Shown here in pieces: positions 1-64,000 of a DNA stretch of 64,000 nucleotides. The notes under the pieces are model-generated. The model did no database searches, was not told the DNA's origin, and saw only the letters and a list, made by a program, of their open reading frames with translations. How positions within the stretch are numbered: the stretch's first letter is position 1; each line of letters opens with the position of its first letter. The DNA is taken from NCBI GenBank assembly GCA_039033415.1, contig JBCCCR010000022.1, positions 29,579 through 93,578 on the forward strand. Reading direction: 5' to 3'. The position numbers and the translations under genes are program-made. The DNA is from Pseudomonadota bacterium (lineage in GTDB: Bacteria > Pseudomonadota > Gammaproteobacteria > Xanthomonadales > SZUA-38).

Positions 1-484
1 CGATCTGCGCACCCCGCGAATTCTGTTGCTGGTCCGCAACGCTTACGGCGGTGCTTACGCCTCCTTCAACAACTACCCCACCGGGGCGGACTACGTTTTC
101 GCCCTGCCGTCCACTCGTGTGGCGGTGATGGGTCCTGCCGGCCGTGAGTTTGTCTACAAAAAAGAGCTGCAGTCACTGCGTGCTGAGCGAAAGCAGCGCG
201 TGGCTGAGCTGGCGGCCAAGCTGCGAGAGTCGGGCAGCACGCCGGAGGCGGCGACCGCTGAGGCCACCCGCGAGGCAGATGCCTGGTTCGCCGGCAAAGA
301 CGCTGAGCTCGTAGCACGCTACGAAAAGGCGCTGATGAATCCGAAAGAGGGGCTGAGCCTCGGCTCCATCTCGCAGATTGTCATGCCGTCCGAGCTACGG
401 AAGCTCCTGGGCACCACCATCGATTTCTGTTTGCGTCACTACGAGCCCAGTCCGCTGACGGGCGTCCAGCGGGAGTTCCACTGA
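1..484 (+). CDS. acyl-CoA carboxylase carboxyltransferase (beta) subunit, C-terminal fragment (5' end outside window)
   Basis: The ORF is open from the window edge. '..RNAYGGAYASFNNYPTGADYVFALPSTRVAVMGPAG..' resembles the C-terminal carboxyltransferase motif of propionyl/methylcrotonyl-CoA carboxylase beta chains. Stop TGA 482-484 overlaps the next ATG (TGATG). Confidence 0.8.
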   Translation, partial: DLRTPRILLLVRNAYGGAYASFNNYPTGADYVFALPSTRVAVMGPAGREFVYKKELQSLRAERKQRVAELAAKLRESGSTPEAATAEATREADAWFAGKDAELVARYEKALMNPKEGLSLGSISQIVMPSELRKLLGTTIDFCLRHYEPSPLTGVQREFH

Positions 485-3318
485 TGGCCGGCATCTATAC
501 CCAAAACCCGCAGGTCTTCGAAGACCGTCGCCGCAGCCGGGGCGGCTCCGACTGGGAGCGCAGCTTTGCCTGTGAACATTTGAGGCCACTGATCATCTGC
601 CGCGGCCCGGTGCGCAAGGAGGCGATGGACGTCTTTTCCCAGATGGGCATCGAGCACTTCGGCATTCTGCTCTCGGAAAAAGATTCAATCGCCTTTCCCC
701 GAGCGCTTGCGCCGGAGCTGCGGGAGCTCAAGGACCAGTCGCGCATCCACCGGCTGCCCGACTACAGCGGCGTGGATCAAGCCGAGCGGGAGCATCGCAT
801 CGCGCAAATCATCGGCATCGCAAAGGCAAACGGCTACAACTCGGTGTTCGCCGGCTACGGCTTCATGGCCGAAGAGGAAATTCTGGTGCGATCACTGGAG
901 GAGGCCGGACTCAACTTTATCGGCCCCTGCAGCCGCACCGTGCGCGATGCCGGGCGCAAAGACGTGGCCAAACGAACCGCGCTGGCCTGCGACATCAGCG
1001 TAACGCCTGGCGTGGATAACGTCAGCGCCCTGGCGCTGCTGCGCAAACATTCAACGGTCGACGCGCTCACGGCGCTGGCCCAGGAGCAAGGTCTTGAGCT
1101 GCCGGCCGATCTACCCGACACCCCCGAGCTGCTGGCGGAAGACGTGCTGGATGCTAGCTACCGCGCTGCGGTGGAGGTCATCACCGTCGACGAGCTCTGC
1201 GATGAGATTCGCCGGCAGGTGGCCAACCTGTTTGAGAAGTATCCCGATCGTCGCTTACGGCTCAAGGCCATTGGTGGCGGTGGGGGAAAAGGCCAGCGGC
1301 TCCTTGAGTCGCCGAGCAGCCTCAGTGCCGACAGCCCTGAGGCCTGTATCGCCAAAGCCGCCGCCCAGGCTCCGGAGAAGGCTCGAGAGATCTTTTCTGA
1401 GGTGAAGGCCACCGGGCCCGGCGATAACAAAAACCTGTTGATCGAGCTCAACATCGACAGCAACCGGCACCAGGAGGTGCAGCTGCTCGGCAATGGCGAC
1501 TGGTGTATCGCGCTCGGTTCGCGCGACTGTTCGCTCCAGATGCATGAGCAGAAGCTGCTGGAAATCTCGGTGACCGAGCCGTCGATCGAACGGGCCATCG
1601 AAGCCTCCCGGTCGGCCGGCAACGAGATACGTGCTCAGGCGCTGCAGGATGAGCTGGACATTCTCAATCGCATGCAGGCCGAGGCGGAGCGTTTCGGCGC
1701 AGCGACGGGGCTGGACTCGGTGTCCACCTGGGAATGTATCGTCGACGGCAACAACCACTACTTCATGGAGATGAATACCCGCATCCAGGTGGAGCACCGC
1801 GTGACGGAGCTGTGCTACGCGCTGGAGTTCGAGAACCCGGAGTTTCCCGGCGAGGCGTTTCAGGTCAACTCGCTGATCGAGGCGATGGCGATACTCGCGG
1901 CACACGGTCCGCGGCTGCCAAGGCCGAAGCGAGTCGTGCGAAACATGGACTCCATCGAGATGCGCCTCAACGCCACCAATGACGCCCTGGCGCCGCACGC
2001 GGGTGGCCTGATTCAGTCGTGGTCGCCATGTTTGCCAAATGAGATTCGCGACGACCAGGGAATCAGCGTACCCAATCCCGATACGGGCCTGTTTATGCCG
2101 TACTACCTGGCTGGCGCGTACGACAGCAACCTCGCGCTTCTGCTGACGGTTGGGGAGTCACGGCGCGAAACGTGTGAAGGGCTGGGCGACGTGATGCGCC
2201 GGGCCAAGCTTCGCGGTCGCGACCTTGAGACCAACCTCGAGTTTCACTACGGCCTGCTGCACTGGTTGCTGGCCAACGACGTCCGCGCGAAGGTTGGAAC
2301 CCGCTTTGTGCCGCCTTACCTGGTTGCGGTGGCGGACCTGGCCACCAGCGCTGAGGGGCTGGACCTTGCCGGCGTCTATTCGGCGGTGGTTTCCCAGGAG
2401 CTGCAGAGCATTGGCGCGGAGCATCGGGCAGCGGTACAGGCGATCGCGGAGCAGAAACGCACTCTGCTGCTGCGGCCTCTGCGGCGGCTTTTTGATCATC
2501 CGCACGTGCTGTCGGGCTGGCTGAGCGCTTCAAGCGGCTGGGGAAGCTGGGATGACGAGCATTGGCGCTGGTCCGTCAACCCGCTGGAGGTGCTGGATCG
2601 CCTGTATTCGTTCCTGTCGATGGATGCGCAGCCAGATCAACCGCCGGCTTACGTCATCTGGGACCACGATCAGGCGCTGCTGCAGCAGGCGATGGCGTTC
2701 TACGAGCAGCTCCAGCAGCAGCTCGGTGCTCAAGACTACGCTTCAGCCGAAGCCGCGCTGGCGGCAGCGTCGGAAGATGCGGGCGATGGTCCGTCGGCTG
2801 CAGCGCTCAAAGCCAGTCACGCCGGGTTCCAGCTTGGCAACGCAATCCTGGCGCTGCCTCAGCTGCTGGCTCAGGAAAGCGGTTTCTACGATCTGAAGGT
2901 CAACGAAGATCTCACCGTCGAAATCCCTGACCGGCTGCAGGGCAAAGAAACGCAGGATGCCGCCCGCCTGGTGCTGGCGCCGCCGCCGCGCGCCACCGGC
3001 AACCAGATCCTCGCGGAAGCCGGCGGGATGTACTACGCCCGCCAGGCGCCGGACCTGCCGCCGTTTATTGAGGTGGGCGACCACTTCGAGGCGGGCGATC
3101 CGCTCTACGTGATTGAGGTGATGAAAATGTTCAACGTGGTGCGGGCGCGCTTTGCCGGCACCATCACCCGTCTACTGATTGCGGACGACGGCGTGGTGGT
3201 GAAAAAAGGTCAGCCGGTATTCGACATCGAGCCAGACGCCACTGACGGTGACGGTGAGAGTGAAGATGACGCTGCCCGCTCGCAGCGTTTGCGGGAGCTT
3301 TCTGCACGCCTAACCTGA
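484..3318 (+). CDS. biotin carboxylase (ATP-grasp) fused to a C-terminal biotin carboxyl carrier domain, unusually long (944 aa)
   Basis: ATP-grasp motifs 'KAIGGGGGKGQR', 'RDCSLQMHEQKLLE' and 'YFMEMNTRIQVEHRVTE'. C-terminal biotinyl-lysine motif 'EVMKMFN'. Coupled to the upstream carboxyltransferase gene. Confidence 0.85.
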   Translation: MAGIYTQNPQVFEDRRRSRGGSDWERSFACEHLRPLIICRGPVRKEAMDVFSQMGIEHFGILLSEKDSIAFPRALAPELRELKDQSRIHRLPDYSGVDQAEREHRIAQIIGIAKANGYNSVFAGYGFMAEEEILVRSLEEAGLNFIGPCSRTVRDAGRKDVAKRTALACDISVTPGVDNVSALALLRKHSTVDALTALAQEQGLELPADLPDTPELLAEDVLDASYRAAVEVITVDELCDEIRRQVANLFEKYPDRRLRLKAIGGGGGKGQRLLESPSSLSADSPEACIAKAAAQAPEKAREIFSEVKATGPGDNKNLLIELNIDSNRHQEVQLLGNGDWCIALGSRDCSLQMHEQKLLEISVTEPSIERAIEASRSAGNEIRAQALQDELDILNRMQAEAERFGAATGLDSVSTWECIVDGNNHYFMEMNTRIQVEHRVTELCYALEFENPEFPGEAFQVNSLIEAMAILAAHGPRLPRPKRVVRNMDSIEMRLNATNDALAPHAGGLIQSWSPCLPNEIRDDQGISVPNPDTGLFMPYYLAGAYDSNLALLLTVGESRRETCEGLGDVMRRAKLRGRDLETNLEFHYGLLHWLLANDVRAKVGTRFVPPYLVAVADLATSAEGLDLAGVYSAVVSQELQSIGAEHRAAVQAIAEQKRTLLLRPLRRLFDHPHVLSGWLSASSGWGSWDDEHWRWSVNPLEVLDRLYSFLSMDAQPDQPPAYVIWDHDQALLQQAMAFYEQLQQQLGAQDYASAEAALAAASEDAGDGPSAAALKASHAGFQLGNAILALPQLLAQESGFYDLKVNEDLTVEIPDRLQGKETQDAARLVLAPPPRATGNQILAEAGGMYYARQAPDLPPFIEVGDHFEAGDPLYVIEVMKMFNVVRARFAGTITRLLIADDGVVVKKGQPVFDIEPDATDGDGESEDDAARSQRLRELSARLT

Positions 3319-3450
3319 CGTATTGCTGTCCGATGCGGGCGACGTGTGAAGGAATGTCACAGAAACGGTTTCTGGGACTTTTTTCGGTGACAATGTCGGC
3401 ATACGTTGATCGCCGGTGGGGGCCGGTGATGCGAAGCAAAGGACATCAAT

Positions 3451-3618
3451 ATGCAGAAGACGAGCCGTCGGGCTTTACTGAAAAAGGCGGGCTATGTCGC
3501 ACCAGCCGTTCTCACGCTCACCGCAACGCCCGCCATGGCGCAGTCCGGCTCGTCCGGGCGGCGTATGCACCGAGAGCGACGCCGCGACAGGCCGGTTCGT
3601 CGGCGCCCACAGGGCTAG
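3451..3618 (+). CDS. small ORF (55 aa): Tat-like signal peptide followed by an Arg-rich basic tail. Not in the supplied ORF track because it is under 60 aa.
   Basis: My translation is MQKTSRRALLKKAGYVAPAVLTLTATPAMAQSGSSGRRMHRERRRDRPVRRRPQG*. AGGA lies 7 nt upstream of ATG 3451. It has an 'SRRALLKK' twin-Arg n-region, a hydrophobic h-region and an 'AMA' cleavage-like site. GC3 is about 73% by hand count. Confidence 0.4.
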   Translation: MQKTSRRALLKKAGYVAPAVLTLTATPAMAQSGSSGRRMHRERRRDRPVRRRPQG

Positions 3619-3662
3619 CGACCACGCGGACTCGACCCCGCCGAGCCTGAGGCTCGGCGTTG

Positions 3663-4355
3663 TTACCGTGACGGTTCCCGGGTGAGCCACGTCCAGGTCG
3701 CAAGGCGATCGTCGAGGTGAAAAGCCTGCACGGTCATGGCGCTGATCGCCGTCTCGGCCGCAAGCTCATCATTCAGCACAACTTCCAGCTGCTCGCGATT
3801 CCCGGGTAGCACCGACACCTCTTTGTAGCCCACAAACCGTTTCACCAGCGGAAACAGGCATTTGTAGATACTCTCTTTGGCGCTGAACATCAGCACGGCA
3901 AGCGTAGGGTCATCGCTGGCGTTGAGCACGCCCAGCTCATCGTCATTAAACAACAGGCGCCAGGTGTTGGGTTTGAGCCGCGTGCTGCACTCCACGTCCA
4001 GCCCGAGTCCCAGCCACTGCGCCTGTGGCGCCAGCCAGGCTAAGGCGCTGACGTTGTCGTGCGTGATGGTGCCGACGAGGCCACCCGGCCAGCAGGGTTC
4101 GCGCTGGGAGCCGACCGGTAGCGAAGACAGTTCAATGCCCAACGCGGCGGCACCCGCTTTGGCAGCCACGCGGCCGGCGGCAAACTCCCGCCGGCGCTTG
4201 TCCACCGCTCGGCTCAGCGGCTGGCGTTCTTCTCCGGTGAGGTCAGACCAGTGGTGGTCGGAGAACTGGCACCAGGCGGCCTTGGAGCCCGGGGCTGAGG
4301 CTTCCAGCGCTTGGATCAGGCTCAGCTCAAACTGATGCGGCTTGCTCGTGCTCAT
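3663..4355 (-). CDS. 4'-phosphopantetheinyl transferase (EntD/Sfp superfamily)
   Basis: Motifs 'WPGGLVGTITHD', 'LGLDVE' and 'FSAKESIYKC'. The start is set at internal ATG 4355 (MSTSKPHQ..). The 398-aa track ORF is an out-of-gene extension that overlaps rmlC in another frame. Confidence 0.85.
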   Translation of the reverse strand: MSTSKPHQFELSLIQALEASAPGSKAAWCQFSDHHWSDLTGEERQPLSRAVDKRRREFAAGRVAAKAGAAALGIELSSLPVGSQREPCWPGGLVGTITHDNVSALAWLAPQAQWLGLGLDVECSTRLKPNTWRLLFNDDELGVLNASDDPTLAVLMFSAKESIYKCLFPLVKRFVGYKEVSVLPGNREQLEVVLNDELAAETAISAMTVQAFHLDDRLATWTWLTREPSR

Positions 4356-4899
4356 CGTAGGCGGGCAGGGTGTTGCAGTCGGCAAGGTTGGGCGCGCTGC
4401 GGTCTTTGTCCGACAGCAGCGGCTGGTCGACCGGCCAGCTGATGCCGATGTCCGGGTCGTCCCAGGCCAGTGAGCGATCGTTGGCCGGTTCATAAACGCG
4501 CGTGCACTGATAGCTGAAGATAGCGAACTCCGACAGCACGCAGAAACCGTGCGCAAACCCTTCCGGCACATAGAGCTGGCGATGGTTGTCGCCGGAGAGG
4601 TGATAACCCTCCCACTGGCCAAACGTCGGAGAGCCCCGCCGGATGTCGACCGCAACGTCAAAGACTTCACCGCTGAGCACGTGCACGAGCTTTCCCTGCG
4701 GGTTGGGCTCCTGAAAGTGAAGCCCGCGCAGGACCCCTTGAGCGGACTTGGACAGGTTGTTCTGCCGGAACATCGTCGGCAGCCCCACCTCGCTATAGCG
4801 TGCGTGGTTCCAGGTTTCCATAAAGAAGCCGCGATCGTCGCCGTGAAGCACCGGCTCAAACAGCATCACGCCGGGAATCTGGGTAGGGAGCACCTTCAT
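4327..4899 (-). CDS. rmlC: dTDP-4-dehydrorhamnose 3,5-epimerase
   Basis: Full-length RmlC-like sequence ('[10 protein letters not shown]', 'RGLHFQ', '[11 protein letters not shown]'). ATGA overlap with the rmlA stop. Confidence 0.95.
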
Positions 4900-5783
4900 A
4901 TCGGATGGGCGCCGTCAGCGGCCAGCTTCAGCAGGTATTGGCCATAGCCGTTTTTGCTTAAGGGGGTGGCAAGCCGCTCAAGCTGCTGCGCGGAAATCCA
5001 GCCTTTGGAGAAAGCGATCTCCTCCGGACAGCAGATACGCAGCCCCTGACGCTGCTCCAGCGTCTCGATGTAGGTGCTGGCCTGCACCAGCGACTCGTGC
5101 GTGCCGGTATCCAGCCAGGCGTAGCCTCGTCCCATCCGCTCCAGGTGAAGCTCATCCTGCTCGAGGTAGCGTCGGTTCAGATCGGTGATCTCCAGCTCGC
5201 CGCGAGGGGACGGCTCGAGCTCCGCGGCAAACGCGGGTGCGCGGCCGTCGTAGAAATACAGGCCCGTCACCGCGTAGTTGGAGCGCGGTTTTTCCGGCTT
5301 TTCTTCAATGCTGATGACCTTGCCGCTGGCGTCCATCTCCGCCACGCCGTAGCGCTCCGGGTCCCGCACCCAGTAGCCGAACACGGTGGCGCCCGACTGG
5401 CGCTCGTCAGCGCTCTTGAGCATCGGCACCAGGCCGTGGCCATAGAAGATGTTGTCACCCAGCACCAGGCAGGAGTCTTTGCCGTCCACGAAATCAGCGC
5501 CGATCAGGTAGGCCTGGGCGAGCCCGCCCGGGTCGGGCTGCACAGCGTAGCTGATGGACATGCCCCAGCCGGCGCCGTCACCCAGGAGCTCCTGAAACTG
5601 CGCCTGGTCGTGCGGTGTGGTGATGATGAGCACCTCCCGGATGTCGGCCAGCATCAGGGTGCTCAGTGGGTAGTAAATCATCGGCTTGTCGTAGATCGGC
5701 AGCAGCTGCTTGCTCACGACTCGCGTGACCGGGTAAAGGCGCGTTCCGCTGCCGCCGGCGAGAATGATGCCGCGTCGACTCAC
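4896..5783 (-). CDS. rmlA: glucose-1-phosphate thymidylyltransferase
   Basis: '[16 protein letters not shown]' signature. The start is reassigned to GTG 5783, which has GGAG 7 nt upstream and forms a GTGA overlap with the rmlB stop. This gives 295 aa, typical for RmlA. Confidence 0.93.
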
Positions 5784-6856
5784 GATGCCGCTCCTCCGCC
5801 CTGGAGTCCGAGCCGCTGACCCTGATAGCTGCCGTCCTGGATGTGGTTCACCCACGGCTCGTTGTCCAGGTACCAGGCCACGGTGTCGCGGATGCCGTCC
5901 GCGAAACTAAGGGCCGGGGCCCAGCCCAGCTCGTTTTGCAGCTTGCTGGCGTCGATGGCGTAGCGTCTATCGTGGCCCGGTCGGTCTTTGACGAACGTGA
6001 TCTGGTCGCGGTACTGGCCGCTCTCCAGCGGCCGGCGACGGTCCAGCTCCGCGCAGATGGTTTCCACCACGTCGAGGTTGGCCATCTCGGCGTCGCCGCC
6101 CACGTTGTACACCTCGCCCGGCGTACCTCTTTCCAGCACGGCCGTGATGGCGGCGCAGTGGTCTGAGACGTGCAGCCAGTCGCGCACGTTTTGCCCATCG
6201 CCGTAGATCGGCAGCGGCTCGCCGGCCAGCGCCTTGTTGATGATCAGCGGGATGAGCTTCTCCGGGAACTGGTACGGACCGTAGTTGTTCGAGCAGTTGG
6301 TGGTGAGCACCGGCAGCCCGTAGGTGTGGTGAAACGCGCGCACCAGGTGGTCTGATGCGGCTTTGGAGGCCGAGTAGGGTGAGTTGGGGGCGTAGGGCGT
6401 GGTTTCGGTGAATTTGCCAGTCTCTCCGAGCGAGCCGTAGACCTCATCGGTAGATACGTGCAGGAAGCGAAACGCCTGCTGCTGCGTCTCGGCGAGCCCC
6501 TGCCAGTACTTCAGGCAGCACTCCAGCAGCGACAGCGTGCCCACCACGTTGGTCTGGACAAAGGCTGCCGGCCCGTCGATGGAGCGGTCCACGTGGCTCT
6601 CCGCGGCGAAGTTGATGACCGCCGTCGGCTGGTGCCCGCTCAGCAGGCCGGCCACCAGCTCCGCGTGACCGATGTCGCCATGCACAAACTGATGGCCTTC
6701 CTGACCCATCACCGAGTTCAGCGTCTCCAGATTGCCGGCGTAGGTGAGGGCGTCGAGGTTAACCACGGTCGCGCGACCGCTTTTCACGGCGTCCAGCACA
6801 AAATTACCGCCGATGAATCCGGCGCCGCCGGTCACCAGCCACACGGGCTTACTCAT
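5780..6856 (-). CDS. rmlB: dTDP-glucose 4,6-dehydratase
   Basis: '[12 protein letters not shown]' Rossmann motif, '[10 protein letters not shown]' catalytic YxxxK, and full-length RmlB similarity. Confidence 0.95.
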
Positions 6857-6917
6857 GTTCGGGGTTTCTCATTTCTTGGCAGTTCTTGGGTCTGGATGCT
6901 GCCGGGCTTGACGCGCC

Positions 6918-7391
6918 TTAGAACGGAATGTCGTCGTCGAAGTCGTCCGGCGGCGGGCCGGCCGGAGCCTGCGCCTGGCCACCCGCGGGCGCCGGGCTGC
7001 GCTGCTGCTGCGGCCGACCGCCACCGCCTTCAAACGGCGCGCTGCCGCCGCCGCCGCGGCTGTCCAGCATCTGCATTTCGTCAGCGATGATCTCGGTGGT
7101 CCAGCGGTCCTGACCCTGCTTGTCCTGCCACTTGCGCGTCTGCAGCCGGCCTTCGAGGTAGACCTTGGAGCCTTTGCGCAGGTACTCAGCGGCGATTTCG
7201 CCGAGCCGGCCGAACAGCACCACGCGGTGCCACTCGGTCTCTTCGCGCATTTCGTTGCTCTGCTTGTCGCGCCAGCTCCGGGAGGTAGCCACGCTCAGGT
7301 TGCTCACCGCCGCGCCGCTGGCCGTGTAGCGGGTATCGGGATCGTTGCCCAGATTTCCGACCAAAATCACTTTATTGATGCCGCGGGCCAT
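6918..7391 (-). CDS. ssb: single-stranded DNA-binding protein
   Basis: OB-fold N-terminus '[18 protein letters not shown]', Gly/Pro/Gln-rich linker, and acidic tip 'DDFDDDIPF'. Confidence 0.97.
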
Positions 7392-7508
7392 GGTTTCCTC
7401 CTGTGCGCGTGGGGCTGAAAGCAGGCGGCAGAGTCTACCAGAAAGGTGTTTGTGAGCTGTAGGCGCGGGGCCTGGATCTATGTGAGTCAGGTGCGCATTT
7501 AGCTTATA

Positions 7509-8546
7509 ATGCTGGGGCTAACTACGAGTTTTTCTGTGTCCGCAACCGTAAACGATCTCAAGACGCCCGCTTCGGGCGACTTTTTTGCCAGCGTTACAGA
7601 CCTGGTGCGCGAAGACATGGCGTCGGTGGATCGGTGTATCCGCAGCGGCCTGTACTCCGACGTCCCGCTGATCAACCAGATCTCCGACTACATCGTCGGG
7701 GGTGGGGGCAAGCGTCTGCGCCCGGCGCTGCACCTGCTGTGCGCCCAGGCCGTGGGGTATCGCGGCGAGCACCACATCAAGCTGGCCGCCATTATCGAAT
7801 TCATCCACACCGCCACCCTGCTGCATGACGACGTGGTGGACGAGTCGGAGCTGCGGCGCGGCAAAGACACCGCTAACGCGGTTTGGGGCAACGCCGCCAG
7901 CGTGCTGGTGGGCGACTTTCTCTACTCGCGCGCGTTTCAGATGATGGTGGAAGTGGATCAGATGCCGGTGATGCAGATCCTGTCTGACACCACCAACACC
8001 ATCGCCGAAGGCGAGGTGATGCAGCTCCTCAACCAGGGCAACCCAGACACTGACGAAGCGCGCTACCTGGCGGTCATTCGCTGCAAAACGGCCAAACTTT
8101 TTGAGGCCGCGGCGGAGCTCGCCGGCGTGATCGGCGGGGTTTCTGAGCCGGTGCAGCGGGGCCTGGCTAACTACGGTATGCACCTGGGCCTGGCTTTTCA
8201 GCTGGCTGACGACATGCTGGACTACGCGGGCGACACCCGGGAGCTGGGCAAGAACCTGGGTGACGATCTGGCGGAAGGCAAACCCACGTTGCCGCTGATC
8301 CACGTCCTGCGCGAAGGCAACGAGCAGCAGAGAACGCTAGTGCGCAACGCCATCGAACACGACGGTCTGCAGGATCTGAACCTCGTGATCCAGGCGATCA
8401 AAGACACCCAGGCCCTGGACTACACCCGCGATCGAGCGCTGGCCGAGGCCCAGATGGCGCGCGCCTCGCTAGACTGTCTGGCGCCGGGGCCGGCCAAAGA
8501 CGGCCTGATTACGCTCACTGAACTGGCGGTTTCGCGCCGCAGCTGA
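7509..8546 (+). CDS. ispB: octaprenyl-diphosphate synthase (start codon uncertain)
   Basis: Polyprenyl synthase motifs '[15 protein letters not shown]' and 'QLADDMLD'. ATG 7509 sits inside a perfect TATAAT (7505-7510) and has no SD, so GTG 7536 or ATG 7617 are alternative starts. Confidence 0.9.
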
Positions 8547-8587
8547 ATCTAAAAGGCCAAGACTGACCCGCCCGAGAAAGGGGTCTG

Positions 8588-8644
8588 AAAAAGGGGTCAG
8601 GTTAAATTTCGGCCGAGGGCCGAAATTTAACCTGACCCCTTTTT
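8588..8644. terminator. 27-bp perfect inverted repeat with a 3-nt loop, flanked by A- and T-runs (bidirectional intrinsic-terminator-like hairpin)
   Basis: 'aaaaaggggtcaggttaaatttcggcc' (8588-8614), loop 'gag', then 'ggccgaaatttaacctgaccccttttt' (8618-8644). Imperfect complementarity continues outward to about 8574-8660. It lies between ispB and typA. Confidence 0.6.
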
Positions 8645-8683
8645 CCTTTTTCCCTTATTTCGGGTTGAGACTGGAGAGTCCCT

Positions 8684-10507
8684 GTGACCGAAATTCGAAA
8701 CATTGCCATCATCGCTCACGTCGATCACGGCAAAACCACGCTGGTGGACCAGCTCCTGCAGCAGTCCGGCACGCTGGACGCCCGGGCTGAATTGCCTGAA
8801 CGCGCCATGGACTCCAACGACCTGGAGCGCGAGCGAGGCATTACGATCCTGTCCAAGAACACCGCGGTGACCTGGGGCGACTATCGGATCAACATCGTCG
8901 ACACCCCGGGCCACGCCGACTTTGGCGGTGAGGTAGAGCGTGTGCTGTCGATGGTGGACTCGGTGCTGCTGCTGGTGGACGCGGTGGAAGGCCCGATGCC
9001 TCAAACGCGGTTTGTAACTCGCAAAGCGTTCGATCTGGGCCTGAAGCCCATTGTGGTCATCAACAAGATGGACCGTGACGGGGCCCGGCCCAGCTGGGTG
9101 CTGGATCAGACGTTTGACCTCTTCGACCGTCTCGGCGCCACCGAGGAGCAGCTCGACTTCACCACCATTTACGCCTCCGCGGTGCAGGGTAAAGCGGGCC
9201 TTGAGCCCGACGCGCTGGACGACAGCCTGGACCCCCTGTTTCAGGTGATCACCGGCGAGGTGCCGGCGCCCGAGGTGGACCCGGACGCCCCGTTTCAGAT
9301 GCAGATCATCACGCTCGACTACTCATCCTATGTCGGCGTCATCGGCATCGGGCGGATCTCCCGCGGCCAGGTGAAGACCAACACGCCGGTGACCGTGGTG
9401 GCAGCTGACGGCTCGCAGCGCAGCGCGCGCGTGCTCCAGGTGCTGGGCATGACGGGGCTTGAGCGGTTTGAGGTGCCGAGCGCCAGCGCCGGCGACATCA
9501 TTGCGGTATCGGGCGTGGAGGGCTTAGGGATTTCCGACACGCTGTGCGACCGTCAGCAGCCAGAGGGTCTGCCGCAGCTGACCGTCGACGAACCCACCAT
9601 CAGCATGTCGTTCCGGGTGAACTCCTCACCGTTTGCAGGACGTGATGGGAAGTACTTAACGTCGCGGCAAATCCGCGAGCGACTCATGCGGGAGGCCAGC
9701 CACAACGTGGCGCTGCGGGTCGAGGATACGGCAGACCCGGACGTCTTCCAGGTCTCCGGCCGCGGCGAGCTGCACCTGGCCGTGCTGATTGAGACGATGC
9801 GCCGGGAAAAGTATGAGCTCGCGATCTCACGACCCAGGGTGGTGCTGAAGGAAGTTGACGGCGTGTTGTGTGAGCCTTATGAAGAGCTGGTGTGTGACCT
9901 TGACGAGGCCGGTCAGGGGGCCGTGATGCAGCGCCTCGGGGAACGCCGCGGCGAGCTGCGCAACATCAGCGCGGAAGGGGACGGCCGGGTCCGGCTCGAA
10001 TACGCCATCCCCTCACGCGGGCTGATCGGCTTTCAGTCGGAGTTCCGCACGCTCACGGCCGGCGAAGGTCTGATGCACCACCGCTTCGAAGACTTTCGTC
10101 CGCGCATCGACGAGCGTATCGCGCCCCGCAAGAATGGCGTGTTGATTTCTAACGGCACCGGCAAAGCGCTGGCCTATGCGCTGTTCAATCTTCAGGAGCG
10201 GGGCCGGATGATGATCGACGCCGGCGACGAGGTGTATGGCGGGCAGGTGATCGGTCAAAACTCGCGCAGCAACGACCTGACGGTGAATCCGCTCAAAGGT
10301 AAGCAGCTCAGCAATGTGCGCGCGGCCGGCAAAGATGATGCGCTGCTGCTCACCCCGCCGATCAAAATGTCGCTGGAGCAGTCGATGGAATTTATCGAAG
10401 ACGACGAGCTGGTGGAGGTCACGCCAACCGCGCTGCGGGTGCGTAAGGCGCTGCTCAGCGAGTCGGACCGCAAGCGGGCGGGGCGTGAGTCAAAGAGCGA
10501 CGCCTGA
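8684..10507 (+). CDS. typA: translational GTPase TypA/BipA
   Basis: '[16 protein letters not shown]' and '[14 protein letters not shown]' G-motifs with full-length BipA-like sequence. GTG start has GGAGAG 5 nt upstream. Confidence 0.95.
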
Positions 10508-10527
10508 ACCAGGCATGCAACCGTAGC

Positions 10528-11451
10528 TTAGGCTGAGCCGGCTAGCCGGCTTCGCACTCCGTGCCACCAGCGCCGCACGGGTGAGCGGGCCCGCGACAAG
10601 CGCCGCTGCAGCGGCTCGATCCGCTGCAGGCTCTCGAAGATCCCGCTGGCGAGCAGTTCGTCGAACGCCCCAAACTGCGACCAGTGCAGGGCCTTCACCT
10701 CGGGATAGAACACAAAGTCAGCCGCGCTCGCCTGCAGGTGGGCTAGCGTTATCTGGGTCAGGTGCTCTGCGCGCATCATTAAGGAATACACGCTGAGCTG
10801 CTCAAGCTTAGGCAGTCGTCGCTGATTCACCTCGCTGGCGATCACAAAATCCACCTTCGACCGCAGGGGCTCCACCGGCACGGGGAGAAACACGCCGCCG
10901 TCAGCCAGCACGCTGGCGTCATTGATCTCCGCCTCCAGCACCCCCGGGATGCTGGCGCTGTTGCACAGCGCGTTGATCAGGTCACCTTCTTCGTACACCA
11001 CCGCCTCGCCGGCGTTGAGGTCAGCCGCACAAACCATGAGCGGGATCTTAAGTTCGGCAAACGTTCGCGCCGGCACCAAAAACTCAAGCGCCTCGCGGAG
11101 CAGCCCGCGCGGGATGATGTACTGACGCAGTAGCGACAGGTTCACCACCATGTGGTCTTTGAGGCGGCGGGAAAACACGCCACCGTCCGAATCGCGCTCG
11201 TAGCGCTGCGCCAGCCGCTGCGTGCCGAGGCGGAGAAACGCTTCGCTTTGAAGAAACTGGCGGAAATGAGACTCAATCCAAAGTGGGTCTGGCCGGGACG
11301 CGTACATGGCCGCAATGATGGCGCCCGCGGAGGTCCCCGCCAGCCGGTCTACCGTCACACCGTGTTCATGAAGGGTCTTTAATACTCCGATGTGTGCAAT
11401 GCCTCGGGCACCACCGCCGGCCAGCGCCAGTCCCGTGAGGATTCTCGCCAT
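10528..11451 (-). CDS. patatin-like phospholipase family protein
   Basis: 'LALAGGGARGIAHIGVL' oxyanion motif and 'GTSAG' nucleophile elbow. Strong SD (GGAAGGAG) upstream. Confidence 0.85.
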   Translation of the reverse strand: MARILTGLALAGGGARGIAHIGVLKTLHEHGVTVDRLAGTSAGAIIAAMYASRPDPLWIESHFRQFLQSEAFLRLGTQRLAQRYERDSDGGVFSRRLKDHMVVNLSLLRQYIIPRGLLREALEFLVPARTFAELKIPLMVCAADLNAGEAVVYEEGDLINALCNSASIPGVLEAEINDASVLADGGVFLPVPVEPLRSKVDFVIASEVNQRRLPKLEQLSVYSLMMRAEHLTQITLAHLQASAADFVFYPEVKALHWSQFGAFDELLASGIFESLQRIEPLQRRLSRARSPVRRWWHGVRSRLAGSA

Positions 11452-11692
11452 GCCGACGCTCCTTCCTGGATGCGGTGAGTGTGCCCTGATGACCAGGCGA
11501 TTGCACTTATCGACAACCCCTTAAGTGCAACTGATCCAGGGATTAAGTTGTCTACACTGGGGACGGCGCCTGACTCTCCCGCGTTCGGGCTGAGCGACGC
11601 CACAGGAAAAACGGCCTAAATCCAGAGGTTCGGCAGGTTTTCTCAACCTCCTGCGCCTTGCCTGGCCCACGGACTCGTTCTACTCTTTGCTT

Positions 11693-13222
11693 ATGACACC
11701 AGTGTCCACGCGTCATTCTTTATGCTTCAGTCTGCTGCTTGCGGTCGCGCTGAGCGGCGCAACCCCGTTTGCCGGCGCCCAAACTTTGCCCGAAACTGAG
11801 GCGGCTACCGCCCCGCAGGACGCTCAGTCCAGCGCTGAAGCATCCAACCTTCCGGCCGCTGCTGCGGACGACGTCACGCCCTCACCGGGCGTTGTAGAAG
11901 CTGAGCTCGACGACGAAGAGCAGGCGATGTACGACGAGCTGACCGGGACGGACTCATCCAAGCGGGAGTCGAAGTTCGGCCAAATCGGCGACCTGCGTGT
12001 CGACCGTTACGAGGCTCGCCAGGTATTCATCAACTACATGCGGTCTGAGGAGTATCCGCAGGCGATTGACGCCGCGGCGACCGGGCTTGAGCTGACCCGC
12101 ACCGAGCTCGGTGAAGGTCATCTCGAAACCGTGCCCTATATCAATGATCTCGGCAACGCGCTCCTGCGCAACGGTCAGCCTGGCGAGGCGCGCATCCAGT
12201 TTGAAAAGAGCGTCAACCTCCTGCGCGAAAAGGCGGGCATCTTCAGCACCGAGCTGGTGGAGCCTCTGATCGGCATGGGCCTGGCGTTCCAGGATATGTC
12301 TGAGCACGACCAGGCGATCGATACCTTCAACTACGCGCAGCACGTGACCCACCGGGATCAGGGTGTCTACAACCTCGATCAGATTCGCATTATTGAAGCC
12401 ACCGCCAGCAGCTTTGCGGCACAGGAGCAGTGGCTGCAGGCGGAAAACCTGCACCTCCTGGCCTACAAGCTCTACAAGCGCAACTACGGCGTCGACAGCG
12501 AGGACGCGCTGCCGGGCCTTTACCGACTCGCCCGCTGGTATCAGCAGGTACAGGACTATCGCCAGGCGCGGGTGGTATACCGCAAAGCGATGGCCAGCAT
12601 CGCCGAGATTCACGGCGAGCGTTCGCCCAAGCTGATTCCGCCGTTGAAAGGTATTGCCGGGGCTTATCTCGAAGAGAACGGTCCGGACGCGATCAAAGGG
12701 CTCCGCGCCTCCGAAGACATTCTGGACATCATGAACGACAACCCCCAGGAGTTCAGCATGGAGCAGCGCATCCTGGCGCACCTGGAGATGGGTGACTGGT
12801 TTGTGCAGTTCAATCGGTCCGATGACGCCTGGGGGCAATATCGGGCCGGCTGGGAGCTGGCCCAGACCGATGGGGAAAGCGGCCGCGACTGGTCGCAGTA
12901 TTTCGACCGGCCGCACCTGATCTACCCCGGCGCCCGGCTGGGTCTTGAGGTGATTGGCTACGGCCGGGTCGGCGATGAGGTTTACTACGACTTCCAGTTT
13001 ACGATCGCCCGCAGCGGCCGACCCGAAGATATCGAAATTATCGGCACCAACCTTCACGGACAGACCCGATCGGTCGCGCTGCAGGCGTTTCGCTTTGCGC
13101 GGTTCCGGCCCCGCATCGTTGATGGTGCGACGGTGGCCACGCCGGGCTACAAGGTCCGCCGGGTTTATCCCACCGACGCGCCCCCCGGCTACGGCACGGC
13201 GGACGTTGGGCAGCGTGGCTAG
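11693..13222 (+). CDS. secreted TPR-repeat protein with a TonB-C-terminal-like domain
   Basis: Signal peptide 'LLLAVALSGATPFAGAQ', then TPR-like helical repeats. The C-terminus 'VYYDFQFTIARSGRPEDIEIIG...ALQAFRFARFRPRIVDG' follows the TonB_C pattern. The start is moved to ATG 11693 because the track start is TTG 11687. Confidence 0.65.
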   Translation: MTPVSTRHSLCFSLLLAVALSGATPFAGAQTLPETEAATAPQDAQSSAEASNLPAAAADDVTPSPGVVEAELDDEEQAMYDELTGTDSSKRESKFGQIGDLRVDRYEARQVFINYMRSEEYPQAIDAAATGLELTRTELGEGHLETVPYINDLGNALLRNGQPGEARIQFEKSVNLLREKAGIFSTELVEPLIGMGLAFQDMSEHDQAIDTFNYAQHVTHRDQGVYNLDQIRIIEATASSFAAQEQWLQAENLHLLAYKLYKRNYGVDSEDALPGLYRLARWYQQVQDYRQARVVYRKAMASIAEIHGERSPKLIPPLKGIAGAYLEENGPDAIKGLRASEDILDIMNDNPQEFSMEQRILAHLEMGDWFVQFNRSDDAWGQYRAGWELAQTDGESGRDWSQYFDRPHLIYPGARLGLEVIGYGRVGDEVYYDFQFTIARSGRPEDIEIIGTNLHGQTRSVALQAFRFARFRPRIVDGATVATPGYKVRRVYPTDAPPGYGTADVGQRG

Positions 13223-13272
13223 ACCACACCTCGTCAATTGCGCCGCGGATCTCATGACGATCCGTCAGGCAT

Positions 13273-13306
13273 AAAAAAAGCGGCTTACTCGAGCCGCTTT
13301 TTTTTT
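13273..13306. terminator. bidirectional rho-independent terminator
   Basis: A7 run, stem 'agcggct' (13279-85) paired with 'agccgct' (13292-98), 6-nt loop, then a T9 run (13298-13306). It lies between convergent genes. Confidence 0.8.
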
Positions 13307-13346
13307 CGGGGAATCGGTTCCGACACCGCCCTGAAGCGTTAAGACA

Positions 13347-14003
13347 TTAACCTGCCAGAATGTCACCGAGCTGCTGGCCAAGACTCTTGCACGACGCGTT
13401 CTTGGTCCGGGCAATCAGCGGCAGCGGCACACCCAAAGCGGGCACCACCGACGTGCCGGTGGCCTCCGTGCTGATGATGCCCATGGGCTCGCCGGCCTGG
13501 ATATCCCAGATGGACGCTTCATAGTTGGAGTTGTTGTCCCAGCTCAAGACCCCGAGACAGCCACCGCCGGCCGGGCTGAGCGTACAGGTCATCACCCCCT
13601 GCTTGTTGCGGGCCTCCGACTCGCCGTGGATCCACACCAGGTAGCGGACGTTGAGGTCTTCCACTCGCTTGGCGATGACCGGCTCTTCGAGCAGCACGTT
13701 CACCAGCTCCGCCCGGGTGGGCGCCAGCCGCGGCTCAAACCAGGGAAACATCTCGTCTTTGAAGCGGTTCTCGCTGATGATATTGACGTCACCGGCCCGG
13801 GATCGGAGCTGGCCGAAGAGGCACTCGGAGAAGCTGTCTTCGGTCTCGATCACAGCGTCCTGGCGATTGGTGAGGATCACCACCGACTCGTCGCCGCTCA
13901 TATCCAGATCGGTTTGCATAAACTCTTCCACGCGCGCCGTGACGCAACCCGACAGCGCGACCGTCAGCGCGGCCGTGACACCCAGTCGAAAACCTGGATT
14001 CAT
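13347..14003 (-). CDS. hypothetical lipoprotein
   Basis: Lipobox 'ALSGC' after 'MNPGFRLGVTAALTV'. ATG 14003 forms an ATGA overlap with the upstream lipoprotein gene stop. Confidence 0.7.
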   Translation of the reverse strand: MNPGFRLGVTAALTVALSGCVTARVEEFMQTDLDMSGDESVVILTNRQDAVIETEDSFSECLFGQLRSRAGDVNIISENRFKDEMFPWFEPRLAPTRAELVNVLLEEPVIAKRVEDLNVRYLVWIHGESEARNKQGVMTCTLSPAGGGCLGVLSWDNNSNYEASIWDIQAGEPMGIISTEATGTSVVPALGVPLPLIARTKNASCKSLGQQLGDILAG

Positions 14004-14638
14004 GGTGAACTTACCTCGTTTGGTGGCAGCGGCGTGCGCCACTGCTGCTTTTCAACAACGCCTTTGAACTGGCTGACCATGGCGGCGGCGGCATCGCGCA
14101 GTGCGAGCGTCGTCGCCTCGCCGAGTGACTGGTTGCCGTTAACAAACCGCTTGCGGTCTTTGCCGTAGGCGACAAATGGCCAGTACCCCACAATGGTGCC
14201 CTGGTCGGAATAGAGCCGGATCTGATACTTCATCGAGACGGCGTAAAAGTTGGTGGCGGTCTCAGCGGGCGACAGAAACGCATATTCTTCGAGGACCGGT
14301 TCGAGCACAAGGTCGACGCCATAGCTGGAGTTGTCCTGATCTGGGCTGGGTACCGCGATGGTCTGCTCGAACAGCGCGCCGAAGATTTTGTCGTACACCG
14401 CCTGCTGTTTGGTGCCCAGCTCGAAGGTCAGCTTGCCTTCCTCTTCGGTGTAAACGTACTGGCTGAACTGCGGGCTGTAATAGATGCCGGCGCTGAAGGG
14501 CAGGGGCTGCACAACCGGCTCAGGAAACTCCTGCTCGATGACCACCGTGCCGGCGCAGCCGGCGAGGGTCAAAGCCATTAGCAGGGCGAACAACAGACGG
14601 ATGGGACGCCGCTCTCGGCGTTGCGGATGGATCCTCAC
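14000..14638 (-). CDS. hypothetical lipoprotein
   Basis: 'LLFALLMALTLAGC' lipobox. GTG start. Translationally coupled to the downstream lipoprotein gene. Confidence 0.7.
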   Translation of the reverse strand: MRIHPQRRERRPIRLLFALLMALTLAGCAGTVVIEQEFPEPVVQPLPFSAGIYYSPQFSQYVYTEEEGKLTFELGTKQQAVYDKIFGALFEQTIAVPSPDQDNSSYGVDLVLEPVLEEYAFLSPAETATNFYAVSMKYQIRLYSDQGTIVGYWPFVAYGKDRKRFVNGNQSLGEATTLALRDAAAAMVSQFKGVVEKQQWRTPLPPNEVSSP

Positions 14639-14876
14639 GGGTGGGCTGTCCCTGTCGATTTGCTCATGCTGCTGCGTGGCCTCATCTGAAAGTGACCGCT
14701 CGTCGGGCGAAAAGGTTGCATTTAAGTCTACACCTAAGCACCACGAAGCGCTCCGTACAGTAAAAGTATCGCGTTACCCGTCGTAAGGCCGTGAATTGGC
14801 GGGAAATCGCCCACAGCCACTACGAAGCTTTTAGTATTTTGCTGAGCGGCCCTGCGTCTTGCAACTATTTGGCGAT

Positions 14877-14882
14877 TATAAT
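14877..14882 (+). promoter_or_regulatory. perfect -10 hexamer TATAAT upstream of the nine-gene operon (no convincing -35)
   Basis: Consensus TATAAT in a GC-rich divergent intergenic region, 49 nt upstream of ATG 14931. The nearest TTGCAA (14859-64) is only 12 nt away, which is non-canonical spacing. Confidence 0.3.
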
Positions 14883-14930
14883 GGTCTGGTACATAGCGCA
14901 AACGCGACACGACCCGTGGAGAGCAACACC

Positions 14931-16097
14931 ATGAAGCAGCCGGTGCAAAACCTGTCTAGGACGTTGGGAACGCCTTTGGCGAACCCCGTAGCTACGCCTG
15001 CACGCTGGCTCCCGGTGTGTTTGCTGGCGCTGGCCGCCGGGTGCGCCAGCCAGAGCCAAATGCAGCAGCAGCAAATGCCGCAGATGCCGTCTCCTTCGGC
15101 CTCCCCGCCGTCGCCACCGTCGATGCCGTCGTCGTCGCCGAGCATGCCGTCGCCCTCGCCGAGCATGCCGACCCCGAGTATGCCGTCACCCAGCATGCCA
15201 ACACCGTCGATGCCAACACCTTCGGGCGCCCCTTCTTCACCGAGTCCAGAGCAGTCGCCAAGTGCCCAGCCGCCGGGTTCCAGCAGCCCGAGTGAAGCCG
15301 GCGCGGAGTCGCAGGCGAACGCCGAGTCGAGCGCGGCTGGCGGTACCAGCGAGCTGGAAGTCTTAGAGCCGGAAGAGTCCGAAGCGTCCGCGGATGCGAG
15401 CGCTGAGCCCACCTGGGACGAAGGAGAAAGCGGTGGCGAAGAGTCGCTCGCCGACGCCTCCGAGAGCTCGGCGGGTGGCGGTGCATCGGGCGGCGAAGAG
15501 TCGCTGGAAGAAGAATCACTCGCTGAGGCCGGTGAAGCCGGTGCCAGCGGCGGCGCGCCGGGCGGCGGCGACCCCACCAGCGGCGAGATGGCTGCCGCCA
15601 CCGGCGGCATGCCGGGCGGCGCTTCACCGGCGGGTACGGAGCAGTCGCTTGAGGCGGAGCTGAATAGTTCGCTCGAGATCTTCGAAGGTGAAATGGAACG
15701 CACCATCACCATCCTGGCCTCCAATGACGATGCTGACGGCGATGCGCAGGGCGCCGCCGGCGGCAACGGCGGCGAAGAGGAAGAGGGTGGGCTGTTTGAT
15801 CAGACGGGTGCCGGCGCTGAGCTGGTGCTGGTAAACGGCGATCCCTCGCTGCTGCCGGGTAGTTCCCAGGACGTGGATGGTGAGACGGGCGACGAACCGA
15901 TCACCGGCCGGCCCGGGCTGGAAGGCGGGGGTACGGCCAACGAAACTTATCCTCGCGTACCGGGCGATGTGGGTGACGGCCTGGACGACGACGTGGTCGC
16001 GCGTCAGATTCGTGAAGCAGCGATCAACGAAGACGACCCGTCGCTGCGTGAGAAGCTGTGGGAAGAGTACCGCAACTACAAAAAATCCATTCAATGA
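14931..16097 (+). CDS. lipoprotein with Pro/Ser/Met tandem repeats and a long polyacidic, low-complexity region
   Basis: Lipobox 'LALAAGC', then 'PSMPSSSPSMPSPSPSMPTPSMPSPSMPTPSMPTPS', then about 250 aa rich in E/D/G/S/A. The C-terminus 'DDVVARQIREAAINEDDPSLREKLWEEYRNYKK' looks more ordered. Start at ATG 14931 with GGAGA 8 nt upstream (the track start is TTG 14859). Confidence 0.7.
   Translation: MKQPVQNLSRTLGTPLANPVATPARWLPVCLLALAAGCASQSQMQQQQMPQMPSPSASPPSPPSMPSSSPSMPSPSPSMPTPSMPSPSMPTPSMPTPSGAPSSPSPEQSPSAQPPGSSSPSEAGAESQANAESSAAGGTSELEVLEPEESEASADASAEPTWDEGESGGEESLADASESSAGGGASGGEESLEEESLAEAGEAGASGGAPGGGDPTSGEMAAATGGMPGGASPAGTEQSLEAELNSSLEIFEGEMERTITILASNDDADGDAQGAAGGNGGEEEEGGLFDQTGAGAELVLVNGDPSLLPGSSQDVDGETGDEPITGRPGLEGGGTANETYPRVPGDVGDGLDDDVVARQIREAAINEDDPSLREKLWEEYRNYKKSIQ
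15069..15225 (+). repeat. imperfect in-frame tandem repeat (15-21 nt units containing 'ATGCC(G/A)') encoding (P-S-M-P-S/T)n
   Basis: 'atgcc' recurs at 15075, 15084, 15123, 15144, 15165, 15180, 15195 and 15210. The last four are spaced exactly 15 nt apart. Confidence 0.75.
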
Positions 16098-16105
16098 GGA
16101 ACGTC

Positions 16106-17311
16106 ATGTCAAGGATCGTTTCAGTGACCGTTGTGCTGGCCCTTGCGGCTGCCCTGTCCGCTTGCACCACCGCCACGGTGAAAACCGTTAACTCGGTTCA
16201 AATCGACAAAGCCGATCAGGAGCTGGCTCAGGATCAGCTGCTGGATGTGGGTCTGCAGATTTTTAATCCGGGCATACCCGCCGACCAGGAAGACCGGGAA
16301 GACGACAACATCTATCCGGCCGTCCGCCGGGCTGAGGCTCGCTACGTCCCTTACCTGCTGCGGACCACGCTCGAGGAGTCTAACCAATGGGGGGCGGTGC
16401 GGGTGCTGCCGGGTGAAGACCCGGCCTCTGAGGTCACCGTCACCGGCGAGATTCTCCACTCCGACGGCGTGGTGCTGGAGGTGCGCGTCACCGCCACCGA
16501 CGCCACCGGGCGCACCTGGTTGGATAAGAAGTACGCTGACCTGGCGACCCAGTTTGCCTATCGCGACGACGTGGAGTACGACGGCGATGCGTTTCAGGAT
16601 CTGTACAACCTGGTCGCCAACGATCTGCGCAAGGCGCGCGACGAGCTGAGCCGTGAGGAGCTCAAGGAGATCCGCACCGTGGCCAATCTGCGCTACGCGG
16701 CGGAGGTGGCGCCGGACGCGTTCGGCAACCACCTGACCGAAGATCGCAACGGAGACGTGGTCATAAACCGCCTGCCCGCGTACGACGATCCGATGATGCG
16801 CCGCGTGGCCCGCATCCGGGAGAGTGAGTACCTGTTTATCGATACGGTCGATCAGCAGTACGCGGTGTTTTATCAGCAGATGGATCCCAGCTACGACCAG
16901 TGGCGTCGATACTCCTACGAGGAGACGCTGGCCGAAGAAGACATCAAGCGCTCCGCCCGGACCCGTATGCTCGCCGGCCTGCTGGGTGTGGTGGGTGGCG
17001 CGGCCATCTCGTCCAACGCCAACGGCAACTGGGCCCAGAACAGTATCGGCAACGCTGCCGCGCTGGGCGGCCTATACGCCCTGAAGCAGAGCTACGACAC
17101 CTATCAGGAAGCCAAGATCCACCAGGAGGCGCTCAAAGAACTCGCCGCGTCGTTCGACGCTGAGGTCAAGCCGATTGTGCTGGAGGTGGAAGGTGAGGTC
17201 GTGAAACTCAACGGCACCCTCGACGCGCAGTACCAGGAATGGCGTCGGCTGATGCGGGAGATCTACGAAGCCGAGACCGGCATACCCGTAGCGGACGCGG
17301 TTCCGCAATAA
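16106..17311 (+). CDS. hypothetical lipoprotein
   Basis: 'VVLALAAALSAC' lipobox. ATG 16106 has GAGGA 5 nt upstream. The in-frame ATG 16094 (ATGA overlap with the upstream stop) is an alternative start. Confidence 0.7.
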   Translation: MSRIVSVTVVLALAAALSACTTATVKTVNSVQIDKADQELAQDQLLDVGLQIFNPGIPADQEDREDDNIYPAVRRAEARYVPYLLRTTLEESNQWGAVRVLPGEDPASEVTVTGEILHSDGVVLEVRVTATDATGRTWLDKKYADLATQFAYRDDVEYDGDAFQDLYNLVANDLRKARDELSREELKEIRTVANLRYAAEVAPDAFGNHLTEDRNGDVVINRLPAYDDPMMRRVARIRESEYLFIDTVDQQYAVFYQQMDPSYDQWRRYSYEETLAEEDIKRSARTRMLAGLLGVVGGAAISSNANGNWAQNSIGNAAALGGLYALKQSYDTYQEAKIHQEALKELAASFDAEVKPIVLEVEGEVVKLNGTLDAQYQEWRRLMREIYEAETGIPVADAVPQ

Positions 17312-17322
17312 GCGACGACCCC

Positions 17323-19545
17323 ATGCCCACTGATCCGACAACGCTGGAACAGTTCAGCGACCGGCAGCCTTTGCCTGGCGCGAGCGGAAATAGCCTGCTC
17401 GCGAACCTGGACGGCGCACCGGTCCGGCTGCGACGGCTGCCGCTGACACCCGACGCGGTGACGGCGGCCCGGCAGCAGCTGGCGGCTGCGGCCGGCATCA
17501 GCCATCCAGCGATTGTGCCGGACAGCGGTCTGCTGGTGCAGGACGGTGAGGTTTGGGTATGGCGGCCGGAGCTGGAAGGTGAGGCCCCCGTCAGCGACGA
17601 CCAGGAACAGCGGCTGGCGTTCGCCCAGCGCACCTGTGAAGCGCTGGGGCTGATTCATCGAGCGGGCTTTGCGCATGGCGCGGTGGACGGCATACACCTC
17701 ATCATGACGCCCGCGGACGGCCTGAAGCTCGTCGATCCGACGCTCGACGCCGCAGCGACACCCACCCAGGACATGCAGGCACTCGGACGCGTGCTGTTTG
17801 AGTGGGAGACGGGGCAGAGCGCCCAAAATCTTCAGCAGCCGGAGCTGGCCGCCGCGCTCACGCGGCAAGCGGCCCAGCGGCCGCTACCGCCTCGTCTGGC
17901 GCGTCTGATCCTGCAGCTGCTATCCGAAGAACCGCCGGCCGCAACGCTGGCGGCTGAAGACCTCGAGGACATCCGGCTGAGTCTCGCCCGAGCGGATGCC
18001 CAGGTGCAGGCGCACTGGCAAACCGAATCGTATGAGCCGGTCAAAGCCGTCAAGGGCTCGACACCCTCGATTAGCCCGGTGCAACCCGCCGCGCAGCCAC
18101 AATCGAAGGCGCCAGCTTTTATCGCTACCGCCGCCGCCTGCGTGCTGCTGCTGGCGATTGTATTTGTCGTTGGCGTCCTGCCCGACCGGGTTGCCCCCGA
18201 ACCCGAGCGCGTCGCTGAGACCGCGGCCGCTGCGCCCGAGCCGGCAGCGCCCGAACCGCCGCCGCCGGCGGCGGCGCCGCTGAGTCAGGCTGACCTTGAG
18301 CGTCTGCTGCGCCAGCGTGAGTCGGCTCAGGCGGTGCTGGACGAGCTGATCAATCTCCAGCTGGAGCTGGAGGAGCAGCAGGTGGAACGCTGGGCCGAAC
18401 GGCGGTTTGGTGAGGCGCGCGATCTGGCCGCGTCCGGCGATGAGCCGTTTCGCGAGCAGCAGTTCGAGCTCGCGGAAAAGATTTATGCCGATGCGTTTCA
18501 GGAGATGCAGGCTGTTGCAGCGCTTCGTCCCATCATTGTGGCCGAGGCGCTGGAGCGAGGACGTTACGCGTTCGACCGGGGCAACGCGGCGGACGCGAGC
18601 GACGCCTACTCGCTGGCGCTGGCGATCGATCCGGAAAACGAGCAGGCCAAGATCGGTAAAGCCCGGTCCGAAACGCTGGATCGGGTCAAAGCGCTGATGG
18701 CGGACGTCATGGAGGCGCGCGACGAGCTCCGCCTCAGCGACGCCCTGTCGCTGCTAGACCAGGTGCTGGCACTCGACCCCCTGACCGAAGAAGCGGTCGG
18801 GCTCAAAAGTGAACTGCAAACCGAGCTGGCTGACGCGCGCTTTCGCAACGCGATGTCGGACGGGCTGGCCGCGCTGTCGGCAGGCCGCTGGCAGGAGGCG
18901 CGCACGGCGCTGAATCGGGCCGCCAAGCTTGAGCCGGCCAACCGCGCGCCGAAAGACGCGCTGATCGAACTGGAGCGGCGGCAGCGCGATGCGCTGGTCG
19001 CCCGCGATATTGGCAAAGCCCGCACGGCGCAGGATCAGGAGCGCTGGGAAGCGGCCATCAAACACTTCGACGATATCTTAAAGCGCGACCCCAACTCGCG
19101 GGTGGCCCAGGAAGGGCGTGCCCAGGCGGTTGAGCGGCAGGATCTGGACCAGCGGCTCACCTCGCTGCTGCGAGACCCGGCCCAGCTCTGGTCCAACGAG
19201 GGCCGCTCGACGGCGCGTTCGTTGCTTTACGACGCGCGGGCGATCGAGGGTCCTGGCCCGCGGCTGCGCGACCAGCTCGTCCGCCTCGACCAACAGATCG
19301 ACCTTGCGGCGCGGCCGCAGCCGGTGACGCTGGTGTCCGACAACGCCTGCAACGTGGTGGTCTATAAGGTCGCGCGCCTCGGGCAGTTCGACCGGCACCA
19401 GCTTGAGCTGCTGCCCGGCCGCTATACGGCGGTCGGCACGCGCGACGGCTACCGCGATGTCCGCGTCGAATTTATGGTCCCGGCCGACCAGGCGCCGCAG
19501 CCGGTCTCGCTGCGCTGCGAAGAACAGGTCCTGGCGCGAGGCTAA
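17323..19545 (+). CDS. Hanks-kinase-like (apparently catalytically dead) domain - TM helix - coiled coil/TPR repeats - PEGA-like C-terminus
   Basis: Kinase-like blocks 'ISHPAIV', 'LGLIHRAGFAHGAVDGIHLIM', 'LKLVDPTL' and 'ALGRVLFEWETG'. TM helix 'FIATAAACVLLLAIVFVVGVL'. At least 4 TPR-like units ('..ALAIDPENEQA..', '..LALDPLTEEA..', '..AKLEPANRAP..', '..ILKRDPNSRVA..'). Start at ATG 17323. Confidence 0.7.
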   Translation: MPTDPTTLEQFSDRQPLPGASGNSLLANLDGAPVRLRRLPLTPDAVTAARQQLAAAAGISHPAIVPDSGLLVQDGEVWVWRPELEGEAPVSDDQEQRLAFAQRTCEALGLIHRAGFAHGAVDGIHLIMTPADGLKLVDPTLDAAATPTQDMQALGRVLFEWETGQSAQNLQQPELAAALTRQAAQRPLPPRLARLILQLLSEEPPAATLAAEDLEDIRLSLARADAQVQAHWQTESYEPVKAVKGSTPSISPVQPAAQPQSKAPAFIATAAACVLLLAIVFVVGVLPDRVAPEPERVAETAAAAPEPAAPEPPPPAAAPLSQADLERLLRQRESAQAVLDELINLQLELEEQQVERWAERRFGEARDLAASGDEPFREQQFELAEKIYADAFQEMQAVAALRPIIVAEALERGRYAFDRGNAADASDAYSLALAIDPENEQAKIGKARSETLDRVKALMADVMEARDELRLSDALSLLDQVLALDPLTEEAVGLKSELQTELADARFRNAMSDGLAALSAGRWQEARTALNRAAKLEPANRAPKDALIELERRQRDALVARDIGKARTAQDQERWEAAIKHFDDILKRDPNSRVAQEGRAQAVERQDLDQRLTSLLRDPAQLWSNEGRSTARSLLYDARAIEGPGPRLRDQLVRLDQQIDLAARPQPVTLVSDNACNVVVYKVARLGQFDRHQLELLPGRYTAVGTRDGYRDVRVEFMVPADQAPQPVSLRCEEQVLARG

Positions 19546-19604
19546 GTGATGACCAGGAGCAGTGACATCCCCACAGAGAACGCCGGCACGGCGAGGAGCG
19601 GCGC

Positions 19605-21722
19605 ATGAGCGACCTGAAAACGCCCGCGCAGCAGAGCTCGGGTGACGATCACTTTGAGGTCATCACGCCGACCGACTTTCAGCCGGCGGCGGCGACCACC
19701 AGCCGCGGCATTGGCGGCGTGTCGTGGTGGACCGTCGGCAGCTTCGCGCTGCTCGGACTGGTGGCGGGCTGTGCCCTATACCTCTTCACCGCGCGCTCGG
19801 TCCTGATCGACATCGCGCCGGCCCCCGACTCGATGGAGCTGGACGGGGCGCTGCTGTTTCCGCTGAAGCTCGGCGAGCGGTGGCTGCTGCACCCTGGCGG
19901 CTACACGGTGGAGGCGACCCTCGAGGGCTATCATCCGCTCAAGACCGACTTTGCCGTGCTGTCGGAAGACGGCCAGCAGTTTGCCTTCACCATGGACAAG
20001 CTGCCTGGACTGCTCAGCGTGACGGCCGGTGACGTGCCCGGTGCCCACGTCTGGGTGGACGGTCAGCCGCTGAGCCCCGCGCCGCTCAGCCAGCACGAGC
20101 TGGAACCCGGCACCTATCAGCTGACGGTGCGCGCGCCCCGCTATCGCGACTTCGACCAGACCATCGACATCGAGGGCAAGCAGATCGAGCAGACCGTTGC
20201 GGCGGTCCTCGAGCCCGCCTGGGCCGACGTTCAGCTGACGAGCACCCCGGCCGGGGCCACGCTTTACGTGGACGGCGATCCGGTGGGGGAAACGCCGCTG
20301 ACGGCGCAGATCCTCGAAGGCGAACGCGACCTGTCGCTGCAGCTTGAGGGCTACAAAGATTGGGCCACCGGCCTCACCCTGACCGCCGGCGCTGAGCTGG
20401 CGCTGCCGACGGTGGAGCTGACGCCGGCTGACACCCTGGTCACCGTGGCCAGCACCCCTAGCGGTGCCAGCGTGACCGTGGAAGGCGAGTATCGCGGACA
20501 AACGCCGCTGCGGCTGGCGCTGGCGCCGGGCCGTTCTTACCGCATGGGCTTCACTCGGGCTGGCTACCAGTCGCGGCAGCGCGTCGTGGACGTGGCTGAG
20601 GGTGATGACACCCGGCTCAACATCCGGCTTCAGCCAATCCTCGGGGTTGTGCAGATGGCGGGTGAACCCGAAGATGCCGAGGTTTATGTCGACGGCGTAT
20701 TCCAGGGCCGGCTGAACGACCGCTTCGAGCTGGCGGCGCATCCGCAGCGCATCGAGGTGCGGCGCGAGGGCTATCAGCCTTACAGCACCACCGTGACGCC
20801 GAGCCCAAACCAGGAGCAGCTGCTGAACGTGGAGCTCACCAGTTTCGCGGACGCGGCGGCTGAGGCCAATCCAGACACCCTGGTGACCAGCACCGGCTAT
20901 GAGCTCAAGCTGATCCGGCCCAGCGGCGTGTATCGCCTGGGCAGCCCGCGGCGCGAGCAGGGTCGGCGCTCCAACGAATTCATCCGCCAGGTCCAGCTGG
21001 AGAAGCCGTTTTATCTCGGCACCCGGGAAGTGACCAACCTTCAGTTTAAGGCGTTCAGCTCGAGCCACGACTCCGGCATCGCGAGCACCAACAGCCTGAG
21101 CCTGAAGGATCAGCCGGTGGTGCGGATCAGCTGGGATCAGGCTGCGCGGTTCTGTAACTGGCTCAGCGCCAAAGAAGGCCTGCCCGCGGCTTATCAGGAG
21201 AGCAATGGCGTGATGGTGCCGGTCACTCCGATGACCATCGGCTATCGGCTGCCCAGCGAAGCGGAGTGGGCTTATGCTGCCCGCTATGGCGGCGGCTCCC
21301 AGTCCGCGCGCAAATATCCGTGGGGTGAGCAGATGCCGCCGCCGGGCGCCGCCGGCAACTTTGCCGGCACGGAGTCCAGCAGTGAGGTGGAGCGCGGCCT
21401 GTCGAACTACACCGACGAATATCCCGTCAGCGCGCCGGTGGCGCGTTACGGCAGCAGCTCGCTGGGGCTGCACGATCTGGGTGGCAACGTGCACGAGTGG
21501 ATTCACGACTACTACCTGATCAGCAGCAGCGGCCTCGGCAAATCGCCGCTCGATCCGCTGGGCGCGGCGGAAGGCAACAATCACGTGATCCGCGGCTCCA
21601 GCTGGCGCAGCGGCAGCATCACGGAGCTACGTTTGGCCTGGCGCGACCAGGGCTCCGGCGGCAAGGACGACATCGGCTTCCGCGTGGCGCGCTACATCGA
21701 CCAGGGCGGAGGAACGCCATGA
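19605..21722 (+). CDS. TM-anchored protein with about 5 PEGA-like repeats and a C-terminal FGE/SUMF1-type (formylglycine-generating-enzyme-like) domain
   Basis: TM helix 'WWTVGSFALLGLVAGCALYLF'. PEGA-like units such as 'TSTPAGATLYVDGDPVGETP...LEGYKDW' and 'ASTPSGASVTVEGEYRGQTP...RAGYQS'. FGE-like blocks 'VTNLQFKAF', 'ISWDQAARFCNWLS', 'YRLPSEAEWAYAARYG', 'GNVHEWIHD' and 'VIRGSSWRS'. GAGGAG SD 7 nt upstream. Confidence 0.8.
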   Translation: MSDLKTPAQQSSGDDHFEVITPTDFQPAAATTSRGIGGVSWWTVGSFALLGLVAGCALYLFTARSVLIDIAPAPDSMELDGALLFPLKLGERWLLHPGGYTVEATLEGYHPLKTDFAVLSEDGQQFAFTMDKLPGLLSVTAGDVPGAHVWVDGQPLSPAPLSQHELEPGTYQLTVRAPRYRDFDQTIDIEGKQIEQTVAAVLEPAWADVQLTSTPAGATLYVDGDPVGETPLTAQILEGERDLSLQLEGYKDWATGLTLTAGAELALPTVELTPADTLVTVASTPSGASVTVEGEYRGQTPLRLALAPGRSYRMGFTRAGYQSRQRVVDVAEGDDTRLNIRLQPILGVVQMAGEPEDAEVYVDGVFQGRLNDRFELAAHPQRIEVRREGYQPYSTTVTPSPNQEQLLNVELTSFADAAAEANPDTLVTSTGYELKLIRPSGVYRLGSPRREQGRRSNEFIRQVQLEKPFYLGTREVTNLQFKAFSSSHDSGIASTNSLSLKDQPVVRISWDQAARFCNWLSAKEGLPAAYQESNGVMVPVTPMTIGYRLPSEAEWAYAARYGGGSQSARKYPWGEQMPPPGAAGNFAGTESSSEVERGLSNYTDEYPVSAPVARYGSSSLGLHDLGGNVHEWIHDYYLISSSGLGKSPLDPLGAAEGNNHVIRGSSWRSGSITELRLAWRDQGSGGKDDIGFRVARYIDQGGGTP

Positions 21723-22042
21723 ACCAAAATGCCTTAAAGATCATGCTGGCTATGCTGCTCGGTCTCGGCCTTACAGGGCTGGCGGCCGGTCAGGCTGACG
21801 ACGCCGCCGACAAGTCGGAGACGGCCGAGGAGGCCAACGAATCCGCCGCGGAGTTCGACCCCGCGGTATGCCAGGAGCCGCCGGCGGAAGGGGAGACCCT
21901 ACCGTCCGAATGCGCGGAGCTGGCGGGCGAAGGGCCTACCAACGACGTCGACGCGGGTGAAATGCGCGCCACGATGCGTCGCTTCGTCCCGAGCGAACAA
22001 ATCTCGGAAGACAGCTCAGTGGCGTTTCCCAACGACATCTGA
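21719..22042 (+). CDS. small secreted acidic protein (107 aa)
   Basis: ATG 21719 overlaps the upstream stop (ATGA). Signal peptide 'MNQNALKIMLAMLLGLGLTGLAAG', then a D/E-rich region with 2 Cys. The track ORF starting at 21497 is an upstream extension that overlaps the FGE-like gene. Confidence 0.6.
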   Translation: MNQNALKIMLAMLLGLGLTGLAAGQADDAADKSETAEEANESAAEFDPAVCQEPPAEGETLPSECAELAGEGPTNDVDAGEMRATMRRFVPSEQISEDSSVAFPNDI

Positions 22043-22104
22043 GCTGACTGCGAGCCTCATTTAAGTATTGATACCCAAGCGGTTTTTATAGGAATAAGAT
22101 CAAC

Positions 22105-22932
22105 ATGGACGGTACTGTCAGGACACCCACAACGATGAAAAAAGGTTTCCCGGTTGAGTTTGTGTTTCAGCTTTTTGCGCTGCTCGTGTCGGTGCTGATT
22201 GTGCATACCGTGTACGTCACGGTGGTGCGCCCGGCGGCCGCTGAGGTGATGCAGGCGCAGACGCAGGCGATCGCAGAAGACCCCAACTACGTGCCGGAGC
22301 GATCCGTTTACGTTCTGATCCGGGACTTTGAGCAGGAGGCCTGTTTTGTGCTGCTGTTCTGGGCGCTGGCGATTATGGCCTACAAAGCCTATCGGGGTTT
22401 GCGGGAGCGCCGGCTGCTCGAACAGGTGCTTATGCCCGTCGGCGACGGCATCAGTATCCTGCCGGAAGACACGCGCGAATACTCGCGCCCACTGCAGGCG
22501 CTGCCCGATCAGGAGCGCCGCTTTCTATTGCCCAAGGTGCTGCTGACGGCGCTGCACCGCTTTCGCTCCACGCGGGACATCCAGAGCGTGGCGACCACGG
22601 TGCGCGAGCTCTGTGAGCAGGAGGCGGAGCGCCTCGAATCGGAGCTCTCGATGGTGCGCTACATCGCCTGGGCGATTCCCTCCATTGGATTTATCGGCAC
22701 CGTGCGCGGGATCGGTGAAGCGCTGGCGCAGGCCCACAAGGCCGTGGAGGGTGACATCACCGGCGTCACGGACTCGCTAGGCGTGGCGTTTAACTCCACG
22801 TTTATTGCGCTGGTCCTGAGTATCTTTCTGATGTTTCTGATGCACCAGCTCCAGCTGATGCAGGAGCGCCTGTCGCTGGACGCGCAGGACTACGCCGAAG
22901 AAAACCTGATCGGGAAGCTGCGTGAGTCGTAA
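22105..22932 (+). CDS. MotA/TolQ/ExbB-family proton-channel protein
   Basis: N-terminal TM helix, a long cytoplasmic segment, then a TM2/TM3 pair 'YIAWAIPSIGFIGTVRGIGEAL' ... 'GVAFNSTFIALVLSIFLMFLMHQ'. This mirrors the ExbB/TolQ '..P.(L/I)G(L/F).GTV.GI' signature. Confidence 0.8.
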   Translation: MDGTVRTPTTMKKGFPVEFVFQLFALLVSVLIVHTVYVTVVRPAAAEVMQAQTQAIAEDPNYVPERSVYVLIRDFEQEACFVLLFWALAIMAYKAYRGLRERRLLEQVLMPVGDGISILPEDTREYSRPLQALPDQERRFLLPKVLLTALHRFRSTRDIQSVATTVRELCEQEAERLESELSMVRYIAWAIPSIGFIGTVRGIGEALAQAHKAVEGDITGVTDSLGVAFNSTFIALVLSIFLMFLMHQLQLMQERLSLDAQDYAEENLIGKLRES

Positions 22933-22974
22933 GCTCGCCAGCAGCAGTGTCTCCAACCGCGGGGTGAGCCGCCC

Positions 22975-24357
22975 GTGATCGGCGTTGTCGAACTCAATGA
23001 CGCCGGCCTGCTGGTAGCGGCTGACGGCACCGAGCTGCTGGAGAGCCCGGGCTACCTGGCGTTTGAAGGCAAAAACCTTCATGTCGGGGCGGCCGCGGCG
23101 CAGCGCGTCAAGCTGATCCCCACGCAGACCCAGTACGCCTTCTGGGAATACTTTGCGAGCGAAACGCTCCCGACGGGCCAGCTGCCCCAGGCGGGCCTGA
23201 AACACGCGGATCTCGCCTATCGTCACCTGGAGCGCCTGTGGAGCATCGTCGGCAAGGACCTCAAGCAGCTGGTGCTGTGTGTACCGGCCGACTGGGGCCG
23301 GGCGGAGCTCGGTCTGCTGCTGGGGATCTGCCAGACGCTCAAGATTCCCGTGCGCGCGCTGGTCAATGTGGCGCTGGCGGCCAGCGCGATGCCCCAGCCC
23401 GGGCGTACGCTGATGCACCTGGACATCCATCTGCACCGGCTGGTGCTGAGCACGCTGGACCAGGGGCCGTGGCTGTCGCAGGCGGCGGTTGAGAGCACCC
23501 GAGAGGTGGGCCTGCTGCGGCTGCTCGACGGCTGGGCGTTTGCAGCGGCCGGCGCGTTTGTGCAGGCCACCCGCTTTGACCCGCTCCACCAGGCGCAGAC
23601 CGAGCAGCAGCTGTTCGATCGGCTGCCGGCGTGGCTGGCGGCGGCAAGCGGGCGCCGCCAGCTGTCGCTCAGCGTAGATCACAACGGCAATACGGTTGAG
23701 GCGCGGGCGCCTTCACAAATCTTCCGGGATGCCGCGGAACCCCTGTATCGCCGCATGGCGGAATTTGTCGGCTCACACCTTGCCGGCGTTGACCCGGTGT
23801 CGCTGGTGATCAGCCCGCGGCTTGCGGTTCTGCCGGGTGTCAGCGAGGAGCTGGCCGCGCTGCCGAACGTCCAGCTGATTCCGGGCGGACGGCTGGACTT
23901 CGCCGGCGTGCTGAATCGACTGTACCTGCCGCGGGACGCCGGCAAGGGTGGTGCGGTGAACGTCACCCGCATCCCCTGGTTCAAATCGGAGGACCAGGCG
24001 AGCCATGAGGCGCCGGGCAGCGCCCGCGCTTCGGCCCCGACCCATCTGCTCCACGAGCACACCGCCTACCGGCTGGCGGCGGGACAGCCGTTTGTAGTCG
24101 GCGCTGGCGTCCAGCAAAACGATGGGCTGAAGCTGGGCGGGGGCGGCGTGGGTGAGCGGCACTTCAGGCTGCGCCAGGAAAGTACCGGTTGGCTGCTGGA
24201 GGATCTGTCCGGCGGCGCCACCCGCATCAACGGCGAGCCGCTGGAGGGCCGCCGACCGGTTTCCGCCGGGGACCGCATCCAGCTTGGCAACCCGGCCCAG
24301 GAGCTGATCCTCATCGCCGAAGCCGCCACCGTGAGGTCTCCCAGTGCCGCGTCGTAA
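22975..24357 (+). CDS. cytoplasmic Hsp70/actin-like (ASKHA-fold-like, degenerate) protein with a C-terminal FHA-like domain
   Basis: The N-terminal region parallels Hsp70 blocks: 'IGVVELNDAGLLVAA' vs 'IGIDLGTTNS', 'LVLCVPADWGRAELGLLLGICQTLKIPVRALVNVALAASA' vs 'AVITVPAYFND..AG..V.RIINEPTAAALA', and 'LMHLDIHLHRLVLS' vs 'VLVFDLGGGTFDVS'. The C-terminus 'ERHFRLRQESTGWLLEDLSGGATRINGEPLEGRRPVSAGDRIQLG' is FHA-like. GTG start. Confidence 0.6.
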   Translation: MIGVVELNDAGLLVAADGTELLESPGYLAFEGKNLHVGAAAAQRVKLIPTQTQYAFWEYFASETLPTGQLPQAGLKHADLAYRHLERLWSIVGKDLKQLVLCVPADWGRAELGLLLGICQTLKIPVRALVNVALAASAMPQPGRTLMHLDIHLHRLVLSTLDQGPWLSQAAVESTREVGLLRLLDGWAFAAAGAFVQATRFDPLHQAQTEQQLFDRLPAWLAAASGRRQLSLSVDHNGNTVEARAPSQIFRDAAEPLYRRMAEFVGSHLAGVDPVSLVISPRLAVLPGVSEELAALPNVQLIPGGRLDFAGVLNRLYLPRDAGKGGAVNVTRIPWFKSEDQASHEAPGSARASAPTHLLHEHTAYRLAAGQPFVVGAGVQQNDGLKLGGGGVGERHFRLRQESTGWLLEDLSGGATRINGEPLEGRRPVSAGDRIQLGNPAQELILIAEAATVRSPSAAS

Positions 24358-25435
24358 GCGCCAATTTAACGCCTTCAACCTGTCGTTTCTGGACATCATG
24401 TCCTGCGGCTTCGGCGCGGTGATCCTGTTTTTTGTGATCATCAATCACGCCCAGGACGAGCGGAACGACGACCTGACGGCGGACCTCTCCGGTGAGGTCA
24501 ACCTGGTGGAAACCGAGCTCAAGCTGGAGCAGCTGAACCTGGCGAAACTGCAGAACGCGCTGACGGAGGTCGAAGAGGAGATCGTGACGGCCCAGGGGGC
24601 TTCCGATCGTCTGCTGTCCGAGGTGGACGACACCGAGAAGGAGCTGTCGGAGCAGGACGCGGAGACCGCCGCCAAGCGCGAGCATATGAACCAGCTCATC
24701 ACCGATCTGAAGGCGCTGGAAAAGGAGCGCGACCGGCTACAGCAGCTCGAGACCGAAGGTGGCGAGAGCGTTCGCAGCTACACCGGCGAAGGTGACCGGC
24801 AGTACCTGACCGGGCTTCGGGTTGGCGGCCGGCGAATTGCCATCTTTGTGGACGCGTCAGCCTCCATGCTGGACGAGACGATCGTCAACGTGATCCGGCG
24901 CCGCAACCTGCCGGACGAGCAAAAGCTGCGGGCGGACAAGTGGCAGCGGGTTGTTCGGACCGTTGACTGGATTACGACGCAGGTGCCGGAAAACGCGCAG
25001 TTTCAGGTGTATACCTTCAATACCAAGGCCACGCCGGCGCTCGAGGGCACCGACGGCCAGTGGCTGGACGTGGAAAAAGGGCGCCGCCTGGATGAGGCGG
25101 TGGACCGGATTCGCAGCATCATTCCCACCGGCGGCACGCGGCTTCACTCGGTCACTGAAACCATCAACCGGATGAATCCACTGCCGGACAACGTGTTTCT
25201 GCTGGTGGACGGGTTGCCGACCCAGGGGCTGAATCCGGCCACCAAACGCGGCACCGTCACGTCCCGAGAGCGGGAGCGGTTTTTTTACGACGCCACCGCC
25301 GACCTGCCGATCGGCGTGCCGGTCAACACGATCCTGTTTCCCATGGAGGGTGATCCGAAGGCCGCCAGCGGCTTCTGGCGCCTGGCGATCCTCAGCGGCG
25401 GCTCGTTCATCACGCCCGCGAAGGACTGGCCATGA
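24344..25435 (+). CDS. ExbD/TolR/MotB-like TM helix (Asp17) - about 90-aa coiled coil - vWA domain protein, paralog 1
   Basis: 'MPRRKRQFNAFNLSFLDIMSCGFGAVILFFVII' has a basic N-terminus and a TM helix with Asp (codon 24392-94). Heptad-rich segment at about aa 45-137. vWA domain with MIDAS 'DASAS' (aa 170-174). GTG start has GAGG 7 nt upstream and a 14-nt overlap with the upstream gene. Confidence 0.75.
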   Translation: MPRRKRQFNAFNLSFLDIMSCGFGAVILFFVIINHAQDERNDDLTADLSGEVNLVETELKLEQLNLAKLQNALTEVEEEIVTAQGASDRLLSEVDDTEKELSEQDAETAAKREHMNQLITDLKALEKERDRLQQLETEGGESVRSYTGEGDRQYLTGLRVGGRRIAIFVDASASMLDETIVNVIRRRNLPDEQKLRADKWQRVVRTVDWITTQVPENAQFQVYTFNTKATPALEGTDGQWLDVEKGRRLDEAVDRIRSIIPTGGTRLHSVTETINRMNPLPDNVFLLVDGLPTQGLNPATKRGTVTSRERERFFYDATADLPIGVPVNTILFPMEGDPKAASGFWRLAILSGGSFITPAKDWP

Positions 25436-26430
25436 GCCGGCGTAAGCGCACCGTTGAGCAGGTCAGCCTGTCGTTCCTCGACTGCATCTGCTGTGGTTTC
25501 GGCGCCATCATTTTGCTGCTGGTGATCGTGAAAACGGCCGAGCCGATGATCATCGAGGAAACCCGCGAAGACTTAAGCGGGCTCCTGGCGGATCTGCAGG
25601 AGCAGCTGGTGCAAATCCGCGGCGAGACCACGGTACTGAACCGCGATCTGCAAACCAAAGAGGAACAGCTCTCGGAGGTTGAGGACAGCATCGCGCGCCT
25701 GCGGATGCTGCTGTCGACCCTCAAATCCGAGTTTGACTCCTCTTCCGATCAGAGTGACGCCATCACGGCGATCGAAAACCAGCTCAGCCGAGCCCGTCAG
25801 CAGCTCAACGAGATGCAGCGGCGGCTGAACTATTCCCGGGCGCTCGAAGACACCACGGTGGGTGGTATCCCGGTGGACAGCGAATACGTGATCTTTGTGA
25901 TCGACACCTCCGGCAGTATGCGCAACTTCGGCTGGGACCTCCTGCTGGATAAGATCATTGAGACCCTCGACGTTTACCCGGAAGTGAAGGGCATCCAGGT
26001 GCTCAACGACATGGGGGAATACATGTTCTCGCGCTATGCCGAGCGCTGGATTCCCGACTCGCCCGGGCGTCGTCGGGCGATCATCGATCGGATGAAAACC
26101 TGGAGCGCGTTTTCCAACTCCAGCCCCGTCGAGGGGATCACCAAGGCGATTGCCCGCTTCTACAAGCCGGGGCAAAAAATCAGCGTCTACGTTTTTGGCG
26201 ACGACTTTTCGGGCCGCTCCATCGCCCGCGTGATCGAGACGATCGACAAAATCAACCGTGAAGACGCTGAGGGCAACCGCCTGGTGCGGATCCACACGGT
26301 CGGCTTCCCGGTGTGGTTCACCGCGCCCCGCTCCCAGCAGGCATCGGTGGAGCGCTTTGCCACCCTGATGCGCCTGCTGGCGGAAAAAAATGGCGGAACC
26401 TTTGTCGGATTGAATTCTCACCAGCCGTAG
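25432..26430 (+). CDS. ExbD/TolR/MotB-like TM helix (Asp17) - coiled coil - vWA domain protein, paralog 2
   Basis: 'MSRRKRTVEQVSLSFLDCICCGFGAIILLLVIV' (Asp codon 25480-82). Coiled coil at about aa 45-133. vWA domain with MIDAS 'DTSGS' (aa 158-162). ATGA overlap with paralog 1. Confidence 0.75.
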   Translation: MSRRKRTVEQVSLSFLDCICCGFGAIILLLVIVKTAEPMIIEETREDLSGLLADLQEQLVQIRGETTVLNRDLQTKEEQLSEVEDSIARLRMLLSTLKSEFDSSSDQSDAITAIENQLSRARQQLNEMQRRLNYSRALEDTTVGGIPVDSEYVIFVIDTSGSMRNFGWDLLLDKIIETLDVYPEVKGIQVLNDMGEYMFSRYAERWIPDSPGRRRAIIDRMKTWSAFSNSSPVEGITKAIARFYKPGQKISVYVFGDDFSGRSIARVIETIDKINREDAEGNRLVRIHTVGFPVWFTAPRSQQASVERFATLMRLLAEKNGGTFVGLNSHQP

Positions 26431-26486
26431 TTCACGATACCCCTCGTTTTTCGTTCCCCCTTTTTTCTTAAACGGAGACTCACACC

Positions 26487-26765
26487 ATGAGCCGAGCATC
26501 TGCGCGCCACATTCTGGTGGCCACCGAAGCTGATTGTTTGAACCTGAAAAGTGAAATCGAAGGTGGCGCCGACTTTGCCGACGTCGCCCGCCAGCACTCC
26601 AGCTGCCCGTCGGGTCAGCAGGGTGGCAACCTGGGCGAGTTTGGCCCGGGTCAGATGGTGCCGGAGTTTGACCAGGTGGTGTTCAGCGCACCGGTCGGAG
26701 AGCTTCAGGGACCGGTCAAAACCCAGTTTGGTTACCACCTGCTCGAGGTCACCGAGCGCTCCTGA
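26487..26765 (+). CDS. ppiC: parvulin-type peptidyl-prolyl cis-trans isomerase C
   Basis: 92-aa protein. 'ARHILV...CPSGQQGGNLGEFGPGQMVPEFD...TQFGYHLLEV' matches PpiC over its full length. Confidence 0.9.
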   Translation: MSRASARHILVATEADCLNLKSEIEGGADFADVARQHSSCPSGQQGGNLGEFGPGQMVPEFDQVVFSAPVGELQGPVKTQFGYHLLEVTERS

Positions 26766-26808
26766 GCGTGACCAGATGCGTGGGCGCGGCATGTGGCCGC
26801 GCCCCGCC

Positions 26809-27438
26809 TTAGACGGCCGCTGAGGGCCGCTCAGCAATCTCGCTGTACCAACGCTTGAGGCTCGGCTGGTCTTCACCGGGTTCGAGCTTGATGCGTGCGG
26901 CAAACTCCACCAGGCAGAAGCCGGTGATGTCCGCATAGGTAAAATTCTCGCCGGCAAGGTACGGCGTTTCCGACAGCCGTTCGTCCATCGTCGCCAGGAA
27001 CGCTTCACTGCGCAGGCGACCGCGTTCTACCAGCTCTGGAATCTGCGCAAATGGCTGCGGTCCGGTCACGGATCGGTCGGCAAAAAACTTCGAGAAATTG
27101 CGAAACGACTCGGCGACGGCGCTGTAACCCTCCAGCGTGCAGCGATCATTCCAGTTGGTGACCAGCGCTTTTTCTTTGGCGCTGACCCCGAGCATCGGTG
27201 GTTCGGGATAAACCTCCTCGAGGTAGACCGCAATGGCGTTGTTTTCCGTGAGCGCCGTGCCGTCGTCCAGCTCCAGTACGGGAATGGTGCAGGCCGGGTT
27301 GATCGCTCGAAACGCCGGTTCAAACTGTGCTTTTCTGCCCAGATCGACCACCACGGTCTCGATGTTGAGCCCCTTCTCAGCGATCAGCATGCGGGCCCGG
27401 CGCGGGCTGGGGGCGTGGGCAAAGTCGTAAAACTTCAT
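26809..27438 (-). CDS. glutathione S-transferase family protein
   Basis: Thioredoxin-like N-terminus 'MKFYDFAHAPSPRRARMLIAEKGL..' with 'IPVLELDDG' and an alpha-helical C-domain. Length is typical for a GST. Confidence 0.8.
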   Translation of the reverse strand: MKFYDFAHAPSPRRARMLIAEKGLNIETVVVDLGRKAQFEPAFRAINPACTIPVLELDDGTALTENNAIAVYLEEVYPEPPMLGVSAKEKALVTNWNDRCTLEGYSAVAESFRNFSKFFADRSVTGPQPFAQIPELVERGRLRSEAFLATMDERLSETPYLAGENFTYADITGFCLVEFAARIKLEPGEDQPSLKRWYSEIAERPSAAV

Positions 27439-27508
27439 AGGGTCGATTCCTGTTCAGGGTAACGGGTTGGATCTGCCGGATCAGCCGCAGGGGTCATAAG
27501 CTCGCGGG

Positions 27509-28300
27509 TCACTGCTTCGGGCTGTAGTAGCGCGTCAGGTAGGTGCACAGGCCGTCGAGGCCGGGAAACAGCACCCGCTCATTGATGTTGGACTGATCGA
27601 GCTTGTCGCGCACTTCCCACTTCATCGCTGCGGGAATGATGATCTTGCGACACACGGTTTCTGCCGGGGAAAACCACTGGTCCATGGAAATCTTCGGATT
27701 GGACATCACCGAGAACAGCCCGGACTGATTAACGATTCGCGCATCCAGCGACGGCGGCTCGATAAACACCACAAACGGATTCGCGCGCTGGGCGTCAAAA
27801 GCGTCAAGGGTATTGACCTCTTCGTGGAGCATCCGGGTGGTGAACACGCGGGCGCTCTCGCTGCGCAGGCGGCTCATGAGCTGTGAGGACAGGTGCTGGT
27901 TGGTCGCCACAAAGTTCACGCACCAGATAGCGCCGTCCAGCTCAAACTTGTCCGTGTGGTCGGTGCAGAAATTTAGAGCAACGTAAGGTGAGTAGGTCCA
28001 GTCGAGCAGCCGGGTGGGCAGCCCGTGGTGCTGCGCCAGCGCCAGCCAGTTCCAGATATAGGCTTCCTCGTTCATCTCCAGGTGGGCGTACTTCTGGAAG
28101 CTGCGCAGGATGTGGGGCTCCAGCCGGGCGTAGTCCCCGCCGAGGCGCATCAGGGTGGTTTCCAGCCCGTAGCGGGCGTCCGAGACGCCGCGATAGGCAA
28201 AGTTCGAGCGGTAGCGACCGATCTGAGGATGGGGCGGCTCGTCGAACAACACCTGGTTGAGATGCGCCCAGTTTTCTACCCGGATTTCTTCGATGGCCAC
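27509..28300 (-). CDS. FRG-domain protein
   Basis: 'AYRGVSDARYGLETTLMR' and 'LALAQHHGLPTRLLDWTYSPYVALNF' match the FRG-domain signature. GTG start. Confidence 0.75.
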   Translation of the reverse strand: MAIEEIRVENWAHLNQVLFDEPPHPQIGRYRSNFAYRGVSDARYGLETTLMRLGGDYARLEPHILRSFQKYAHLEMNEEAYIWNWLALAQHHGLPTRLLDWTYSPYVALNFCTDHTDKFELDGAIWCVNFVATNQHLSSQLMSRLRSESARVFTTRMLHEEVNTLDAFDAQRANPFVVFIEPPSLDARIVNQSGLFSVMSNPKISMDQWFSPAETVCRKIIIPAAMKWEVRDKLDQSNINERVLFPGLDGLCTYLTRYYSPKQ

Positions 28301-28417
28301 TGAGCGTCCCGCGACTGAATTAACGGGAGATTATAGCCTCCGCGTTCGTCGAGTTGGCGGATTTGCCGGAGGCCGGGTAGAGTGCCGCCAGCTTCCTGAA
28401 TTGCAGCGCCGTTTGCC

Positions 28418-29131
28418 ATGACCGCCACTGATCCAAACCCCGTTTACGTGATCGAACCGCCACCGCAGGCCTGGGTGCCGGTGGGTGAGGGGTGGGAGCG
28501 ATTTCCCGTGCGCCGCATCTACTGTGTCGGTCGGAACTACGCTGAGCACGCCCGGGAAATGGGGGGTGACGACCGCGACCCGCCGTTCTTTTTCCAAAAG
28601 CCAGCTGACGCTCTTCTGCACAGCGGGAAGGTGCTGCCTTATCCGCCGCTGACCGAAGACCTGCACCACGAGGTGGAGCTGGTCATGGCGCTCAAGAGCG
28701 GGGGCCGCAGGCTGTCGGCGAGCGCCGTCGCAGACGCGGTTTATGGACTGGCTGTCGGCATCGACTTCACCCGCCGCGATCTCCAGGCCGTGGCGAAGAA
28801 GGCCGGACGCCCCTGGGAAATTGGTAAGGCGTTCGATCACTCGGCGGCCATTGCGCCGCTGACGCCGCTGGACGGCGCGCCACTGCCCACAAGCGGCGAG
28901 ATCGTGCTGTCGGTGAACGGTGAGGTCCGTCAGCGGGGGGACATCCAGGATATGGTCTGGGGCTGCCTCGAAATTATCCAGACCCTGTCGACTCACTACA
29001 CCCTGGCGCCCGGCGACCTGATCTATACCGGCACGCCGGCCGGCGTGGGGCCCTTGATACCCGGGGATCAGCTCGAGGCCAGCGTCACCGGCCTGGCTCC
29101 ACTGGCAATCGCGGTCAGCGACCGGGACTGA
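28418..29131 (+). CDS. fumarylacetoacetate hydrolase (FAH) family protein
   Basis: 'RIYCVGRNYAEHAREMG', 'HEVELV' and 'GDLIYTGTPAGVG' are FAH-family blocks. Confidence 0.85.
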   Translation: MTATDPNPVYVIEPPPQAWVPVGEGWERFPVRRIYCVGRNYAEHAREMGGDDRDPPFFFQKPADALLHSGKVLPYPPLTEDLHHEVELVMALKSGGRRLSASAVADAVYGLAVGIDFTRRDLQAVAKKAGRPWEIGKAFDHSAAIAPLTPLDGAPLPTSGEIVLSVNGEVRQRGDIQDMVWGCLEIIQTLSTHYTLAPGDLIYTGTPAGVGPLIPGDQLEASVTGLAPLAIAVSDRD

Positions 29132-31100
29132 GGGTGCTGTGGAGCAGGTCAACCTGCAGGCTGTGAAAGCGCGAGATATAAAGCACCTGGCCGTCAGCTG
29201 ACGCTCCGAGCGCCAGTCCCACCGTGCTGGGCGCCGGCGAGTCGACCACACCCCGTTCCGGCCCGCTGAGGGAGCGCCACTCAAGGCCGTCCGCCGAAAC
29301 AAAATAGAGCCGGTTGCCGCCGATGGTCCAATCAAGTTCGCGGTTGGCCGGCAGCGCCACGGTGGGGGAGAGCGTGCGGTCGTTCTCCAGCCGCACCACG
29401 CCAGCCTGGCCTCCGACCCCGAGATAGAGCTGGCCGCTGCGATCTTGCTCCAAGCGGTTGAATGTCCCTTCGCGAATCAGCATGGCGGTGCCGCCCTGCC
29501 AGCGGAATAGCCCCTGACTTGCGCCGTCGGAACCCAGGAAGTAAAGGGTCCCCGCCGGATCGGCCACCACTTCGCTGGGCGCAAACTCGGCCGGCACCAT
29601 CAGCTCCGGTTCGCCGCGGGACAGGCTTACGGCAAAAACCTCGGAACCACGAGGGCTGTACACCACGTAGAGCAGCCGGCGGTTGTTCTGCCAGGAGGGC
29701 CGGGTGATTCGACCGTCGCTGAGACCCGCCCGCAGCGATGCCTCGCTGCCGTCGGGCTCGCTGAGCCACAGGCCGGTGGTGCCGCTCCGGGTGGAGACAA
29801 AGGCCAGGACGCGGCCGTCAGGCGACAACCTCGGGTGATTATCATAGTGCTGAGAGCCCACCGTCAGCTTGGTTTGGCTGCCGTCCCAGCGCCAGATATC
29901 AGCGCGATAGCGCGGCAGTTCGAAAACCAGGTTGGGAGCCTCAAAATCCAGGTTCATCACCCCGGTTTGCCCATAGTCTTGCCACGTGTCGCTGCCTGTA
30001 TGGTGGCGCCAAAGTCGCCTGACGCCCGAACGGTCGCTGCTGAGCATGACCTGGTCCCGGTTGATCCACGCGTGACCAAAGACCATCTGGTGGTCTTGTG
30101 TCAGCGGCGTAGCGCCACCGGGCTCGGTTTGCATCAGTTCGCCGACTCGGCCGTCGCTGCGCACAAACGATACGTTCACGCCGTCCGGGTGAAAGCGCGG
30201 CGTCAGGTCCTCGGCGGGTGGCCTGGGCCGGGTCCGAACGGTGGTAACCCCCGTTGCGACATCGAGCACGGAGATGCCGCCGCGACGGTTCTCAAAGGCC
30301 AGCTGCCCGCCGTCCTTCGACCAGTCCAGTCCGCCGGGCGCCCGACGGCAGGGTGTAACCGCTGTATCGATCGGGCCGGCCGCTGCCGTGTTTGAGTGGA
30401 TCTGCAGTTGGCACCCGTCCTCCGCCTCAATCATCAGCGCCCGAAATATTGGTCCCGGATGAACATGCCGTACGCTCGCGGGCCATTCCCCCGCCTCGAT
30501 CTTGAGCGAAGCCAGCGTCAGCCGTTGCCCCGGATGGGTGACCACACCCTGCGAGTCAGCCGCGTTGAACCACACCTGCTGGTCGTAAAGCACCGGCCAG
30601 CGCGCCGCGCCGGTGAAGGAGGTCAGCCGCGTGGCCTCGCGGTCGGCCGGCATTTCGGTTTGCGCCGTCGGCGGCACCTCCGCCTGAGGCGCCACGGACC
30701 GTCCAAGGCCCAACGCGACAACACCGGCAACGGCCGCGGTGGCTAGGCCAGCGATCCACGGCCAGGCTCGACGGGAGTGCGACGCTGGGTCGGCGCTGGG
30801 GGGCGAGGCCGCCTGCTCGCGCAGCCGGTAGCCGCGGCGTGGGATCGTTTCAATGAAATGGGGGTTGCGGGCCTCGTCGCCGAGGGCCTGGCGCAGTTCG
30901 TTGATGATCCGAGACAGGCCTTCGTCGCTCAGCCCAACCCGGTCGGCGAGCTCGGCGCGGCTCAGGACCCGGCCCGGCACCTCCGCCAGCAGCAGCAGCG
31001 TGTGTGACGCTTTTGGCGTTAACCGGACCTGTTGCCGGTGGCCGACCAGTTCGTTGGCATCGGGATCGAACCACCAGGGATGGATGCGTAGCTTGCCCAA
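29115..31100 (-). CDS. ToxR/CadC-type membrane-bound winged-helix regulator with a periplasmic TolB-like beta-propeller
   Basis: N-terminal OmpR/PhoB-type wHTH ('..VRLTPKASHTLLLLAE..LSRAEL..ETIPRRGYRL'). TM helix 'WPWIAGLATAAVAGVVALGL'. C-terminal repeats ('PRLSPDGRVLAFVS', 'PRFHPDGVNVSFV', 'DWSKDGGQLAFE') are typical of TolB/WD40-like propellers. TTG start. Confidence 0.75.
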   Translation of the reverse strand: MGKLRIHPWWFDPDANELVGHRQQVRLTPKASHTLLLLAEVPGRVLSRAELADRVGLSDEGLSRIINELRQALGDEARNPHFIETIPRRGYRLREQAASPPSADPASHSRRAWPWIAGLATAAVAGVVALGLGRSVAPQAEVPPTAQTEMPADREATRLTSFTGAARWPVLYDQQVWFNAADSQGVVTHPGQRLTLASLKIEAGEWPASVRHVHPGPIFRALMIEAEDGCQLQIHSNTAAAGPIDTAVTPCRRAPGGLDWSKDGGQLAFENRRGGISVLDVATGVTTVRTRPRPPAEDLTPRFHPDGVNVSFVRSDGRVGELMQTEPGGATPLTQDHQMVFGHAWINRDQVMLSSDRSGVRRLWRHHTGSDTWQDYGQTGVMNLDFEAPNLVFELPRYRADIWRWDGSQTKLTVGSQHYDNHPRLSPDGRVLAFVSTRSGTTGLWLSEPDGSEASLRAGLSDGRITRPSWQNNRRLLYVVYSPRGSEVFAVSLSRGEPELMVPAEFAPSEVVADPAGTLYFLGSDGASQGLFRWQGGTAMLIREGTFNRLEQDRSGQLYLGVGGQAGVVRLENDRTLSPTVALPANRELDWTIGGNRLYFVSADGLEWRSLSGPERGVVDSPAPSTVGLALGASADGQVLYISRFHSLQVDLLHSTLSPGR

Positions 31101-31216
31101 GTCAGGCCTGCTGGGGCTGCGCTGAAGAAAAACCGAAGAACTTTCGAAGACGACCGAAAGGACTCAACCGCCACTCCCTGTAGGTTTCGACGGCGTTCAG
31201 TTTACCGGGAGAGTCC

Positions 31217-32566
31217 ATGTTTGGTGTAACACACAGGGCTGGCCAGTGGGCCGGCACAGGGGCTGCCGCGCGCACGCTGGCGCTAATCACGCTGGCGCTG
31301 CTGGCGTCAACCGGGGCAGTCGCCGCTGAGAAGGGCTGCGCGCAGCAGCTGCTGGTTAGCGGCTATACCTCCGACAATGTTCACAGCTTCGATTTGTGCA
31401 GCGGTCAGTTTATACGATTGCTGGACACCGGCGGACGCCTCAACGGGGTGCAGGCGGTCCGGCGCGGCAACGGGTACCTGTATGTGGCGAGTGAGGAGAA
31501 CAACCGCGTGGTGCGCTACGACGAAACCACCCTCGCGTTTATCGACGTGTTTGTCGAAACCAGCGCCATCGGCATCAGCAAACCGACCGGTCTGGCGGTC
31601 GGTCCGGACGGGGACCTGTACATCGCGGGCTTCACCACAACCGATGTGGTGCGCGTCGACGGGGAGTCGGGAAGCGAAAAACGCCGGTACAGCCTCGCCG
31701 GGCAGATTTCCGGCATCGACGCTGGGATGGTGTTCGATCCGACGGACCGGCTCCTGGTGCCCGGCTTCAACTCGGGGAACATCGTCAGCCTCAACGTCGA
31801 TACCGGTACGGCCACGGAGCTGATAGCGGCAGGGAGCGGCGGGCTCGCATCACCCCGGGTCATTGTGATCGACGCTGGCGGCGAACGGCTGCTGGTGAGC
31901 TCCTGGGGTTCGGGCAGCGTGCTGTCTTTTGGGTTCGACGGAACATTCATCGAGCGCCTGCTGCTCCGCAACGGGCCCAGCGGCCTGGTCCAGGAGCCTT
32001 CCGGCAGTCTGCTGGTGGTGTCCGATCAGCAGGCCCAGGTTGTGCGGCATGGTGCGGACGGCACCCGGCAGGAGGTATTGATCGAAGCCGGGCAGGGGGG
32101 CGTTTTGGGCGCGACGTTTCTCACGCTGCTCGGTACCGAGGGGGACGCGCCGCCGGCCAGTGAGGCGGATCAGGCGTGGCTCATTGGCGTCGGCGGTTTT
32201 GAGGGCAACACGCTCGTGGCCGAGATGGTGATCACCGATGGGGCCGCGTTCGGTGCCGACTTCGATCCCGCACAAGTCAGGCGCGTGCCCTGGGGGACGC
32301 TGGAGTTTGAGCTGACCGGCTGCGCCAGCGCCAGCTACCGCTGGTCTGGGCTGGAAGCGGCCTACGGTTCGGGTGCGTATGACGTCCAGCGGGTGGCGCC
32401 CAATCTGGCGCAGCAGGAGTGTGAGGCCGAGGGACTGGCGCCGGCGGCGGCGCGGGGAACCTGGTTCGGCGGCGGCGCACGTGACGGCGAGGGGCTGCTG
32501 ATCGACGTGTTGCAGAGCGGTGACGCCGTCATCACCCTTTACAGCTACCGCCCCTCGTCGGGCTAA
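31217..32566 (+). CDS. secreted NHL-like beta-propeller protein with an uncharacterised C-terminal module
   Basis: Signal peptide, then NHL-like blades ('NNRVVRYDE', 'GLAVGPDGDLYIAGFTTTDVVRVD', 'GNIVSLN', 'GSVLSF'). The C-terminal region of about 135 aa shares 'FGADFD..WG..F..C' and 'GEG' motifs with the C-terminus of the 58127 gene. Confidence 0.7.
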   Translation: MFGVTHRAGQWAGTGAAARTLALITLALLASTGAVAAEKGCAQQLLVSGYTSDNVHSFDLCSGQFIRLLDTGGRLNGVQAVRRGNGYLYVASEENNRVVRYDETTLAFIDVFVETSAIGISKPTGLAVGPDGDLYIAGFTTTDVVRVDGESGSEKRRYSLAGQISGIDAGMVFDPTDRLLVPGFNSGNIVSLNVDTGTATELIAAGSGGLASPRVIVIDAGGERLLVSSWGSGSVLSFGFDGTFIERLLLRNGPSGLVQEPSGSLLVVSDQQAQVVRHGADGTRQEVLIEAGQGGVLGATFLTLLGTEGDAPPASEADQAWLIGVGGFEGNTLVAEMVITDGAAFGADFDPAQVRRVPWGTLEFELTGCASASYRWSGLEAAYGSGAYDVQRVAPNLAQQECEAEGLAPAAARGTWFGGGARDGEGLLIDVLQSGDAVITLYSYRPSSG

Positions 32567-33006
32567 ACGGTCAGCTTTTCGACGGCGGCCAGCATCGGCG
32601 CCGGGATGGCGGTCGGTCGGTGGCTGTCCCGGTCGACGTACACGTGAACAAACTTCGCCAGCGCGGCCGTTTCGGTTGCGCCCTCGGCAAACAGACCCAC
32701 CTGATAGATGATGCTGGAGCGGCCGATTCGCTGGACCGCTAACCCGCCGTCGATGTTCTGCGGATACACGAGCGGCGCAAAATAGTTGCAGCGCGTTTCG
32801 ACCACCAGACCCACAACGTCGCTGCGCTCGATGTCCAGCGCCCCTTCTTCGACCAGATAGCCGTTCACCACCGTGTCGACGAGGTGGTAATACACCGCGT
32901 TGTTCACGTGTCGATAGATGTCGTTGTCGCTCCAGCGGGTCTGTAGCGTCTGAAAATGCACAAATGCGCTGCGGGGCAGGGGCGCTACGCGGGATTCGTC
33001 CGTCAT
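32563..33006 (-). CDS. acyl-CoA thioesterase (4HBT/YbgC-like hotdog fold)
   Basis: 'RWSDNDIYRHVNNAVYYHLVD' block. Start set at ATG 33006 (147 aa). The track ORF carries a 42-aa upstream extension. Confidence 0.8.
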   Translation of the reverse strand: MTDESRVAPLPRSAFVHFQTLQTRWSDNDIYRHVNNAVYYHLVDTVVNGYLVEEGALDIERSDVVGLVVETRCNYFAPLVYPQNIDGGLAVQRIGRSSIIYQVGLFAEGATETAALAKFVHVYVDRDSHRPTAIPAPMLAAVEKLTV

Positions 33007-33124
33007 GGCAAGGCACCGAAAAAGGGGCGCATTATGGCGCACCGCCGTTGCCGCATAAAGCGAGCCCCGACGGCGGGATTGGGTACAATCCTGGCTCGAG
33101 GAGAAGTAACCAAGGGAGCCAGGG

Positions 33125-34189
33125 GTGGTCAATCGACAATGGCTGTGCGCCAGCTACGTCCCGCCGGACGAAATTCCCACGCAAAAACACTTTGAGCTCG
33201 TGGAAGCGCCAATGCCGTCGCCGGCCGAGGGTGAGGTGCTGCTACGCACGCTGCTGCTGGGAACCAGCCCGGCGCAGCGGATGTACGTGACCAAAGAAAG
33301 CGAATTCCACATCAAGGTGGCGCCAGGCGAGATCATGAGCGGGCGTGGCGTGGCGGAGGTGATCGAGAGCCGCCACCCTCAGTACCAGGCGGGCGACATC
33401 ATGGAGGGCACGCTGGGCTGGCAGGAGTACGTGGCGATGTCGCCGGATCCGCAGGTTAAAGACGGCTCCCACGTGACCCCGGTGAAAAAGGTGGACAATC
33501 CAGTGCGGCCCCTGACTACCGTACTGGGCCTGTTCGGCCAGCGGGCCTTCAGCGCCTACGTCGGCATGGTCGAAATCGGCGACACGCAGCCCGGGGACCA
33601 GGTTCTGGTGTCATCAGCGGCTGGCGGCGTCGGCTCCATCGCCTGCCAGCTCGCCCGCGCCAGGGGCGCGAGCCGGGTTGTCGGCATCGCCGGCGGCGAG
33701 GAGAAGTGCCGCTGGCTGGTCGATCAGGGGTTATGCGACGCGGCCATCGACTATCGGCAGGAAAACCTCGAAGCGCAGATCGGCGAGGCGCTGCCGGACG
33801 GCCTCAACATTTACCTCGACAACGTGGGCGGCGACACCCTGGACGCGGCGCTCCAGCACCTGGCGGTCGGGGCTCGGGTCGCGGTCTGCGGCCACATCTC
33901 AACGGAATACCTGCGCCCCCGCCCGCCTGGGCCCACCCACTATTACAACCTGCTGTATCGGCGGTCGCGGATGGAAGGCTTCTTCGTGTTCGACTACCTG
34001 TCCCGCTGGGGGGAGTTCGAAGCGCAGCTTCGCCGGTGGTACGCCGACGGCCTGCTCAAGCTGACCGACCACGTTCTGGAGGGCATCGAGCGCACGCCCG
34101 ACGCGCTGACAAGCCTGTTTACCGGCGCCAACGTCGGCAACTGCGTGGTCCGGGTGGCGCCAGATCCAGAAACCGTTCCAGCGCTGTAG
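33125..34189 (+). CDS. NADP-dependent oxidoreductase, medium-chain reductase family (YncB/CurA/PTGR-like)
   Basis: 'GEVLLRTLLLGTSPAQRMY', 'VSSAAGGVGSIACQLAR' cofactor motif, 'GGEEKC' and 'VCGHISTEY'. GTG start has GGGAG 7 nt upstream. Confidence 0.85.
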   Translation: MVNRQWLCASYVPPDEIPTQKHFELVEAPMPSPAEGEVLLRTLLLGTSPAQRMYVTKESEFHIKVAPGEIMSGRGVAEVIESRHPQYQAGDIMEGTLGWQEYVAMSPDPQVKDGSHVTPVKKVDNPVRPLTTVLGLFGQRAFSAYVGMVEIGDTQPGDQVLVSSAAGGVGSIACQLARARGASRVVGIAGGEEKCRWLVDQGLCDAAIDYRQENLEAQIGEALPDGLNIYLDNVGGDTLDAALQHLAVGARVAVCGHISTEYLRPRPPGPTHYYNLLYRRSRMEGFFVFDYLSRWGEFEAQLRRWYADGLLKLTDHVLEGIERTPDALTSLFTGANVGNCVVRVAPDPETVPAL

Positions 34190-34223
34190 TGTGAGGTTCC
34201 ACGGCCGGGGCGATCGACTGGTG

Positions 34224-34967
34224 ATGGTGGGTCGATTGGCCTGGCTTTTGCTGCTGATTCTGCTTGGGGCAGGTGGTGTCCACGCTCAAGACGCCTTTGA
34301 GAACGACAACTCGCCTTCGCTCGCCCGGGAGATTGCGGACCTGCAGCAGCGGACCTTTGATCCGACCGGCGACGAAGACTGGATGTATTTTCCGGGCAAC
34401 GATAGTTCGATCATCATCCAGTACGAGTTCAAGGTGCTGTCGACCGCTGCGTCGGTGCCGACTGACTTTCAGGCCGTCGTGGAGGTGTTCCCGTCCAGCC
34501 GGTTGGCGGATGATCAGGTTGCGCCGCTAGTAACGATTGGCACCTGCCAGCCTGGCGGACCTCGGGAGCCGGTCGGCGATGTGTCGGTGGGGAGGAACCT
34601 GGTGCTGCTTCGCGTCAGAAACTGTGTCCCTGTCGCCGCCCCGCGCGCTTACGAAGTGACGTTTGCGGTGGATCAACTGTTTTCGTTTGTCGGCGGTGTT
34701 CAGATTGTCGGCACCGTCACCGACAGCAGTTCGGCCGGCGTCGGCGTATTTCTGCTGACCGACAGCAACAACGCTACTGCGGCCAATCCGACTGACGGCA
34801 CCTATCGCGTGTTCATTCCCGCCAACAGCGCCAACCGGATCAGCGTGGTGTCAACGGAGTTCACCGCTGCGCCCGTGCTGCTGGATCCGTTCCCCGAATT
34901 TGACATTCAGACGGTCGATTTCACCGTCGAGCGGGTCGTTGAGATCTTCTCTGACGGCTTCGAATAA
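34224..34967 (+). CDS. secreted hypothetical protein (PPC-like 'ENDN..GDEDWMYF' motif and a CarboxypepD_reg-like segment)
   Basis: Signal peptide 'MVGRLAWLLLLILLGAGGVHA'. 'DAFENDNSPSLAREI...DPTGDEDWMYF' resembles pre-peptidase C-terminal domains. 'GTVTD...TDGTYRVFIP' is Ig-like. The family call is tentative. Confidence 0.55.
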   Translation: MVGRLAWLLLLILLGAGGVHAQDAFENDNSPSLAREIADLQQRTFDPTGDEDWMYFPGNDSSIIIQYEFKVLSTAASVPTDFQAVVEVFPSSRLADDQVAPLVTIGTCQPGGPREPVGDVSVGRNLVLLRVRNCVPVAAPRAYEVTFAVDQLFSFVGGVQIVGTVTDSSSAGVGVFLLTDSNNATAANPTDGTYRVFIPANSANRISVVSTEFTAAPVLLDPFPEFDIQTVDFTVERVVEIFSDGFE

Positions 34968-34984
34968 GCTCGCCCTACCTCGAC

Positions 34985-37237
34985 CTAAACCTCGACAACC
35001 AGCGAATCCACCTTCTGGAATCCGCGGGGGAGCTTGCGACCCCGCTTGGCCCGCTCGCCGGTGTAGTGTTCGAGGTCTTTTGGCTTGAGCCTCAGGTGTC
35101 GACCGCCGGAGTGCGCCAGCACGTCAGCGCCCTCGGGTGCGCACACGACCGCGACAACGTGCTCATCACCGGCTTTCAGAAGTTTTGGCGGTATGTTGAT
35201 GATTTTGTTGCCTTTTCCTCGCGCCATTTCCGGCAGGTCAGCCAGGCTAAAGGCCAGCAGGTAACCCCCGGAGGTGACCGCCACCACCCGGTCCGTGGCG
35301 GGTTCACTGACCATCGATGGAGCAAGCACGGTCGCGCCGGCGGGTACCGTCAGCGAGGCTTTGCCGGCCTTGGCGCGCGTATATAGGTTCTCCAGACTGG
35401 TAAAGAAGCCGTAGCCGAAGCTAGATGCCAGAAGCACCTTGTCCTCAGGCCGGCCCGCGATGGCGGCGCAGAACTGAGCGCCGGCGGCGGGGCTGAAGCG
35501 CGAGGTGAGCGGCTCGCCCTGGCTGCGGGCTGACGGCAGGGTGTGGGCGGCCAGCGAGTAGCTGCGGCCTTTGCTGTCGAGAAAGACCGCCTGCTGATTG
35601 CTGCGGCCGCGGGCGCTGGCAAGGTACCCGTCCCCGGATTTGAAGTTGAGCGTCGAGGCGTCGATCTCGTGACCCTTGGCGGCGCGCGCCCAGCCGCCCT
35701 GAGACAGCACGATCGTGACCGGCTCGGTGGGCATCAGGTCGGTTTCGCTCATGGCCTCGGCAGGCTCTCGGGCGACGATCTGACAGCGTCGCTCGTCGCC
35801 GTGGGTTTTGACGTCCGAGGCAATCTCGTCGGCGATGAGCTTCTTCAGTTTGCGGGGTGAATTCAGTATCCCCTCGAGCGTTTTGCGCTCGTCCTCCAGC
35901 TCCGCCTGCTCACCCTGGATTTTCATTTCCTCCAGGCGGGCCAGGTGGCGCAGCTTGAGGTCGAGGATCGCCTCGGACTGCCGCTCCGACAGGTTGAAGG
36001 TTTTCATCAGGACCGGTCCGGGCCCGTCTTCTTCCCGGACGATCCGGATCACCTCGTCAATGTTCAGGTACGCAACCAGCAGACCTTCCAGGATGTGCAG
36101 CCGGTCCAGCACCTTATCCAGGCGCCACTGCAGCCGGCGACGCACGGTCTCGGTGCGGAAGGCCAGCCACTCGTTCAGGATCTGCGCCAGGTTTTTGACC
36201 TGCGGGCGGCCGTTGGTGCCGATCAGATTCAGGTTGACCCGCACGTTGCGTTCCAGGTCGGTCGTCGCAAACAGGTGGCTCATAAGGCCGTAGACGTCCA
36301 CGCGGTTGGACCGTGGGATCAGCACCAGCCTGGTGGGGTTCTCGTGATCACCCTCGTCCCGGAAGTCGTCCAGCATCGGCAGCTTCTTGGCGCGGATCTG
36401 TGCGGCGATCTGCTCCTGAATCTTGTTGGGCGAAACCTGGTGGGGCAGAGCGGTGATGACGATGTTGCCGTCCTCGCGTTTCCACACGGCGCGCAGCTTG
36501 ATCGAGCCGTGGCCGGTCTCATACATCGCGCGGATGTCCTCCGGCGGCGTGATGATGTCTGCGCCAGTGGGAAAGTCGGGTCCTTTGATGTGTTCACACA
36601 GCTCGGCAACCGGCGTGCGGCTGTTGGCCAGGAGCCGGATGCAGGCGGAGGCCACCTCTTTCATGTTGTGCGGCGGTACGTCCGTCGCCATACCCACCGC
36701 AATGCCGGAGGCGCCGTTGAGCAAAACGTTGGGCAGCCGGGCCGGCAGCAGGGTCGGCTCGGTCTGGGTGCCGTCGTAGTTGGGCTGCCAGTCCACCGTG
36801 CCCTGGCCCAGCTCGCTGAGCAGCACCTTGGCGTAGGCTGACAGCCGCGACTCGGTGTAGCGCATGGCGGCAAACGATTTGGGGTCGTCCACCGAGCCAA
36901 AGTTGCCCTGGCCGTCCACCAGCGGATAGCGGTAAGAAAACGGTTGGGCCATCAGGACCATGGCCTCGTAGCACGCGCTGTCGCCGTGCGGGTGGAATTT
37001 GCCGATCACGTCACCCACGGTGCGGGCCGACTTCTTATGCTTGGAGCTGGCGGACAGGCCAAGCTCCGACATGGCGTAGACGATGCGCCGCTGGACCGGC
37101 TTGAGGCCGTCAGCGATGCTCGGCAGCGCCCGGTCGAGCACCACATACATCGAATAGTCGAGGTACGCCTTCTCGGCGTACTCCCGCAGCGACAGCTGTT
37201 CAAAGCCGCCGGGTGGCGCTTCAATTGTTTGCGTCAT
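34985..37237 (-). CDS. parC: DNA topoisomerase IV subunit A
   Basis: GyrA/ParC family ('[10 protein letters not shown]', '[18 protein letters not shown]', 'RYTE' active-site Tyr region). About 750 aa with no GyrA box, and adjacent to parE. Confidence 0.93.
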
Positions 37238-37264
37238 GGTTCTTACCTTTAGCGGACCGCCGAA

Positions 37265-39145
37265 TCAGACTTCGGCGAGGTCACCTTTCTTTTCGAGCCA
37301 GGCCTTGCGGTCGCCCGCGCGCTTTTTGGCCAGCAGCATATCCATCAGCGGCCGGGTCTTATCTCCGGGCGTAACGGTGAGCTGCACCAGCCGGCGGGTG
37401 TCCGGCTCGATCGCGCTTTCCTTGAGCTGGGCGGGGCTCATCTCCCCGAGGCCCTTAAAGCGGGTCACGGAGATTTTGACGTTGCGCTTCTCGCGCTTGA
37501 GCTTTTCCGTCAGGTGATCGCGCTCGGCCTCGTCTAGCGCGTAATACTTTTCTTTGCCGACGTCGATGCGAAACAGCGGCGGCATGGCGACAAACACGTG
37601 ACCCTCCCGGACCAGCGGCTCGAAGTGGCGCAGAAACAGCGCGCAGAGCAGGGTGGCGATGTGCAGGCCGTCGCTGTCGGCGTCCGCCAGCACAATGACC
37701 TTGCCGTAACGCAGGCCGTCCAGATCATCGGTCCCCGGGTCGACGCCGATCGCCACCGACAGGTCGTGTACCTCCTGGGAGCCCAGCACCGAGCCGGACT
37801 CCACCTCCCAGGTGTTCAGGATTTTGCCGCGCAGCGGCAGGATCGCCTGGAACTCGCGGTTGCGCGCCTGCTTGGCTGATCCGCCGGCGGAGTCGCCCTC
37901 CACCAGAAAGAGTTCGGTGCGCGACGTTTCCTGCGACGTGCAGTCCGCCAGCTTGCCCGGCAGCGCCGGGCCGGCCGTGATCTTTTTGCGCACCACCTTT
38001 TTGGCCGCCTTGAGGCGCTTCTGCGCGTTGGCGATCGCAAGCTGGGCGATCGCCTCGCCGTCGGCCACGTTGTTGTGCAGCCAGAGGCTAAAGGCGTCTT
38101 TGATGATGCCGGTGACCAGCCCCGCCGCCTCGCGCGTGGACAGGCGCTCTTTGGTCTGGCCGGAAAACTGCGGGTCCTCCAGCTTGATCGACAGGATGTA
38201 GCTGATGCGCTCCCAGGCGTCTTCCGGCGCCAGCTTGATGCCGCGGGGCAGGAGGTTGTGGATGTCGCAGAACTCGCGCAGCGCTTCGGTCAAACCGGTG
38301 CGCAGCCCGTTGACGTGGGTGCCGCCCTGGCCCGTCGGGATCAGGTTGACGTAGCTTTCCTGCACCAGCTCGCCTTCCGGGACCCAGCACAGCGCCCACT
38401 CAACCGCCTCGGTCTCCGTGTCCTTGGCGCCGACAATGGCCTGCTCGGGCAGCGTGGCAAAACCCTCAAGCTCACCGCTCAGGTAGTCAAAGAGGCCGTC
38501 CTCGTAGTACCACTCGTCCTTGTCGCCGGTCTTTTCGTCCTTCAGCCGGACGGTCAGGCCGGGGCACAGCACCGCCTTGGCGCGCAGCACGTGGCGCAGC
38601 TTGGTGAGCGAGATGCGGGCGCTGTCGAAATAGCTCGCGTCGGGCCAGAAGCGCACCCGGGTGCCGGTATTGCGCTGGCCAACCGTGCCAACCTTTTTTA
38701 GATCGCTGGTCTTCTCGCCGGCCGCAAACGCGATGTGGTGTTCGGTGGCGTCGCGCTTGATCCACACGTCCAGCTTCGACGACAGGGCGTTCACCACCGA
38801 CACGCCGACGCCGTGCAGTCCGCCAGAAAACTGGTAGTTTTTATTGGAGAACTTGCCGCCGGCGTGCAGCTTGGTCAGGATCACCTCAACCCCGGGGATA
38901 CCTTCTTCCGGGTGCAGATCCACCGGCATGCCGCGCCCGTCGTCCGACACCTCCACCGAGCCGTCTTTATAGACCGTCACGTCCAACAGCTTGGCGTGGC
39001 CGGCCACCGCCTCGTCGACGCTGTTGTCGATGACCTCCTGCGCCAGATGGTTGGGCCGGGTGGTGTCGGTATACATGCCGGGGCGGCGCTGCACCGGCTC
39101 CAGTCCGGACAGGATCTCAATATCTTCAGCGGTGTAGCGACTCAT
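37265..39145 (-). CDS. parE: DNA topoisomerase IV subunit B
   Basis: GHKL ATPase and Toprim blocks ('VIDNSVDEA', 'GLHGVG', 'ELFLVEGDSAGGSAKQ', 'PLRGKILN', 'IVLADADSDGLHI'). 626 aa, directly upstream of parC. Confidence 0.93.
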   Translation of the reverse strand: MSRYTAEDIEILSGLEPVQRRPGMYTDTTRPNHLAQEVIDNSVDEAVAGHAKLLDVTVYKDGSVEVSDDGRGMPVDLHPEEGIPGVEVILTKLHAGGKFSNKNYQFSGGLHGVGVSVVNALSSKLDVWIKRDATEHHIAFAAGEKTSDLKKVGTVGQRNTGTRVRFWPDASYFDSARISLTKLRHVLRAKAVLCPGLTVRLKDEKTGDKDEWYYEDGLFDYLSGELEGFATLPEQAIVGAKDTETEAVEWALCWVPEGELVQESYVNLIPTGQGGTHVNGLRTGLTEALREFCDIHNLLPRGIKLAPEDAWERISYILSIKLEDPQFSGQTKERLSTREAAGLVTGIIKDAFSLWLHNNVADGEAIAQLAIANAQKRLKAAKKVVRKKITAGPALPGKLADCTSQETSRTELFLVEGDSAGGSAKQARNREFQAILPLRGKILNTWEVESGSVLGSQEVHDLSVAIGVDPGTDDLDGLRYGKVIVLADADSDGLHIATLLCALFLRHFEPLVREGHVFVAMPPLFRIDVGKEKYYALDEAERDHLTEKLKREKRNVKISVTRFKGLGEMSPAQLKESAIEPDTRRLVQLTVTPGDKTRPLMDMLLAKKRAGDRKAWLEKKGDLAEV

Positions 39146-39420
39146 GGAAAAGCGGCCGAAAACGGCGTCAGGTGGTTAGTCGAACGATATTGGCGCTTTT
39201 CCAGGGGCAATGCAACAATCGTGCAAAAAACACAAGATGTAGCGAAAAATCCCGTATCTCGCCCCAGATCTGGGGGTGTAAGGAAACTGACTGACAGGTG
39301 CCGGCGCGCCGATCGTAGGGCTCGGACCCGAAGCTGCCGCCGGAGCCCCACTTTCTCCGGCCAGGGAAGCGCCTGCCGACCGAAATCTCCCGGAGACCTC
39401 AGCTAGATCGCAAACAGCCG

Positions 39421-39449
39421 TTGGGGCGCCGCCGGGAATCGGCTACAAT
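39421..39449 (+). promoter_or_regulatory. sigma70-like promoter candidate for pyrG
   Basis: TTGGGG (39421-26), 17-nt spacer, TACAAT (39444-49). About 90 nt upstream of ATG 39541, which has GGAG 7 nt upstream. Confidence 0.3.
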
Positions 39450-39468
39450 ACCGGCCCGTTATGTCTAA

Positions 39469-43338
<3,870 letters not shown>

Positions 43339-43369
43339 TCGGGCCGCTTCGGCGGCGCGGGTTCCACCG

Positions 43370-43398
43370 TTGACCTTTCATCCGGCACCGGTGACAAT
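43370..43398 (+). promoter_or_regulatory. sigma70-like promoter candidate for ftsB
   Basis: TTGACC (43370-75), 17-nt spacer, GACAAT (43393-98). 28 nt upstream of ATG 43426. Confidence 0.3.
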
Positions 43399-43425
43399 GC
43401 GCAAATCACGTGATTAAGTGGCGCT

Positions 43426-43713
43426 ATGCGACTGATCAACCTCATGTTTATTGCGATTCTCCTGCTGCTTCAGCAGCAGCTGTGGTTCGCGCAGGGTGGC
43501 CTGCGTGATAGCTGGCGGCTGCAGCGCGCGGTGGAGGACCAGCAGGCGGCGAATCAGCGGCTGCTGGATCGCAATCGCTCGCTGCGGGCTCAGGTCCAGG
43601 ACCTGAAGACCGGCTCGGAAGCGGTCGAGGAGCTGGCGCGAAGCGAGCTGGGGCTGCTGGGCCCCGATGAGTCGTTTTATCAGATCGTCGAAATCGGCCG
43701 GAGCTCGCGCTGA
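43426..43713 (+). CDS. ftsB: cell division protein FtsB
   Basis: 95 aa. N-terminal TM helix 'LMFIAILLLLQQQLWF', a leucine-zipper coiled coil, and 'ELARSELGLLGPDE'. Conserved position after eno. Confidence 0.9.
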   Translation: MRLINLMFIAILLLLQQQLWFAQGGLRDSWRLQRAVEDQQAANQRLLDRNRSLRAQVQDLKTGSEAVEELARSELGLLGPDESFYQIVEIGRSSR

Positions 43714-44780
43714 CCGACGTCACCGCCTCGCAGCCGACCTCCCGGCTGCCTGACTGGCCCACCGTAAACCCACCCCCGACCGCCACGGGCCGGCTGAAAG
43801 TTCAGCCCGACGACTTTGTGGTGGATGAGCTGCTCGATCTCGACCTGACGGGCACGGGCGAATTCCTCTGGCTTCGGGTCGCCAAGCGTGCGGTTAACAC
43901 CGCGGACGTTGCAAAGCTGCTGGCCGAGGGTGCCGGACTGCCCGCCAGGGCCGTGAGCTATTCGGGTCTCAAGGACCGGCAGGCCGTGGCCACCCAGTGG
44001 TTCAGCCTCCACCTGCCAGGTCTGCCCGATCCTGACCTCCCCGACGCGCTCAGCCCGGGAATAGAGATTCTGGAGCGCGTTCGCCACCAGAAAAAGCTGC
44101 GCCGCGGTACCCACCGCGCCAATCGCTTTCAGATCCTGCTGAGGGACTGCCGCCTGGAGCTCGATGACCTCAGCCGACGCTGTGACCAGGTGTCGCGCGA
44201 GGGTGTCCCCAACTACTTCGGCGGACAGCGTTTCGGCCGCAACGGCGACAACCTGCGACAGGTCCAAAGCTGGTACGCGGCCCAGCAGAGTGGACAGCGC
44301 TCGCGGCGACGCGGCCGCCACCTCGAAGGGCTGCTCCACTCGACGGCTCGCGCATTTTTATTCAACGAGGTGCTGGCCGAACGCGTGCGCGACGGCGACT
44401 GGGCCATGGGGCGGGACGGCGATATCTGGATGCTGGCCGGCACGCGCTCCATCTTTGGCCCCGAATCAATGACAGACGAGCTGCGGGCGCGCCGTGTGGC
44501 GGGTGACGTTACGCCGACCGGTCCGCTCTACGGTCGGTCGGGCGGCACCCTATGGCCAGTCTGGGAGAAGGCGTTGCTGGAGCGTCACCCCGAGCTGACC
44601 GGCGGTCTCGATGCTGCGGGCGCCCGGCCGGCGCGCCGCCGCCTGAGCCTGAGACCTCACAATTTTCAGTGGACGGTCGACGGCGACCAGCTCAGCCTGT
44701 CTTTTGAGCTGGCGCGCGGCGAGTTTGCCACCGTTGTGCTCCGGGAGCTGATCAATGTTGACGCTCAGTCCGTGAGGTAG
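43710..44780 (+). CDS. truD: tRNA pseudouridine(13) synthase TruD (5' end uncertain; no canonical start upstream of the conserved N-terminal motif)
   Basis: TruD blocks 'GRLKVQPDDFVVDE', 'GLKDRQAVATQWFS' and 'VPNYFGGQRFG'. The frame is open from 43671. The only start-like codon before 'GRLKVQPDDF' is CTG 43710 (CTGA overlap with the ftsB stop), giving 356 aa. The first GTG (43818) would delete the conserved motif. Confidence 0.8.
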   Translation: MTDVTASQPTSRLPDWPTVNPPPTATGRLKVQPDDFVVDELLDLDLTGTGEFLWLRVAKRAVNTADVAKLLAEGAGLPARAVSYSGLKDRQAVATQWFSLHLPGLPDPDLPDALSPGIEILERVRHQKKLRRGTHRANRFQILLRDCRLELDDLSRRCDQVSREGVPNYFGGQRFGRNGDNLRQVQSWYAAQQSGQRSRRRGRHLEGLLHSTARAFLFNEVLAERVRDGDWAMGRDGDIWMLAGTRSIFGPESMTDELRARRVAGDVTPTGPLYGRSGGTLWPVWEKALLERHPELTGGLDAAGARPARRRLSLRPHNFQWTVDGDQLSLSFELARGEFATVVLRELINVDAQSVR

Positions 44781-45514
44781 ATAAGCCACTCTCGTAGATC
44801 GATGGCGCCGGTAGCTGCCAGCAGGGGCACCACGCAGGTAGCGAGCGCGACGGTGAGGACAAACCCGGGCCAGCCCAGGCGGCCCGACAGCCCGGCCAGC
44901 AGCGCGATGCCGCCACCGCCGCCCAGAAGAAAATTGCCCGGCACGTTGAGCAGGAGCCCGAGGAGCACGTAGTCCGCCGGACCGCCGCGGTTCCTCAGCC
45001 AGCCCGCGGCACGGTGGGTCAGCCGGTGGCCGGCCAGCGCGGCATCCCGCTGATCGTCAAAGTGGCGCGCCTGCTCCCGCCAGCGGCGCAGGATGGGGAG
45101 CTGAAGGCAGTGGCCGCGGAGATAAACGCCGGCGCCGAAGGCCAGATTCAGACCGGCGAGAGTGGCCAGATAGGCCACGAGGGCGCCGACCTTGCCGAAG
45201 ACCAGCATCATCAGCAGCCCCAGCTCGATGCCCGGCATAAACGGCAGCGCCAGCAACAGCGCGTAGCTGACGCCGCTGGAAATCAGCAGCGCCGGCGTCT
45301 GCCGCGCGTCGGTGAGCAGCTGAACCAGATCCATCTCCAGATCCCAGAGCAGGACGGCTGCCGTCGCTGCGAGCAGGAGGACCAGTACTAACGCGGTGAT
45401 GCTTCGCCGGCGAGCGCGCCGGAGCGCAGCGTCGGGGACCGTTGGCCGCGGCGAGCGGCTGGCGTTAGCCGGAGCGGCGTCCGGCGTATTTGCGGGCTGA
45501 GCGGGTTCGTTCAT
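44765..45514 (-). CDS. hypothetical polytopic membrane protein
   Basis: Pro/Ala-rich N-terminus followed by about 5 hydrophobic segments. No recognisable catalytic motif. Its 3' end overlaps the truD 3' end by 16 nt (convergent). Confidence 0.55.
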   Translation of the reverse strand: MNEPAQPANTPDAAPANASRSPRPTVPDAALRRARRRSITALVLVLLLAATAAVLLWDLEMDLVQLLTDARQTPALLISSGVSYALLLALPFMPGIELGLLMMLVFGKVGALVAYLATLAGLNLAFGAGVYLRGHCLQLPILRRWREQARHFDDQRDAALAGHRLTHRAAGWLRNRGGPADYVLLGLLLNVPGNFLLGGGGGIALLAGLSGRLGWPGFVLTVALATCVVPLLAATGAIDLREWLIYLTD

Positions 45515-45605
45515 CTGCCGGCCTAAGTCGAGAGCATTACCCTACAGACGCCAGGGTCGCTTGGCCCGTGCCAGGGGTTGCCGGCGCAGTCCGTATCGCG
45601 CCGGC

Positions 45606-46187
45606 TCAGCCGGCGCTCAGCAGCACGTAAACCGCGCCCGTTCCGCCGTCGTTTGGGCGGGCTGAGGTGAAGGCGAGCACCGCTTTGCGCCGGCGCAAAA
45701 GGCTGTTGGTCAAACCCTTCAGCACCGGACCGCGCGACTTTGAGCGCAAGCCCTTGCCGTGAATGATTTTGACGCAGGTGATGCCGCGCTGCTGGCAGTA
45801 GTCGATGAAGTCCAGCACGCTGACCCGCGCGGCCTCGATGTTCATTTGGTGCAGGTCGAGCTCGGCGCCGACGCTGTACTGACCGCGGCGCAGCTTCTTC
45901 AGCAGCTTGGGCGACAAACCGTCGCGGACAAAGTTGAGCTCCTCCCCGGACTCGACCTCGGCCCAGTCGATCTCGCCCCGCTTCAGCTCGTCCATCACCC
46001 GGCGTTCGTCGGCGCGGCTGTGTCGATTCGACGGTGGCGGGGGCGGTTTGCGCCGGCGCTCGCGGGTTCTTTTGATGGGCCGCACGTCGGCCATCTCCTG
46101 ACGAAAAAGATCCAGATCATCGGCCTCCGGCGCTCGCGAATCGCCTTTGGGTGGCTTGGTCGAATCGCTGGGCGGGGGCGGGCTCAT
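45606..46187 (-). CDS. Smr-domain (MutS2-related endonuclease-like) protein
   Basis: C-terminal 'ELDLHQMNIEAARVSVLDFI...VKIIHGKGLRS' is a Smr-domain signature. Basic, disordered N-terminus. Confidence 0.8.
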   Translation of the reverse strand: MSPPPPSDSTKPPKGDSRAPEADDLDLFRQEMADVRPIKRTRERRRKPPPPPSNRHSRADERRVMDELKRGEIDWAEVESGEELNFVRDGLSPKLLKKLRRGQYSVGAELDLHQMNIEAARVSVLDFIDYCQQRGITCVKIIHGKGLRSKSRGPVLKGLTNSLLRRRKAVLAFTSARPNDGGTGAVYVLLSAG

Positions 46188-46268
46188 GGCGGGTGAAACG
46201 GTGACTCATTCAGGCGGCTGCCGGGCAATTCCAGTATATTACCCGCTTCTTTTTTGAGAAGCGCACGG

Positions 46269-47084
46269 ATGCATATTCTGATCAGCAACGACGACGGACT
46301 GGACGCGCCGGGCATCGAGATGCTCGAGCGTCAGATCAGCCGGGTCGCCGAGGTCACCGTGGTGGCGCCCGACCGCGACCACAGCGGTGCGTCCAACTCG
46401 CTGACGCTGAGCGCGCCCATCCGAATTTTGCACCATGCCGGCCACCGCTATCGCGTCGCCGGAACGCCTACCGACTGCGTGCACCTCGCGCTGACCGGGC
46501 TGCTGGACCCGGAACCCGACATGGTGGTTTCCGGCATTAACGCCGGCGCTAACCTCGGTGACGACGTGATCTATTCCGGCACCGTCGCCGCCGCCATGGA
46601 GGGGCGCTACTGCGGGCTGCCGGCGGTGGCCGTATCGCTGGTTTATGACAACCGGCCGCGTCACTTCGAGACCGCCGGGCTGGCGGCGGTGCAGATTGTC
46701 CAGCGCCTGGTGAGCGATCCGCTGCCGGCGGACACGATACTCAACGTCAACGTGCCGGATATTCCCTGGGATCAGGTTGCCGGCTTTGAAGTGACCCGGC
46801 TGGGGCACCGCCATCGCGCTGAACCGTTCGTCAAGCAGCACGATCCCCGCGGGCGACCGGTTTACTGGATCGGCGCGGCCGGTCCCGCGCTGGACGCAGG
46901 TCCCGGTACCGATTTTCACGCGATCAGCCGCGGCTGCGTGTCGGTCACGCCGATCCACGTGGATCTGACCCGCTACACGGCGCTGGAAACGGTGGGCAGC
47001 TGGGTCAGTGGCCTGGACCGGGCGCTGACCAACCCGGCGGAGGCTGCCGCGCCCGCCGCGACGACGGACGTGTCACGCCGTTGA
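46269..47084 (+). CDS. surE: 5'/3'-nucleotidase SurE
   Basis: '[16 protein letters not shown]' and '[25 protein letters not shown]'. Start set at ATG 46269. Confidence 0.95.
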
Positions 47085-47119
47085 ACAACCCGGGTACGCA
47101 GTCGGTCGCCGGCATCGGC

Positions 47120-47755
47120 ATGACCTCTGCGCGCACGCGCCAGCGGCTCATCGAGCGGCTGCGCCAGGGTGGGGTCACCGACCAGCGCGTGCTGGACGCG
47201 GTGGCCGCCGTGCCGCGCCATCAGTTTGTCGACGAGGCCATGGCCAGCCGCGCGTACGAGGATACGGCGCTGCCCATCGGACGCGGGCAAACCATTTCGC
47301 AGCCGCTGGTGGTGGCGACCATGACGCAGGCGCTGCTGACGGACGGACCGCTGGAGAGTGTGTTGGAAATCGGCACCGGGTCGGGTTACCAGGCCGCCGT
47401 TTTGGCGCTGCTTGTGCCGCAGGTGTTTACGGTGGAGCGAATCGATGAGCTGTCGCGGCAGGCGCGGCGACGCTTTCGCCATCTGAAGATCCGCAACATT
47501 CGCGCCAAGCAGGCGGACGGCGGCGAGGGCTGGGCCCAGAACGCGCCGTATGACGGCGTCATGATCACCGCCGCCGCTGACCACGTGCCGCAGGCGCTGT
47601 TCGATCAGGTGGCGCCCGGCGGTGTGCTGGTGGCGCCGGTGGGGCCGGTGGGCGGCGTTCAGCGGCTGCTTAAGTTCTCGCGGCGGGCGGCGGGTTTCCG
47701 CCGGCAGGATCTTGGGGCGGTGGTGTTTGTGCCGCTGCTTAGTGGGCTGGAATAG
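47120..47755 (+). CDS. pcm: protein-L-isoaspartate O-methyltransferase
   Basis: 'VLEIGTGSGYQAAVLA' SAM motif. The N-terminus 'MTSARTRQRLIERLRQGGVTDQRVLDAVAAVPRHQFVDE' aligns with E. coli Pcm from residue 1. ATG 47120 is preferred over TTG 47081. Confidence 0.93.
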   Translation: MTSARTRQRLIERLRQGGVTDQRVLDAVAAVPRHQFVDEAMASRAYEDTALPIGRGQTISQPLVVATMTQALLTDGPLESVLEIGTGSGYQAAVLALLVPQVFTVERIDELSRQARRRFRHLKIRNIRAKQADGGEGWAQNAPYDGVMITAAADHVPQALFDQVAPGGVLVAPVGPVGGVQRLLKFSRRAAGFRRQDLGAVVFVPLLSGLE

Positions 47756-47758
47756 GTT

Positions 47759-48015
47759 CTGCGAACGCTGCGGAAATGAATCCTGTTGCCCCTGAAAAAG
47801 CGTCAATGTAGGCGCGAGGAGAGAAATCTGGTGGGTCCAAATGAACGACGAGCAACGCCCAGTGACGCTTTTTCAGGGGCAACCCGCAGGGCCGGGCCCC
47901 TGTTCCCGCCGGCGGCGTTGTCAGTCGCTTGTTTAGCGGTGCTAAACGGCGCTCCCTCCGCCTTGCCGGACGAAAACAGGGACTCCGGCAGGGTCCATTT
48001 CCGCAGCGTTCGCAG
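47759..48015. repeat. 257-nt nested inverted-repeat element: a 20-bp perfect outer stem enclosing a 21-bp perfect hairpin and a second long imperfect hairpin
   Basis: Outer stem: 'ctgcgaacgctgcggaaatg' (47759-78) pairs with 'catttccgcagcgttcgcag' (47996-48015). Inner hairpin: 'gttgcccctgaaaaagcgtca' (47785-805) pairs with 'tgacgctttttcaggggcaac' (47863-83). A third imperfect hairpin spans about 47889-47990 and is centred on 'gtttagc ggt gctaaac' (47931-47). Confidence 0.7.
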
Positions 48016-48022
48016 GCCCTAA

Positions 48023-48601
48023 ATGGGGCTGTTTGCGCCGCTCTACGACACGACGCTGCGCTGGTCGCAGCACCGTCTTGCGCCCCGCTATCTGGCGGGA
48101 TTGAGTTTCGCCGAGTCCACCTTTTTTCCGGTGCCGCCGGACGTGATGCTGATTCCCATGGTGCTCGGCAAGCCGGCAAGATGGCTCCAGCTGGCGGGCC
48201 TGTGCACGGTGATGTCGGTGCTGGGTGGCCTGTTTGGTTATCTGATCGGGGTCTTTGCGTTCGAGCTGATCGAGCCGCTGCTCCATCGCTTCGGCTACTG
48301 GGAAACCTTCGAAAAAGCGCAAGCTGGCTTTCAGGAGTATGGCTTCTGGGTGGTCCTGCTGGCGGGCTTTTCGCCGATTCCGTACAAGATCTTTACCATC
48401 GCCAGCGGCACTGTCGGCATGGCGCTGCTGCCCTTTGCGATCGGCTCCCTGATCGGTCGGGGCGGCCGGTTTTTCCTGGTGGCTGGCCTGATCCGGCTGG
48501 GCGGCGTCAAGGCGGCGGACAAGATTCGGCAGTACGTTGAGGTACTGGGCTGGCTGCTGGTGGTGCTGGTGGTGGCGGCGGTGCTGTGGCTGCGCCACTA
48601 G
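48023..48601 (+). CDS. YqaA/DedA-type (VTT-domain) inner-membrane protein
   Basis: 'LSFAESTFFPVPPDVMLIPMVL' and 'FSPIPYKIFTIASG' are typical of the YqaA/DedA SNARE-associated family, with 4-5 hydrophobic segments. Confidence 0.8.
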   Translation: MGLFAPLYDTTLRWSQHRLAPRYLAGLSFAESTFFPVPPDVMLIPMVLGKPARWLQLAGLCTVMSVLGGLFGYLIGVFAFELIEPLLHRFGYWETFEKAQAGFQEYGFWVVLLAGFSPIPYKIFTIASGTVGMALLPFAIGSLIGRGGRFFLVAGLIRLGGVKAADKIRQYVEVLGWLLVVLVVAAVLWLRH

Positions 48602-49473
48602 GGCGCCGGCCCACCGGGCGGCTTTCGATCGCCCTGGTCTCGCTTCTGGTCACCGCGCTCGCGGCGTGCAGCTATCGCGCCGCGCCGCCGGAAAAGCGCC
48701 GACCCGCGCCGCGCTATGAGCCGGCGGCGCCCGGATCTACTCGGATTCAGCGCCCCTCGTTCTATACGGTAAAGCGCGGGGACACGCTTTACGCCATCGC
48801 CTGGCGCTATGGTTTGGACTATCGGGATCTGGCGCGCTGGAATCGCGTTCAGGCGCCGTTTGTGATCCATCCGCAGCAGCCGCTGCGTCTGTATCCGCCG
48901 CGGGTTGTGGCGACTCCGGTTCGAACATCGTCAACTGCATCGACAGCGGCGCCGCCGCCGAGAGCCCAGGAGTCGACGCCGAGGCTGTCCGCCGCGACTC
49001 CCCCGACAGCCTCAAGCAATACCCCCGCAGTGCGACCGTCAGCGAAGCCGCGAGCCACCGCCGCGACCCCGGCCAAACCCAAACCGGCCGCCACCAGCGG
49101 GGCCGTCGCCTGGCGCTGGCCTCTGGAGGGAAAGGTGTTGGCCGAGTTTTCGAACGCGGCGCCCAACCTTCAAGGTCTCGACATTGCGGCCGCCCCGGGC
49201 ACCGCGGTCCAGGCGGCCGCAGCCGGGGAAGTGGTCTACAGCGGCAACGGGCTGGTGGGGTATGGCGAGCTCATTATCATTAAACACAGCGATCGCTATC
49301 TCAGCGCCTACGCCCACAACCGCCAGCGTTTTGTGAGGGAAGGGCAGGCGGTTGGTGCTGGGGAAAAGATCGCCGAAGTTGGGTCGAATGGCAGTCAAAA
49401 GTCACGACTGCACTTCCAAATTCGGGAAAACGGAAAACCGGTCAACCCCCGGAAACACCTGCCGAAGCGCTAA
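48586..49473 (+). CDS. nlpD: murein hydrolase activator NlpD (lipoprotein, LysM + M23 peptidase domains)
   Basis: Lipobox 'LVTALAAC', LysM 'YTVKRGDTLYAIAWRYGLDYRDLARWN', Pro/Ala-rich linker, and M23 'GLDIAAAPGTAV...YGELIIIKHSDRYLSAYAHN'. Sits upstream of rpoS. Confidence 0.92.
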   Translation: MAAPLGRRPTGRLSIALVSLLVTALAACSYRAAPPEKRRPAPRYEPAAPGSTRIQRPSFYTVKRGDTLYAIAWRYGLDYRDLARWNRVQAPFVIHPQQPLRLYPPRVVATPVRTSSTASTAAPPPRAQESTPRLSAATPPTASSNTPAVRPSAKPRATAATPAKPKPAATSGAVAWRWPLEGKVLAEFSNAAPNLQGLDIAAAPGTAVQAAAAGEVVYSGNGLVGYGELIIIKHSDRYLSAYAHNRQRFVREGQAVGAGEKIAEVGSNGSQKSRLHFQIRENGKPVNPRKHLPKR

Positions 49474-49580
49474 ACGTCAAGGGTGGTGCACGGTTTTTTA
49501 ACAAAGATTTGAGGTGTTTGGGCTAGCATGGCGTTTCAAGGATGGAACGACGCCTGAGGATCAGGCAGGGATAAGGGAAT

Positions 49581-50480
49581 ATGCATGCACTGAAAGCGCA
49601 GGAGCGCTCGTCAGCGCTGGAGCCAATGGCATCCGGTGTTGGTGCAGCCAGCGCAGACTCAACCACCGTTTACCTCTCGTCGATCGGCGCCGCGCCGCTG
49701 CTCACCGCCGAGGAGGAAGTTCACTTCACCAGGGCCTGGCGCCAGGGCGATCAAAACGGTCGCCAGCGGATGATCGAATCGAATCTGCGACTGGTCGTCA
49801 ATATCGCCCGCCGCTACGCCAATCGCGGCCTGCCGCTGTTAGACCTTATAGAGGAAGGCAATCTCGGCTTGATCAGGGCCGTCGAAAAATTTGATCCCGA
49901 ACGGGGCTTCCGCTTTTCCACCTACGCCACCTGGTGGATTCGCCAGGCGGTGGAGCGCGCCATCATGAACCAGGCACGGACGGTGCGACTACCGATCCAC
50001 GTGGTGCGGGACGTGGCCGCCTACCTGCGCGCAGCGCGGGAACTGGCGCAGCAGCTCGATCGGGCACCGACGCGCGAAGAGATTGCGCAGCAGCTTGACG
50101 TTTCGCTCGAGCAGGTGGATCGGTTGGCCTGTCTGAACGAACGCTCGACCTCCATCGACGGGCCCATGGGGACAGACGGCGACCGCCAGCTCCTCGATGC
50201 CCTGGCGGACGACAACAACCCCGACCCGTGCGAAATCGTTGCGGACAATCGGCTGGGGGGACAGGTCGATGAGTGGCTGGGGCGCCTGCCCGACCGCGAG
50301 CGGGAGGTGCTGGAACGACGCTTCGGCCTGCACGGCTATACCAGCCAAACGCTGTCCGATGTCGGTCGGGAAATGGGTGTGACCCGGGAACGGGTCCGCC
50401 AGATCCAGATCCAGGCGCTCCGTCGCCTGCGGCAAATCTCCAGTGCCTGCGGCGTTGAGGAAACACCGCTGTTCGATTAA
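49581..50480 (+). CDS. rpoS: RNA polymerase sigma factor RpoS
   Basis: Near-identical blocks to E. coli RpoS ('[56 protein letters not shown]', 'TRERVRQIQ') and the nlpD-rpoS context. The start could instead be ATG 49626. Confidence 0.93.
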
Positions 50481-50502
50481 GGCCTGTGGCCGCCGGCGAC
50501 TC

Positions 50503-50877
50503 TTAGGTCACCGGAAAGATCAGCGCCAGCATGGCCGCCCGACCCTCGTCGAGCAGGATGTTAAAAGTGCGGCAGGCGGCGGCGTTGTGCATCGACTCCA
50601 GCCCGACGTGAGCCGCCATAATCGAGGCTGCGAAGGGCGGCGGTGGAAAGGTCAACGTGGCGCCTGTGCCCAGGATCACCAGCTCCGGCCGCCAGTCGAG
50701 CATCATCGCCGCCTGGTCGCGGTCGAGCTGAGCGGCGTCGGTCACCGACCACTCGGCGTTTAGCTGCTGGCCGGAAACGAGCAGGCTTTGGGTGTAATGC
50801 TGCTGCCCGATGATCACGCCGTCGTCGCTCAGGCTGCGAATGGCGTTGGGGGGCGCGTTATGAAGCGTCAGATCCAT
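50503..50877 (-). CDS. Mth938-like (DUF498) domain protein
   Basis: 'PELVILGTGATLTFPPP..' and 'GLESMHNAAACRTFNILLDEGR' match the Mth938/NDUFAF3-like family. Start at ATG 50877 (124 aa). Confidence 0.7.
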   Translation of the reverse strand: MDLTLHNAPPNAIRSLSDDGVIIGQQHYTQSLLVSGQQLNAEWSVTDAAQLDRDQAAMMLDWRPELVILGTGATLTFPPPPFAASIMAAHVGLESMHNAAACRTFNILLDEGRAAMLALIFPVT

Positions 50878-51173
50878 CAGCGGGGCAGGGCCAGCTGCGG
50901 TTTCTCCGGGTGCGGTCGGTAAAGGCAGCACACCTGGCCGATTTGCTGAACCACCGCTGCCCCGGTTGAGTCGCGAACGGTGTCGATCCAGCCGCTGCGC
51001 TGTTCCCGGTCGCCGCGCAGCTTTAGCTTGACCAGCTCGTGCGTGTCCAGCGCCAGCTCCAGCTCCGCCAGCACACCCTCCGTCAGGCCGTTATTGCCGA
51101 CCGTAACAACCGGCTTTAGTCCATGCGCCAGGCCGCGCAGAAAGCGCGTCTGGCTGCGGGTCAGATTGTTCAC
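50877..51173 (-). CDS. yhbY: ribosome-assembly RNA-binding protein YhbY (CRM domain)
   Basis: 'LTRSQTRFLRGLAHGLKPVVTVGNNGLTEGVLAELELALDTHELVKLKL' aligns with E. coli YhbY from residue 3. GTG 51173 gives 98 aa. The 152-aa track ORF extends across the divergent rlmE start. Confidence 0.88.
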   Translation of the reverse strand: MNNLTRSQTRFLRGLAHGLKPVVTVGNNGLTEGVLAELELALDTHELVKLKLRGDREQRSGWIDTVRDSTGAAVVQQIGQVCCLYRPHPEKPQLALPR

Positions 51174-51231
51174 AATGTTCTCATCTGGTGTGGGATAGTG
51201 TCCGTCCCAGTATCGCTTATGTCGGTGACCC

Positions 51232-51849
51232 TTGGCGAGATCCAAGAGCAGCAAGAAATGGCTGGCTGAGCATTTCGACGACGAGTACGTGCTTCGCGCG
51301 CAGCGCGAGGGACTAAGGTCGCGGGCAGCATTCAAGCTGCAGGAGCTGCAGGAGCGGTATCAGCTGGTCCGACCGGGGATGACCGTGGTGGACCTTGGCG
51401 CTGCTCCCGGGGGCTGGGTCCAGCTGGTGCTTCGCTGGCTTAAGGGCAAGGGCCGGGCGGTGGGTCTGGACCTGCTGCCGATCGAGCCGATGGAGGGCGC
51501 GCTGCTGATTCAGGGCGACTTCACCGAAGACGAGCCGCTGGCGGCCCTGACGGAGTCGCTTGAGGGTCAGCCGGTCGATCTTGTGTTATCGGACATGGCG
51601 CCCAATATCTCCGGTATGCGCGCGGTCGACCAGCCGCGTGCGATGTACCTGGTGGAGCTGGCGCAAGACTTCGCCCGGCAGCACCTCCGCAAAGGCGGCA
51701 CGCTGCTGATGAAGGTGTTTCAGGGTGAGGGTTTTGACGAACTGGTGAGGCAGCTGCGGACGGATTTTTCGACCGTCAGCGTGGTCAAACCCAAAGCGTC
51801 CCGACCCCGGAGCCGAGAGGTGTACGTTTTGGCACGTGGCGCACGCTGA
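51232..51849 (+). CDS. rlmE: 23S rRNA (uridine2552-2'-O)-methyltransferase RlmE/FtsJ
   Basis: 'KKWLAEHFDDEYV', 'RSRAAFKL', 'VVDLGAAPGGW' and 'VLSDMAPN'. TTG start; I see no in-frame ATG or GTG nearby. Confidence 0.93.
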   Translation: MARSKSSKKWLAEHFDDEYVLRAQREGLRSRAAFKLQELQERYQLVRPGMTVVDLGAAPGGWVQLVLRWLKGKGRAVGLDLLPIEPMEGALLIQGDFTEDEPLAALTESLEGQPVDLVLSDMAPNISGMRAVDQPRAMYLVELAQDFARQHLRKGGTLLMKVFQGEGFDELVRQLRTDFSTVSVVKPKASRPRSREVYVLARGAR

Positions 51850-51968
51850 GAGGCGGTGCTATCGTGCCGGTCAAGAGAAGTTGACACTTGCCGATTTCGT
51901 AAGGCAAGGGTGGGCGCAAAGCCGCCGAGCGGCGCGTCCTTTCAAGAGGTAGAGCATTGAGAAACGAT

Positions 51969-53891
51969 ATGGCAAAGAACCTGGTCCTTTGGATCATCAT
52001 CGCGGTTGTCCTGATGTCGGTGTTCAACACCTTCTCGCCGCGCGGATCCGCAAATGCTCCGGTCGCGTACTCGGAGTTTTTAAGCGAAGTTCGCAACGGC
52101 CAGGTTTCCAAGGTCCGCATTCAAGAGTCGCCCGACGGCCGGGTTATCGCCTACGAGTCGAGCAATGGTGATATCAACGAAACCTTTGCGCCGGACGATG
52201 AAAAGCTGATCGACGATCTGGTCACAAGGGACGTGCAGATCGAGGTGAAGCCGCCCGAGCGTCGTTCGCTGCTGGTGGACATCTTTATTTCCTGGTTCCC
52301 GTTCCTGCTCCTGATCGGCCTGTGGATCTTCTTCATGCGCCAGATGCAGGGCGGTGGTGGCGGCCGTGGAGCCATGTCCTTTGGGAAGTCACGCGCGCGG
52401 CTGCAGGGCGAGGATCAGGTGAAGGTCACCTTCGCAGACGTTGCCGGCGTTGAGGAAGCCAAGCAGGAAGTCACCGAGCTGGTGGAGTTCCTGAAGGACC
52501 CGGGCAAGTTCCAGCGCCTGGGTGGTCAAATTCCACGCGGCGTGCTGATGGTTGGGTCGCCGGGTACCGGTAAGACGCTGCTGGCCAAGGCGGTCGCGGG
52601 CGAGGCCAAGGTGCCGTTCTTTACGATCTCCGGCTCGGATTTTGTCGAAATGTTTGTCGGTGTCGGCGCCTCTCGAGTGCGCGACATGTTCGATCAAGCC
52701 AAAAAGCACGCGCCGTGCATCATTTTCATCGACGAAATCGATGCGGTCGGCCGCCATCGTGGCGCCGGTCTCGGTGGCGGGCACGACGAGCGCGAGCAGA
52801 CTCTGAACCAGCTGCTCGTTGAGATGGACGGCTTTGAGGGCAACGAGGGCATCATTGTGGTGGCCGCAACCAACCGCCCCGACGTTCTCGATCCGGCGCT
52901 GCTGCGCCCCGGTCGCTTCGACCGCCAGGTGGTGGTGCCGCTGCCGGACGTGCGCGGTCGCGAGCAGATCCTCAAAGTGCACATGCGAAAGGTGCCCTAC
53001 AGCTCCAACGTTGATGCCCGGGTTCTGGCCCGGAGCACGCCGGGGTTCTCGGGGGCGGACCTCGCGAACCTCGTTAATGAGGCGGCGCTGTTTGCGGCTC
53101 GCGAGGACTCCAAAGACGTCAACATGGAGCACTTCGAGCGCGCGAAAGATAAGCTGATGATGGGCGCCGAGCGTCGTTCGATGGTGATGAGCGAAGACGA
53201 AAAGCGTCTGACCGCTTACCACGAAGCGGGTCACGCAATAGTCGGCCGGCTGGTGCCTGAGCACGACCCGGTTTACAAGGTCAGCATCATCCCTCGCGGG
53301 CGAGCGCTGGGTGTCACGATGTTTCTCCCTGAGGAGGACAAGTACAGCCAGAGCCTCACCCAGCTCCAGAGCCAGCTGTGCAGCCTTTACGGCGGCCGGA
53401 TTGCCGAGGAGCTGATCTTCGGCAAGGACAGGGTTACAACCGGTGCCTCCAACGACATCGAGCGGGCTACCGATCTCGCGCGCCTGATGGTTCAGCGCTG
53501 GGGTCTGTCTGACGCGCTCGGACCGGTCGCTTACGGCGAGCAGGAGGAGGAGGTTTTCCTGGGTCGTTCGGTCACCCAGCACAAGGCGGTTGCCGAAGAG
53601 ACGGCCCGGCAGATTGATTCGGAGGTCCGTCGCATTCTCGATGAAGCCTACGGTCGGGCGACTCGCCTGCTCAAGGAAAACGAGAAGAAGATGCACGTCA
53701 TGGCCGAGGCCCTGATGAAGTACGAGACGATCGATTCCGGTCAGATCGACGACATCATGGACGGACGCACGCCCGGACCACCGCGCGACTGGTGGGACAC
53801 GCCGGACGACGACACCGGCAGCGGCGGTTCTCGCGTCACCGCCTCGACCCAGGACGAGCCCCCGCTGGGCGGCCCGGCCGAACAGCACTAA
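51969..53891 (+). CDS. ftsH: ATP-dependent zinc metalloprotease FtsH
   Basis: '[19 protein letters not shown]', Walker A 'GSPGTGKT', SRH '[19 protein letters not shown]', and 'HEAGHA' zinc site. Start at ATG 51969. Confidence 0.98.
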
Positions 53892-53912
53892 GAGACCCAG
53901 ACAGAGAACCTA

Positions 53913-53935
53913 GGGCCCGAACCTCGTTCGGGCCC
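53913..53935 (+). terminator. GC-rich hairpin after ftsH (10-bp stem, 3-nt loop, weak U-tract)
   Basis: 'gggcccgaac' ctc 'gttcgggccc' followed by 'catcctttcc'. May be an attenuating structure rather than a full terminator. Confidence 0.35.
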
Positions 53936-53991
53936 CATCCTTTCCACCGGCGCGTTTTCTTTGGCCGGCTTGTGCAGCACGATCTCTTGCC

Positions 53992-54846
53992 ATGGTGACG
54001 CAACCTTCGGACACCTTTACGGTCGGGCCGCTGACGCTGCCAAAGCCGGCGCTGCTGGGCGTGCTGAACGTCACTCCCGATTCTTTTTCTGACGGCGGTC
54101 GCTACGCTACGCTGGACCGCGCCGTGGCGGCTGCCGAGCGGATGGCGGCGCAAGGTGCTGATCTGATCGACGTTGGCGGGGAGTCCACCCGACCGGGCGC
54201 GGAGCCGGTCAGCACCGAAGAGGAGCTGGCGCGGGTTGTGCCGGTGGTTGAAGCGCTGGCGTCCCGGATCGCAACGCCGATCTCGGTCGACACCTCTCAC
54301 CCTGAGGTCATGCGGGCCGCGCTGGCTGCAGGTGCTCAGCTGGTCAACGACGTACGGGCCCTGTCGCGGCCAGGTGCGTTGGAGGCGGTCGCGGAAAGTG
54401 ACGCCGCCGTTTGCCTGATGCACATGCGCGGTACACCGCTCACCATGCAGACGAATCCAGACTATGCTGAGGTGGTGGATGAGGTCGCGGCGTTTCTTGA
54501 GCACGCGGTGCAGCGCTGCGAGGGAGCCGGCATCACCCGGAGCCGAATCATGATCGATCCGGGCTTTGGTTTTGGCAAAACGCTGCAACACAATTTAACC
54601 CTGCTCGCGCGCTTGCCTGAGCTACAGTCGACGGGCTGCCCCGTGCTGGTTGGCGTGTCCCGCAAGTCGATGTTTGGACAGCTGCTGGATCGGGCGGTTG
54701 ACGAACGGCTTGCCGGAACGCTGGCGGCAGGGCAGCTGGCGCTGGACGGTGGCGCCCACGTCCTGCGGGTTCACGACGTGGCGGAGCACCACGATATGCG
54801 CCAGGTCTGGCAACGCGTACGCGCGCTGCGACACAACTCAACTTAA
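53992..54846 (+). CDS. folP: dihydropteroate synthase
   Basis: '[14 protein letters not shown]', '[11 protein letters not shown]', 'ISVDT' and 'DPGFGFGK' blocks. Confidence 0.95.
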
Positions 54847-54886
54847 ACGATGGTCGGCCAGGGAACGCCGGCCAGGGGAAACCACC

Positions 54887-56224
54887 ATGAGCCGAAAATA
54901 TTTTGGTACTGACGGCATTCGGGGCCGTGTCGGGGATGAGGTTATCAACGCCCAGTTTGCCCTCAAGCTGGGCCATGCGATGGGTAGCGTGCTGCGACGC
55001 CGCGGCGCTCCGCTGGTGGTGATCGGCAAAGACACACGTATCTCGGGCTATATGTTTGAGGCCGCGCTGGAAGCCGGTCTGGCGGCAGCCGGGGCCGATA
55101 TTCGACTGCTGGGACCCATGCCGACCCCCGCGGTGGCATTTATCACCCGCACCCTGCGAGCCGGCGCCGGCATCGTGATCAGCGCCTCGCACAATCCTCA
55201 TTACGACAACGGCTTTAAGTTCTTTAGCAGCGCCGGCGAGAAGCTGCCGGACGAAGTGGAGGCAGAGATTGAGCTGGAGCTGGACCGGCCGTTCAGCACA
55301 GTGGACTCCGGCAGCTTAGGACGGGCTCAGCGCGTGGAAGATGCGGCCGGGCGCTACGTCGAGTTTTGCAAGCGCACCATTCCTTATACAAGCTCGCTGG
55401 CCGGCATCAAGATGGTGCTCGACTGCGCCAACGGTGCCACGTACGACGTGGGGCCAGCCGTGTTCACCGAGCTGGGTGCGGAGGTGGTTGCCATCGGGAA
55501 CGAGCCCGATGGGCTCAATATCAACGAAAAGGCCGGGTCCCTGCATCCTGAGCTGCTGCAGCAGGCGGTCGTGGAACACCAGGCAGATCTTGGCATCGCG
55601 TTCGACGGCGACGGCGACCGCGTGCAGATGGTCGACGGTTCCGGCGAGCTGATCGATGGTGATCAGCTCCTCTACATCATCGCCCGACACCGCGAGGACG
55701 CGGGCCGCCTCGGTGGCGGTATCGTCGGCACGCTGATGACCAACTTTGGGCTGGAGACCTGCTTCCGAGAGCGGGGCATCAACTTCGTGAGGGCTGACGT
55801 CGGCGACCGCTTTGTGCACCAGCAGCTGCTCAAGCGTGGCTGGCTGGTGGGTGGTGAGGCGTCCGGGCACATTCTCTGTCTTGACAAAACCACCACCGGC
55901 GATGCCATTATCAGTGCTCTGGAGGTGCTGGAGATTTTGTCCTCCAGCGGGCAGACCCTGGCGCAGGCCGCCCATGGCTTTGAGAAGTTTCCGCAGACCA
56001 TGATCAACGTGCCGGTGAAGGGTAAGGTGGCGATGGACAGCTCCGCCACCGTGCTCGACGCCGTCAAAGATGTTGAGGCGAGCCTCGGCAATGACGGCCG
56101 GGTGATTCTCCGTCCTTCCGGCACCGAACCTGTGGTTCGGGTGACGGTCGAGGGTCGACGTGGCGGCCAGGTTGACGAACTCGCGCAGCAGCTGGCGCAG
56201 GTGGTACAGGAGGAATTTAGCTAG
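54887..56224 (+). CDS. glmM: phosphoglucosamine mutase
   Basis: '[13 protein letters not shown]', active-site 'SASHNP', 'FDGDGDR' and 'GGEASGH'. Start set at ATG 54887 (445 aa). Confidence 0.97.
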
Positions 56225-57165
56225 TGCAGGAAACCCAGAAGGTCCCGACGCTGGACCTGTCGACGTTTGAGGTCGATCCCGAAGGGTTTGTGACGGCGCT
56301 GGGCGAGGCCTACCAGCGCTACGGTTTTTGCGGCATCCGCAACCATGGCATCAGCGACGCCGTGATGGGCTCCGCGTATCGCGTGTTCCAGGAATTTTTT
56401 GCGCTGCCCGCGGCGGTTAAGCAGGCGTATGCCGCCGGTGAGGGCGGGGCCCGAGGCTATACCGGCATCGGGATCGAAACGGCCAAGGATGCGCAGCATC
56501 CCGACCTCAAGGAGTTCTGGCACGTGGGCCGGGAACTGCCGGTCGATCATCCGCAGCGAGACCGCATGCCGCCCAACCAGTGGCCCACGGAGGTGGCCGA
56601 GTTCCGGGAAAACGCCTACGCACTCTACGAGGCGCTCGACGACCTGGGTCGCCGCGTGCTGCAAGCGATGGCGCTTTACCTTGGACAGGACGAACGCTAC
56701 TTCGACTCCCGGGTCAACGAGGGCAACAGCATCCTTCGACCGATTCACTATCCGCCCATCGAGGAAGAAACGCCATCGGTGCGGGCGGGACGGCACGAAG
56801 ACATCAACCTGATCACGCTGCTGATCGGTTCCGAGCAGCCGGGCCTGGAAATTTTGAGCCGCAGCGGTGACTGGGTACCCGTGACCACGGTTCCCGGGGC
56901 CATCATGTGCAACATCGGCGACATGATGCAGCGGCTGACCAACCACGTGTTTCCGTCGACCACCCACCGGGTGGTGAATCCGCCCGGGGACGAGGCGCTG
57001 AAGCCGCGCTACTCGATTCCCTTTTTCCTGCATCCCAACGCCGATTTTATGATCGAAACGCTGTCGACCTGTATCAGCGAAGATCGGCCCAACCGCTACC
57101 CCGAGGCGCTGTCGTCGCACGACTACCTCGAGCAGCGGCTGGTCGAAATCGGGCTCAAAAGCTGA
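56224..57165 (+). CDS. 2-oxoglutarate/Fe(II)-dependent oxygenase (isopenicillin-N-synthase-like family)
   Basis: 'GFCGIRNHGI' N-terminal block, 'RPIHYPP', 'GRHEDINLITLL' (HxD), 'STTHRVVNP' (distal His/Arg) and 'RYSIPFFLHP'. Confidence 0.8.
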   Translation: MQETQKVPTLDLSTFEVDPEGFVTALGEAYQRYGFCGIRNHGISDAVMGSAYRVFQEFFALPAAVKQAYAAGEGGARGYTGIGIETAKDAQHPDLKEFWHVGRELPVDHPQRDRMPPNQWPTEVAEFRENAYALYEALDDLGRRVLQAMALYLGQDERYFDSRVNEGNSILRPIHYPPIEEETPSVRAGRHEDINLITLLIGSEQPGLEILSRSGDWVPVTTVPGAIMCNIGDMMQRLTNHVFPSTTHRVVNPPGDEALKPRYSIPFFLHPNADFMIETLSTCISEDRPNRYPEALSSHDYLEQRLVEIGLKS

Positions 57166-57209
57166 CGGTGGCGCGCGTCGATCTCACGTCGATCAGAGCC
57201 CGGCGGGTG

Positions 57210-57947
57210 ATGCTGCCCGTTTTGCTTTTGCTGACGTTTGCATCGGGCCTGAGGACCGCGGTCGGCGAGACGATTCCCGCCGGGGTGACGCTGCTGGCCC
57301 AGCTGGCCGACCGGGGTGACGCTGACGCGCAGTACGGGCTCGGTACCTGGTACATGGAAAACCACGCGTCGCAGTCCGAGCTGGAACAGGCCCGGGACTG
57401 GCTGCTGCAGGCAGCGCGCCAGCAGCACGTTCACGCCATGTTCCGCCTCGGCGTCATGCTTAACCGATTCGATAGCCTGCGCGATGAAGGGCAGTCGATG
57501 ACCTGGGTTCGCGGCGCGGCTGAGGCCGGGCTGGCGGATGCCCAGGCGCTGTTTGGTATGTACCTGTTTCAGGGGTTGGACGGCAGCACGCCCGACTGTA
57601 CCGCCGCGGCCGGCTGGCTGGAGAAAGCGGACGCGGTGGGTCACGAGACCGCCCAGAGCAATCTCGTGTGGGTGCTGGCGACCTGCCCGGTGGAGGGTCA
57701 GCGCGATGGATCCCGCGCGCTGCGCCTGGCCTTCGATCAGGTCTATCGACGAGGCATGAAGACCGCCAATCAGATGGACAACCTCGCCGCCGCCTACGCG
57801 GCCGCCGGCGATTTTCTGAGCGCTGAGGTGGCTCAGCGGGAGGCGCTGGCGATGGAGGAGGACCCGGAAGTCAAAGCGATTTTTCAGGAGCACCTCGACA
57901 GCTACCTCAAGCGTGAGGCCTGGGTGGAGCATCCGACGCCTCGCTAG
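57210..57947 (+). CDS. secreted Sel1-like repeat (SLR/TPR) protein
   Basis: Signal peptide 'MLPVLLLLTFASGLRTAVG'. Repeats 'GDADAQYGLGTWY', 'QHVHAMFRLGVML', 'GLADAQALFGMYL' and 'GHETAQSNLVWVL'. Confidence 0.75.
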   Translation: MLPVLLLLTFASGLRTAVGETIPAGVTLLAQLADRGDADAQYGLGTWYMENHASQSELEQARDWLLQAARQQHVHAMFRLGVMLNRFDSLRDEGQSMTWVRGAAEAGLADAQALFGMYLFQGLDGSTPDCTAAAGWLEKADAVGHETAQSNLVWVLATCPVEGQRDGSRALRLAFDQVYRRGMKTANQMDNLAAAYAAAGDFLSAEVAQREALAMEEDPEVKAIFQEHLDSYLKREAWVEHPTPR

Positions 57948-58069
57948 CCGGCCCCGGAAGCCTCCGATTCTGGCCCGAATACGCATTAGTCAGCCTTTTC
58001 TTCGTCCTCACTCAGGCCTCAGCCAGCGGGTTGATCGGGCCAGCGCCCAGGGCGCTGAACTACGACGAC

Positions 58070-58097
58070 TTGCGTACTTGGTCAGTCGCCCTACAAT
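58070..58097 (+). promoter_or_regulatory. sigma70-like promoter candidate for the FG-GAP gene
   Basis: TTGCGT (58070-75), 16-nt spacer, TACAAT (58092-97), 29 nt upstream of ATG 58127. Confidence 0.3.
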
Positions 58098-58126
58098 AAA
58101 AGTGCTGTTTTTCATCGAGTGCCACG

Positions 58127-60649
58127 ATGTTGAAAAAGAACAAGATCCAGAGCCTGTCGGCTCTTCTGGGGCTATGGCTTTGCGCTGACGTGCTGGCGCA
58201 ATCCATTGAGCTGAACCTGACGAAGGCTGTCTCGGACAGCAACGGCGCGGCCGTTGACGGGGCTTCAGCCGGGGACCTCCTCGGCTGGGCCGTGAGCGGG
58301 GACGGCGACTACAACGGCGACGGCATCAACGATCTGGCGATCGCCGCGCAGGGTTTCGACGTTGTCGGTGCCAACGGTACGTCCAACAACGCCGGTGCCG
58401 TCTACGTGGTCTTCGGCAGCAGCGAAGGCTTCGATCAAATCGATCTGGCCGGGCTCACGGCGGCTGGCGGCGGCGACGGCAGCCGCGGCTTTGTCCTGTT
58501 TGGCCAGCTCACCAACGAAAACGTCGGCAACGCGCTGGCGAGCGCTGGCGACGTGAATGGCGACGGTATCGACGATCTGCTGATCGGCTCCACCACGATG
58601 CAAAACGCCCTGGGGGGCGGCGGTGTCTACCTGATTTTCGGTCGCAGCGCCGCTGACCCGATGCCGGCGGAGTTCTTTCTGAGCAACCTGCGGACCTCAG
58701 ACAACGTCAACAGCGGCTTTGGTGTTGTGCTGGAGGGCAGTCAGGCCGGTGGCCGGTCCGGCACCGCCCTGGTCGGCAACATCGACGTCAACGTCGACGG
58801 CCGGTCAGATATGGTGATTGGCAGCCTCTTTTTCGGCGCGGGTCGGACCCCGCGGCCGGGGATCATCAACGTGCTTTATGGCCGCTCGGCCGATAACCCG
58901 TGGCCGGCGGTTCAGCGGCTCATCGATCTGCGCGACAACCTCGGCACCGGTGACGAAGGCTTTCAGATTATCGGCGACGTGGCCTCAAGCGCGCTGGGCA
59001 GCCGCCTGGCCGCTACGGGCGATTTTACCGGGGACGGTTTCGATGATTTTGTGATGGGTTCACCCAGCGCGAGCGCGTCGGACGGCATTGGCAACAGCGC
59101 GGGCTTTTTGATACCCGGCCGTGTATCGGGTCCGGGTGAGGGCTATGGCAGCGGGCTTAACCTGTCGCTTGAAGAGGAGCGGGTTTTTGTCCACCGCCTG
59201 CTCGGCGACGTGGCCGAGGACCAGGCGGGTGAAGCGGTGGCCGGCCTGGGCGACGTCAACGGTGATGGACGGCCGGATCTGGCGGTGAGTGCGCCCCTGG
59301 CTGACCACAACGGCGAAGACAGCGGCAGCGTCTACGTGTTCTATGGTCGGCCAGCCTCGCGACCGGTGCCGGAGAGCTATTCGCTGGCCGGGCTGCTGCC
59401 GGAGAACGGCGGCGACGGCAGCGATGGCTTTGTGCTGGTCGGCGCCCCGGGGCAGGAACTCGGTGACGCAATCGCGGGTGCGGGTGACTTCAACGGTGAC
59501 GGGCTGGACGATTTCCTGGTTGGCGCCAAGGCGGACGGCCAGGGCGCCCAGGAGGCGGGTGCCGTCTATGTGGTCTACGGCCGAGCCGGCGGCTTTCCGG
59601 CGCGGGTGGAAGTCGCGGGCCTGAGCGCCAGTGACCAGGGGCAGAAGCTCCTCGGCGAAGCGGTAGACGATAGCGTCGGTGATCGGCTCGCCGTCGGGCG
59701 CGATCTCGATCGGGACGGCAACCCCGAGATTTTGGTCGGCGCTCGTCAGGTGGACGTGGCGGGAGCCAACGATGGACGTATCTACGCGATCAATGGCCAA
59801 GGCGGCTCGCTGGCTGGCCTGGTGGGGGCTGACAGCCGGGCTTGGTACGACCCGCAGCGCGCCGGCGAGGGGATTATGGTTGAGGTGGGCACCCTGGACG
59901 GCGGTCCGTCCCTGTTTGTGACCTGGTATACGCACGTTGGCGGTGAGCAGCTCTGGCTGGCTGCCGGGCCGGTGAGCCTGGAGCCTGACCAGACGGAGGT
60001 CACCATGGACCTGCTGAGCACCTCGGGCGGCAGCTTCGGCGCTGATTTTGACGCTGATGCGGTGGCGTTTGACGTCTGGGGCAGCGTCACCTTCACCCGA
60101 GTTGCGTGCGATCAGCTGCTGTGGCGCTATCAGGGGCCACCCGAAATCGGCGGCGGCCAGCGCCAGTTCCTGCCGCTGCTCAGCGACCTGCTGCAGCAGC
60201 CCGGCTGCACCGACAACTCGGATGCCAAAGGCGCGGCGGGTGCCAGCCTGGGCGCGGGCAGCGCCGGCGCCTGGTGGGATCCGGCGCGGGCTGGCGAAGG
60301 TGTGGTAGTGGACCTGGAAACGCGGGGCGCCCAGCCGACGCTGTTTTTCAGCTGGTTTACCTACCACGACGGCGCCCAGCGCTGGCTGGTGGGCAGCGCA
60401 GCCTTTGACCCGGCAAGCGGCATAGTTGAGCCGCTGTCGCTGGTCGAACCGGCCGGCGCGCAGTTTGGCGCCGCCTTCAATCCGCAGGATGTGTTCAACC
60501 GCCCCTGGGGCCAGGCGACGCTTAGCTTCTCCGCCTGTAACGGCCTGGCGGTTCAGTACGAGGGGGCGTTCGACGGCGGGTCAGATCAGGCCGGGAGCCT
60601 GTCCCTGGTGCGATTCACCGGCCAGCCGTTTGGTCTGAGCTGCCCCTGA
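58127..60649 (+). CDS. secreted integrin-alpha-like seven-bladed FG-GAP beta-propeller protein with two copies of an uncharacterised C-terminal module
   Basis: Signal peptide 'LSALLGLWLCADVLAQS'. Seven Ca-binding-type repeats (GDYNGDGINDL, GDVNGDGIDDL, IDVNVDGRSDM, GDFTGDGFDDF, GDVNGDGRPDL, GDFNGDGLDDF, RDLDRDGNPEI), each followed by 'G.VYV.(F/Y)G'. Two C-terminal modules of about 130-140 aa lie at about 59825-60253 and 60254-60646. Confidence 0.85.
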   Translation: MLKKNKIQSLSALLGLWLCADVLAQSIELNLTKAVSDSNGAAVDGASAGDLLGWAVSGDGDYNGDGINDLAIAAQGFDVVGANGTSNNAGAVYVVFGSSEGFDQIDLAGLTAAGGGDGSRGFVLFGQLTNENVGNALASAGDVNGDGIDDLLIGSTTMQNALGGGGVYLIFGRSAADPMPAEFFLSNLRTSDNVNSGFGVVLEGSQAGGRSGTALVGNIDVNVDGRSDMVIGSLFFGAGRTPRPGIINVLYGRSADNPWPAVQRLIDLRDNLGTGDEGFQIIGDVASSALGSRLAATGDFTGDGFDDFVMGSPSASASDGIGNSAGFLIPGRVSGPGEGYGSGLNLSLEEERVFVHRLLGDVAEDQAGEAVAGLGDVNGDGRPDLAVSAPLADHNGEDSGSVYVFYGRPASRPVPESYSLAGLLPENGGDGSDGFVLVGAPGQELGDAIAGAGDFNGDGLDDFLVGAKADGQGAQEAGAVYVVYGRAGGFPARVEVAGLSASDQGQKLLGEAVDDSVGDRLAVGRDLDRDGNPEILVGARQVDVAGANDGRIYAINGQGGSLAGLVGADSRAWYDPQRAGEGIMVEVGTLDGGPSLFVTWYTHVGGEQLWLAAGPVSLEPDQTEVTMDLLSTSGGSFGADFDADAVAFDVWGSVTFTRVACDQLLWRYQGPPEIGGGQRQFLPLLSDLLQQPGCTDNSDAKGAAGASLGAGSAGAWWDPARAGEGVVVDLETRGAQPTLFFSWFTYHDGAQRWLVGSAAFDPASGIVEPLSLVEPAGAQFGAAFNPQDVFNRPWGQATLSFSACNGLAVQYEGAFDGGSDQAGSLSLVRFTGQPFGLSCP

Positions 60650-60750
60650 CCCCCTGTCCATGAGGTCCTGTTTCAGGGCCACCTCGTCAGGCTTGCGCCC
60701 CCGCAACGCCGCCGTTATCCTTGCGCGTCAATTTTCGGGGAGTGATGTCT

Positions 60751-61509
60751 ATGCGCCGCGTGATGGTCGCCGGCAACTGGAAAATGCATGGAAGCTTCGC
60801 GGGTAACCGCCAGCTGGTCGAGGCGATCAGCGCGGGGCTGCCGGCGGAGTCGTCGGTGGACGTGGCGGTGTTTGTGCCTGGGCCATACCTGGCGGCCACG
60901 GTCGAGCTGGTCCGAGGCTCGCCGGTTGCAGTCGGCGCGCAGGATGTGAGCGTCCATGAGCAAGGTGCCTACACCGGCGAAACCAGCAGCGCGATGATCG
61001 GTGACTGTGGCGCCACCATGACCTTGGTAGGACACTCCGAGCGCCGTACCCTTCACGGCGAGAGTAATGAGCAGGTAGCGCTCAAGGCCAAAGCGGCGCT
61101 GGGCTCCGGGCTGACGCCCGTCGTGTGCATCGGGGAGACGCTCGCGCAGCGCGAGGCCGGCACCACCGAAGCGGTGGTCGCCGAACAGATTGACGCCGTC
61201 ATCGATCAGCTCGAAATAGCTGGCTTAGGCCGCTGCGTGCTGGCCTACGAGCCGGTATGGGCCATCGGCACCGGCGTCACGGCGAGCCCGGAACAGGCGC
61301 AGGACGTACACGCGTTTATCCGGTCCAAAATCGCCGCATTGGATGCTACAATAGGCGGTCAACTTCGCATTCTTTACGGCGGCAGCGTGAAGGGCAGCAA
61401 TGCCGGCGAGCTGTTTGCCATGGCGGACATCGACGGCGGCCTGATTGGCGGTGCTTCGTTGTCTGCCGAAAATTTCCTGCCGATCTGCCACGCCGGGGAA
61501 CAAGCCTGA
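60751..61509 (+). CDS. tpiA: triosephosphate isomerase
   Basis: 'VAGNWKMHG', 'VGHSERR', 'AYEPVWAIGTG' and 'YGGSV'. ATG 60751 has GGGGAG 8 nt upstream. Confidence 0.97.
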   Translation: MRRVMVAGNWKMHGSFAGNRQLVEAISAGLPAESSVDVAVFVPGPYLAATVELVRGSPVAVGAQDVSVHEQGAYTGETSSAMIGDCGATMTLVGHSERRTLHGESNEQVALKAKAALGSGLTPVVCIGETLAQREAGTTEAVVAEQIDAVIDQLEIAGLGRCVLAYEPVWAIGTGVTASPEQAQDVHAFIRSKIAALDATIGGQLRILYGGSVKGSNAGELFAMADIDGGLIGGASLSAENFLPICHAGEQA

Positions 61510-61550
61510 GGCGCGCGGGTCTGAGTGCAGTGATCTGAACGGATAGTTAC

Positions 61551-62012
61551 ATGGACGCCATATTCAGCATTATTCAGGTGTTAATCGCGATCGCGATGAT
61601 CGCCATCATCCTGATCCAGCGGGGGCCGGGTGCCGCCGCCGGTTCGGGTTTCGGCGCCGGTGCTTCAGGCACGGTTTTCGGGGCCCGCGGATCCGGGTCA
61701 TTTCTCACCCGCACCACCGGTTTGCTGGCGATCGCGTTTTTTGCCGTCAGCATGACGATGGCGGTGCTCGCCAGCCGCGTCGCCAGCACCTCTGCCGGCC
61801 CGGATCTTGGCGTGATGGGTGAAATCGAACAAAGCACGCCGGAGGTTCCGGCCTTCGACGTGCCGACGCTGGAGGTACCGGAAGTCAGCACGCCGTCGCA
61901 GACCGACGACGTCCCGGTGGTTCCGGCGCCGGAAGGCGCGGGTGAAGAGGGTGCCGGCGGTGCGGCGATGGAGGCCGCCCAGCCTGAGGGAGAGGAAACG
62001 CCGGAGCCCTGA
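61551..62012 (+). CDS. secG: preprotein translocase subunit SecG with an extended acidic/Pro-rich C-terminal tail
   Basis: 'IIQVLIAIAMIAIILIQRG.GA..GSGFG' and a second TM helix 'LLAIAFFAVSMTMAVL'. 153 aa versus roughly 110 aa typical. Conserved tpiA-secG-tRNA-Leu context. Confidence 0.92.
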   Translation: MDAIFSIIQVLIAIAMIAIILIQRGPGAAAGSGFGAGASGTVFGARGSGSFLTRTTGLLAIAFFAVSMTMAVLASRVASTSAGPDLGVMGEIEQSTPEVPAFDVPTLEVPEVSTPSQTDDVPVVPAPEGAGEEGAGGAAMEAAQPEGEETPEP

Positions 62013-62029
62013 GCCCGGAGATCATCAAA

Positions 62030-62114
62030 GCCGAAGTGGTGGAATTGGTAGACACGCTGTCTTGAGGGGGCAGTGGCGCAAGCCGTGCCGGTTCGAGTCC
62101 GGCCTTCGGCACCA
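62030..62114 (+). tRNA. leuU: tRNA-Leu (anticodon GAG), CCA-encoded
   Basis: The 85-nt sequence folds by hand into a class-II cloverleaf: acceptor GCCGAAG/CTTCGGC, anticodon arm CTGTC-TTGAGGG-GGCAG, long variable arm, T-arm GCCGG-TTCGAGT-CCGGC, and 3' ACCA. It closely parallels E. coli leuU, which also follows secG. Confidence 0.95.
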
Positions 62115-62194
62115 TTTGAAAAGTCGAACATTGAACGACGAAATTGCGAGCGTAAAGATGTTGGTTCGCGGAGTCGATACGGTAAAATTAGCCC

Positions 62195-62551
62195 ATGCTA
62201 GCTAATTACCTGCCCATACTGTTGTTTCTTATCGTGGCCCTCGCGTTTGGCGCTGTTTTGGTCCTCGCGGGCGGCATTATTGGCCCGAACCGCCCGTCCG
62301 CGGAAAAGCTTGCGCCCTATGAGTGCGGCTTCGAGGCCTTCGAAGACGCGCGGATGAAGTTCGACGTTCGCTATTACCTCGTCGCAATCCTATTCATCAT
62401 CTTTGATCTCGAGATCGCCTTTCTGTTTCCCTGGGCGGTGGTCCTCGATCGAATCGGATTATTCGGCCTGATTTCCATGACGCTGTTCCTGCTGATTTTG
62501 GTGATCGGCTTTGTGTACGAGTGGAAAAAGGGTGCGTTGGATTGGGAATGA
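62195..62551 (+). CDS. nuoA: NADH-quinone oxidoreductase subunit A
   Basis: '[33 protein letters not shown]' NuoA/ND3 signature. Confidence 0.96.
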
Positions 62552-62591
62552 TGACTGACGCTGCCCCCCTGCCGCTGCCAAACAGGATCGT

Positions 62592-63158
62592 TTGCTGATG
62601 AAAATGTTGATGTCTTCGCGCAACGCCACCGACCCGGGCAACGAGTACGGGCTCGGGATCGTTGACGACATTCTTCGCCCCGAAGACGACAACCCGGTCA
62701 TGGACCGGGGCTTTGCCGTGACCTCGGTGGACGCGCTGATGAACTGGGCCCGCACCGGCTCGATGTGGCCGGTGACCTTTGGTCTGGCGTGCTGCGCGGT
62801 CGAGATGATGCATGCCGGCGCCTCGCGTTATGACCTGGATCGTTTCGGCGTGATCTTCCGCCCCAGCCCCCGCCAGTCGGACGTCATGATTGTGGCCGGT
62901 ACGCTGGTGAACAAGATGGCCCCGGCGCTGCGCAAGGTATACGACCAGATGGCGGACCCCAAGTGGGTGATCTCCATGGGTTCCTGTGCCAACGGCGGTG
63001 GGTATTACCACTACTCCTATTCGGTGGTGCGGGGCTGCGATCGGATTGTGCCGGTCGACATCTACGTGCCGGGCTGCCCGCCGACCGCTGAAGCGCTGAT
63101 GTACGGCATTTTGCAGCTCCAGTCCAAGGTGCGAAAAACCAGCACCATCGCCCGCTGA
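62592..63158 (+). CDS. nuoB: NADH-quinone oxidoreductase subunit B (start ambiguous among TTG 62592 / ATG 62598 / 62604 / 62610)
   Basis: '[11 protein letters not shown]', '[12 protein letters not shown]', '[12 protein letters not shown]' and 'VPGCPP', the N2 cluster ligand motifs. Confidence 0.96.
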
Positions 63159-63178
63159 AACCTACGGCCAGAGTCTAG

Positions 63179-63892
63179 ATGCTAGAAAAATCTGCAATGC
63201 TGCCCGATCGCCTGCGCGACACGCTCGGCGATCTGGCGTTGAACATCATCGAGGCGCCGACCGGCGTGACCGCCGAGGTGGCGGCCGCCAGCTGGGTCGA
63301 ATGCTGCCGCCTGGCCCGCGACGAGCTGGGCTTTGAGCAGCTGATCGACCTCTGTGGCGTCGACTACCTGAGCTACGGCGAAGATGAGTGGGATACCGAT
63401 GACGCCACCTCGGAGACGTTCTCCCGCGGCATCGAGGGTGACGGCGGTCCGGGCCGCTTTGACTGGGCGGGCCGACCGACCAACGTCAGCGGGCAGCGAT
63501 TTGCGGTGGTTGCCCACCTCTTGTCCATCAGCAACAACGAGCGGCTGCGGCTGCGCTGCAAGGTGCCCGACGATGAGGTGCCGGCGGTGGCGTCGCTGGT
63601 CGACACCTGGCCGTCCGCCAACTGGTTCGAGCGCGAGGCGTTCGATCTGTTCGGCATCATCTTTGAGGGGCATCCGGATCTGCGGCGCCTGCTGACCGAT
63701 TACGGGTTTATCGGCCACCCCTTCCGCAAAGACTTCCCGCTCATCGGCAACGTTGAGGTGCGCTACGATCCGGAAAAGGGCCGGGTGATCTATCAGCCGG
63801 TCAGCATCGAACCGCGGGTGCTGGTGCCCAAGGTAATTCGCTCCGACTCGCGCTACGGCCAGCAGGGCGCCAAAGGGGGCTCCCGTGGCTGA
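63179..63892 (+). CDS. nuoC: NADH-quinone oxidoreductase subunit C
   Basis: '[43 protein letters not shown]' 30-kDa-subunit signature. Separate from nuoD (not fused). Confidence 0.95.
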
Positions 63893-64000
63893 GATCCGCA
63901 ACTACACCATGAACTTCGGCCCGCAGCACCCGTCCGCGCACGGGGTGCTGCGCCTCATTCTGGAAATGGATGGTGAGGTGGTCCAGCGGGCGGATCCGCA
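63885..64000 (+). CDS. nuoD: NADH-quinone oxidoreductase subunit D, N-terminal fragment (runs off window)
   Basis: GTG 63885 gives '[38 protein letters not shown]..', the canonical NuoD N-terminus. 8-nt overlap with nuoC. Absent from the ORF track because there is no in-window stop. Confidence 0.9.

Follow-up and report, generated by a model that had tools for sequence, protein, structure and literature searches.

The closest described systems are the TPH-vWA motors, a family predicted computationally and presented with an AF3 model and a 5:2 reading (PMC12204202; Mol Biol Evol 2025). That study covers the channel and two vWA genes alone ("tolQ-like motor genes only") and gives no function; its TPH-vWA gene clusters were sampled from Idiomarina loihiensis, whose normal tol-pal locus is listed in the supplement. 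The Agl-Glt machinery of Myxococcus is composed of a TolQ-like pentamer, a heterodimeric AglQ/AglS plug, TPR proteins, and the vWA adhesin CglB, together with an FHA protein (GltG) predicted to contact the motor from its cytoplasmic side (PMC11761067).

The window, a 64,000-nucleotide stretch of DNA from a Pseudomonadota bacterium, contains a gene cluster whose core, judged by its architecture against the published description, fits the TPH-vWA family. Both have a tolQ-like gene without an adjacent tolR or exbD and a pair of heterologous vWA genes whose products are TM anchored; in both, a conserved Asp lies in a TolR-like trans-pore helix, the channel has a conserved Thr ring, and no SHLS motif is present. 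Both also occur in Proteobacteria and Verrucomicrobia. The core is therefore not undescribed, contrary to an earlier note on this DNA, but the cluster adds at least nine conserved genes, including one for an Hsp70-fold/FHA protein. The same note had set the locus apart from Tol-Pal, Ton, MotAB, Zorya, Agl-Glt, GldLM/PorLM, and Bat/MoxR systems, and membership tests placed it in none of them. No experiment on any cluster member was found in the literature. We favor the reading that the cluster codes for an envelope-spanning machine powered by a proton (or other ion) gradient, with a probability of about 0.6.

Extent and conservation of the cluster

Table 1. Features of the cluster and its flanks (window coordinates)
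Feature	Coordinates	Strand	Description	Remark
typA/bipA	8684-10507		Flank	Confirmed
u1	11687-13222	+	Secreted TPR protein, 511 aa	TonB C-terminal domain at end
u2	13347-14042	-	Lipoprotein, lipobox LSGC	Likely true start 14003
u3	14000-14638	-	Lipoprotein, lipobox LAGC	Translationally coupled to u2
Divergent intergenic region	14639-14930		TATAAT and GGAG	Direct sequence reading
g1	14931-16097	+	Disordered Pro/Ser-repeat, polyacidic lipoprotein	Conserved C-terminal helix, ~40 aa
g2	16106-17311	+	Lipoprotein of unnamed family	Gly/Ala-rich segment near residue 290
g3	17323-19545	+	Cytoplasmic pseudokinase, one TM, periplasmic TPR	Conserved C-terminal beta domain
g4	19605-21722	+	Short cytoplasmic tail, one TM, PEGA repeats	PorK/GldK-like FGE-fold domain
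g5	21719-22042	+	Small secreted acidic protein	Conserved C-terminal peptide (FVPSEQISEDSSVAFPNDI)
g6	22105-22932	+	TolQ/ExbB/MotA-family channel subunit	Likely real start 22135, 265 aa
g7	22975-24357	+	Cytoplasmic Hsp70-NBD fold with C-terminal FHA	Degenerate in this genome
g8	24344-25435	+	Trans-pore helix with invariant Asp, ~100-residue helical stalk	Full-MIDAS vWA
g9	25432-26430	+	g8 paralog, stalk ~14 residues shorter	Invariant Asp, DTSGS
ppiC	26487-26765		Flank	Confirmed

The earlier note had delimited a tightly packed set of nine envelope genes around a MotA/ExbB/TolQ-family channel, lying between housekeeping genes and free of mobility genes. An ORF check of the window recovered all nine plus-strand ORFs at 14931-26430 with exactly the junctions it gave (+8, +11, +59, -4 [ATGA], +62, +42, -14, and -4 [ATGA] nt), the genes overlapping or nearly abutting throughout; both flanks and the domain calls were verified, and no mobility genes were seen at the cluster. 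Its boundary was too narrow, as three upstream genes (11687-14638) also belong to the cluster, which is a real unit of at least 12 genes. The nine genes g1-g9 may be transcribed as a single message. In the divergent region, a TATAAT lies about 45 nt ahead of g1 and a GGAG precedes the g1 ATG, both read from the sequence, and the region may serve as a promoter; a consensus scan of this region found no full sigma-70 site, and it has no Rfam match.

Gene order is conserved far beyond chance, with the eight detectable genes (g1-g4 and g6-g9) having identical order and strand in 47 of the 50 related loci with enough flank. Related genomes share the stable typA-ppiC neighborhood, and the cluster is not on plasmids. 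Genes u2 and u3, which overlap by ATGA and have the same co-occurrence pattern, relocate jointly with the cluster; u2 is upstream and divergent in many loci, immediately follows g9, with unchanged strand, in L029, L080, and L083, and is upstream of g1 in L085. Gene u1 is syntenic in many loci, including L085; the Woeseiaceae loci have no detected u1 within 10 kb. The g6 channel gene is present in at least 585 species genomes, and relatives of the cluster are also found in Verrucomicrobiota: a Puniceicoccaceae locus retains g4, g6, g7, g8, and g9 with a g3-like TPR protein, L086 has a g2-like C terminus (5e-11), and an Opitutaceae variant lacks g4, which shows that not all loci have the PorK-like protein. 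The conserved order and strand, tight junctions, joint relocation of u2 and u3, and retention in Puniceicoccaceae together argue for one functional unit. L085 and L088 have g7-g8-g9 without a g6 gene within 10 kb; the neighbor of these three genes in L088 codes for a protein of 14,937 residues.

The predicted motor core

The g6 product matches MotA_ExbB (Pfam, 2.5e-15), and its sole sequence match in the PDB is TolQ. It has more than 8,000 homologs, and its mean column identity is 77%. The two pore Thr residues, equivalent to TolQ T145 and T178, are invariant and the same as in Tol-Pal and TonB-ExbBD channels. Most orthologs start at Met11, giving the 265-aa form, and the g5-g6 gap would therefore be +92. 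No ExbD, TolR, or MotB genes are present in the cluster; the partners are g8 and g9, which are 23% identical and are, as the earlier note had proposed, two vWA paralogs with ExbD/TolR-like trans-pore helices. Each has a single TM with an invariant Asp (SLSFLD) across about 70 orthologs and an invariant MIDAS DxSxS, the invariant motifs in g8 being SLSFLD..CGFGA, DxSxS, GT, and D. AF2 modeling, of monomers only, gives one helix at residues 10 to 136 (about 125 residues) followed by a vWA fold, for which g8 has Foldseek matches at 2e-7. Asp-to-MIDAS spacing is 153 to 158 residues in g8 and 141 to 144 in g9, fixed despite only about 45 to 55% identity, and Verrucomicrobia retain both the orthology split and the spacing offset. 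Each protein is thus predicted to have an ~100-residue (~15-nm) helix of fixed length and then a vWA head with an intact MIDAS.

Anti-phage systems of the Zorya type, in which a MotA-like/MotB-like membrane sensor of envelope damage during infection signals to cytoplasmic effectors, likewise combine a non-flagellar channel of the 5:2 type with accessory genes, and g6 has weak similarity to ZorA (PADLOC, 7.4e-5; NCBIfam ZorA_4, 0.034). However, these matches are confined to the common MotA_ExbB core, g6 (265 aa) lacks the long ZorA tail, neither a ZorB-type OmpA domain nor a ZorC/D/E-like nuclease or helicase is present, and the remaining PADLOC matches all fall within coiled-coil noise. The stable housekeeping site, the strong conservation of g6, the absence from plasmids, and the periplasmic location of most parts also speak against a defense role, which we regard as very improbable.

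The TonB-type protein and the secreted acidic components

The u1 TPR region matches TPR_12 (Pfam, 4.6e-24), and a profile of the C termini of 17 orthologs matches the C-terminal domain of TonB2 (2k9k, 4.3e-12) and TonB (6i97, 1.5e-9). The upstream extension of the cluster to this protein and to two coupled lipoproteins is new relative to the published core, and is compatible with a specialized second Tol-Pal/Ton-like system in which the motor would energize u1 and the lipoproteins for outer membrane stability or remodeling, for example at division, the vWA proteins merely replacing TolR. TolQ is nearest to g6, the partner helices have the essential Asp, the u1 end domain is of true TonB/TolA type with TPRs like those of CpoB, and the cluster has four lipoproteins; moreover, paralogous machines appear to coexist in I. 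loihiensis, with its TPH-vWA clusters and normal tol-pal locus (PMC12204202). Yet the signal peptide of u1 is cleavable and an SHLS-bearing TM helix is missing, so that u1 cannot ride the motor as TolA and TonB do, and it was not found near the Woeseiaceae loci. There is also no TolR/ExbD periplasmic domain, TM-anchored TolA/TonB with SHLS, TolB propeller, OmpA-like Pal, or TonB-dependent receptor in the cluster, and the vWA stalks, PorK-like protein, Hsp70-FHA protein, and kinase have no Tol counterpart. A Tol-Pal/Ton-like role is thus conceivable but unlikely.

The u2 and u3 lipoproteins have no Pfam family, and g2 (lipobox LSAC) is conserved across loci and matches nothing in Pfam or NCBIfam. 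The g1 lipoprotein (lipobox LAAGC), present in 47/50 loci, has Pro/Ser/Met-rich short tandem repeats and acidic tracts, and ends in a conserved C terminus (DD.VARQIREAA..E.DP.LREKLWEEY). The g5 protein has a signal peptide, an acidic region, and a near-invariant C-terminal peptide that is also new; 82 of 89 sequences contain a single copy of the motif, and it is never found on the reverse strands.

A PorK-like protein

A further new feature is g4, which codes for a PEGA/FGE-like protein most similar to PorK, a ring protein of the T9SS. It has four PEGA matches (5e-50) and an FGE-sulfatase match (4.5e-40) in Pfam, and its best PDB matches are to PorK (3e-16), ahead of true FGE (1e-13), which supports a reach of g4 into the periplasm. 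About 71 orthologs have no Cys at the FGE active-site positions, such that the catalytic Cys pair is missing. The best NCBIfam match is GldK (1.2e-26), although scores here are far under the GldK, GldJ, and GldL cutoffs.

This relationship raises a surface-motility, adhesion, or secretion apparatus of the T9SS/gliding or Agl-Glt kind, with the motor moving or exporting a surface adhesin. T9SS/gliding motors (GldL-GldM, PorK-PorN) are also ion driven, with a dimeric partner reaching deep into the periplasm and a noncatalytic FGE-fold protein, and the large gene beside g7-g8-g9 in L088 also counts in favor of this reading. The g6 channel is TolQ-like rather than GldL, though, the stalks are coiled coils with vWA heads rather than GldM domains, g4 is anchored in the inner membrane by its TM rather than being a lipoprotein ring subunit, and neither the cluster nor its surroundings contain GldL, GldM, PorN, PorV, SprA, Glt barrel, or secretion-pore genes. 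The carriers include many MAGs of described marine or sediment origin (OM182/Azotimanducaceae and Woeseiaceae), which are not known to glide. The predicted heterodimeric motor partner, the FHA protein, and the vWA domains recall AglQ/AglS, GltG, and the terminal adhesin CglB, and both systems have TPR proteins, but the likeness is in logic only: the Agl-Glt vWA is on an outer membrane lipoprotein, whereas those here are tethered to the inner membrane and not surface exposed, the Agl-Glt FHA is part of a TonB-like TM protein, and that system requires the outer membrane barrels GltA/B/H, which are absent here (PMC11761067). Gliding has also been raised for a related SHLS-type vWA family (PMC12204202). 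Overall, we consider such an apparatus decidedly doubtful.

Kinase-like and Hsp70-fold/FHA proteins

The g3 protein has a kinase-like N terminus, a single TM at residues 265 to 283, TPRs (Pfam TPR_1/TPR_2, about 2e-8), and a conserved C-terminal domain that is weakly PEGA-like (hhalign probability, 34%). The g7 protein has no TM; its AlphaFold2 model (pLDDT 91.5) matches DnaK, BiP, and Ssz1 at about 1e-18 (Foldseek), and the profile of its C-terminal FHA matches Ki-67 and Rad53 at about 1e-4. Its position is always between the channel g6 and the g8/g9 vWA pair, which is likewise new. The earlier view that every enzyme-like module lacks its catalytic residues holds for this window but not for the family. 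Here, g3 has VRLRRL, HGAVDGIH, and DPT where alignment gives VALK, HRDxKxxN, and DFG in many orthologs, thus lacking the beta3 Lys, catalytic Asp, Asn, and DFG, and the g7 Hsp70-like domain lacks the Gly-rich phosphate loops. Many orthologs retain a canonical kinase (VAIK/HRDxKxxN/DFG) and a canonical FHA, and the two motif scores co-vary (Spearman 0.65 over 63 loci from few independent clades, uncorrected for shared ancestry). Verrucomicrobial loci have neither the kinase domain nor the FHA motifs. The kinase motifs and the FHA phosphothreonine-binding motifs are canonical in some lineages, such as Woeseiaceae, and have jointly degenerated in others, including that of the window.

The type VI secretion system (T6SS) has a comparable switch, PpkA-Fha1-PppA, in which a Ser/Thr kinase of the membrane, equipped with a periplasmic sensor domain, is paired with a cytoplasmic FHA protein gating an envelope machine. 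The pairing of membrane kinase and FHA is common to both, but the cluster has no T6SS genes and no identified phosphatase, its FHA forms one protein with an Hsp70-like fold, and both partners are degenerate in this genome.

Proposed mechanism

In the favored ion-driven machine, five copies of g6 would assemble into a TolQ-like inner membrane ring, with the N-terminal helices of one g8 and one g9, carrying the invariant Asp, inserted into its pore. Ion flow at the Asp/Thr site would turn the ring relative to the g8/g9 pair, as suggested by homology to TolQ-TolR, ExbB-ExbD, and MotA-MotB and by the published TPH-vWA AF3 model. The vWA heads may use their MIDAS to grip acidic ligands in the outer envelope and pull or turn these partners, thereby passing motor work on to the cell wall or outer membrane. 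Candidate ligands are the g5 C-terminal peptide and polyacidic g1, from their acidity and conservation only, as well as the PorK-like head of g4, held outward on PEGA spacers, and the lipoproteins g2, u2, and u3. The periplasmic TPR proteins g3 and u1, of which u1 ends in the TonB-type domain, would serve as scaffolds; neither a peptidoglycan-binding (OmpA-like) domain nor an outer membrane barrel is present in the cluster. The g7 protein probably docks at the cytoplasmic side of the complex, in a phosphothreonine-dependent manner in lineages with an active g3 kinase; as kinase and FHA site are degenerate in this genome, the contact here would be constitutive. The cluster thus most likely builds a proton-driven motor across the cell envelope, of which only the motor core had been predicted before, in 2025.

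Organization of the gene cluster

The cluster contains nine rightward-transcribed genes, g1 to g9, which lie where the earlier note placed them and have exactly the junctions it reported (+8, +11, +59, -4 [ATGA], +62, +42, -14, and -4 [ATGA] nt); coordinates are listed in the table, together with the upstream genes u1 to u3. Met11 of g6 is the start codon in most orthologs (265 aa), and a start at this position would widen the g5-g6 gap to 92 nt. Because the genes are tightly packed and their order is conserved, we infer that g1 to g9 form one transcript. A promoter and terminator scan called no promoter-like sites, terminator-like sites are no commoner than in shuffled sequences, and no Rfam family matches in positions 11000 to 27500. 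A perfect TATAAT is present in the divergent intergenic region, ∼45 nt 5' of the g1 start codon, but it lacks a good -35 at standard spacing, and the consensus scan called no promoter there. The flanks are of housekeeping type and without mobility genes, as described previously, with typA/bipA, a patatin-like gene, and ppiC, followed by ordinary metabolic genes. Two other flanking genes are of note. The first, two genes downstream of the cluster, codes for an FRG-domain protein with no evident connection to the other genes; its position is kept in the closest relatives (loci L002 to L006). The second codes for a 661-residue protein with an OmpR/PhoB-type winged-helix DNA-binding domain (Trans_reg_C) and PD40/WD40-like beta-propeller repeats, the architecture of a CadC/ToxR-like membrane regulator.

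Features of the cluster and its surroundings, in window positions
Feature	Position	Strand	Description
u1	11687-13222	+	Secreted TPR protein with TonB C-terminal domain
u2 and u3	13347-14638	-	Lipoprotein genes joined by ATGA overlap; no named family
TATAAT	14859-14900		
g1	14931-16097	+	
g2	16106-17311	+	
g3	17323-19545	+	Kinase-like/TPR
g4	19605-21722	+	PEGA/FGE-like
g4 cytoplasmic tail	19605-19730		
g5	21719-22042	+	
g5 C-terminal motif	21983-22042		
g6	22105-22932	+	Channel
g7	22975-24357	+	Hsp70-fold/FHA
g8	24344-25435	+	TM-vWA
g9	25432-26430	+	TM-vWA
FRG-domain gene	27509-28300	-	
Regulator-like ORF	29115-31100	-	

The channel and vWA proteins match a predicted motor family

The g6 protein is the sole MotA_ExbB protein of the cluster. 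Its only solved sequence relative is TolQ, and its invariant residues T189 and T222 align with the TolQ pore threonines T145 and T178; an exact-match lookup of g6 returned no match. No cluster protein matches the ExbD, TolR, MotB, or OmpA families in Pfam or NCBIfam. The g8 and g9 proteins are paralogs with 23% identity, each with a single TM helix (SLSFLD..CGFGA) in which the Asp of SLSFLD is invariant in 74/74 g8 and 69/70 g9 orthologs, and the trans-pore helix of these orthologs contains no His. The structural model of g8 has one long helix (residues 10 to 136), a linker, and a vWA fold (Foldseek, 2e-7), and the MIDAS motif DxSxS is invariant in both g8 and g9. The TM Asp and the MIDAS Asp are 153 to 158 residues apart in g8 and 141 to 144 apart in g9 across ∼70 orthologs, and the Verrucomicrobia keep the offset (161 versus 145). 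This fixed stalk length and the retained offset fit an obligate, asymmetric g8/g9 heterodimer serving as a ruler. A search for plasmid copies of g9 was negative.

TM-tethered vWA proteins that mostly come as heterologous pairs were recently described as co-occurring tightly with a tolQ-like gene in the absence of tolR or exbD (PMC12204202, 2025). In these trans-pore-helix vWA (TPH-vWA) proteins, the conserved Asp of the TolR-like trans-pore helix is ringed by channel Thr residues in AF3 models; they are found in Proteobacteria and Verrucomicrobia, and their function was given as unknown (PMC12204202). The cluster shares each of these features: a tolQ-like gene without a neighboring tolR, exbD, or motB; a heterologous pair of TM-anchored vWA proteins, with separate g8 and g9 orthologs even in Verrucomicrobia; a TolR/ExbD-like trans-pore helix with a conserved Asp and no SHLS; a conserved Thr ring in the channel lumen; and a range spanning Proteobacteria and Verrucomicrobiota. 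It is by these published features that the g6, g8, and g9 proteins match the TPH-vWA family, for which Idiomarina loihiensis supplied the seed proteins. The cluster was previously presented as a candidate undescribed machine, which is only partly right, since its three-gene motor core was predicted in 2025. The description does hold, within the searchable literature, for the accessory genes and the regulatory logic; PMC12204202 makes no mention of cluster genes other than g6, g8, and g9, and a literature search on the wider gene set yielded nothing else.

Accessory proteins

The domain assignments made previously for g1 to g9 are accurate. Both g1 and g2 code for lipoproteins (lipoboxes LAAGC and LSAC, respectively); g1 is of low complexity and rich in Pro, Ser, and acidic residues, with only the last ∼40 residues conserved, and g2 belongs to no named family. 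Pfam and NCBIfam contain no family for g1, g2, g5, u2, or u3, even when 23 orthologs are scanned. The g3 protein consists of a kinase-like domain in the cytoplasm, one TM helix, TPRs in the periplasm, and a conserved C-terminal beta domain of only weak PEGA likeness (34% probability in a profile comparison with the PEGA region of g4). In g4, a short cytoplasmic tail and one TM helix precede PEGA repeats (5e-50) and an FGE-fold domain (4.5e-40), whose closest solved relatives are the type IX secretion system (T9SS) ring protein PorK/GldK (3e-16) and then true FGE (1e-13). The FGE active-site Cys pair is absent: none of ∼71 orthologs has a Cys where these residues align (RGSSWRSG...).

The cytoplasmic tail of g4 contains the motif [IV]-x-P-[TSA]-x-F (here VITPTDF), which in almost all orthologs is found 20 to 30 residues ahead of the TM helix and where a cytoplasmic partner may dock. 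In some Woeseiaceae orthologs the N terminus is extended further and includes a conserved SAYVT[KR]PPE segment.

The g5 product is a small secreted acidic protein that ends in the 19 residues FVPSEQISEDSSVAFPNDI (consensus F-x-P-S-E-x-I-x-x-D-x-x-V-x-F-P-x-D-I), a near-invariant motif present once each in 82/89 related sequences and never on the reverse strands. The g7 protein lacks a TM helix and is modeled (pLDDT 91.5) with an Hsp70 nucleotide-binding-domain fold (Foldseek ∼1e-18 to DnaK, BiP, and Ssz1), followed by a C-terminal FHA domain with profile matches to those of Ki-67 and Rad53. The Hsp70 Gly-rich phosphate-1, phosphate-2 (DxGGGT), and adenosine (GG.TR.P) loops are not found in g7, which reads ELNDAG, HLDIHLH, and SPRLAVLPG at these positions, replacements that are family-wide in comparison with a DnaK reference sequence.

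Kinase and FHA motifs co-vary

The earlier note suggested that every enzyme-like module of the cluster lacks its catalytic residues. This is so in the window for the kinase, the FGE Cys pair, and the Hsp70 loops, but it does not extend to the kinase across the family, which is canonical in many orthologs. The g3 protein of the window lacks the beta3 Lys, the HRD catalytic Asp, the catalytic-loop Asn, and the DFG Asp-Gly, reading VRLRRL, HGAVDGIH, and DPT, whereas orthologs in related loci such as L041, L053, and L082 have canonical VALK, HRDxKxxN, and DFG motifs. Wherever the kinase is canonical (VAIK/HRDxKxxN/DFG, in many Woeseiaceae and others), the FHA domain is also canonical (SRxH, SxxGT, NG), and orthologs whose kinase is decayed have a decayed FHA domain too, as in the window (GERH, SGGAT). 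The Spearman correlation between the two sets of motifs is 0.65 over 63 loci, a statistic that ignores phylogeny, and in verrucomicrobial loci the kinase domain and FHA motifs are both absent. Because the motifs co-vary, they point to a putative phosphothreonine link between g3 and g7 that was lost or never gained in some lineages. The g4 tail motif was considered as a phospho-acceptor Thr site that would track kinase status and was rejected, since it is conserved regardless of kinase status.

Conservation and extent of the cluster

There are more than 8,000 database homologs of g6, and at least 585 species carry a g6 relative in a scan of one genome per species; the best 80 of these are Lysobacterales-like MAGs, Woeseiaceae (including cultured Lentisalinibacter), Azotimanducaceae/OM182, and other Pseudomonadales. 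The g8 family has 820 representatives at 50% identity (E ≤ 1e-10), and one MAG contig (JBCDKA010000011.1) is nearly identical to the window. The genes previously described as a unit do occur together, with g1 to g4 and g6 to g9 collinear and co-oriented in 47/50 loci with enough flanking sequence; the other three lack g1 only, or g1 and g2.

The nine-gene boundary first drawn is too narrow, however, as u1, u2, and u3 also travel with the cluster. In a profile search, the u1 C terminus matches TonB C-terminal domains (TonB2 2k9k at 4.3e-12), and the protein has a signal peptide in place of a membrane anchor, which is unusual for such a domain. In many genomes, as in the window, the three genes are upstream and divergent, but in three related loci (L029, L080, and L083) u3 and u2 directly follow g9 on the same strand. 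Locus L085 is a single block of u2, g1, g2, g3, g4, a small gene, g7, g8, g9, and u3, with u1 on the opposite strand. Both u2 and u3 are present within 10 kb in 23/46 loci with enough flank, and neither was detected in the Woeseiaceae loci examined. The observation is real, conserved, and larger than first reported.

Relatives of the cluster are also carried by Verrucomicrobiota. A Puniceicoccaceae locus keeps g4, the channel, and separate g8 and g9 orthologs, together with g2-like and g7-like genes, a small gene, and a TPR gene that resembles g3 but codes for no kinase domain. Opitutaceae (Oleiharenicola and Lacunisphaera) have a reduced form that lacks g4, and loci L086 and L087 have a g3-like TPR protein alongside the core. 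These reduced and variant loci show that the constant core is a g7-like gene, g8, and g9, with the channel gene adjacent in most cases. No MotA/TolQ-like gene is present within 10 kb in L085 (Logan SRR19226369 contig, 9757 to 10004) or L088 (8482 to 12080); both keep the g7-like gene, g8, and g9, and L085 keeps most other cluster genes as well. In L088 this trio adjoins a gene for a 14,937-residue protein. L087 (857 to 4558, - strand), an Opitutaceae-type locus without the PEGA/FGE gene, has five tandem small lipoprotein-like genes upstream of the channel, four of which are paralogs (∼216 to 247 aa, with a TYTVQVDAI motif), and the fifth codes for a glycine-zipper domain.

Comparison with known ion-driven systems

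The initial reader did not recognize the cluster as Tol-Pal, TonB-ExbBD, MotAB, Zorya, GldLM/PorLM, or Bat/MoxR, and it indeed belongs to none of them. The relationship of g6 to TolQ and the TonB-type domain of u1 make it possible that this is a second Tol/Ton-like envelope-stabilizing system, although the defining parts of both systems are missing. The g6 protein scores 32.9 on the TolQ equivalog (cutoff 221), and neither the TolR periplasmic domain, a TM-anchored TolA with SHLS, the TolB propeller, nor an OmpA-like Pal is matched in the cluster by Pfam or NCBIfam; the TonB_C domain of u1 is on a protein with a signal peptide, not a TM anchor. On the ExbB model g6 scores 17.6 (cutoff 135), there is no ExbD, and the TonB_C domain is confined to the secreted TPR protein. 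In the comparison with flagellar stators, g6 scores 12 bits on the MotA equivalog (cutoff 340), and g8 and g9 have no OmpA-like domain. For Bat/MoxR-vWA, the cluster and its flanks contain no AAA+/MoxR or DUF58 match.

A Zorya-like defense role is unlikely, because only the shared channel core is matched, effectors are absent, and the genes are very strongly conserved in a stable chromosomal context. The PADLOC ZorA match (7.4e-5) spans only profile positions 33 to 128 of 505, g6 being 265 aa, and PADLOC otherwise reports only coiled-coil noise, with no matches to ZorB to ZorE. A role in gliding, adhesion, or secretion is suggested by the PorK likeness of g4 and by parallels with Agl-Glt, although the cluster has no conserved pore or adhesin genes associated with it. 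The resemblance of g4 to PorK is real at the domain level, but g4 scores 94 bits on the GldK model (cutoff 350) over the FGE-fold half only, and it has a TM helix and no lipobox, whereas PorK is a lipoprotein; the GldL match is at 0.088, and there is no GldM or PorN.

Proposed mechanism and significance

The best-supported reading, most steps of which we infer, is of a motor in which five g6 subunits would surround the g8/g9 trans-pore helices, with ion flow at the Asp/Thr site driving relative rotation by analogy with TolQR, ExbBD, and MotAB. Stalks of ∼15 nm would bring the MIDAS heads to the outer periplasm, where acidic ligands or g4, through its PorK-like head, may be their binding partners, and the TPR proteins would serve as scaffolds. 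On the cytoplasmic side, g7 would bind the complex, controlled by phosphorylation in lineages with an active kinase. The cluster includes neither a peptidoglycan anchor nor an outer-membrane barrel; candidate periplasmic partners are the PorK-like domain, the TonB-type domain, and the conserved acidic C-terminal peptide.

We assign a probability of roughly 45% to the proposal that the twelve genes code for a distinct and ancient ion-driven trans-envelope machine, separate from Tol-Pal, Ton, flagellar stators, T9SS, and Agl-Glt. Two different stalks of fixed length would form its rotor or axle as a heterodimer, and their metal-dependent vWA heads would engage acidic envelope proteins and a periplasmic scaffold of PorK type; the cytoplasmic face of the machine would be read by an ATPase-dead Hsp70-fold/FHA adaptor, controlled by Ser/Thr phosphorylation in some lineages. 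Such a machine would have a new cellular job, neither nutrient import nor division-site outer-membrane tethering.

To our knowledge, only a handful of ion-driven 5:2 motors are understood (flagellar stators, Ton, Tol, T9SS/gliding, and Zorya), and the cluster would add another, in at least 585 species-level genomes and two phyla. The full parts list turns a three-gene prediction into a testable system, supplying ligand candidates for the vWA heads, a PorK-like scaffold, a protein with a TonB-type domain, and a cytoplasmic Hsp70-fold/FHA adaptor. Lineages in which the kinase and FHA site are both intact or both decayed provide a natural experiment, and cultured carriers, including Lentisalinibacter, Oleiharenicola lentus, Lacunisphaera limnophila, and a Puniceicoccaceae strain labeled K14, open the system to genetics.

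Follow-up and report, generated by a model that had tools for sequence, protein, structure and literature searches.

The window, by which we mean the whole 64,000-nucleotide stretch of DNA analysed here, holds a cluster of about nine genes, g1 to g9. The first two encode lipoproteins. Then follow a kinase-family protein, a PEGA-FGE protein and a small secreted protein, and after these a TolQ-like protein, an FHA protein and a pair of proteins that combine a TM-helix Asp with a vWA domain.

14931..16097, + strand: g1, putative lipoprotein of uncertain start, with a low-complexity region that is acidic and rich in Ser/Pro (synteny, sequence)
16106..17311, + strand: g2, conserved lipoprotein (lipobox LSAC), always directly 5' of the kinase gene (synteny, sequence)
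17323..19545, + strand: g3, whole gene for a bitopic pseudokinase/TPR/beta-sandwich protein of 740 aa (ORF and start, 97%-identical MAG protein P0001, full-length homologues)
19605..21722, + strand: g4, five PEGA repeats and an FGE/PorK-like, non-catalytic domain on a TM anchor (Pfam PEGA 5e-50, FGE-sulfatase 4.5e-40)
21719..22042, + strand: g5, small secreted acidic protein (signal-peptide-like N-terminus, ORF at the same position in relatives)
22105..22932, + strand: g6, TolQ/ExbB/MotA-like proton-channel protein (Pfam MotA_ExbB 2.5e-15, TolQ 5e-8)
22975..24357, + strand: g7, N-terminal domain of ~330 aa and C-terminal FHA domain with a degenerate pThr pocket, Arg to Asp and Ser to Gly (family scans, PDB search, locus comparison)
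24344..25435, + strand: g8, TM helix bearing an Asp (LSFLD), then coiled coil and vWA domain (sequence, VWA_2 in the L013 orthologue)
25432..26430, + strand: g9, paralogue of g8 with LSFLD helix, coiled coil and a vWA domain carrying DTSGS (Pfam, sequence)

The order g1 to g9 is kept in distant loci whose flanking genes differ, and in the loci examined the kinase-family gene always lies within the cluster. VWA_2 scores weakly in the window's own g8 and g9 proteins and reaches 5e-8 in the L013 orthologue. The best PDB matches of g4 are PorK/GldK (6.5e-17), and those of the g7 FHA domain include P. aeruginosa Fha1. Pfam, NCBIfam and PADLOC-type scans of the cluster genes returned no T6SS families, a weak TagH-FHA match aside. 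Identity as a defence system finds no support beyond a weak ZorA-like similarity in the MotA/ExbB domain. Two likenesses seen by eye were dropped: an Hsp70/actin-like fold for the N-terminal ~330 aa of g7 found no match in a PDB sequence search, and an FHA-like N-terminal extension of the PEGA-FGE protein in L061 and L013 corresponds to no Pfam family.

The ORF enclosing g3 runs from 17239 to 19545. Because the upstream gene ends at 17311 and the N-termini of aligned homologues agree with the ATG at 17323 (MPTDP...), the gene spans 17323 to 19545, exactly as a sequence-only reading of this DNA had placed it. From its N-terminus the protein reads as a kinase fold (residues 1-228), a TM helix and a Pro/Ala linker, followed by a conserved helix, then four TPR-like units and finally a transthyretin/PEGA-like beta-sandwich.

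17323..18006, + strand: cytoplasmic pseudokinase domain, residues 1-228 (degenerate-clade profile, AF2, Foldseek)
17431..17433, + strand: Arg37 in place of the VAIK Lys (alignments; family tally K 125, R 18)
17674..17697, + strand: degenerate catalytic loop H118-G-A-V-D-G-I-H125 replacing HRDxKxxN (HMM alignment to GCN2/PknA, family tally)
17734..17742, + strand: D138-P-T replacing DFG with the Asp kept, then a 12-residue stub for the activation segment (alignments, family tally)
18112..18180, + strand: single TM helix, residues 264-286 (Kyte-Doolittle 19-residue window, peak 2.9)
18181..18276, + strand: Pro/Ala-rich periplasmic linker, residues 287-318 (sequence read directly)
18277..18408, + strand: highly conserved amphipathic helix, residues 319-362, LLRQRExAQAxLDELINLQLELExQxVERWAER (alignment conservation)
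18409..19158, + strand: TPR-like region with four clear ~50-aa units and one weak N-terminal unit (Pfam TPR_1/TPR_2, PDB TPR matches, repeat signature)
19159..19314, + strand: helical connector, residues 613-664 (the AF2 model of residues 640-740 spans 640-664 of it and has a helix at ~646-662)
19315..19527, + strand: C-terminal transthyretin/PEGA-like beta-sandwich (hhalign, AF2, Foldseek)

The sequence-only reading had traced Hanks-kinase subdomains along the N-terminus, and all the strings that it quoted occur in the protein: VRLRR (residues 34-38), HPAIV (61-65), LGLIHRAGFAHGAVDGIHLIM (108-128), LKLVDPTL (134-141), ALGRVLFEWETG (153-164) and the C-terminal strings. Scans of residues 1-246 and 1-326 found no Pfam kinase family, PF00069 included, even at E<=10. 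The whole protein gives TPR matches alone in Pfam, NCBIfam and PADLOC, and a single-sequence search of the PDB is non-significant, with STRADalpha (E 0.16) best for kinases. When the profile is restricted to the four degenerate N-termini, it finds 330 PDB chains at E<=0.01, GCN2 being the best at 4e-6, and among the matches listed (60 of the 330) all 60 are kinases or pseudokinases. With intact relatives added to the profile, PknA is found at 4e-36. The AF2 model of the domain is a compact fold (pLDDT 88.7) that Foldseek matches to PknB with an E-value of 8.7e-12 and a TM score of 0.67. Intact kinases were present in the alignment behind this model and may have pulled it towards a kinase fold; the degenerate-only profile, a comparison of sequences, is free of such bias. 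Relatives of the same architecture carry VALK, HRDxKxxN and DFG. By its bilobal fold and detectable homology the domain belongs to the Hanks-type kinase superfamily, although it falls short of the PF00069 gathering score. Its homology to Hanks-type kinases is real, and the profile searches, AF2 and Foldseek agree with the subdomains first traced by eye.

Most of the catalytic positions are altered. Arg37 occupies the place of the VAIK Lys, as had been read from VRLRR, and the αC Glu is replaced by Gln52, an assignment that depends on the alignment. Alignment to GCN2 and PknA puts A120 at the catalytic Asp and H125 at the catalytic Asn of the loop H118-G-A120-V-D122-G-I-H125, confirming the reading of AHGAVDGIH as a loop with neither residue. 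The Gly-rich loop survives as a remnant, PGASGN (within PLPGASGNSL), and the activation segment has been deleted to 12 residues, compared to a median of 38 in intact family members. DPT had also been counted among the lost motifs. This holds for F-G, replaced by P-T, but the metal-binding Asp is retained as D138. The HMM alignment of the catalytic positions thus contains no intact Lys/Asp/Asn set, and the DFG Asp and HRD His remain. Of what a competent Ser/Thr kinase requires, the VAIK Lys, the HRD Asp, the loop Asn, the Gly-rich loop and the activation segment with its P+1 loop are missing, and D138 is present. A pseudokinase is taken here as a kinase fold without at least one of VAIK-Lys, HRD-Asp and DFG-Asp (definition as in 10.1101/2025.01.12.632604). 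Two of these three residues are replaced in the window protein, P0001-P0004, L007 and L008. All members of the degenerate clade share D138, H118 and the residues of the structural core, and the catalytic-loop triplet varies among close relatives (HGA, HGG, HGD, HGR). The residue pattern supports a catalytically dead pseudokinase, which would be expected to be inactive in vitro.

On the periplasmic side most of the earlier description also stands. The one TM helix maps to residues 264-286 by hydropathy, and the Pro/Ala linker can be read directly from residues 287-318. The segment previously called a coiled coil, residues 319-362, is a strongly conserved amphipathic helix lacking a clean heptad. 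At least four TPR units had been claimed, and four clear ones are present. They carry an [AL]x[ILRM][DE]P signature at residues 432, 481, 533 and 585, score z 2.2-4.0 in pairwise comparison and are spaced by an atypical ~50 aa rather than 34. Two of the four pass the Pfam gathering scores (TPR_1 34.0 against a cut-off of 27.8, TPR_2 34.0 against 27).

Across the family conservation peaks in the C-terminal domain, which carries the invariant pattern SD...PGxY...G.R.G..D.R...C. No Pfam family matches residues 627-740 at E<=10, and the domain reaches no score for PEGA (PF08308). Comparison by hhalign with the five PEGA repeats of g4 gives a probability of 88.6% and an E-value of 2.6e-6 over 40 columns. 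AF2 models residues 640-740 as a seven-strand sandwich (pLDDT 92.2), which Foldseek matches to the transthyretin-like domains of carboxypeptidases N, M and D (E 2e-4 to 4e-3). A match to the RtkS-PpkA complex (9k1u_B, E 5.5e-3) was set aside as too weak. The domain shares the fold of PEGA/CarboxypepD_reg and the PGxY...GY signature with the g4 PEGA repeats. The suggestion of a PEGA-like end is therefore upheld at the level of fold and profile, while Pfam PEGA itself is silent.

Full-length representatives of the family at E<1e-139 number at least 150. In a sample of 158 members, 112 are catalytically intact, 42 are degenerate and 4 have no kinase domain (P0006, P0008, P0056, P0121); the g3 proteins of L016, L054 and L041, 368-534 aa long, are likewise kinase-less. 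A profile search of the genome collection found only six close MAG relatives. A metagenome profile scan yielded ~270 loci, 80 of which were used for the locus comparisons. When the profile of the C-terminal domain was used as query, the matches were largely fragments, with Steroidobacteraceae, Povalibacter, Halioglobus and one Desulfobacterales MAG as the taxa named. Judged by catalytic residues, the protein is a member of a large receptor Ser/Thr kinase family, most of it predicted to be active, and degeneration within this otherwise active family is recent and recurrent.

The state of the kinase is mirrored in g7. In 16 of 16 loci with an intact kinase (14 of them distinct) the FHA domain has the pThr-binding Arg and SRxH. 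One locus, L061, looked like a counter-example with an intact FHA domain and a missing kinase, until its kinase was found split off on a separate upstream ORF. In the window clade and in three kinase-less lineages the FHA Ser is absent throughout, and the Arg is absent except in L002 and L009. A neighbour-joining tree indicates at least four independent kinase/FHA loss events, based on this simple tree and a covariation sample of ~30 informative loci. Because the FHA pocket decays in step with the kinase, the g7 protein is probably the phospho-reader of the kinase. The loss of the pThr-binding Arg and Ser from an FHA protein in the same operon, alongside kinase decay, also supports a real loss of phosphotransfer.

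Compared with a 96% relative, the pseudokinase domain shows 1.5 non-synonymous and 31.5 synonymous changes over 225 codons (dN/dS 0.016) and contains no frameshifts or stops. The corresponding dN/dS values are 0.13 for the periplasmic part, 0.11 for the FHA domain and 0.014-0.08 for other cluster genes. At deep divergence the order is different, with omega about 0.3 for the kinase domain and 0.13-0.16 for the periplasmic part. The pseudokinase domain is kept by strong purifying selection.

COG1262, which is relevant to one of the systems compared below, is the FGE/SUMF1 family. In the T6SS threonine-phosphorylation pathway a signal passes from TagR (COG1262) through PpkA to Fha1 (PMC13584744). 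The window cluster encodes the same triad as TagR, PpkA/TagE and Fha1/TagH: a bitopic homologue of Ser/Thr kinases together with an FHA protein and, in the periplasm, an FGE-fold protein. However, the cluster contains no T6SS genes and both its kinase and its FHA pocket are degenerate. The analogy is one of logic alone. Moreover, the periplasmic domain of PpkA is a vWA domain, whereas that of the window protein is TPR plus beta-sandwich, which places it outside PpkA/TagE. The closest relative of the g4 FGE domain is the FGE-fold ring protein PorK/GldK of the T9SS, yet no T9SS genes accompany g4 at this locus.

The general plan of the window protein is that of Hanks-type receptor kinases of the PknB/PknA/StkP class, which also have an N-terminal cytoplasmic kinase fold, one TM helix and extracytoplasmic sensor repeats; PknA and PknB are the best PDB matches of its kinase-fold domain. 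It differs from them in a domain beyond the reach of PF00069, a periplasmic module of TPR-like units and a transthyretin/PEGA-like sandwich, and a TolQ-vWA gene cluster. The pseudokinase derivatives of this class that come closest include the seven bSTK-atlas families and, in M. tuberculosis, the MviN-associated pseudokinase. In the atlas family ActPs3 the VAIK Lys and the HRD Asp have likewise gone and the activation loop is deleted (10.1101/2025.01.12.632604). The window domain was probably missed by this PF00069-based atlas because it has diverged too far from the Pfam model. For the remainder of the cluster the closest description is a predicted family of TolQ-like motors with paired transpore-helix vWA proteins (Mol Biol Evol 2025, PMC12204202). 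As that family is described in the passages searched, g6 belongs to it: it has no tolR/exbD partner and is followed by the heterologous g8/g9 pair with the LSFLD TM-Asp helix and a vWA domain. The word "kinase" does not occur in the main text of that paper, and in the passages searched "FHA" matched FhaC only, with no discussion of FHA domains or PEGA-FGE neighbours. The vWA-MoxR/FGS conflict systems (PMC7159879) have a different architecture and were rejected as the same system. A literature search found no paper describing the cluster together with its kinase.

We consider it likely that g3 encodes the receptor-kinase subunit of a conserved envelope cluster that has turned, in this lineage, into a dead pseudokinase and probably a phosphorylation-independent scaffold. 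A phosphorylation-independent TM scaffold is the most likely role because catalytic and FHA-pocket residues are gone, yet both proteins are under purifying selection. Such a role would fit both the strong selection on a dead domain and the retention of the cluster in synteny. If the domain were instead alive, it could act as a nucleotide-binding switch or an atypical enzyme in the manner of STRADalpha, HER3, WNK or SelO, using the DFG Asp, the HRD His and Arg37 and possibly another class of substrate. The invariance of D138, H118 and the structural core in the degenerate clade would suit this, as would the very low dN/dS of 0.016 and the report of conserved Lys-to-Arg pseudokinase families that may bind ligands (10.1101/2025.01.12.632604). 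We nevertheless regard it as unlikely, since the catalytic Asp, Asn and Lys, a canonical Gly-rich loop and the whole activation/P+1 segment are absent, the catalytic loop varies between close relatives in a way not expected of a newly fixed active site, and the operon's pThr reader has been stripped of its binding pocket alongside.

Much less probable is that the N-terminal domain is a decaying relic without a function of its own and that the periplasmic part alone matters. Several lineages do dispense with the kinase domain, namely the four kinase-less proteins and three loci named above, and at deep divergence it evolves faster than the periplasmic part. Against the 96% relative, however, its omega of 0.016 is not that of a relic, and the reading frame is undamaged and AF2 predicts a compact fold at high confidence. 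That the kinase likeness is fortuitous and the N-terminus an unrelated alpha/beta domain could draw on the silence of Pfam, NCBIfam and PADLOC and on the poor single-sequence match to STRADalpha. We give this next to no credence: the unambiguous profile and Foldseek matches, and a continuous series of homologues of the same architecture from intact to degenerate, rule it out.

Under the preferred scaffold reading, the relatives suggest an ancestor that would have been a bitopic Hanks-type Ser/Thr kinase with periplasmic TPR-like repeats and a transthyretin/PEGA-like domain. Its periplasmic part may have contacted periplasmic partners, for which the g4 PEGA-FGE protein and the two lipoproteins are candidates, while its cytoplasmic kinase would have set a phospho-threonine mark for the operon's own FHA protein to read. 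Coupling between kinase and FHA protein could in this way have joined a sensor to a proton-driven TolQ-like motor with two vWA-bearing partner subunits. In the present lineage the kinase fold would offer a rigid platform on which cytoplasmic partners dock, the FHA protein or the motor being the probable ones, and the periplasmic module, itself conserved, would keep hold of the PEGA-FGE protein and the lipoproteins. With the pocket of the partner pThr reader lost in the same lineage as the kinase chemistry, the envelope machine appears to have lost its phosphorylation switch and retained the parts. More tentatively, and with doubts that outweigh our confidence, we propose that the cluster is a PMF-driven trans-envelope machine made up of a TolQ-like pentamer, two vWA "rotor" subunits, a PorK-like PEGA-FGE protein and lipoproteins. 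Its kinase-FHA switch would have been dismantled at least four times by coordinated loss of the kinase chemistry and the pThr pocket, with the pseudokinase persisting as a structural part that the machine cannot do without.

Bacterial pseudokinases are few and poorly understood, and the one described here is invisible to the Pfam kinase model. Surveys based on PF00069 would probably overlook pseudokinases of this type. Because it sits inside an otherwise active family, kinases that are intact, partly decayed, dead, split or deleted can be set side by side, and the matched decay of the FHA pocket is a rare kind of evolutionary evidence for a genuine loss of catalytic activity. The cluster holds a member of the TolQ-like/vWA motor family, whose first prediction dates from 2025, and the link between kinase and FHA protein offers a handle on how the motor is regulated. 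If the switch has indeed been dismantled, the family would provide a natural series of a signalling enzyme becoming a scaffold.

The longest open reading frame at g3 spans 17239..19545. The upstream gene ends at 17311 and the homologues of g3 start at the ATG at 17323 (MPTDP...), and we therefore assign g3 to 17323..19545, encoding 740 residues. These are the limits given in the sequence-only reading, and all the peptide strings it quoted are found in the protein. Hydropathy reveals a single strong TM helix at residues 264–286, and the Pro/Ala linker follows it, both as that reading described. The gene lies in a cluster (g1–g9) whose order on one strand recurs in close and distant relatives; the flanking genes are unrelated.

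Genes of the conserved cluster, with two segments of g3
g1: putative variable low-complexity lipoprotein
g2: lipoprotein of about 400 aa
17323..19545, forward strand: g3, kinase or pseudokinase
g3 residues 287–318: Pro/Ala-rich stretch directly after the TM helix
g3 residues 319–362: amphipathic helix of 44 residues that opens the periplasmic part
19605..21722: g4, TM helix, four to five PEGA repeats and FGE-fold domain
g5: small secreted protein
22105..26430: g6–g9, starting with g6, TolQ/ExbB/MotA-like
22975..24357: g7, N-terminal domain of about 330 aa, then FHA
g8 and g9: paralogues with an Asp-bearing N-terminal TM helix (LSFLD), coiled coil and vWA

Pfam assigns only TPR families to g3 (TPR_1 and TPR_2, 34 bits, both above the cut-off); its kinase family does not match the isolated N-terminus even at E ≤ 10, and NCBIfam and PADLOC scans gave zero matches for the protein. 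A single-sequence search of the PDB returned only a non-significant match, to the pseudokinase STRADalpha (E 0.16). Homologues in the protein database are equal in length and architecture, several of them with precomputed Pkinase domains. A profile built from four degenerate N-termini alone matches 330 PDB chains at E ≤ 0.01, and among the 60 listed all are protein kinases or pseudokinases, the best being GCN2 (4e-6). In this search HMMER pairs HGAVDGIH...VDPT of g3 with HRDLKPMN...GDFG. Once intact relatives join the profile, PknA is matched at 4e-36. The AlphaFold2 model of the N-terminus (pLDDT 88.7) matches PknB in Foldseek (E 8.7e-12, TM 0.67), and about 1,900 more structures match at E ≤ 0.001, every one of the 50 listed being a kinase or pseudokinase. 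The degenerate-only profile is the cleaner evidence, since the alignment behind the model included intact kinases. A chance resemblance to kinases is refuted.

The N-terminus of g3 is a Hanks-kinase-fold domain without catalytic Lys, Asp, Asn or activation loop. Alignment with the homologues places Arg37 (V-R-L-R37) at the VAIK Lys and H118-G-A120-V-D-G-I-H125 at HRDxKxxN, without the catalytic Asp and Asn, as had been noticed by eye. The third motif does read D138-P-T instead of DFG, and here the earlier reading is refined: the DFG Asp is kept. The homologues P0009 and P0010 carry VALK, HRDxKxxN and DFG, P0007 has HGD, and P0005 has HAA...DFA. Little is left in g3 of the activation segment and P+1 loop, where 12 residues separate the DFG Asp from the subdomain-IX Asp compared to a median of 38, and the Gly-rich loop has shrunk to PGASGN. 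The earlier observation of a degenerate kinase is confirmed, and its interpretation as a pseudokinase is supported, with a transmembrane scaffold as the inferred role.

At least 150 cluster representatives match over the full length (E < 1e-139) in an exhaustive profile search. We aligned 158 sequences and scored the catalytic columns: Lys, Asp, Asn and Asp are all kept in 112, one or more are missing in 42, and the kinase domain is wholly absent in 4. The most degenerate clade comprises the window protein and P0001–P0004. Named sources are Gammaproteobacteria MAGs (Lysobacterales, Steroidobacteraceae, Povalibacter, Halioglobus) and one Desulfobacterales MAG. Among the relatives' loci, g3 homologues without the kinase domain occur in L016, L018, L021 and L043 (368 aa), L054 and L082 (514 aa) and L041 (534 aa); in the shortest the TPR region is also reduced, and all retain the C-terminal β-sandwich. 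At 1437..3893 of L061, the kinase domain and the TM-TPR-β-sandwich part are separate adjoining ORFs, through a gene split or frameshift.

Few segments of the family are as conserved as the helix that opens the periplasmic part; it is the putative coiled coil of the earlier reading, and its heptad pattern is imperfect. Four TPR-like units follow, with an [AL]x[ILRM][DE]P signature at 432, 481, 533 and 585, a spacing of about 50 residues compared to 34, and pairwise similarity z-scores of 2.2–4.0. PDB TPR matches across the same stretches, together with the signatures and the Pfam hits, bear out the proposed minimum of four TPR units. Conservation is highest in the C-terminal ~75 residues (invariant S, D, PG, Y, G, R, G, D, R, C). 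Their likeness to the PEGA repeats of g4 holds in profile–profile comparison with all five repeats (probability 88.6%, E 2.6e-6) and in the AlphaFold2 model, a helix and seven-strand sandwich (pLDDT 92.2) resembling the transthyretin-like regulatory domains of carboxypeptidases N, M and D (Foldseek E 2e-4 to 4e-3). "PEGA-like" is apt because this fold class includes PEGA; membership of the PEGA family itself was rejected, as Pfam PEGA does not match the C-terminus. The TM-anchored pseudokinase is joined to a conserved TPR-like and transthyretin-like periplasmic module, in a conserved cluster.

In the window, g4 has five PEGA-type repeats, of which Pfam counts four. Its FGE domain is nearest to PorK/GldK (best PDB match, 6.5e-17), a non-enzymatic ring protein of the T9SS. 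True FGEs have two catalytic cysteines, and g4 has no Cys in the stretch matching that pair. The domain probably serves in binding rather than catalysis. Orthologues in L061 (3890..4400) and L013 (12220..12720) have an extra cytoplasmic N-terminal extension of ~100 aa, absent from g4 in the window; it resembles FHA by eye, and Pfam gives no match. The conserved N-terminal ~330 aa of g7 (22975..23960) have no match in Pfam or PDB sequence searches; their start (IGVVELNDAGLL...) recalls actin/Hsp70-like ATPases, which no search backed. In g1, 14931..15400 encodes a long Ser/Pro/Met-rich low-complexity tract (PSMPSPSPSMPTPSMP...), then an acidic Glu/Gly/Ala-rich region, and its length varies from 148 to 412 aa among relatives. 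Upstream (11687..14638) lie u3, TPR_12-type on the forward strand, and u1 and u2, a divergent reverse-strand pair of ~215–230 aa without Pfam match. The arrangement recurs in L001, L002, L007, L009 and L014, and L012 has u1 and u2 without the TPR gene; u1–u3 may belong to an extended cluster.

In the window, g6 has no tolR/exbD partner, and g8 and g9 come after g7. A 2025 study predicts TolQ-like motors with heterologous "transpore-helix" (TPH) vWA pairs and no tolR/exbD (PMC12204202), and g6, g8 and g9 correspond exactly to the family as described there. The word "kinase" is absent from its main text, and no discussion of FHA domains was found in the same text.

The C-terminus of g7 is a genuine FHA domain: its profile matches Rad53, GarA and P. 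aeruginosa Fha1 in the PDB. Where the kinase of a relative is intact, this domain has the canonical phospho-threonine-binding Arg and SRxH motif; in the window (24100..24357) Asp and Gly replace the binding Arg and Ser. We tabulated both states with 80 further metagenomic loci. Arg and SRxH are present in all 16 intact-kinase loci (14 distinct sequences). In the pseudokinase clade of the window the Ser is gone and the Arg mostly so, and three other lineages, whose g3 lacks the kinase domain (368, 514 and 534 aa), also have FHA domains without Arg and Ser. In a neighbour-joining tree of g6 and the non-FHA part of g7 these four groups lie apart, each beside intact-kinase lineages, which implies at least four independent co-losses. 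One apparent counter-example, L061 (kinase domain absent, FHA intact), falls away: a separate kinase ORF lies directly upstream (Pkinase 1.9e-25). Of all the evidence, this pattern speaks most strongly for the FHA protein as reader of a mark made by the g3 kinase family, and for a genuine loss of phosphotransfer in the window's lineage. No description of such co-degeneration was found in the literature searched.

Were the N-terminal domain a functionless relic, its coding sequence should not be constrained. Compared to L007, 96% identical to the window, it shows 1.5 non-synonymous and 31.5 synonymous differences (dN/dS 0.016), which contradicts that reading; the periplasmic part is looser (0.13), the degenerate FHA domain is at 0.11, and all other cluster genes are constrained at 0.014–0.08. 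Both the pseudokinase and FHA domains are under purifying selection. At deeper divergence, where dS is saturated, the pseudokinase evolves faster than the periplasmic part (ω ~0.3 compared to 0.13–0.16), which fits relaxed but real constraint. The domain may instead be an atypical nucleotide-binding switch or enzyme, as D138, H118 and Arg37 are kept; a newly evolved active site is disfavoured, because the catalytic loop varies within the clade (HGA, HGG, HGD, HGR).

We favor a scaffold role for the pseudokinase. TagR (COG1262) belongs to the FGE family. The ancestral system may, by analogy, work like the TagR → PpkA → Fha1 pathway of type VI secretion (PMC13584744): the kinase would be turned on by contacting the PEGA-FGE protein and lipoproteins in the periplasm, and the phospho-threonine so formed would be bound by the FHA protein, which would couple to the TolQ-like/vWA motor. 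Pseudokinases from bacterial receptor kinases are an already known kind (10.1101/2025.01.12.632604); new here is a Pfam-invisible one within a predicted motor cluster. In the window's lineage, the switch would have given way to a constitutive, phosphorylation-independent assembly whose parts dock on the pseudokinase, in a machine whose candidate roles are envelope tethering, surface adhesion or motility, and export.

Follow-up and report, generated by a model that had tools for sequence, protein, structure and literature searches.

Williams-Jones et al. (2025, Mol Biol Evol 42:msaf138; PMC12204202, Fig. 4c-d) described TPH-vWA proteins as putative force transducers. Paired TPH-vWA proteins encoded beside tolQ homologs were proposed as the dimeric partner of TolQ-like pentamers, and in the AF3 complexes of that paper the Asp of the paired proteins sits in the Thr ring of the pentamer. 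Members of this class lack the SHLS/His motif found in TolA/TonB-type partners; their hosts, in the parts of the paper used here, are Proteobacteria and Verrucomicrobia, with Idiomarina loihiensis as the reference. We analyzed a 64,000-nucleotide stretch of a Pseudomonadota genome (the window) in which two adjacent genes, termed vWA1 and vWA2, encode similar proteins. The likeness includes one N-terminal TM helix bearing a conserved Asp, the absence of SHLS, a C-terminal vWA domain, a heterologous gene pair and tight synteny with a tolQ-like gene without tolR or exbD; it is a likeness by description, as those parts give the reference proteins without accession. The hosts of vWA1 and vWA2 differ in also including Acidobacteriota, Desulfuromonadales and Myxococcales. 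The architecture had originally been predicted to be new, but the idea of a vWA-headed axle had already been proposed, from computation alone, in PMC12204202, an independent work that arrived at the same motor model. The portions of its main text cited here make no mention of the 11-gene cluster described below.

We consider it fairly likely that vWA1 and vWA2 are the non-identical axle subunits of a PMF-driven 5:2 motor with a TolQ/ExbB-like pentamer and a periplasmic partner. There is precedent for a heterologous B pair: AglQ/AglS in the Agl motor of Myxococcus. Like ExbB-ExbD and TolQ-TolR, this locus encodes an A subunit with the TolQ/ExbB fold and both pore threonines, and vWA1 and vWA2 resemble ExbD/TolR in being basic at the N-terminus and in having a single TM helix with an Asp some five residues in, the local string FLDIM resembling FIDVM of ExbD. 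Unlike ExbD/TolR, their helix is without detectable sequence homology, a roughly 100-residue coiled coil and a vWA head replace the periplasmic alpha/beta domain, and there are two B genes, not one. Since vWA1 and vWA2 would themselves span the periplasm, no separate TonB/TolA-type transducer would be needed.

Zorya ZorAB, a 5:2 complex of the MotAB family, likewise carries a very long coiled-coil extension, but the ZorA tail is on the A subunit and reaches into the cytoplasm, whereas here the coiled coil is on B and would extend into the periplasm; ZorB has a PG-binding domain, and this locus has no ZorC/D and only weak MotA-domain PADLOC matches. In GldLM/PorLM, the B subunit of a 5:2 motor (GldM/PorM) itself crosses the periplasm as a dimer, and a periplasmic FGE-sulfatase-fold protein (GldK/PorK) belongs to the system; the PEGA/FGE protein of this locus matches GldK far below threshold. 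However, GldM has Arg instead of Asp and Ig-like domains instead of a coiled coil plus vWA, and the A subunit of this locus resembles TolQ/ExbB and not GldL; we regard this resemblance as an analogy only. The T6SS threonine phosphorylation pathway (TagQRST-PpkA-PppA-Fha1) may provide a lead, as it also combines an OM lipoprotein, a periplasmic COG1262 protein (TagR; we take COG1262 to be FGE/SUMF1), a TM Ser/Thr kinase, a PP2C phosphatase (here in loci L081/L082) and an FHA protein. PpkA has a periplasmic vWA domain. That pathway differs in that this locus lacks T6SS genes and has a PMF motor in their place.

Anatomy and paralogy of vWA1 and vWA2

Both open reading frames, with their RRKR starts, TM motifs and Asp17 positions, were seen in the sequence as originally predicted. 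vWA1 (363 aa; 24344..25435, + strand) has a GTG start and begins MPRRKRQ. As delineated by the ORF, AF2, Foldseek, conservation and a 3.5-residue periodicity, it comprises a basic N-terminus (residues 1-11), a predicted trans-pore-type TM helix (residues 12-34; 24377-24445) with the Asp17 codon GAC at 24392-24394, a coiled coil (residues 35-136; 24446-24751), a conserved linker with GDRQYLTG (residues 137-163; 24752-24832) and a vWA head (residues 164-363; 24833-25432) with the MIDAS motif DASAS (24851-24865). Its paralog vWA2 (332 aa; 25432..26430, + strand) has an ATG start and begins MSRRKRT. The ORF, hhalign, conservation and periodicity delineated a TM helix (residues 12-34; 25465-25533) with the Asp17 codon placed by coordinate arithmetic at 25480-25482, a coiled coil (about residues 35-135; 25534-25836) and a vWA head (about residues 152-332; 25885-26427) with the MIDAS motif DTSGS (25903-25917). 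vWA1 ends and vWA2 begins within a shared ATGA (25432-25435), where stop and start overlap, in agreement with the predicted coupling.

The motifs NLSFLDIMSCGFGAVIL and SLSFLDCICCGFGAIIL were both found in the pair, and a recount returned the same 20 identities among the first 36 residues as had been claimed. BLASTP aligned residues 1-175 (E 1e-14), and profile-profile comparison with hhalign gave a probability of 99.6% and an E-value of 1.5e-23 over 266 columns, with no gaps from residue 1 to about 132 and an alignment extending into the vWA head. This similarity, well above chance, identifies the two proteins as full-length paralogs.

In the AF2 model of vWA1, residues 20-136 formed a single unbroken helix, residues 137-163 a low-confidence linker and residues 164-363 a confident alpha/beta domain; confidence was low for residues 1-24 of the monomer. 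Foldseek matched the alpha/beta domain to solved vWA domains (E 2e-7, prob 1.00), and DxSxS was invariant in both families (81/81 vWA1 rows and 76/76 vWA2 rows), bearing out the predicted vWA head with an intact motif. The MIDAS Thr of vWA1 was kept in 79/81 and the MIDAS Asp in 81/81. The MIDAS Asp is missing from some distant members of the family, suggesting that metal-dependent ligand binding is not universal.

A heptad-rich stretch had been predicted before the head, and about 100 helical residues were indeed found there, and the alignment-averaged hydrophobicity of residues 36-136 had its peak period at exactly 3.50 residues for vWA1 and vWA2 alike. Lengths were tightly kept, at 362-366 aa in 76/81 vWA1 and 329-339 aa in 74/76 vWA2 proteins. 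The ungapped pairing, the period and the tight lengths are consistent with a coiled coil of fixed length whose chains run parallel and in register.

The two proteins might instead form no heterodimer but two separate motors, A5:(vWA1)2 and A5:(vWA2)2, with one head type each. To our knowledge, the structurally solved B dimers (ExbD, TolR, MotB and PomB) are all homodimers, and the helices of vWA1 and vWA2 are near-identical around the Asp, so that either could self-pair. However, the two genes were adjacent, 1:1, in 82/82 loci and are translationally coupled, their coiled coils are of equal length without gaps, and PMC12204202, in the parts used, finds such genes "predominantly in heterologous pairs" and models them paired, which makes separate homodimeric motors unlikely.

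The A subunit and the transmembrane aspartate

A TolQ/ExbB-like A subunit (275 aa as listed; 22105..22932, + strand) was identified by Pfam, PDB profile, AF2 and Foldseek. The match to PF01618 (MotA_ExbB; E 2.5e-15, 56.8 bits vs a cutoff of 22.9) agrees with the nearby MotA/ExbB-like gene of the original prediction. Its true start is probably Met11 (22135), because most orthologs are 264-266 aa long. The AF2 model had a pLDDT of 85.5, and its best Foldseek matches were ExbB/TolQ, with a TM-score of up to 0.73. In the profile search against the PDB, TolQ was matched, and the predicted pore threonines T199 (in GTVRGI; 22699-22701) and T232 (in FNSTF; 22798-22800) aligned with two Thr of the pore-lining TM helices of TolQ, presumably T145 and T178 in literature numbering. 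Both threonines were invariant among A-subunit orthologs, and the A-subunit gene occurred together with vWA1 and vWA2 in 43/43 full-flank loci.

Asp17 and the CGFGA of its motif SFLDxxxCGFGA were present in all 160 orthologs examined (80/80 for vWA1 and 80/80 for vWA2), which span Gammaproteobacteria, Acidobacteriota, Desulfuromonadales and Myxococcales. The TM helix was the most conserved region of vWA1 and vWA2, with column entropies of 0.74 and 0.53 bits vs 1.2-2.1 bits outside it; the plain TM anchor of the PEGA/FGE protein of the same cluster was the least conserved part of that protein (2.37 bits). The Gly/Cys-rich CGFGA motif is unlike the helices of known B subunits.

Asp17 had also been claimed to match D25 of ExbD, D23 of TolR and D32 of MotB, which came down to a pattern. 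ExbD, TolR and MotB chains were absent at E<=10 when the helix profile was searched against the PDB, Pfam ExbD gave no match, and hhalign placed Asp on Asp with a probability of only 2%. At the sequence level, the similarity of the TM helix to ExbD/TolR/MotB is a pattern resemblance only, from which homology is not demonstrable. Among 5,995 ORFs (82 related loci plus a 26-kb slice of the window), phmmer found none with ExbD or TolR and only two marginal matches with MotB (E 0.0014 and 0.027); within 10 kb in the 82 loci there was no ExbD/TolR homolog and no convincing MotB homolog. vWA1 and vWA2 probably replace the TolR/ExbD/MotB axle of a proton-driven TolQ/ExbB-type motor. Their role as B subunits is well supported, but only indirectly: conservation, synteny, the pore threonines and the missing ExbD/TolR support the predicted 5:2 reading, and its TM homology by sequence has been dropped.

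The TM helices could also be ordinary anchors or TolA/TonB-like peripheral partners, with the B subunit of the pentamer encoded elsewhere or lacking and the vWA proteins serving as periplasmic scaffolds or adaptors outside the pore. Such a role would fit the lack of significant sequence similarity to ExbD/TolR/MotB, and the parts of PMC12204202 used here describe a first vWA transducer family that binds the outside of the motor, as TolA does. We consider it quite improbable, however: a plain anchor would not so keep a charge, here invariant within the most conserved part of the protein, none of the loci has an ExbD/TolR gene nearby, and the TolA/TonB-type SHLS/His motif is absent from both proteins.

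In the heterodimeric motor that we favor, the product of 22105-22932 would form the pentameric wheel and vWA1 and vWA2 the two different B subunits, from which we infer a 5:1:1 stoichiometry. Their N-terminal TM helices would lie side by side within the pore, where Asp17 of each would face the T199/T232 threonine ring, binding and releasing protons, and this chemistry would rotate pentamer and dimer relative to each other. On leaving the membrane, both chains would run in parallel and in register as a coiled coil of ~100 residues, some 15 nm in length, which a conserved flexible linker would join to two vWA/MIDAS heads, different from each other, in the periplasm. These heads, for which an adhesion role may be envisaged, would bind an envelope partner, and the energy of the PMF would therefore be passed to it as force or torque. 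The partner would most likely be another product of the conserved cluster, whether a lipoprotein, the PEGA/FGE protein or the small secreted protein through its acidic C-terminal peptide. A rotating axle with two bulky heads needs reconciling with the peptidoglycan mesh.

The conserved envelope cluster

vWA1 and vWA2 lie in a conserved envelope cluster of 11 genes, four of which encode lipoproteins. Between the A-subunit and vWA1 genes, as predicted, is a gene for a cytoplasmic protein with an Hsp70-like nucleotide-binding domain and a C-terminal FHA (22975..24357, + strand), found in 41/43 full-flank loci. Both PDB profile matches were weak (Hsp70 NBD, E 5e-4; FHA, E 6e-4), and FHA-like matches were also obtained in Pfam and NCBIfam. 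The FHA of the window is degenerate, with GERH where SRxH is expected. The kinase-TPR protein (17239..19545, + strand; 43/43 loci) has a kinase-like N-domain, a TM segment, a coiled coil, periplasmic TPR matched by Pfam and a C-terminal beta-sandwich. In the window it is a pseudokinase, with HRAGFAHGAVDG where HRDxKxxN is expected and no Pfam Pkinase match on the N-domain; its orthologs in loci L081/L082 have Pkinase, and a PP2C phosphatase gene was found there. Ancestrally, the motor may have been under the control of cytoplasmic Ser/Thr phosphorylation, exerted through the kinase-TPR and Hsp70-like/FHA proteins and, where a locus has it, the PP2C phosphatase; in the lineage of the window, judged by their motifs, kinase and FHA domain alike are degenerate.

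Directly upstream of the A-subunit gene, in 62/67 loci, is the gene for a small, acidic secreted protein of 107 aa (21719..22042, + strand), which carries a signal peptide and has no family in Pfam, NCBIfam or PADLOC. Its C-terminal 19-mer (21983-22039), (F/Y)xP(S/T)Ex(I/V)(S/P)xDxx(V/I)(S/A)FPxDI-COOH, is conserved across phyla, and the coordinates show its ATG (21719-21721) overlapping the stop of the preceding gene, which ends at 21722. That gene (19605..21722, + strand; 43/43 full-flank loci) encodes the TM-anchored, periplasmic PEGA/FGE protein, with four PEGA domains (Pfam E 5e-50) and a C-terminal FGE-sulfatase domain (SUMF1/GldK-like; E 4.5e-40); its similarity to GldK/PorK is partial (E 1e-26, 94 bits vs a curated cutoff of 350).

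Lipoprotein D (16058..17311, + strand; lipobox LSAC), which contains a hydrophobic segment rich in Gly and has a helical C-terminal region, occurred in 42/43 full-flank loci and has no known family in Pfam or NCBIfam. Lipoprotein C (14859..16097, + strand; lipobox LAAGC) has a long Ser/Pro-rich, acidic low-complexity region and a conserved C-terminal part of roughly 120 aa, found in 42/43 full-flank loci. Lipoprotein B (212 aa; 14000..14638, - strand) is divergently placed in the window; it was found in 22/43 loci, and most others that have it carry it just downstream of vWA2 on the same strand (median +2.2 kb from vWA1; + strand in 20/22). Lipoprotein A (231 aa; 13347..14042, - strand) had the same linkage pattern (19/43 loci, median offset +2.8 kb, + strand in all).

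The cluster might alternatively be a conflict/defence or pure signalling system, comparable to Zorya or to vWA/FHA/kinase "ternary" systems, in which the MotA-family channel, when triggered, would depolarise the membrane as an effector and would not serve as a housekeeping force transducer. PADLOC ZorA matched the A subunit weakly (E 7e-5, MotA domain only), and conflict systems repeatedly contain vWA, FHA, STK, PP2C and FGE domains (PMC7159879). This is very improbable, however, given that Pfam, NCBIfam and PADLOC searches returned no further Zorya component, nuclease or NTPase effector, that gene order and sequence are vertically conserved across phyla at about 50% identity, and that lipoproteins and PG-associated domains abound in the cluster. 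The downstream neighbours are also unconserved save for lipoproteins A/B and, in a few loci, the PP2C gene, and no ORF past vWA2 in the 26-kb slice recurred in at least 5 loci; the genes in that part resemble ordinary metabolic ones, with a PPIase identified by Pfam.

Anatomy, folds, and synteny of the vWA1/vWA2 pair

vWA1 (24344-25435, +; GTG start, 363 aa) and vWA2 (25432-26430, +; 332 aa) were both confirmed as real open reading frames, located exactly where the original prediction had placed them and sharing, as it had proposed, an ATGA junction. Each protein starts with M-x-RRKR followed by (N/S)LSFLDxxxCGFGA(V/I)IL, each carries an Asp at residue 17 (in vWA1 encoded by the GAC codon at 24392-24394), and 20 of the 36 N-terminal residues are the same in the two, all in agreement with the features described initially. 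The two proteins were similar by BLASTP (E 1e-14), and alignment of their ortholog profiles by hhalign gave a probability of 99.6% and an E value of 1.5e-23 over 266 columns, running without gaps from residue 1 to ~132 and then on through DxSxS into the head; the likeness is beyond chance.

The AF2 model of vWA1, which was built from a 20-sequence alignment, contained a single continuous helix (residues 20-136), a low-confidence linker (residues 137-163) that yet holds the near-invariant GDRQYLTG, and a confident alpha/beta domain (residues 164-363, pLDDT ~90). This domain was matched by Foldseek to solved vWA domains, among them 4fx5, CLCA1, BatB, and the anthrax-receptor vWA (E ~2e-7, probability 1.00). 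The C-terminal vWA fold was thereby found in vWA1 by AF2 and Foldseek, and the vWA2 head was homologous to it by hhalign. The MIDAS residues D170, S172, S174, and D289 were present in all 81 rows of the vWA1 alignment and T265 in 79 of them, and D158, S160, S162, and D257 were present in all 76 rows of vWA2, so that the proposed vWA domain with an intact DxSxS motif was borne out in both paralogs. Protein length was narrowly distributed, at 362-366 aa in 76 of 81 vWA1 sequences and 329-339 aa in 74 of 76 vWA2 sequences.

Between the membrane helix and the head, the original prediction had placed a heptad-rich stretch. The strongest period of alignment-averaged hydrophobicity over residues 36-136 was exactly 3.50 residues in both paralogs, which is the signature of heptads, and since ~100 helical residues rise 0.15 nm each, the coiled coil would be ~15 nm long. 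An N-in, C-out topology, with the coiled coil and the heads in the periplasm, is favoured by the basic N-terminus and by the acidity of the segment that follows the helix. PADLOC matches to LmuB and JetC on both paralogs were weak, generic coiled-coil matches and were disregarded.

vWA1 and vWA2 were adjacent in all 82 related loci, and the A-subunit gene, vWA1, and vWA2 were each found in 43 of the 43 loci with full flanks, indicating that the MotA/ExbB-family neighbour on which the original prediction depended accompanies the pair in these full-flank loci. A vWA1/vWA2 axle is preferred for a pair so constantly joined, and two homodimeric motors in its place are considered less likely.

The transmembrane helix and the search for a B subunit

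The helix motif, including Asp17, was retained in all 160 orthologs recovered from genomes (80/80 for vWA1 and 80/80 for vWA2), which came from Gammaproteobacteria (Halieaceae, Woeseiaceae, Cellvibrionaceae, and Lysobacterales), Acidobacteriota, Desulfuromonadales, and Myxococcales; conservation of Asp17, on which the original prediction also hinged, was therefore complete. The TM helix was the most conserved region, with a column entropy of 0.74 bits in vWA1 and 0.53 bits in vWA2 versus 1.2-2.1 bits in the other regions, and the plain TM anchor of the PEGA/FGE protein encoded in the same cluster was the least conserved part of that protein (2.37 bits). The invariant charge and the hyper-conservation would be the appearance expected of a functional pore helix, and peripheral anchoring of the vWA proteins is regarded as the less likely role.

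The helix had been said to match ExbD D25, TolR D23, and MotB D32. We found a resemblance of pattern, for which homology was not demonstrable. A 91-sequence helix profile retrieved no ExbD, TolR, or MotB chain at E ≤ 10 from all PDB sequences; its sole match was NDUFB4, a chance match. As a control, E. coli ExbD retrieved TM-only TolR and ExbD peptides from the PDB sequences at E 2e-6. Residues 1-52 of each paralog had no Pfam match at E ≤ 10, ExbD (PF02472) included, and hhalign laid FLDIM over FIDVM of the ExbD/TolR TM region, Asp on Asp, at a probability of only 2%. The Gly/Cys-rich CGFGA segment is specific to the vWA1/vWA2 family, and no SHLS/His motif of the TolA/TonB type was found in the sequence of either protein. 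Members of ExbD/TolR (PF02472) share significant sequence similarity that includes the TM helix, whereas vWA1 and vWA2 do not, and where ExbD/TolR have a periplasmic alpha/beta domain of their own, vWA1 and vWA2 have the coiled coil and the vWA domain. MotB/PomB, in turn, are characterized by a plug helix and a C-terminal OmpA-like peptidoglycan-binding domain, whereas the vWA1 fold is that of a vWA domain and neither paralog had a Pfam or NCBIfam match to an OmpA or MotB domain.

We examined the A subunit (22105-22932, +), which scored 56.8 bits against Pfam MotA_ExbB (PF01618), for which the cutoff is 22.9. Its AF2 model (pLDDT 85.5) was nearest to ExbB and TolQ chains in Foldseek, with a TM-score of 0.73 and an rmsd of 3.5 Å to A. 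baumannii TolQ, and MotA and PomA chains were clearly poorer structural matches. In the ortholog profile, T199 (GTVRGI) and T232 (FNSTF), which are invariant among A-subunit orthologs, aligned with the threonines of GTVWGI and ALIATAIGL in E. coli TolQ. These correspond to T145 and T178, the pore-lining residues that touch the TolR Asp. The score, the fold, and the fit of the pore threonines place the gene in the MotA/TolQ/ExbB family (PF01618), with the pentamer being a prediction. Since most orthologs are 264-266 aa long, Met11 (22135) is probably the true start. Residues 79-93 form a hydrophobic stretch inside the region that the TolQ-like model treats as a cytoplasmic domain; a four-TM, MotA-type topology suggested by this stretch was dropped, as AF2 and Foldseek gave a TolQ/ExbB-like fold.

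To look for a classical B subunit, E. coli ExbD (sequence checked against the PDB), TolR, and MotB were run with phmmer against 5,995 ORFs of at least 90 aa from the 82 related loci and a 26-kb slice of the window. No ExbD/TolR homolog was found in this set, and the MotB query returned only two marginal ORFs. One lies just after vWA2 in locus L071 (7089-7895, +; E 0.027) and the other ~4 kb downstream in locus L030 (15774-16652, +; E 0.0014); they are possibly OmpA-like peptidoglycan binders that accompany the system in a small number of lineages. Searches of the window and 80 related loci with ExbD-like regex motifs yielded no ExbD-type N-terminal helix, the sole match being an ORF of locus L059 that has the motif toward its C-terminal end. 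With no ExbD/TolR homolog and only two marginal MotB-like ORFs in the set, elimination leaves the vWA proteins as the sole candidates for the B subunit.

The anatomy, conservation, folds, and synteny were demonstrated directly. In the best-supported model, for which we infer the assembly, stoichiometry, rotation, and partner, a TolQ/ExbB-like pentamer would turn around a vWA1/vWA2 axle, and coiled coils of equal length would reach ~15 nm or more across the periplasm and present two different MIDAS heads, which may engage a partner encoded in the cluster.

The conserved gene cluster and its kinase/FHA module

From 5' to 3', the cluster comprised lipoprotein C (14859-16097, +), lipoprotein D (16058-17311, +), a kinase-like/TM/TPR protein (17239-19545, +), a TM/FGE-sulfatase protein with four PEGA units (19605-21722, +), a small secreted protein (21719-22042, +), the A subunit, a protein with an Hsp70-like NBD and FHA (22975-24357, +), vWA1, and vWA2. 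Another two lipoprotein genes (13347-14042 and 14000-14638, both -) had counterparts in 19 and 22 of the 43 loci, at median offsets of +2.8 and +2.2 kb from vWA1, respectively. In this window they precede the cluster and point away from it, whereas most of the other loci possessing them have the two genes right behind vWA2 in the same orientation; their placement is a rearrangement inside a conserved system. A scan for promoters and terminators over 13000-27500 gave counts within shuffle expectation. Upstream of the cluster, a secreted TPR protein (11687-13222, +), present at this position in at least 15 loci, has a C-terminus that is weakly TonB_C-like (Pfam E 0.008, below cutoff).

The small secreted protein (107 aa) consists of a signal peptide, an acidic low-complexity body, and a C-terminal 19-mer (21983-22039), and it matched no Pfam, NCBIfam, or PADLOC family. 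The 19-mer, (F/Y)xP(S/T)Ex(I/V)(S/P)xDxx(V/I)(S/A)FPxDI-COOH, recurred across phyla, being encoded right before the TolQ-like gene in 62 of 67 loci, and the rest of the protein was variable. We speculate that it could be a ligand of the vWA MIDAS or of the TPR domain.

The kinase of the window is degenerate (HRAGFAHGAVDG; 17239-18150), and the FHA domain is degenerate as well (GERH; 24050-24357). Some lineages encode a bona fide Pkinase and an FHA that retains SRxH for phosphothreonine binding, with an FHA-GAF-PP2C gene after the cluster. HRDxKxxN was intact in ten loci (L012, L015, L016, L018, L025, L029, L037, L038, L055, and L077), all ten of which kept SRxH in the FHA, and the FHA was degenerate in lineages, that of the window included, whose TPR protein lacks a kinase or has a pseudokinase. 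Judged by these motifs, kinase and FHA degenerate together. In two further loci, L081 and L082, an FHA-GAF-SpoIIE (PP2C phosphatase) gene (12084-13721, -) faces vWA2 in convergent orientation, and the kinase matched Pfam Pkinase in full; this orthologous cluster, found on 1.4-Mb and 6.5-Mb contigs, holds by its predicted domains a complete kinase/phosphatase/FHA module.

Relation to TPH-vWA proteins and a possible envelope machine

TPH-vWA proteins have been described as carrying a trans-pore helix of the TolR/ExbD type, with its Asp conserved, and as occurring "predominantly in heterologous pairs", and AF3 models of the Idiomarina loihiensis proteins placed the Asp residues within the pentamer Thr ring; their function was given as unknown and no phenotype was reported (Williams-Jones et al. 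2025, PMC12204202). vWA1 and vWA2 likewise have a single N-terminal TM helix with a conserved Asp (160/160) and without SHLS, a C-terminal vWA fold, tight synteny with a tolQ-like gene (43/43) with no tolR/exbD nearby, and an arrangement as a heterologous pair (82/82 loci). They can be assigned to the TPH-vWA kind by the features that the paper lists, with the Idiomarina proteins being matched by description and not by sequence. The kind is already published, as a prediction only, and the "new stator architecture" of the original prediction was a rediscovery of that computational hypothesis (Williams-Jones et al. 2025, PMC12204202). The original interpretation was partly supported: the invariant Asp17, the conserved helix, the A-subunit neighbour, and the lack of ExbD/TolR nearby all favour the B-subunit reading, and the claims to homology with ExbD/TolR/MotB and to novelty were not borne out. 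Literature searches for other accounts of the system yielded only PMC12204202, and Kaur et al. 2020 contained no description of it. No mention of the conserved cluster around the pair was found in the main text of PMC12204202, and the cluster appears to be additional to the published TPH-vWA description.

It is possible, though we hold it to be rather doubtful, that the vWA axle pair forms the core of a previously undescribed ~11-gene trans-envelope machine consisting of the motor, four lipoproteins, the PEGA/FGE, kinase-TPR, and Hsp70-like/FHA proteins, and the small secreted protein. In such a machine, PMF would rotate or pull the heads on a cluster-encoded partner, for example the invariant acidic C-terminal peptide ...SFPVDI-COOH or an outer-membrane lipoprotein, with Thr phosphorylation acting as the gate of the entire machine. 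Compared with the motor model, a defence or signalling system is less likely: PADLOC gave weak MotA-domain ZorA matches and no other Zorya component, and the long cytoplasmic tail of ZorA, the PG-binding domain of ZorB, and ZorC/D or ZorE that characterize Zorya were not found here.

To our knowledge, few of the 5:2 ion-driven motors have been worked out, namely MotAB, ExbBD, TolQR, GldLM, and ZorAB, and in each of them the route of force out of the membrane defines a major part of envelope biology. If the trans-envelope machine exists, it would give marine Gammaproteobacteria, Acidobacteriota, and Desulfuromonadales a new envelope function comparable in scale to Tol-Pal or to the gliding/T9SS motors. 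In this family, which spans several phyla, the axle that binds protons is predicted to be fused directly to a coiled coil crossing the periplasm and to a head that binds a ligand, so that PMF could be coupled to the outer envelope by a third route, without a TonB/TolA adaptor or a peptidoglycan anchor. The conserved accessory genes are concrete candidates for the load and the regulators, and the hypothesis is open to direct testing in culturable hosts such as Microbulbifer, Thalassomonas, Thalassotalea, and Pseudoalteromonas. A sizeable, experimentally uncharacterised family with its accessory genes now defined is a good experimental target despite the prior publication.

Profile search for the family returned 2,703 clusters at 50% identity (E ≤ 1e-3), with carriers among the Alteromonadales relatives Thalassomonas, Thalassotalea, and Pseudoalteromonas and in Microbulbifer. 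When a Pseudoalteromonadaceae ortholog was used as the seed, many Alteromonadales matches were obtained, with no Idiomarina among the best 120. The first MIDAS Asp was lost in some distant clades; four distant members (proteins P0363, P0370, P0382, and P0384) kept the SFLDxxxCGFGAV helix and had this Asp replaced by E or R. Two proteins had unusual architectures: P0364 joins a multi-TM N-terminal region, BlaR1/peptidase M56-like by eye, to a vWA1-type head, and P0329, which may be an assembly artefact, fuses a vWA2-type and a vWA1-type head without a TM helix. The cluster was also found at ~47% identity on a 183-kb contig labelled "MAG: Klebsiella pneumoniae" (locus L042, CAMAXE010000004.1); its closest match in the N-terminal comparison was a Pseudomonadales MAG (locus L020), and the Klebsiella label looks wrong.
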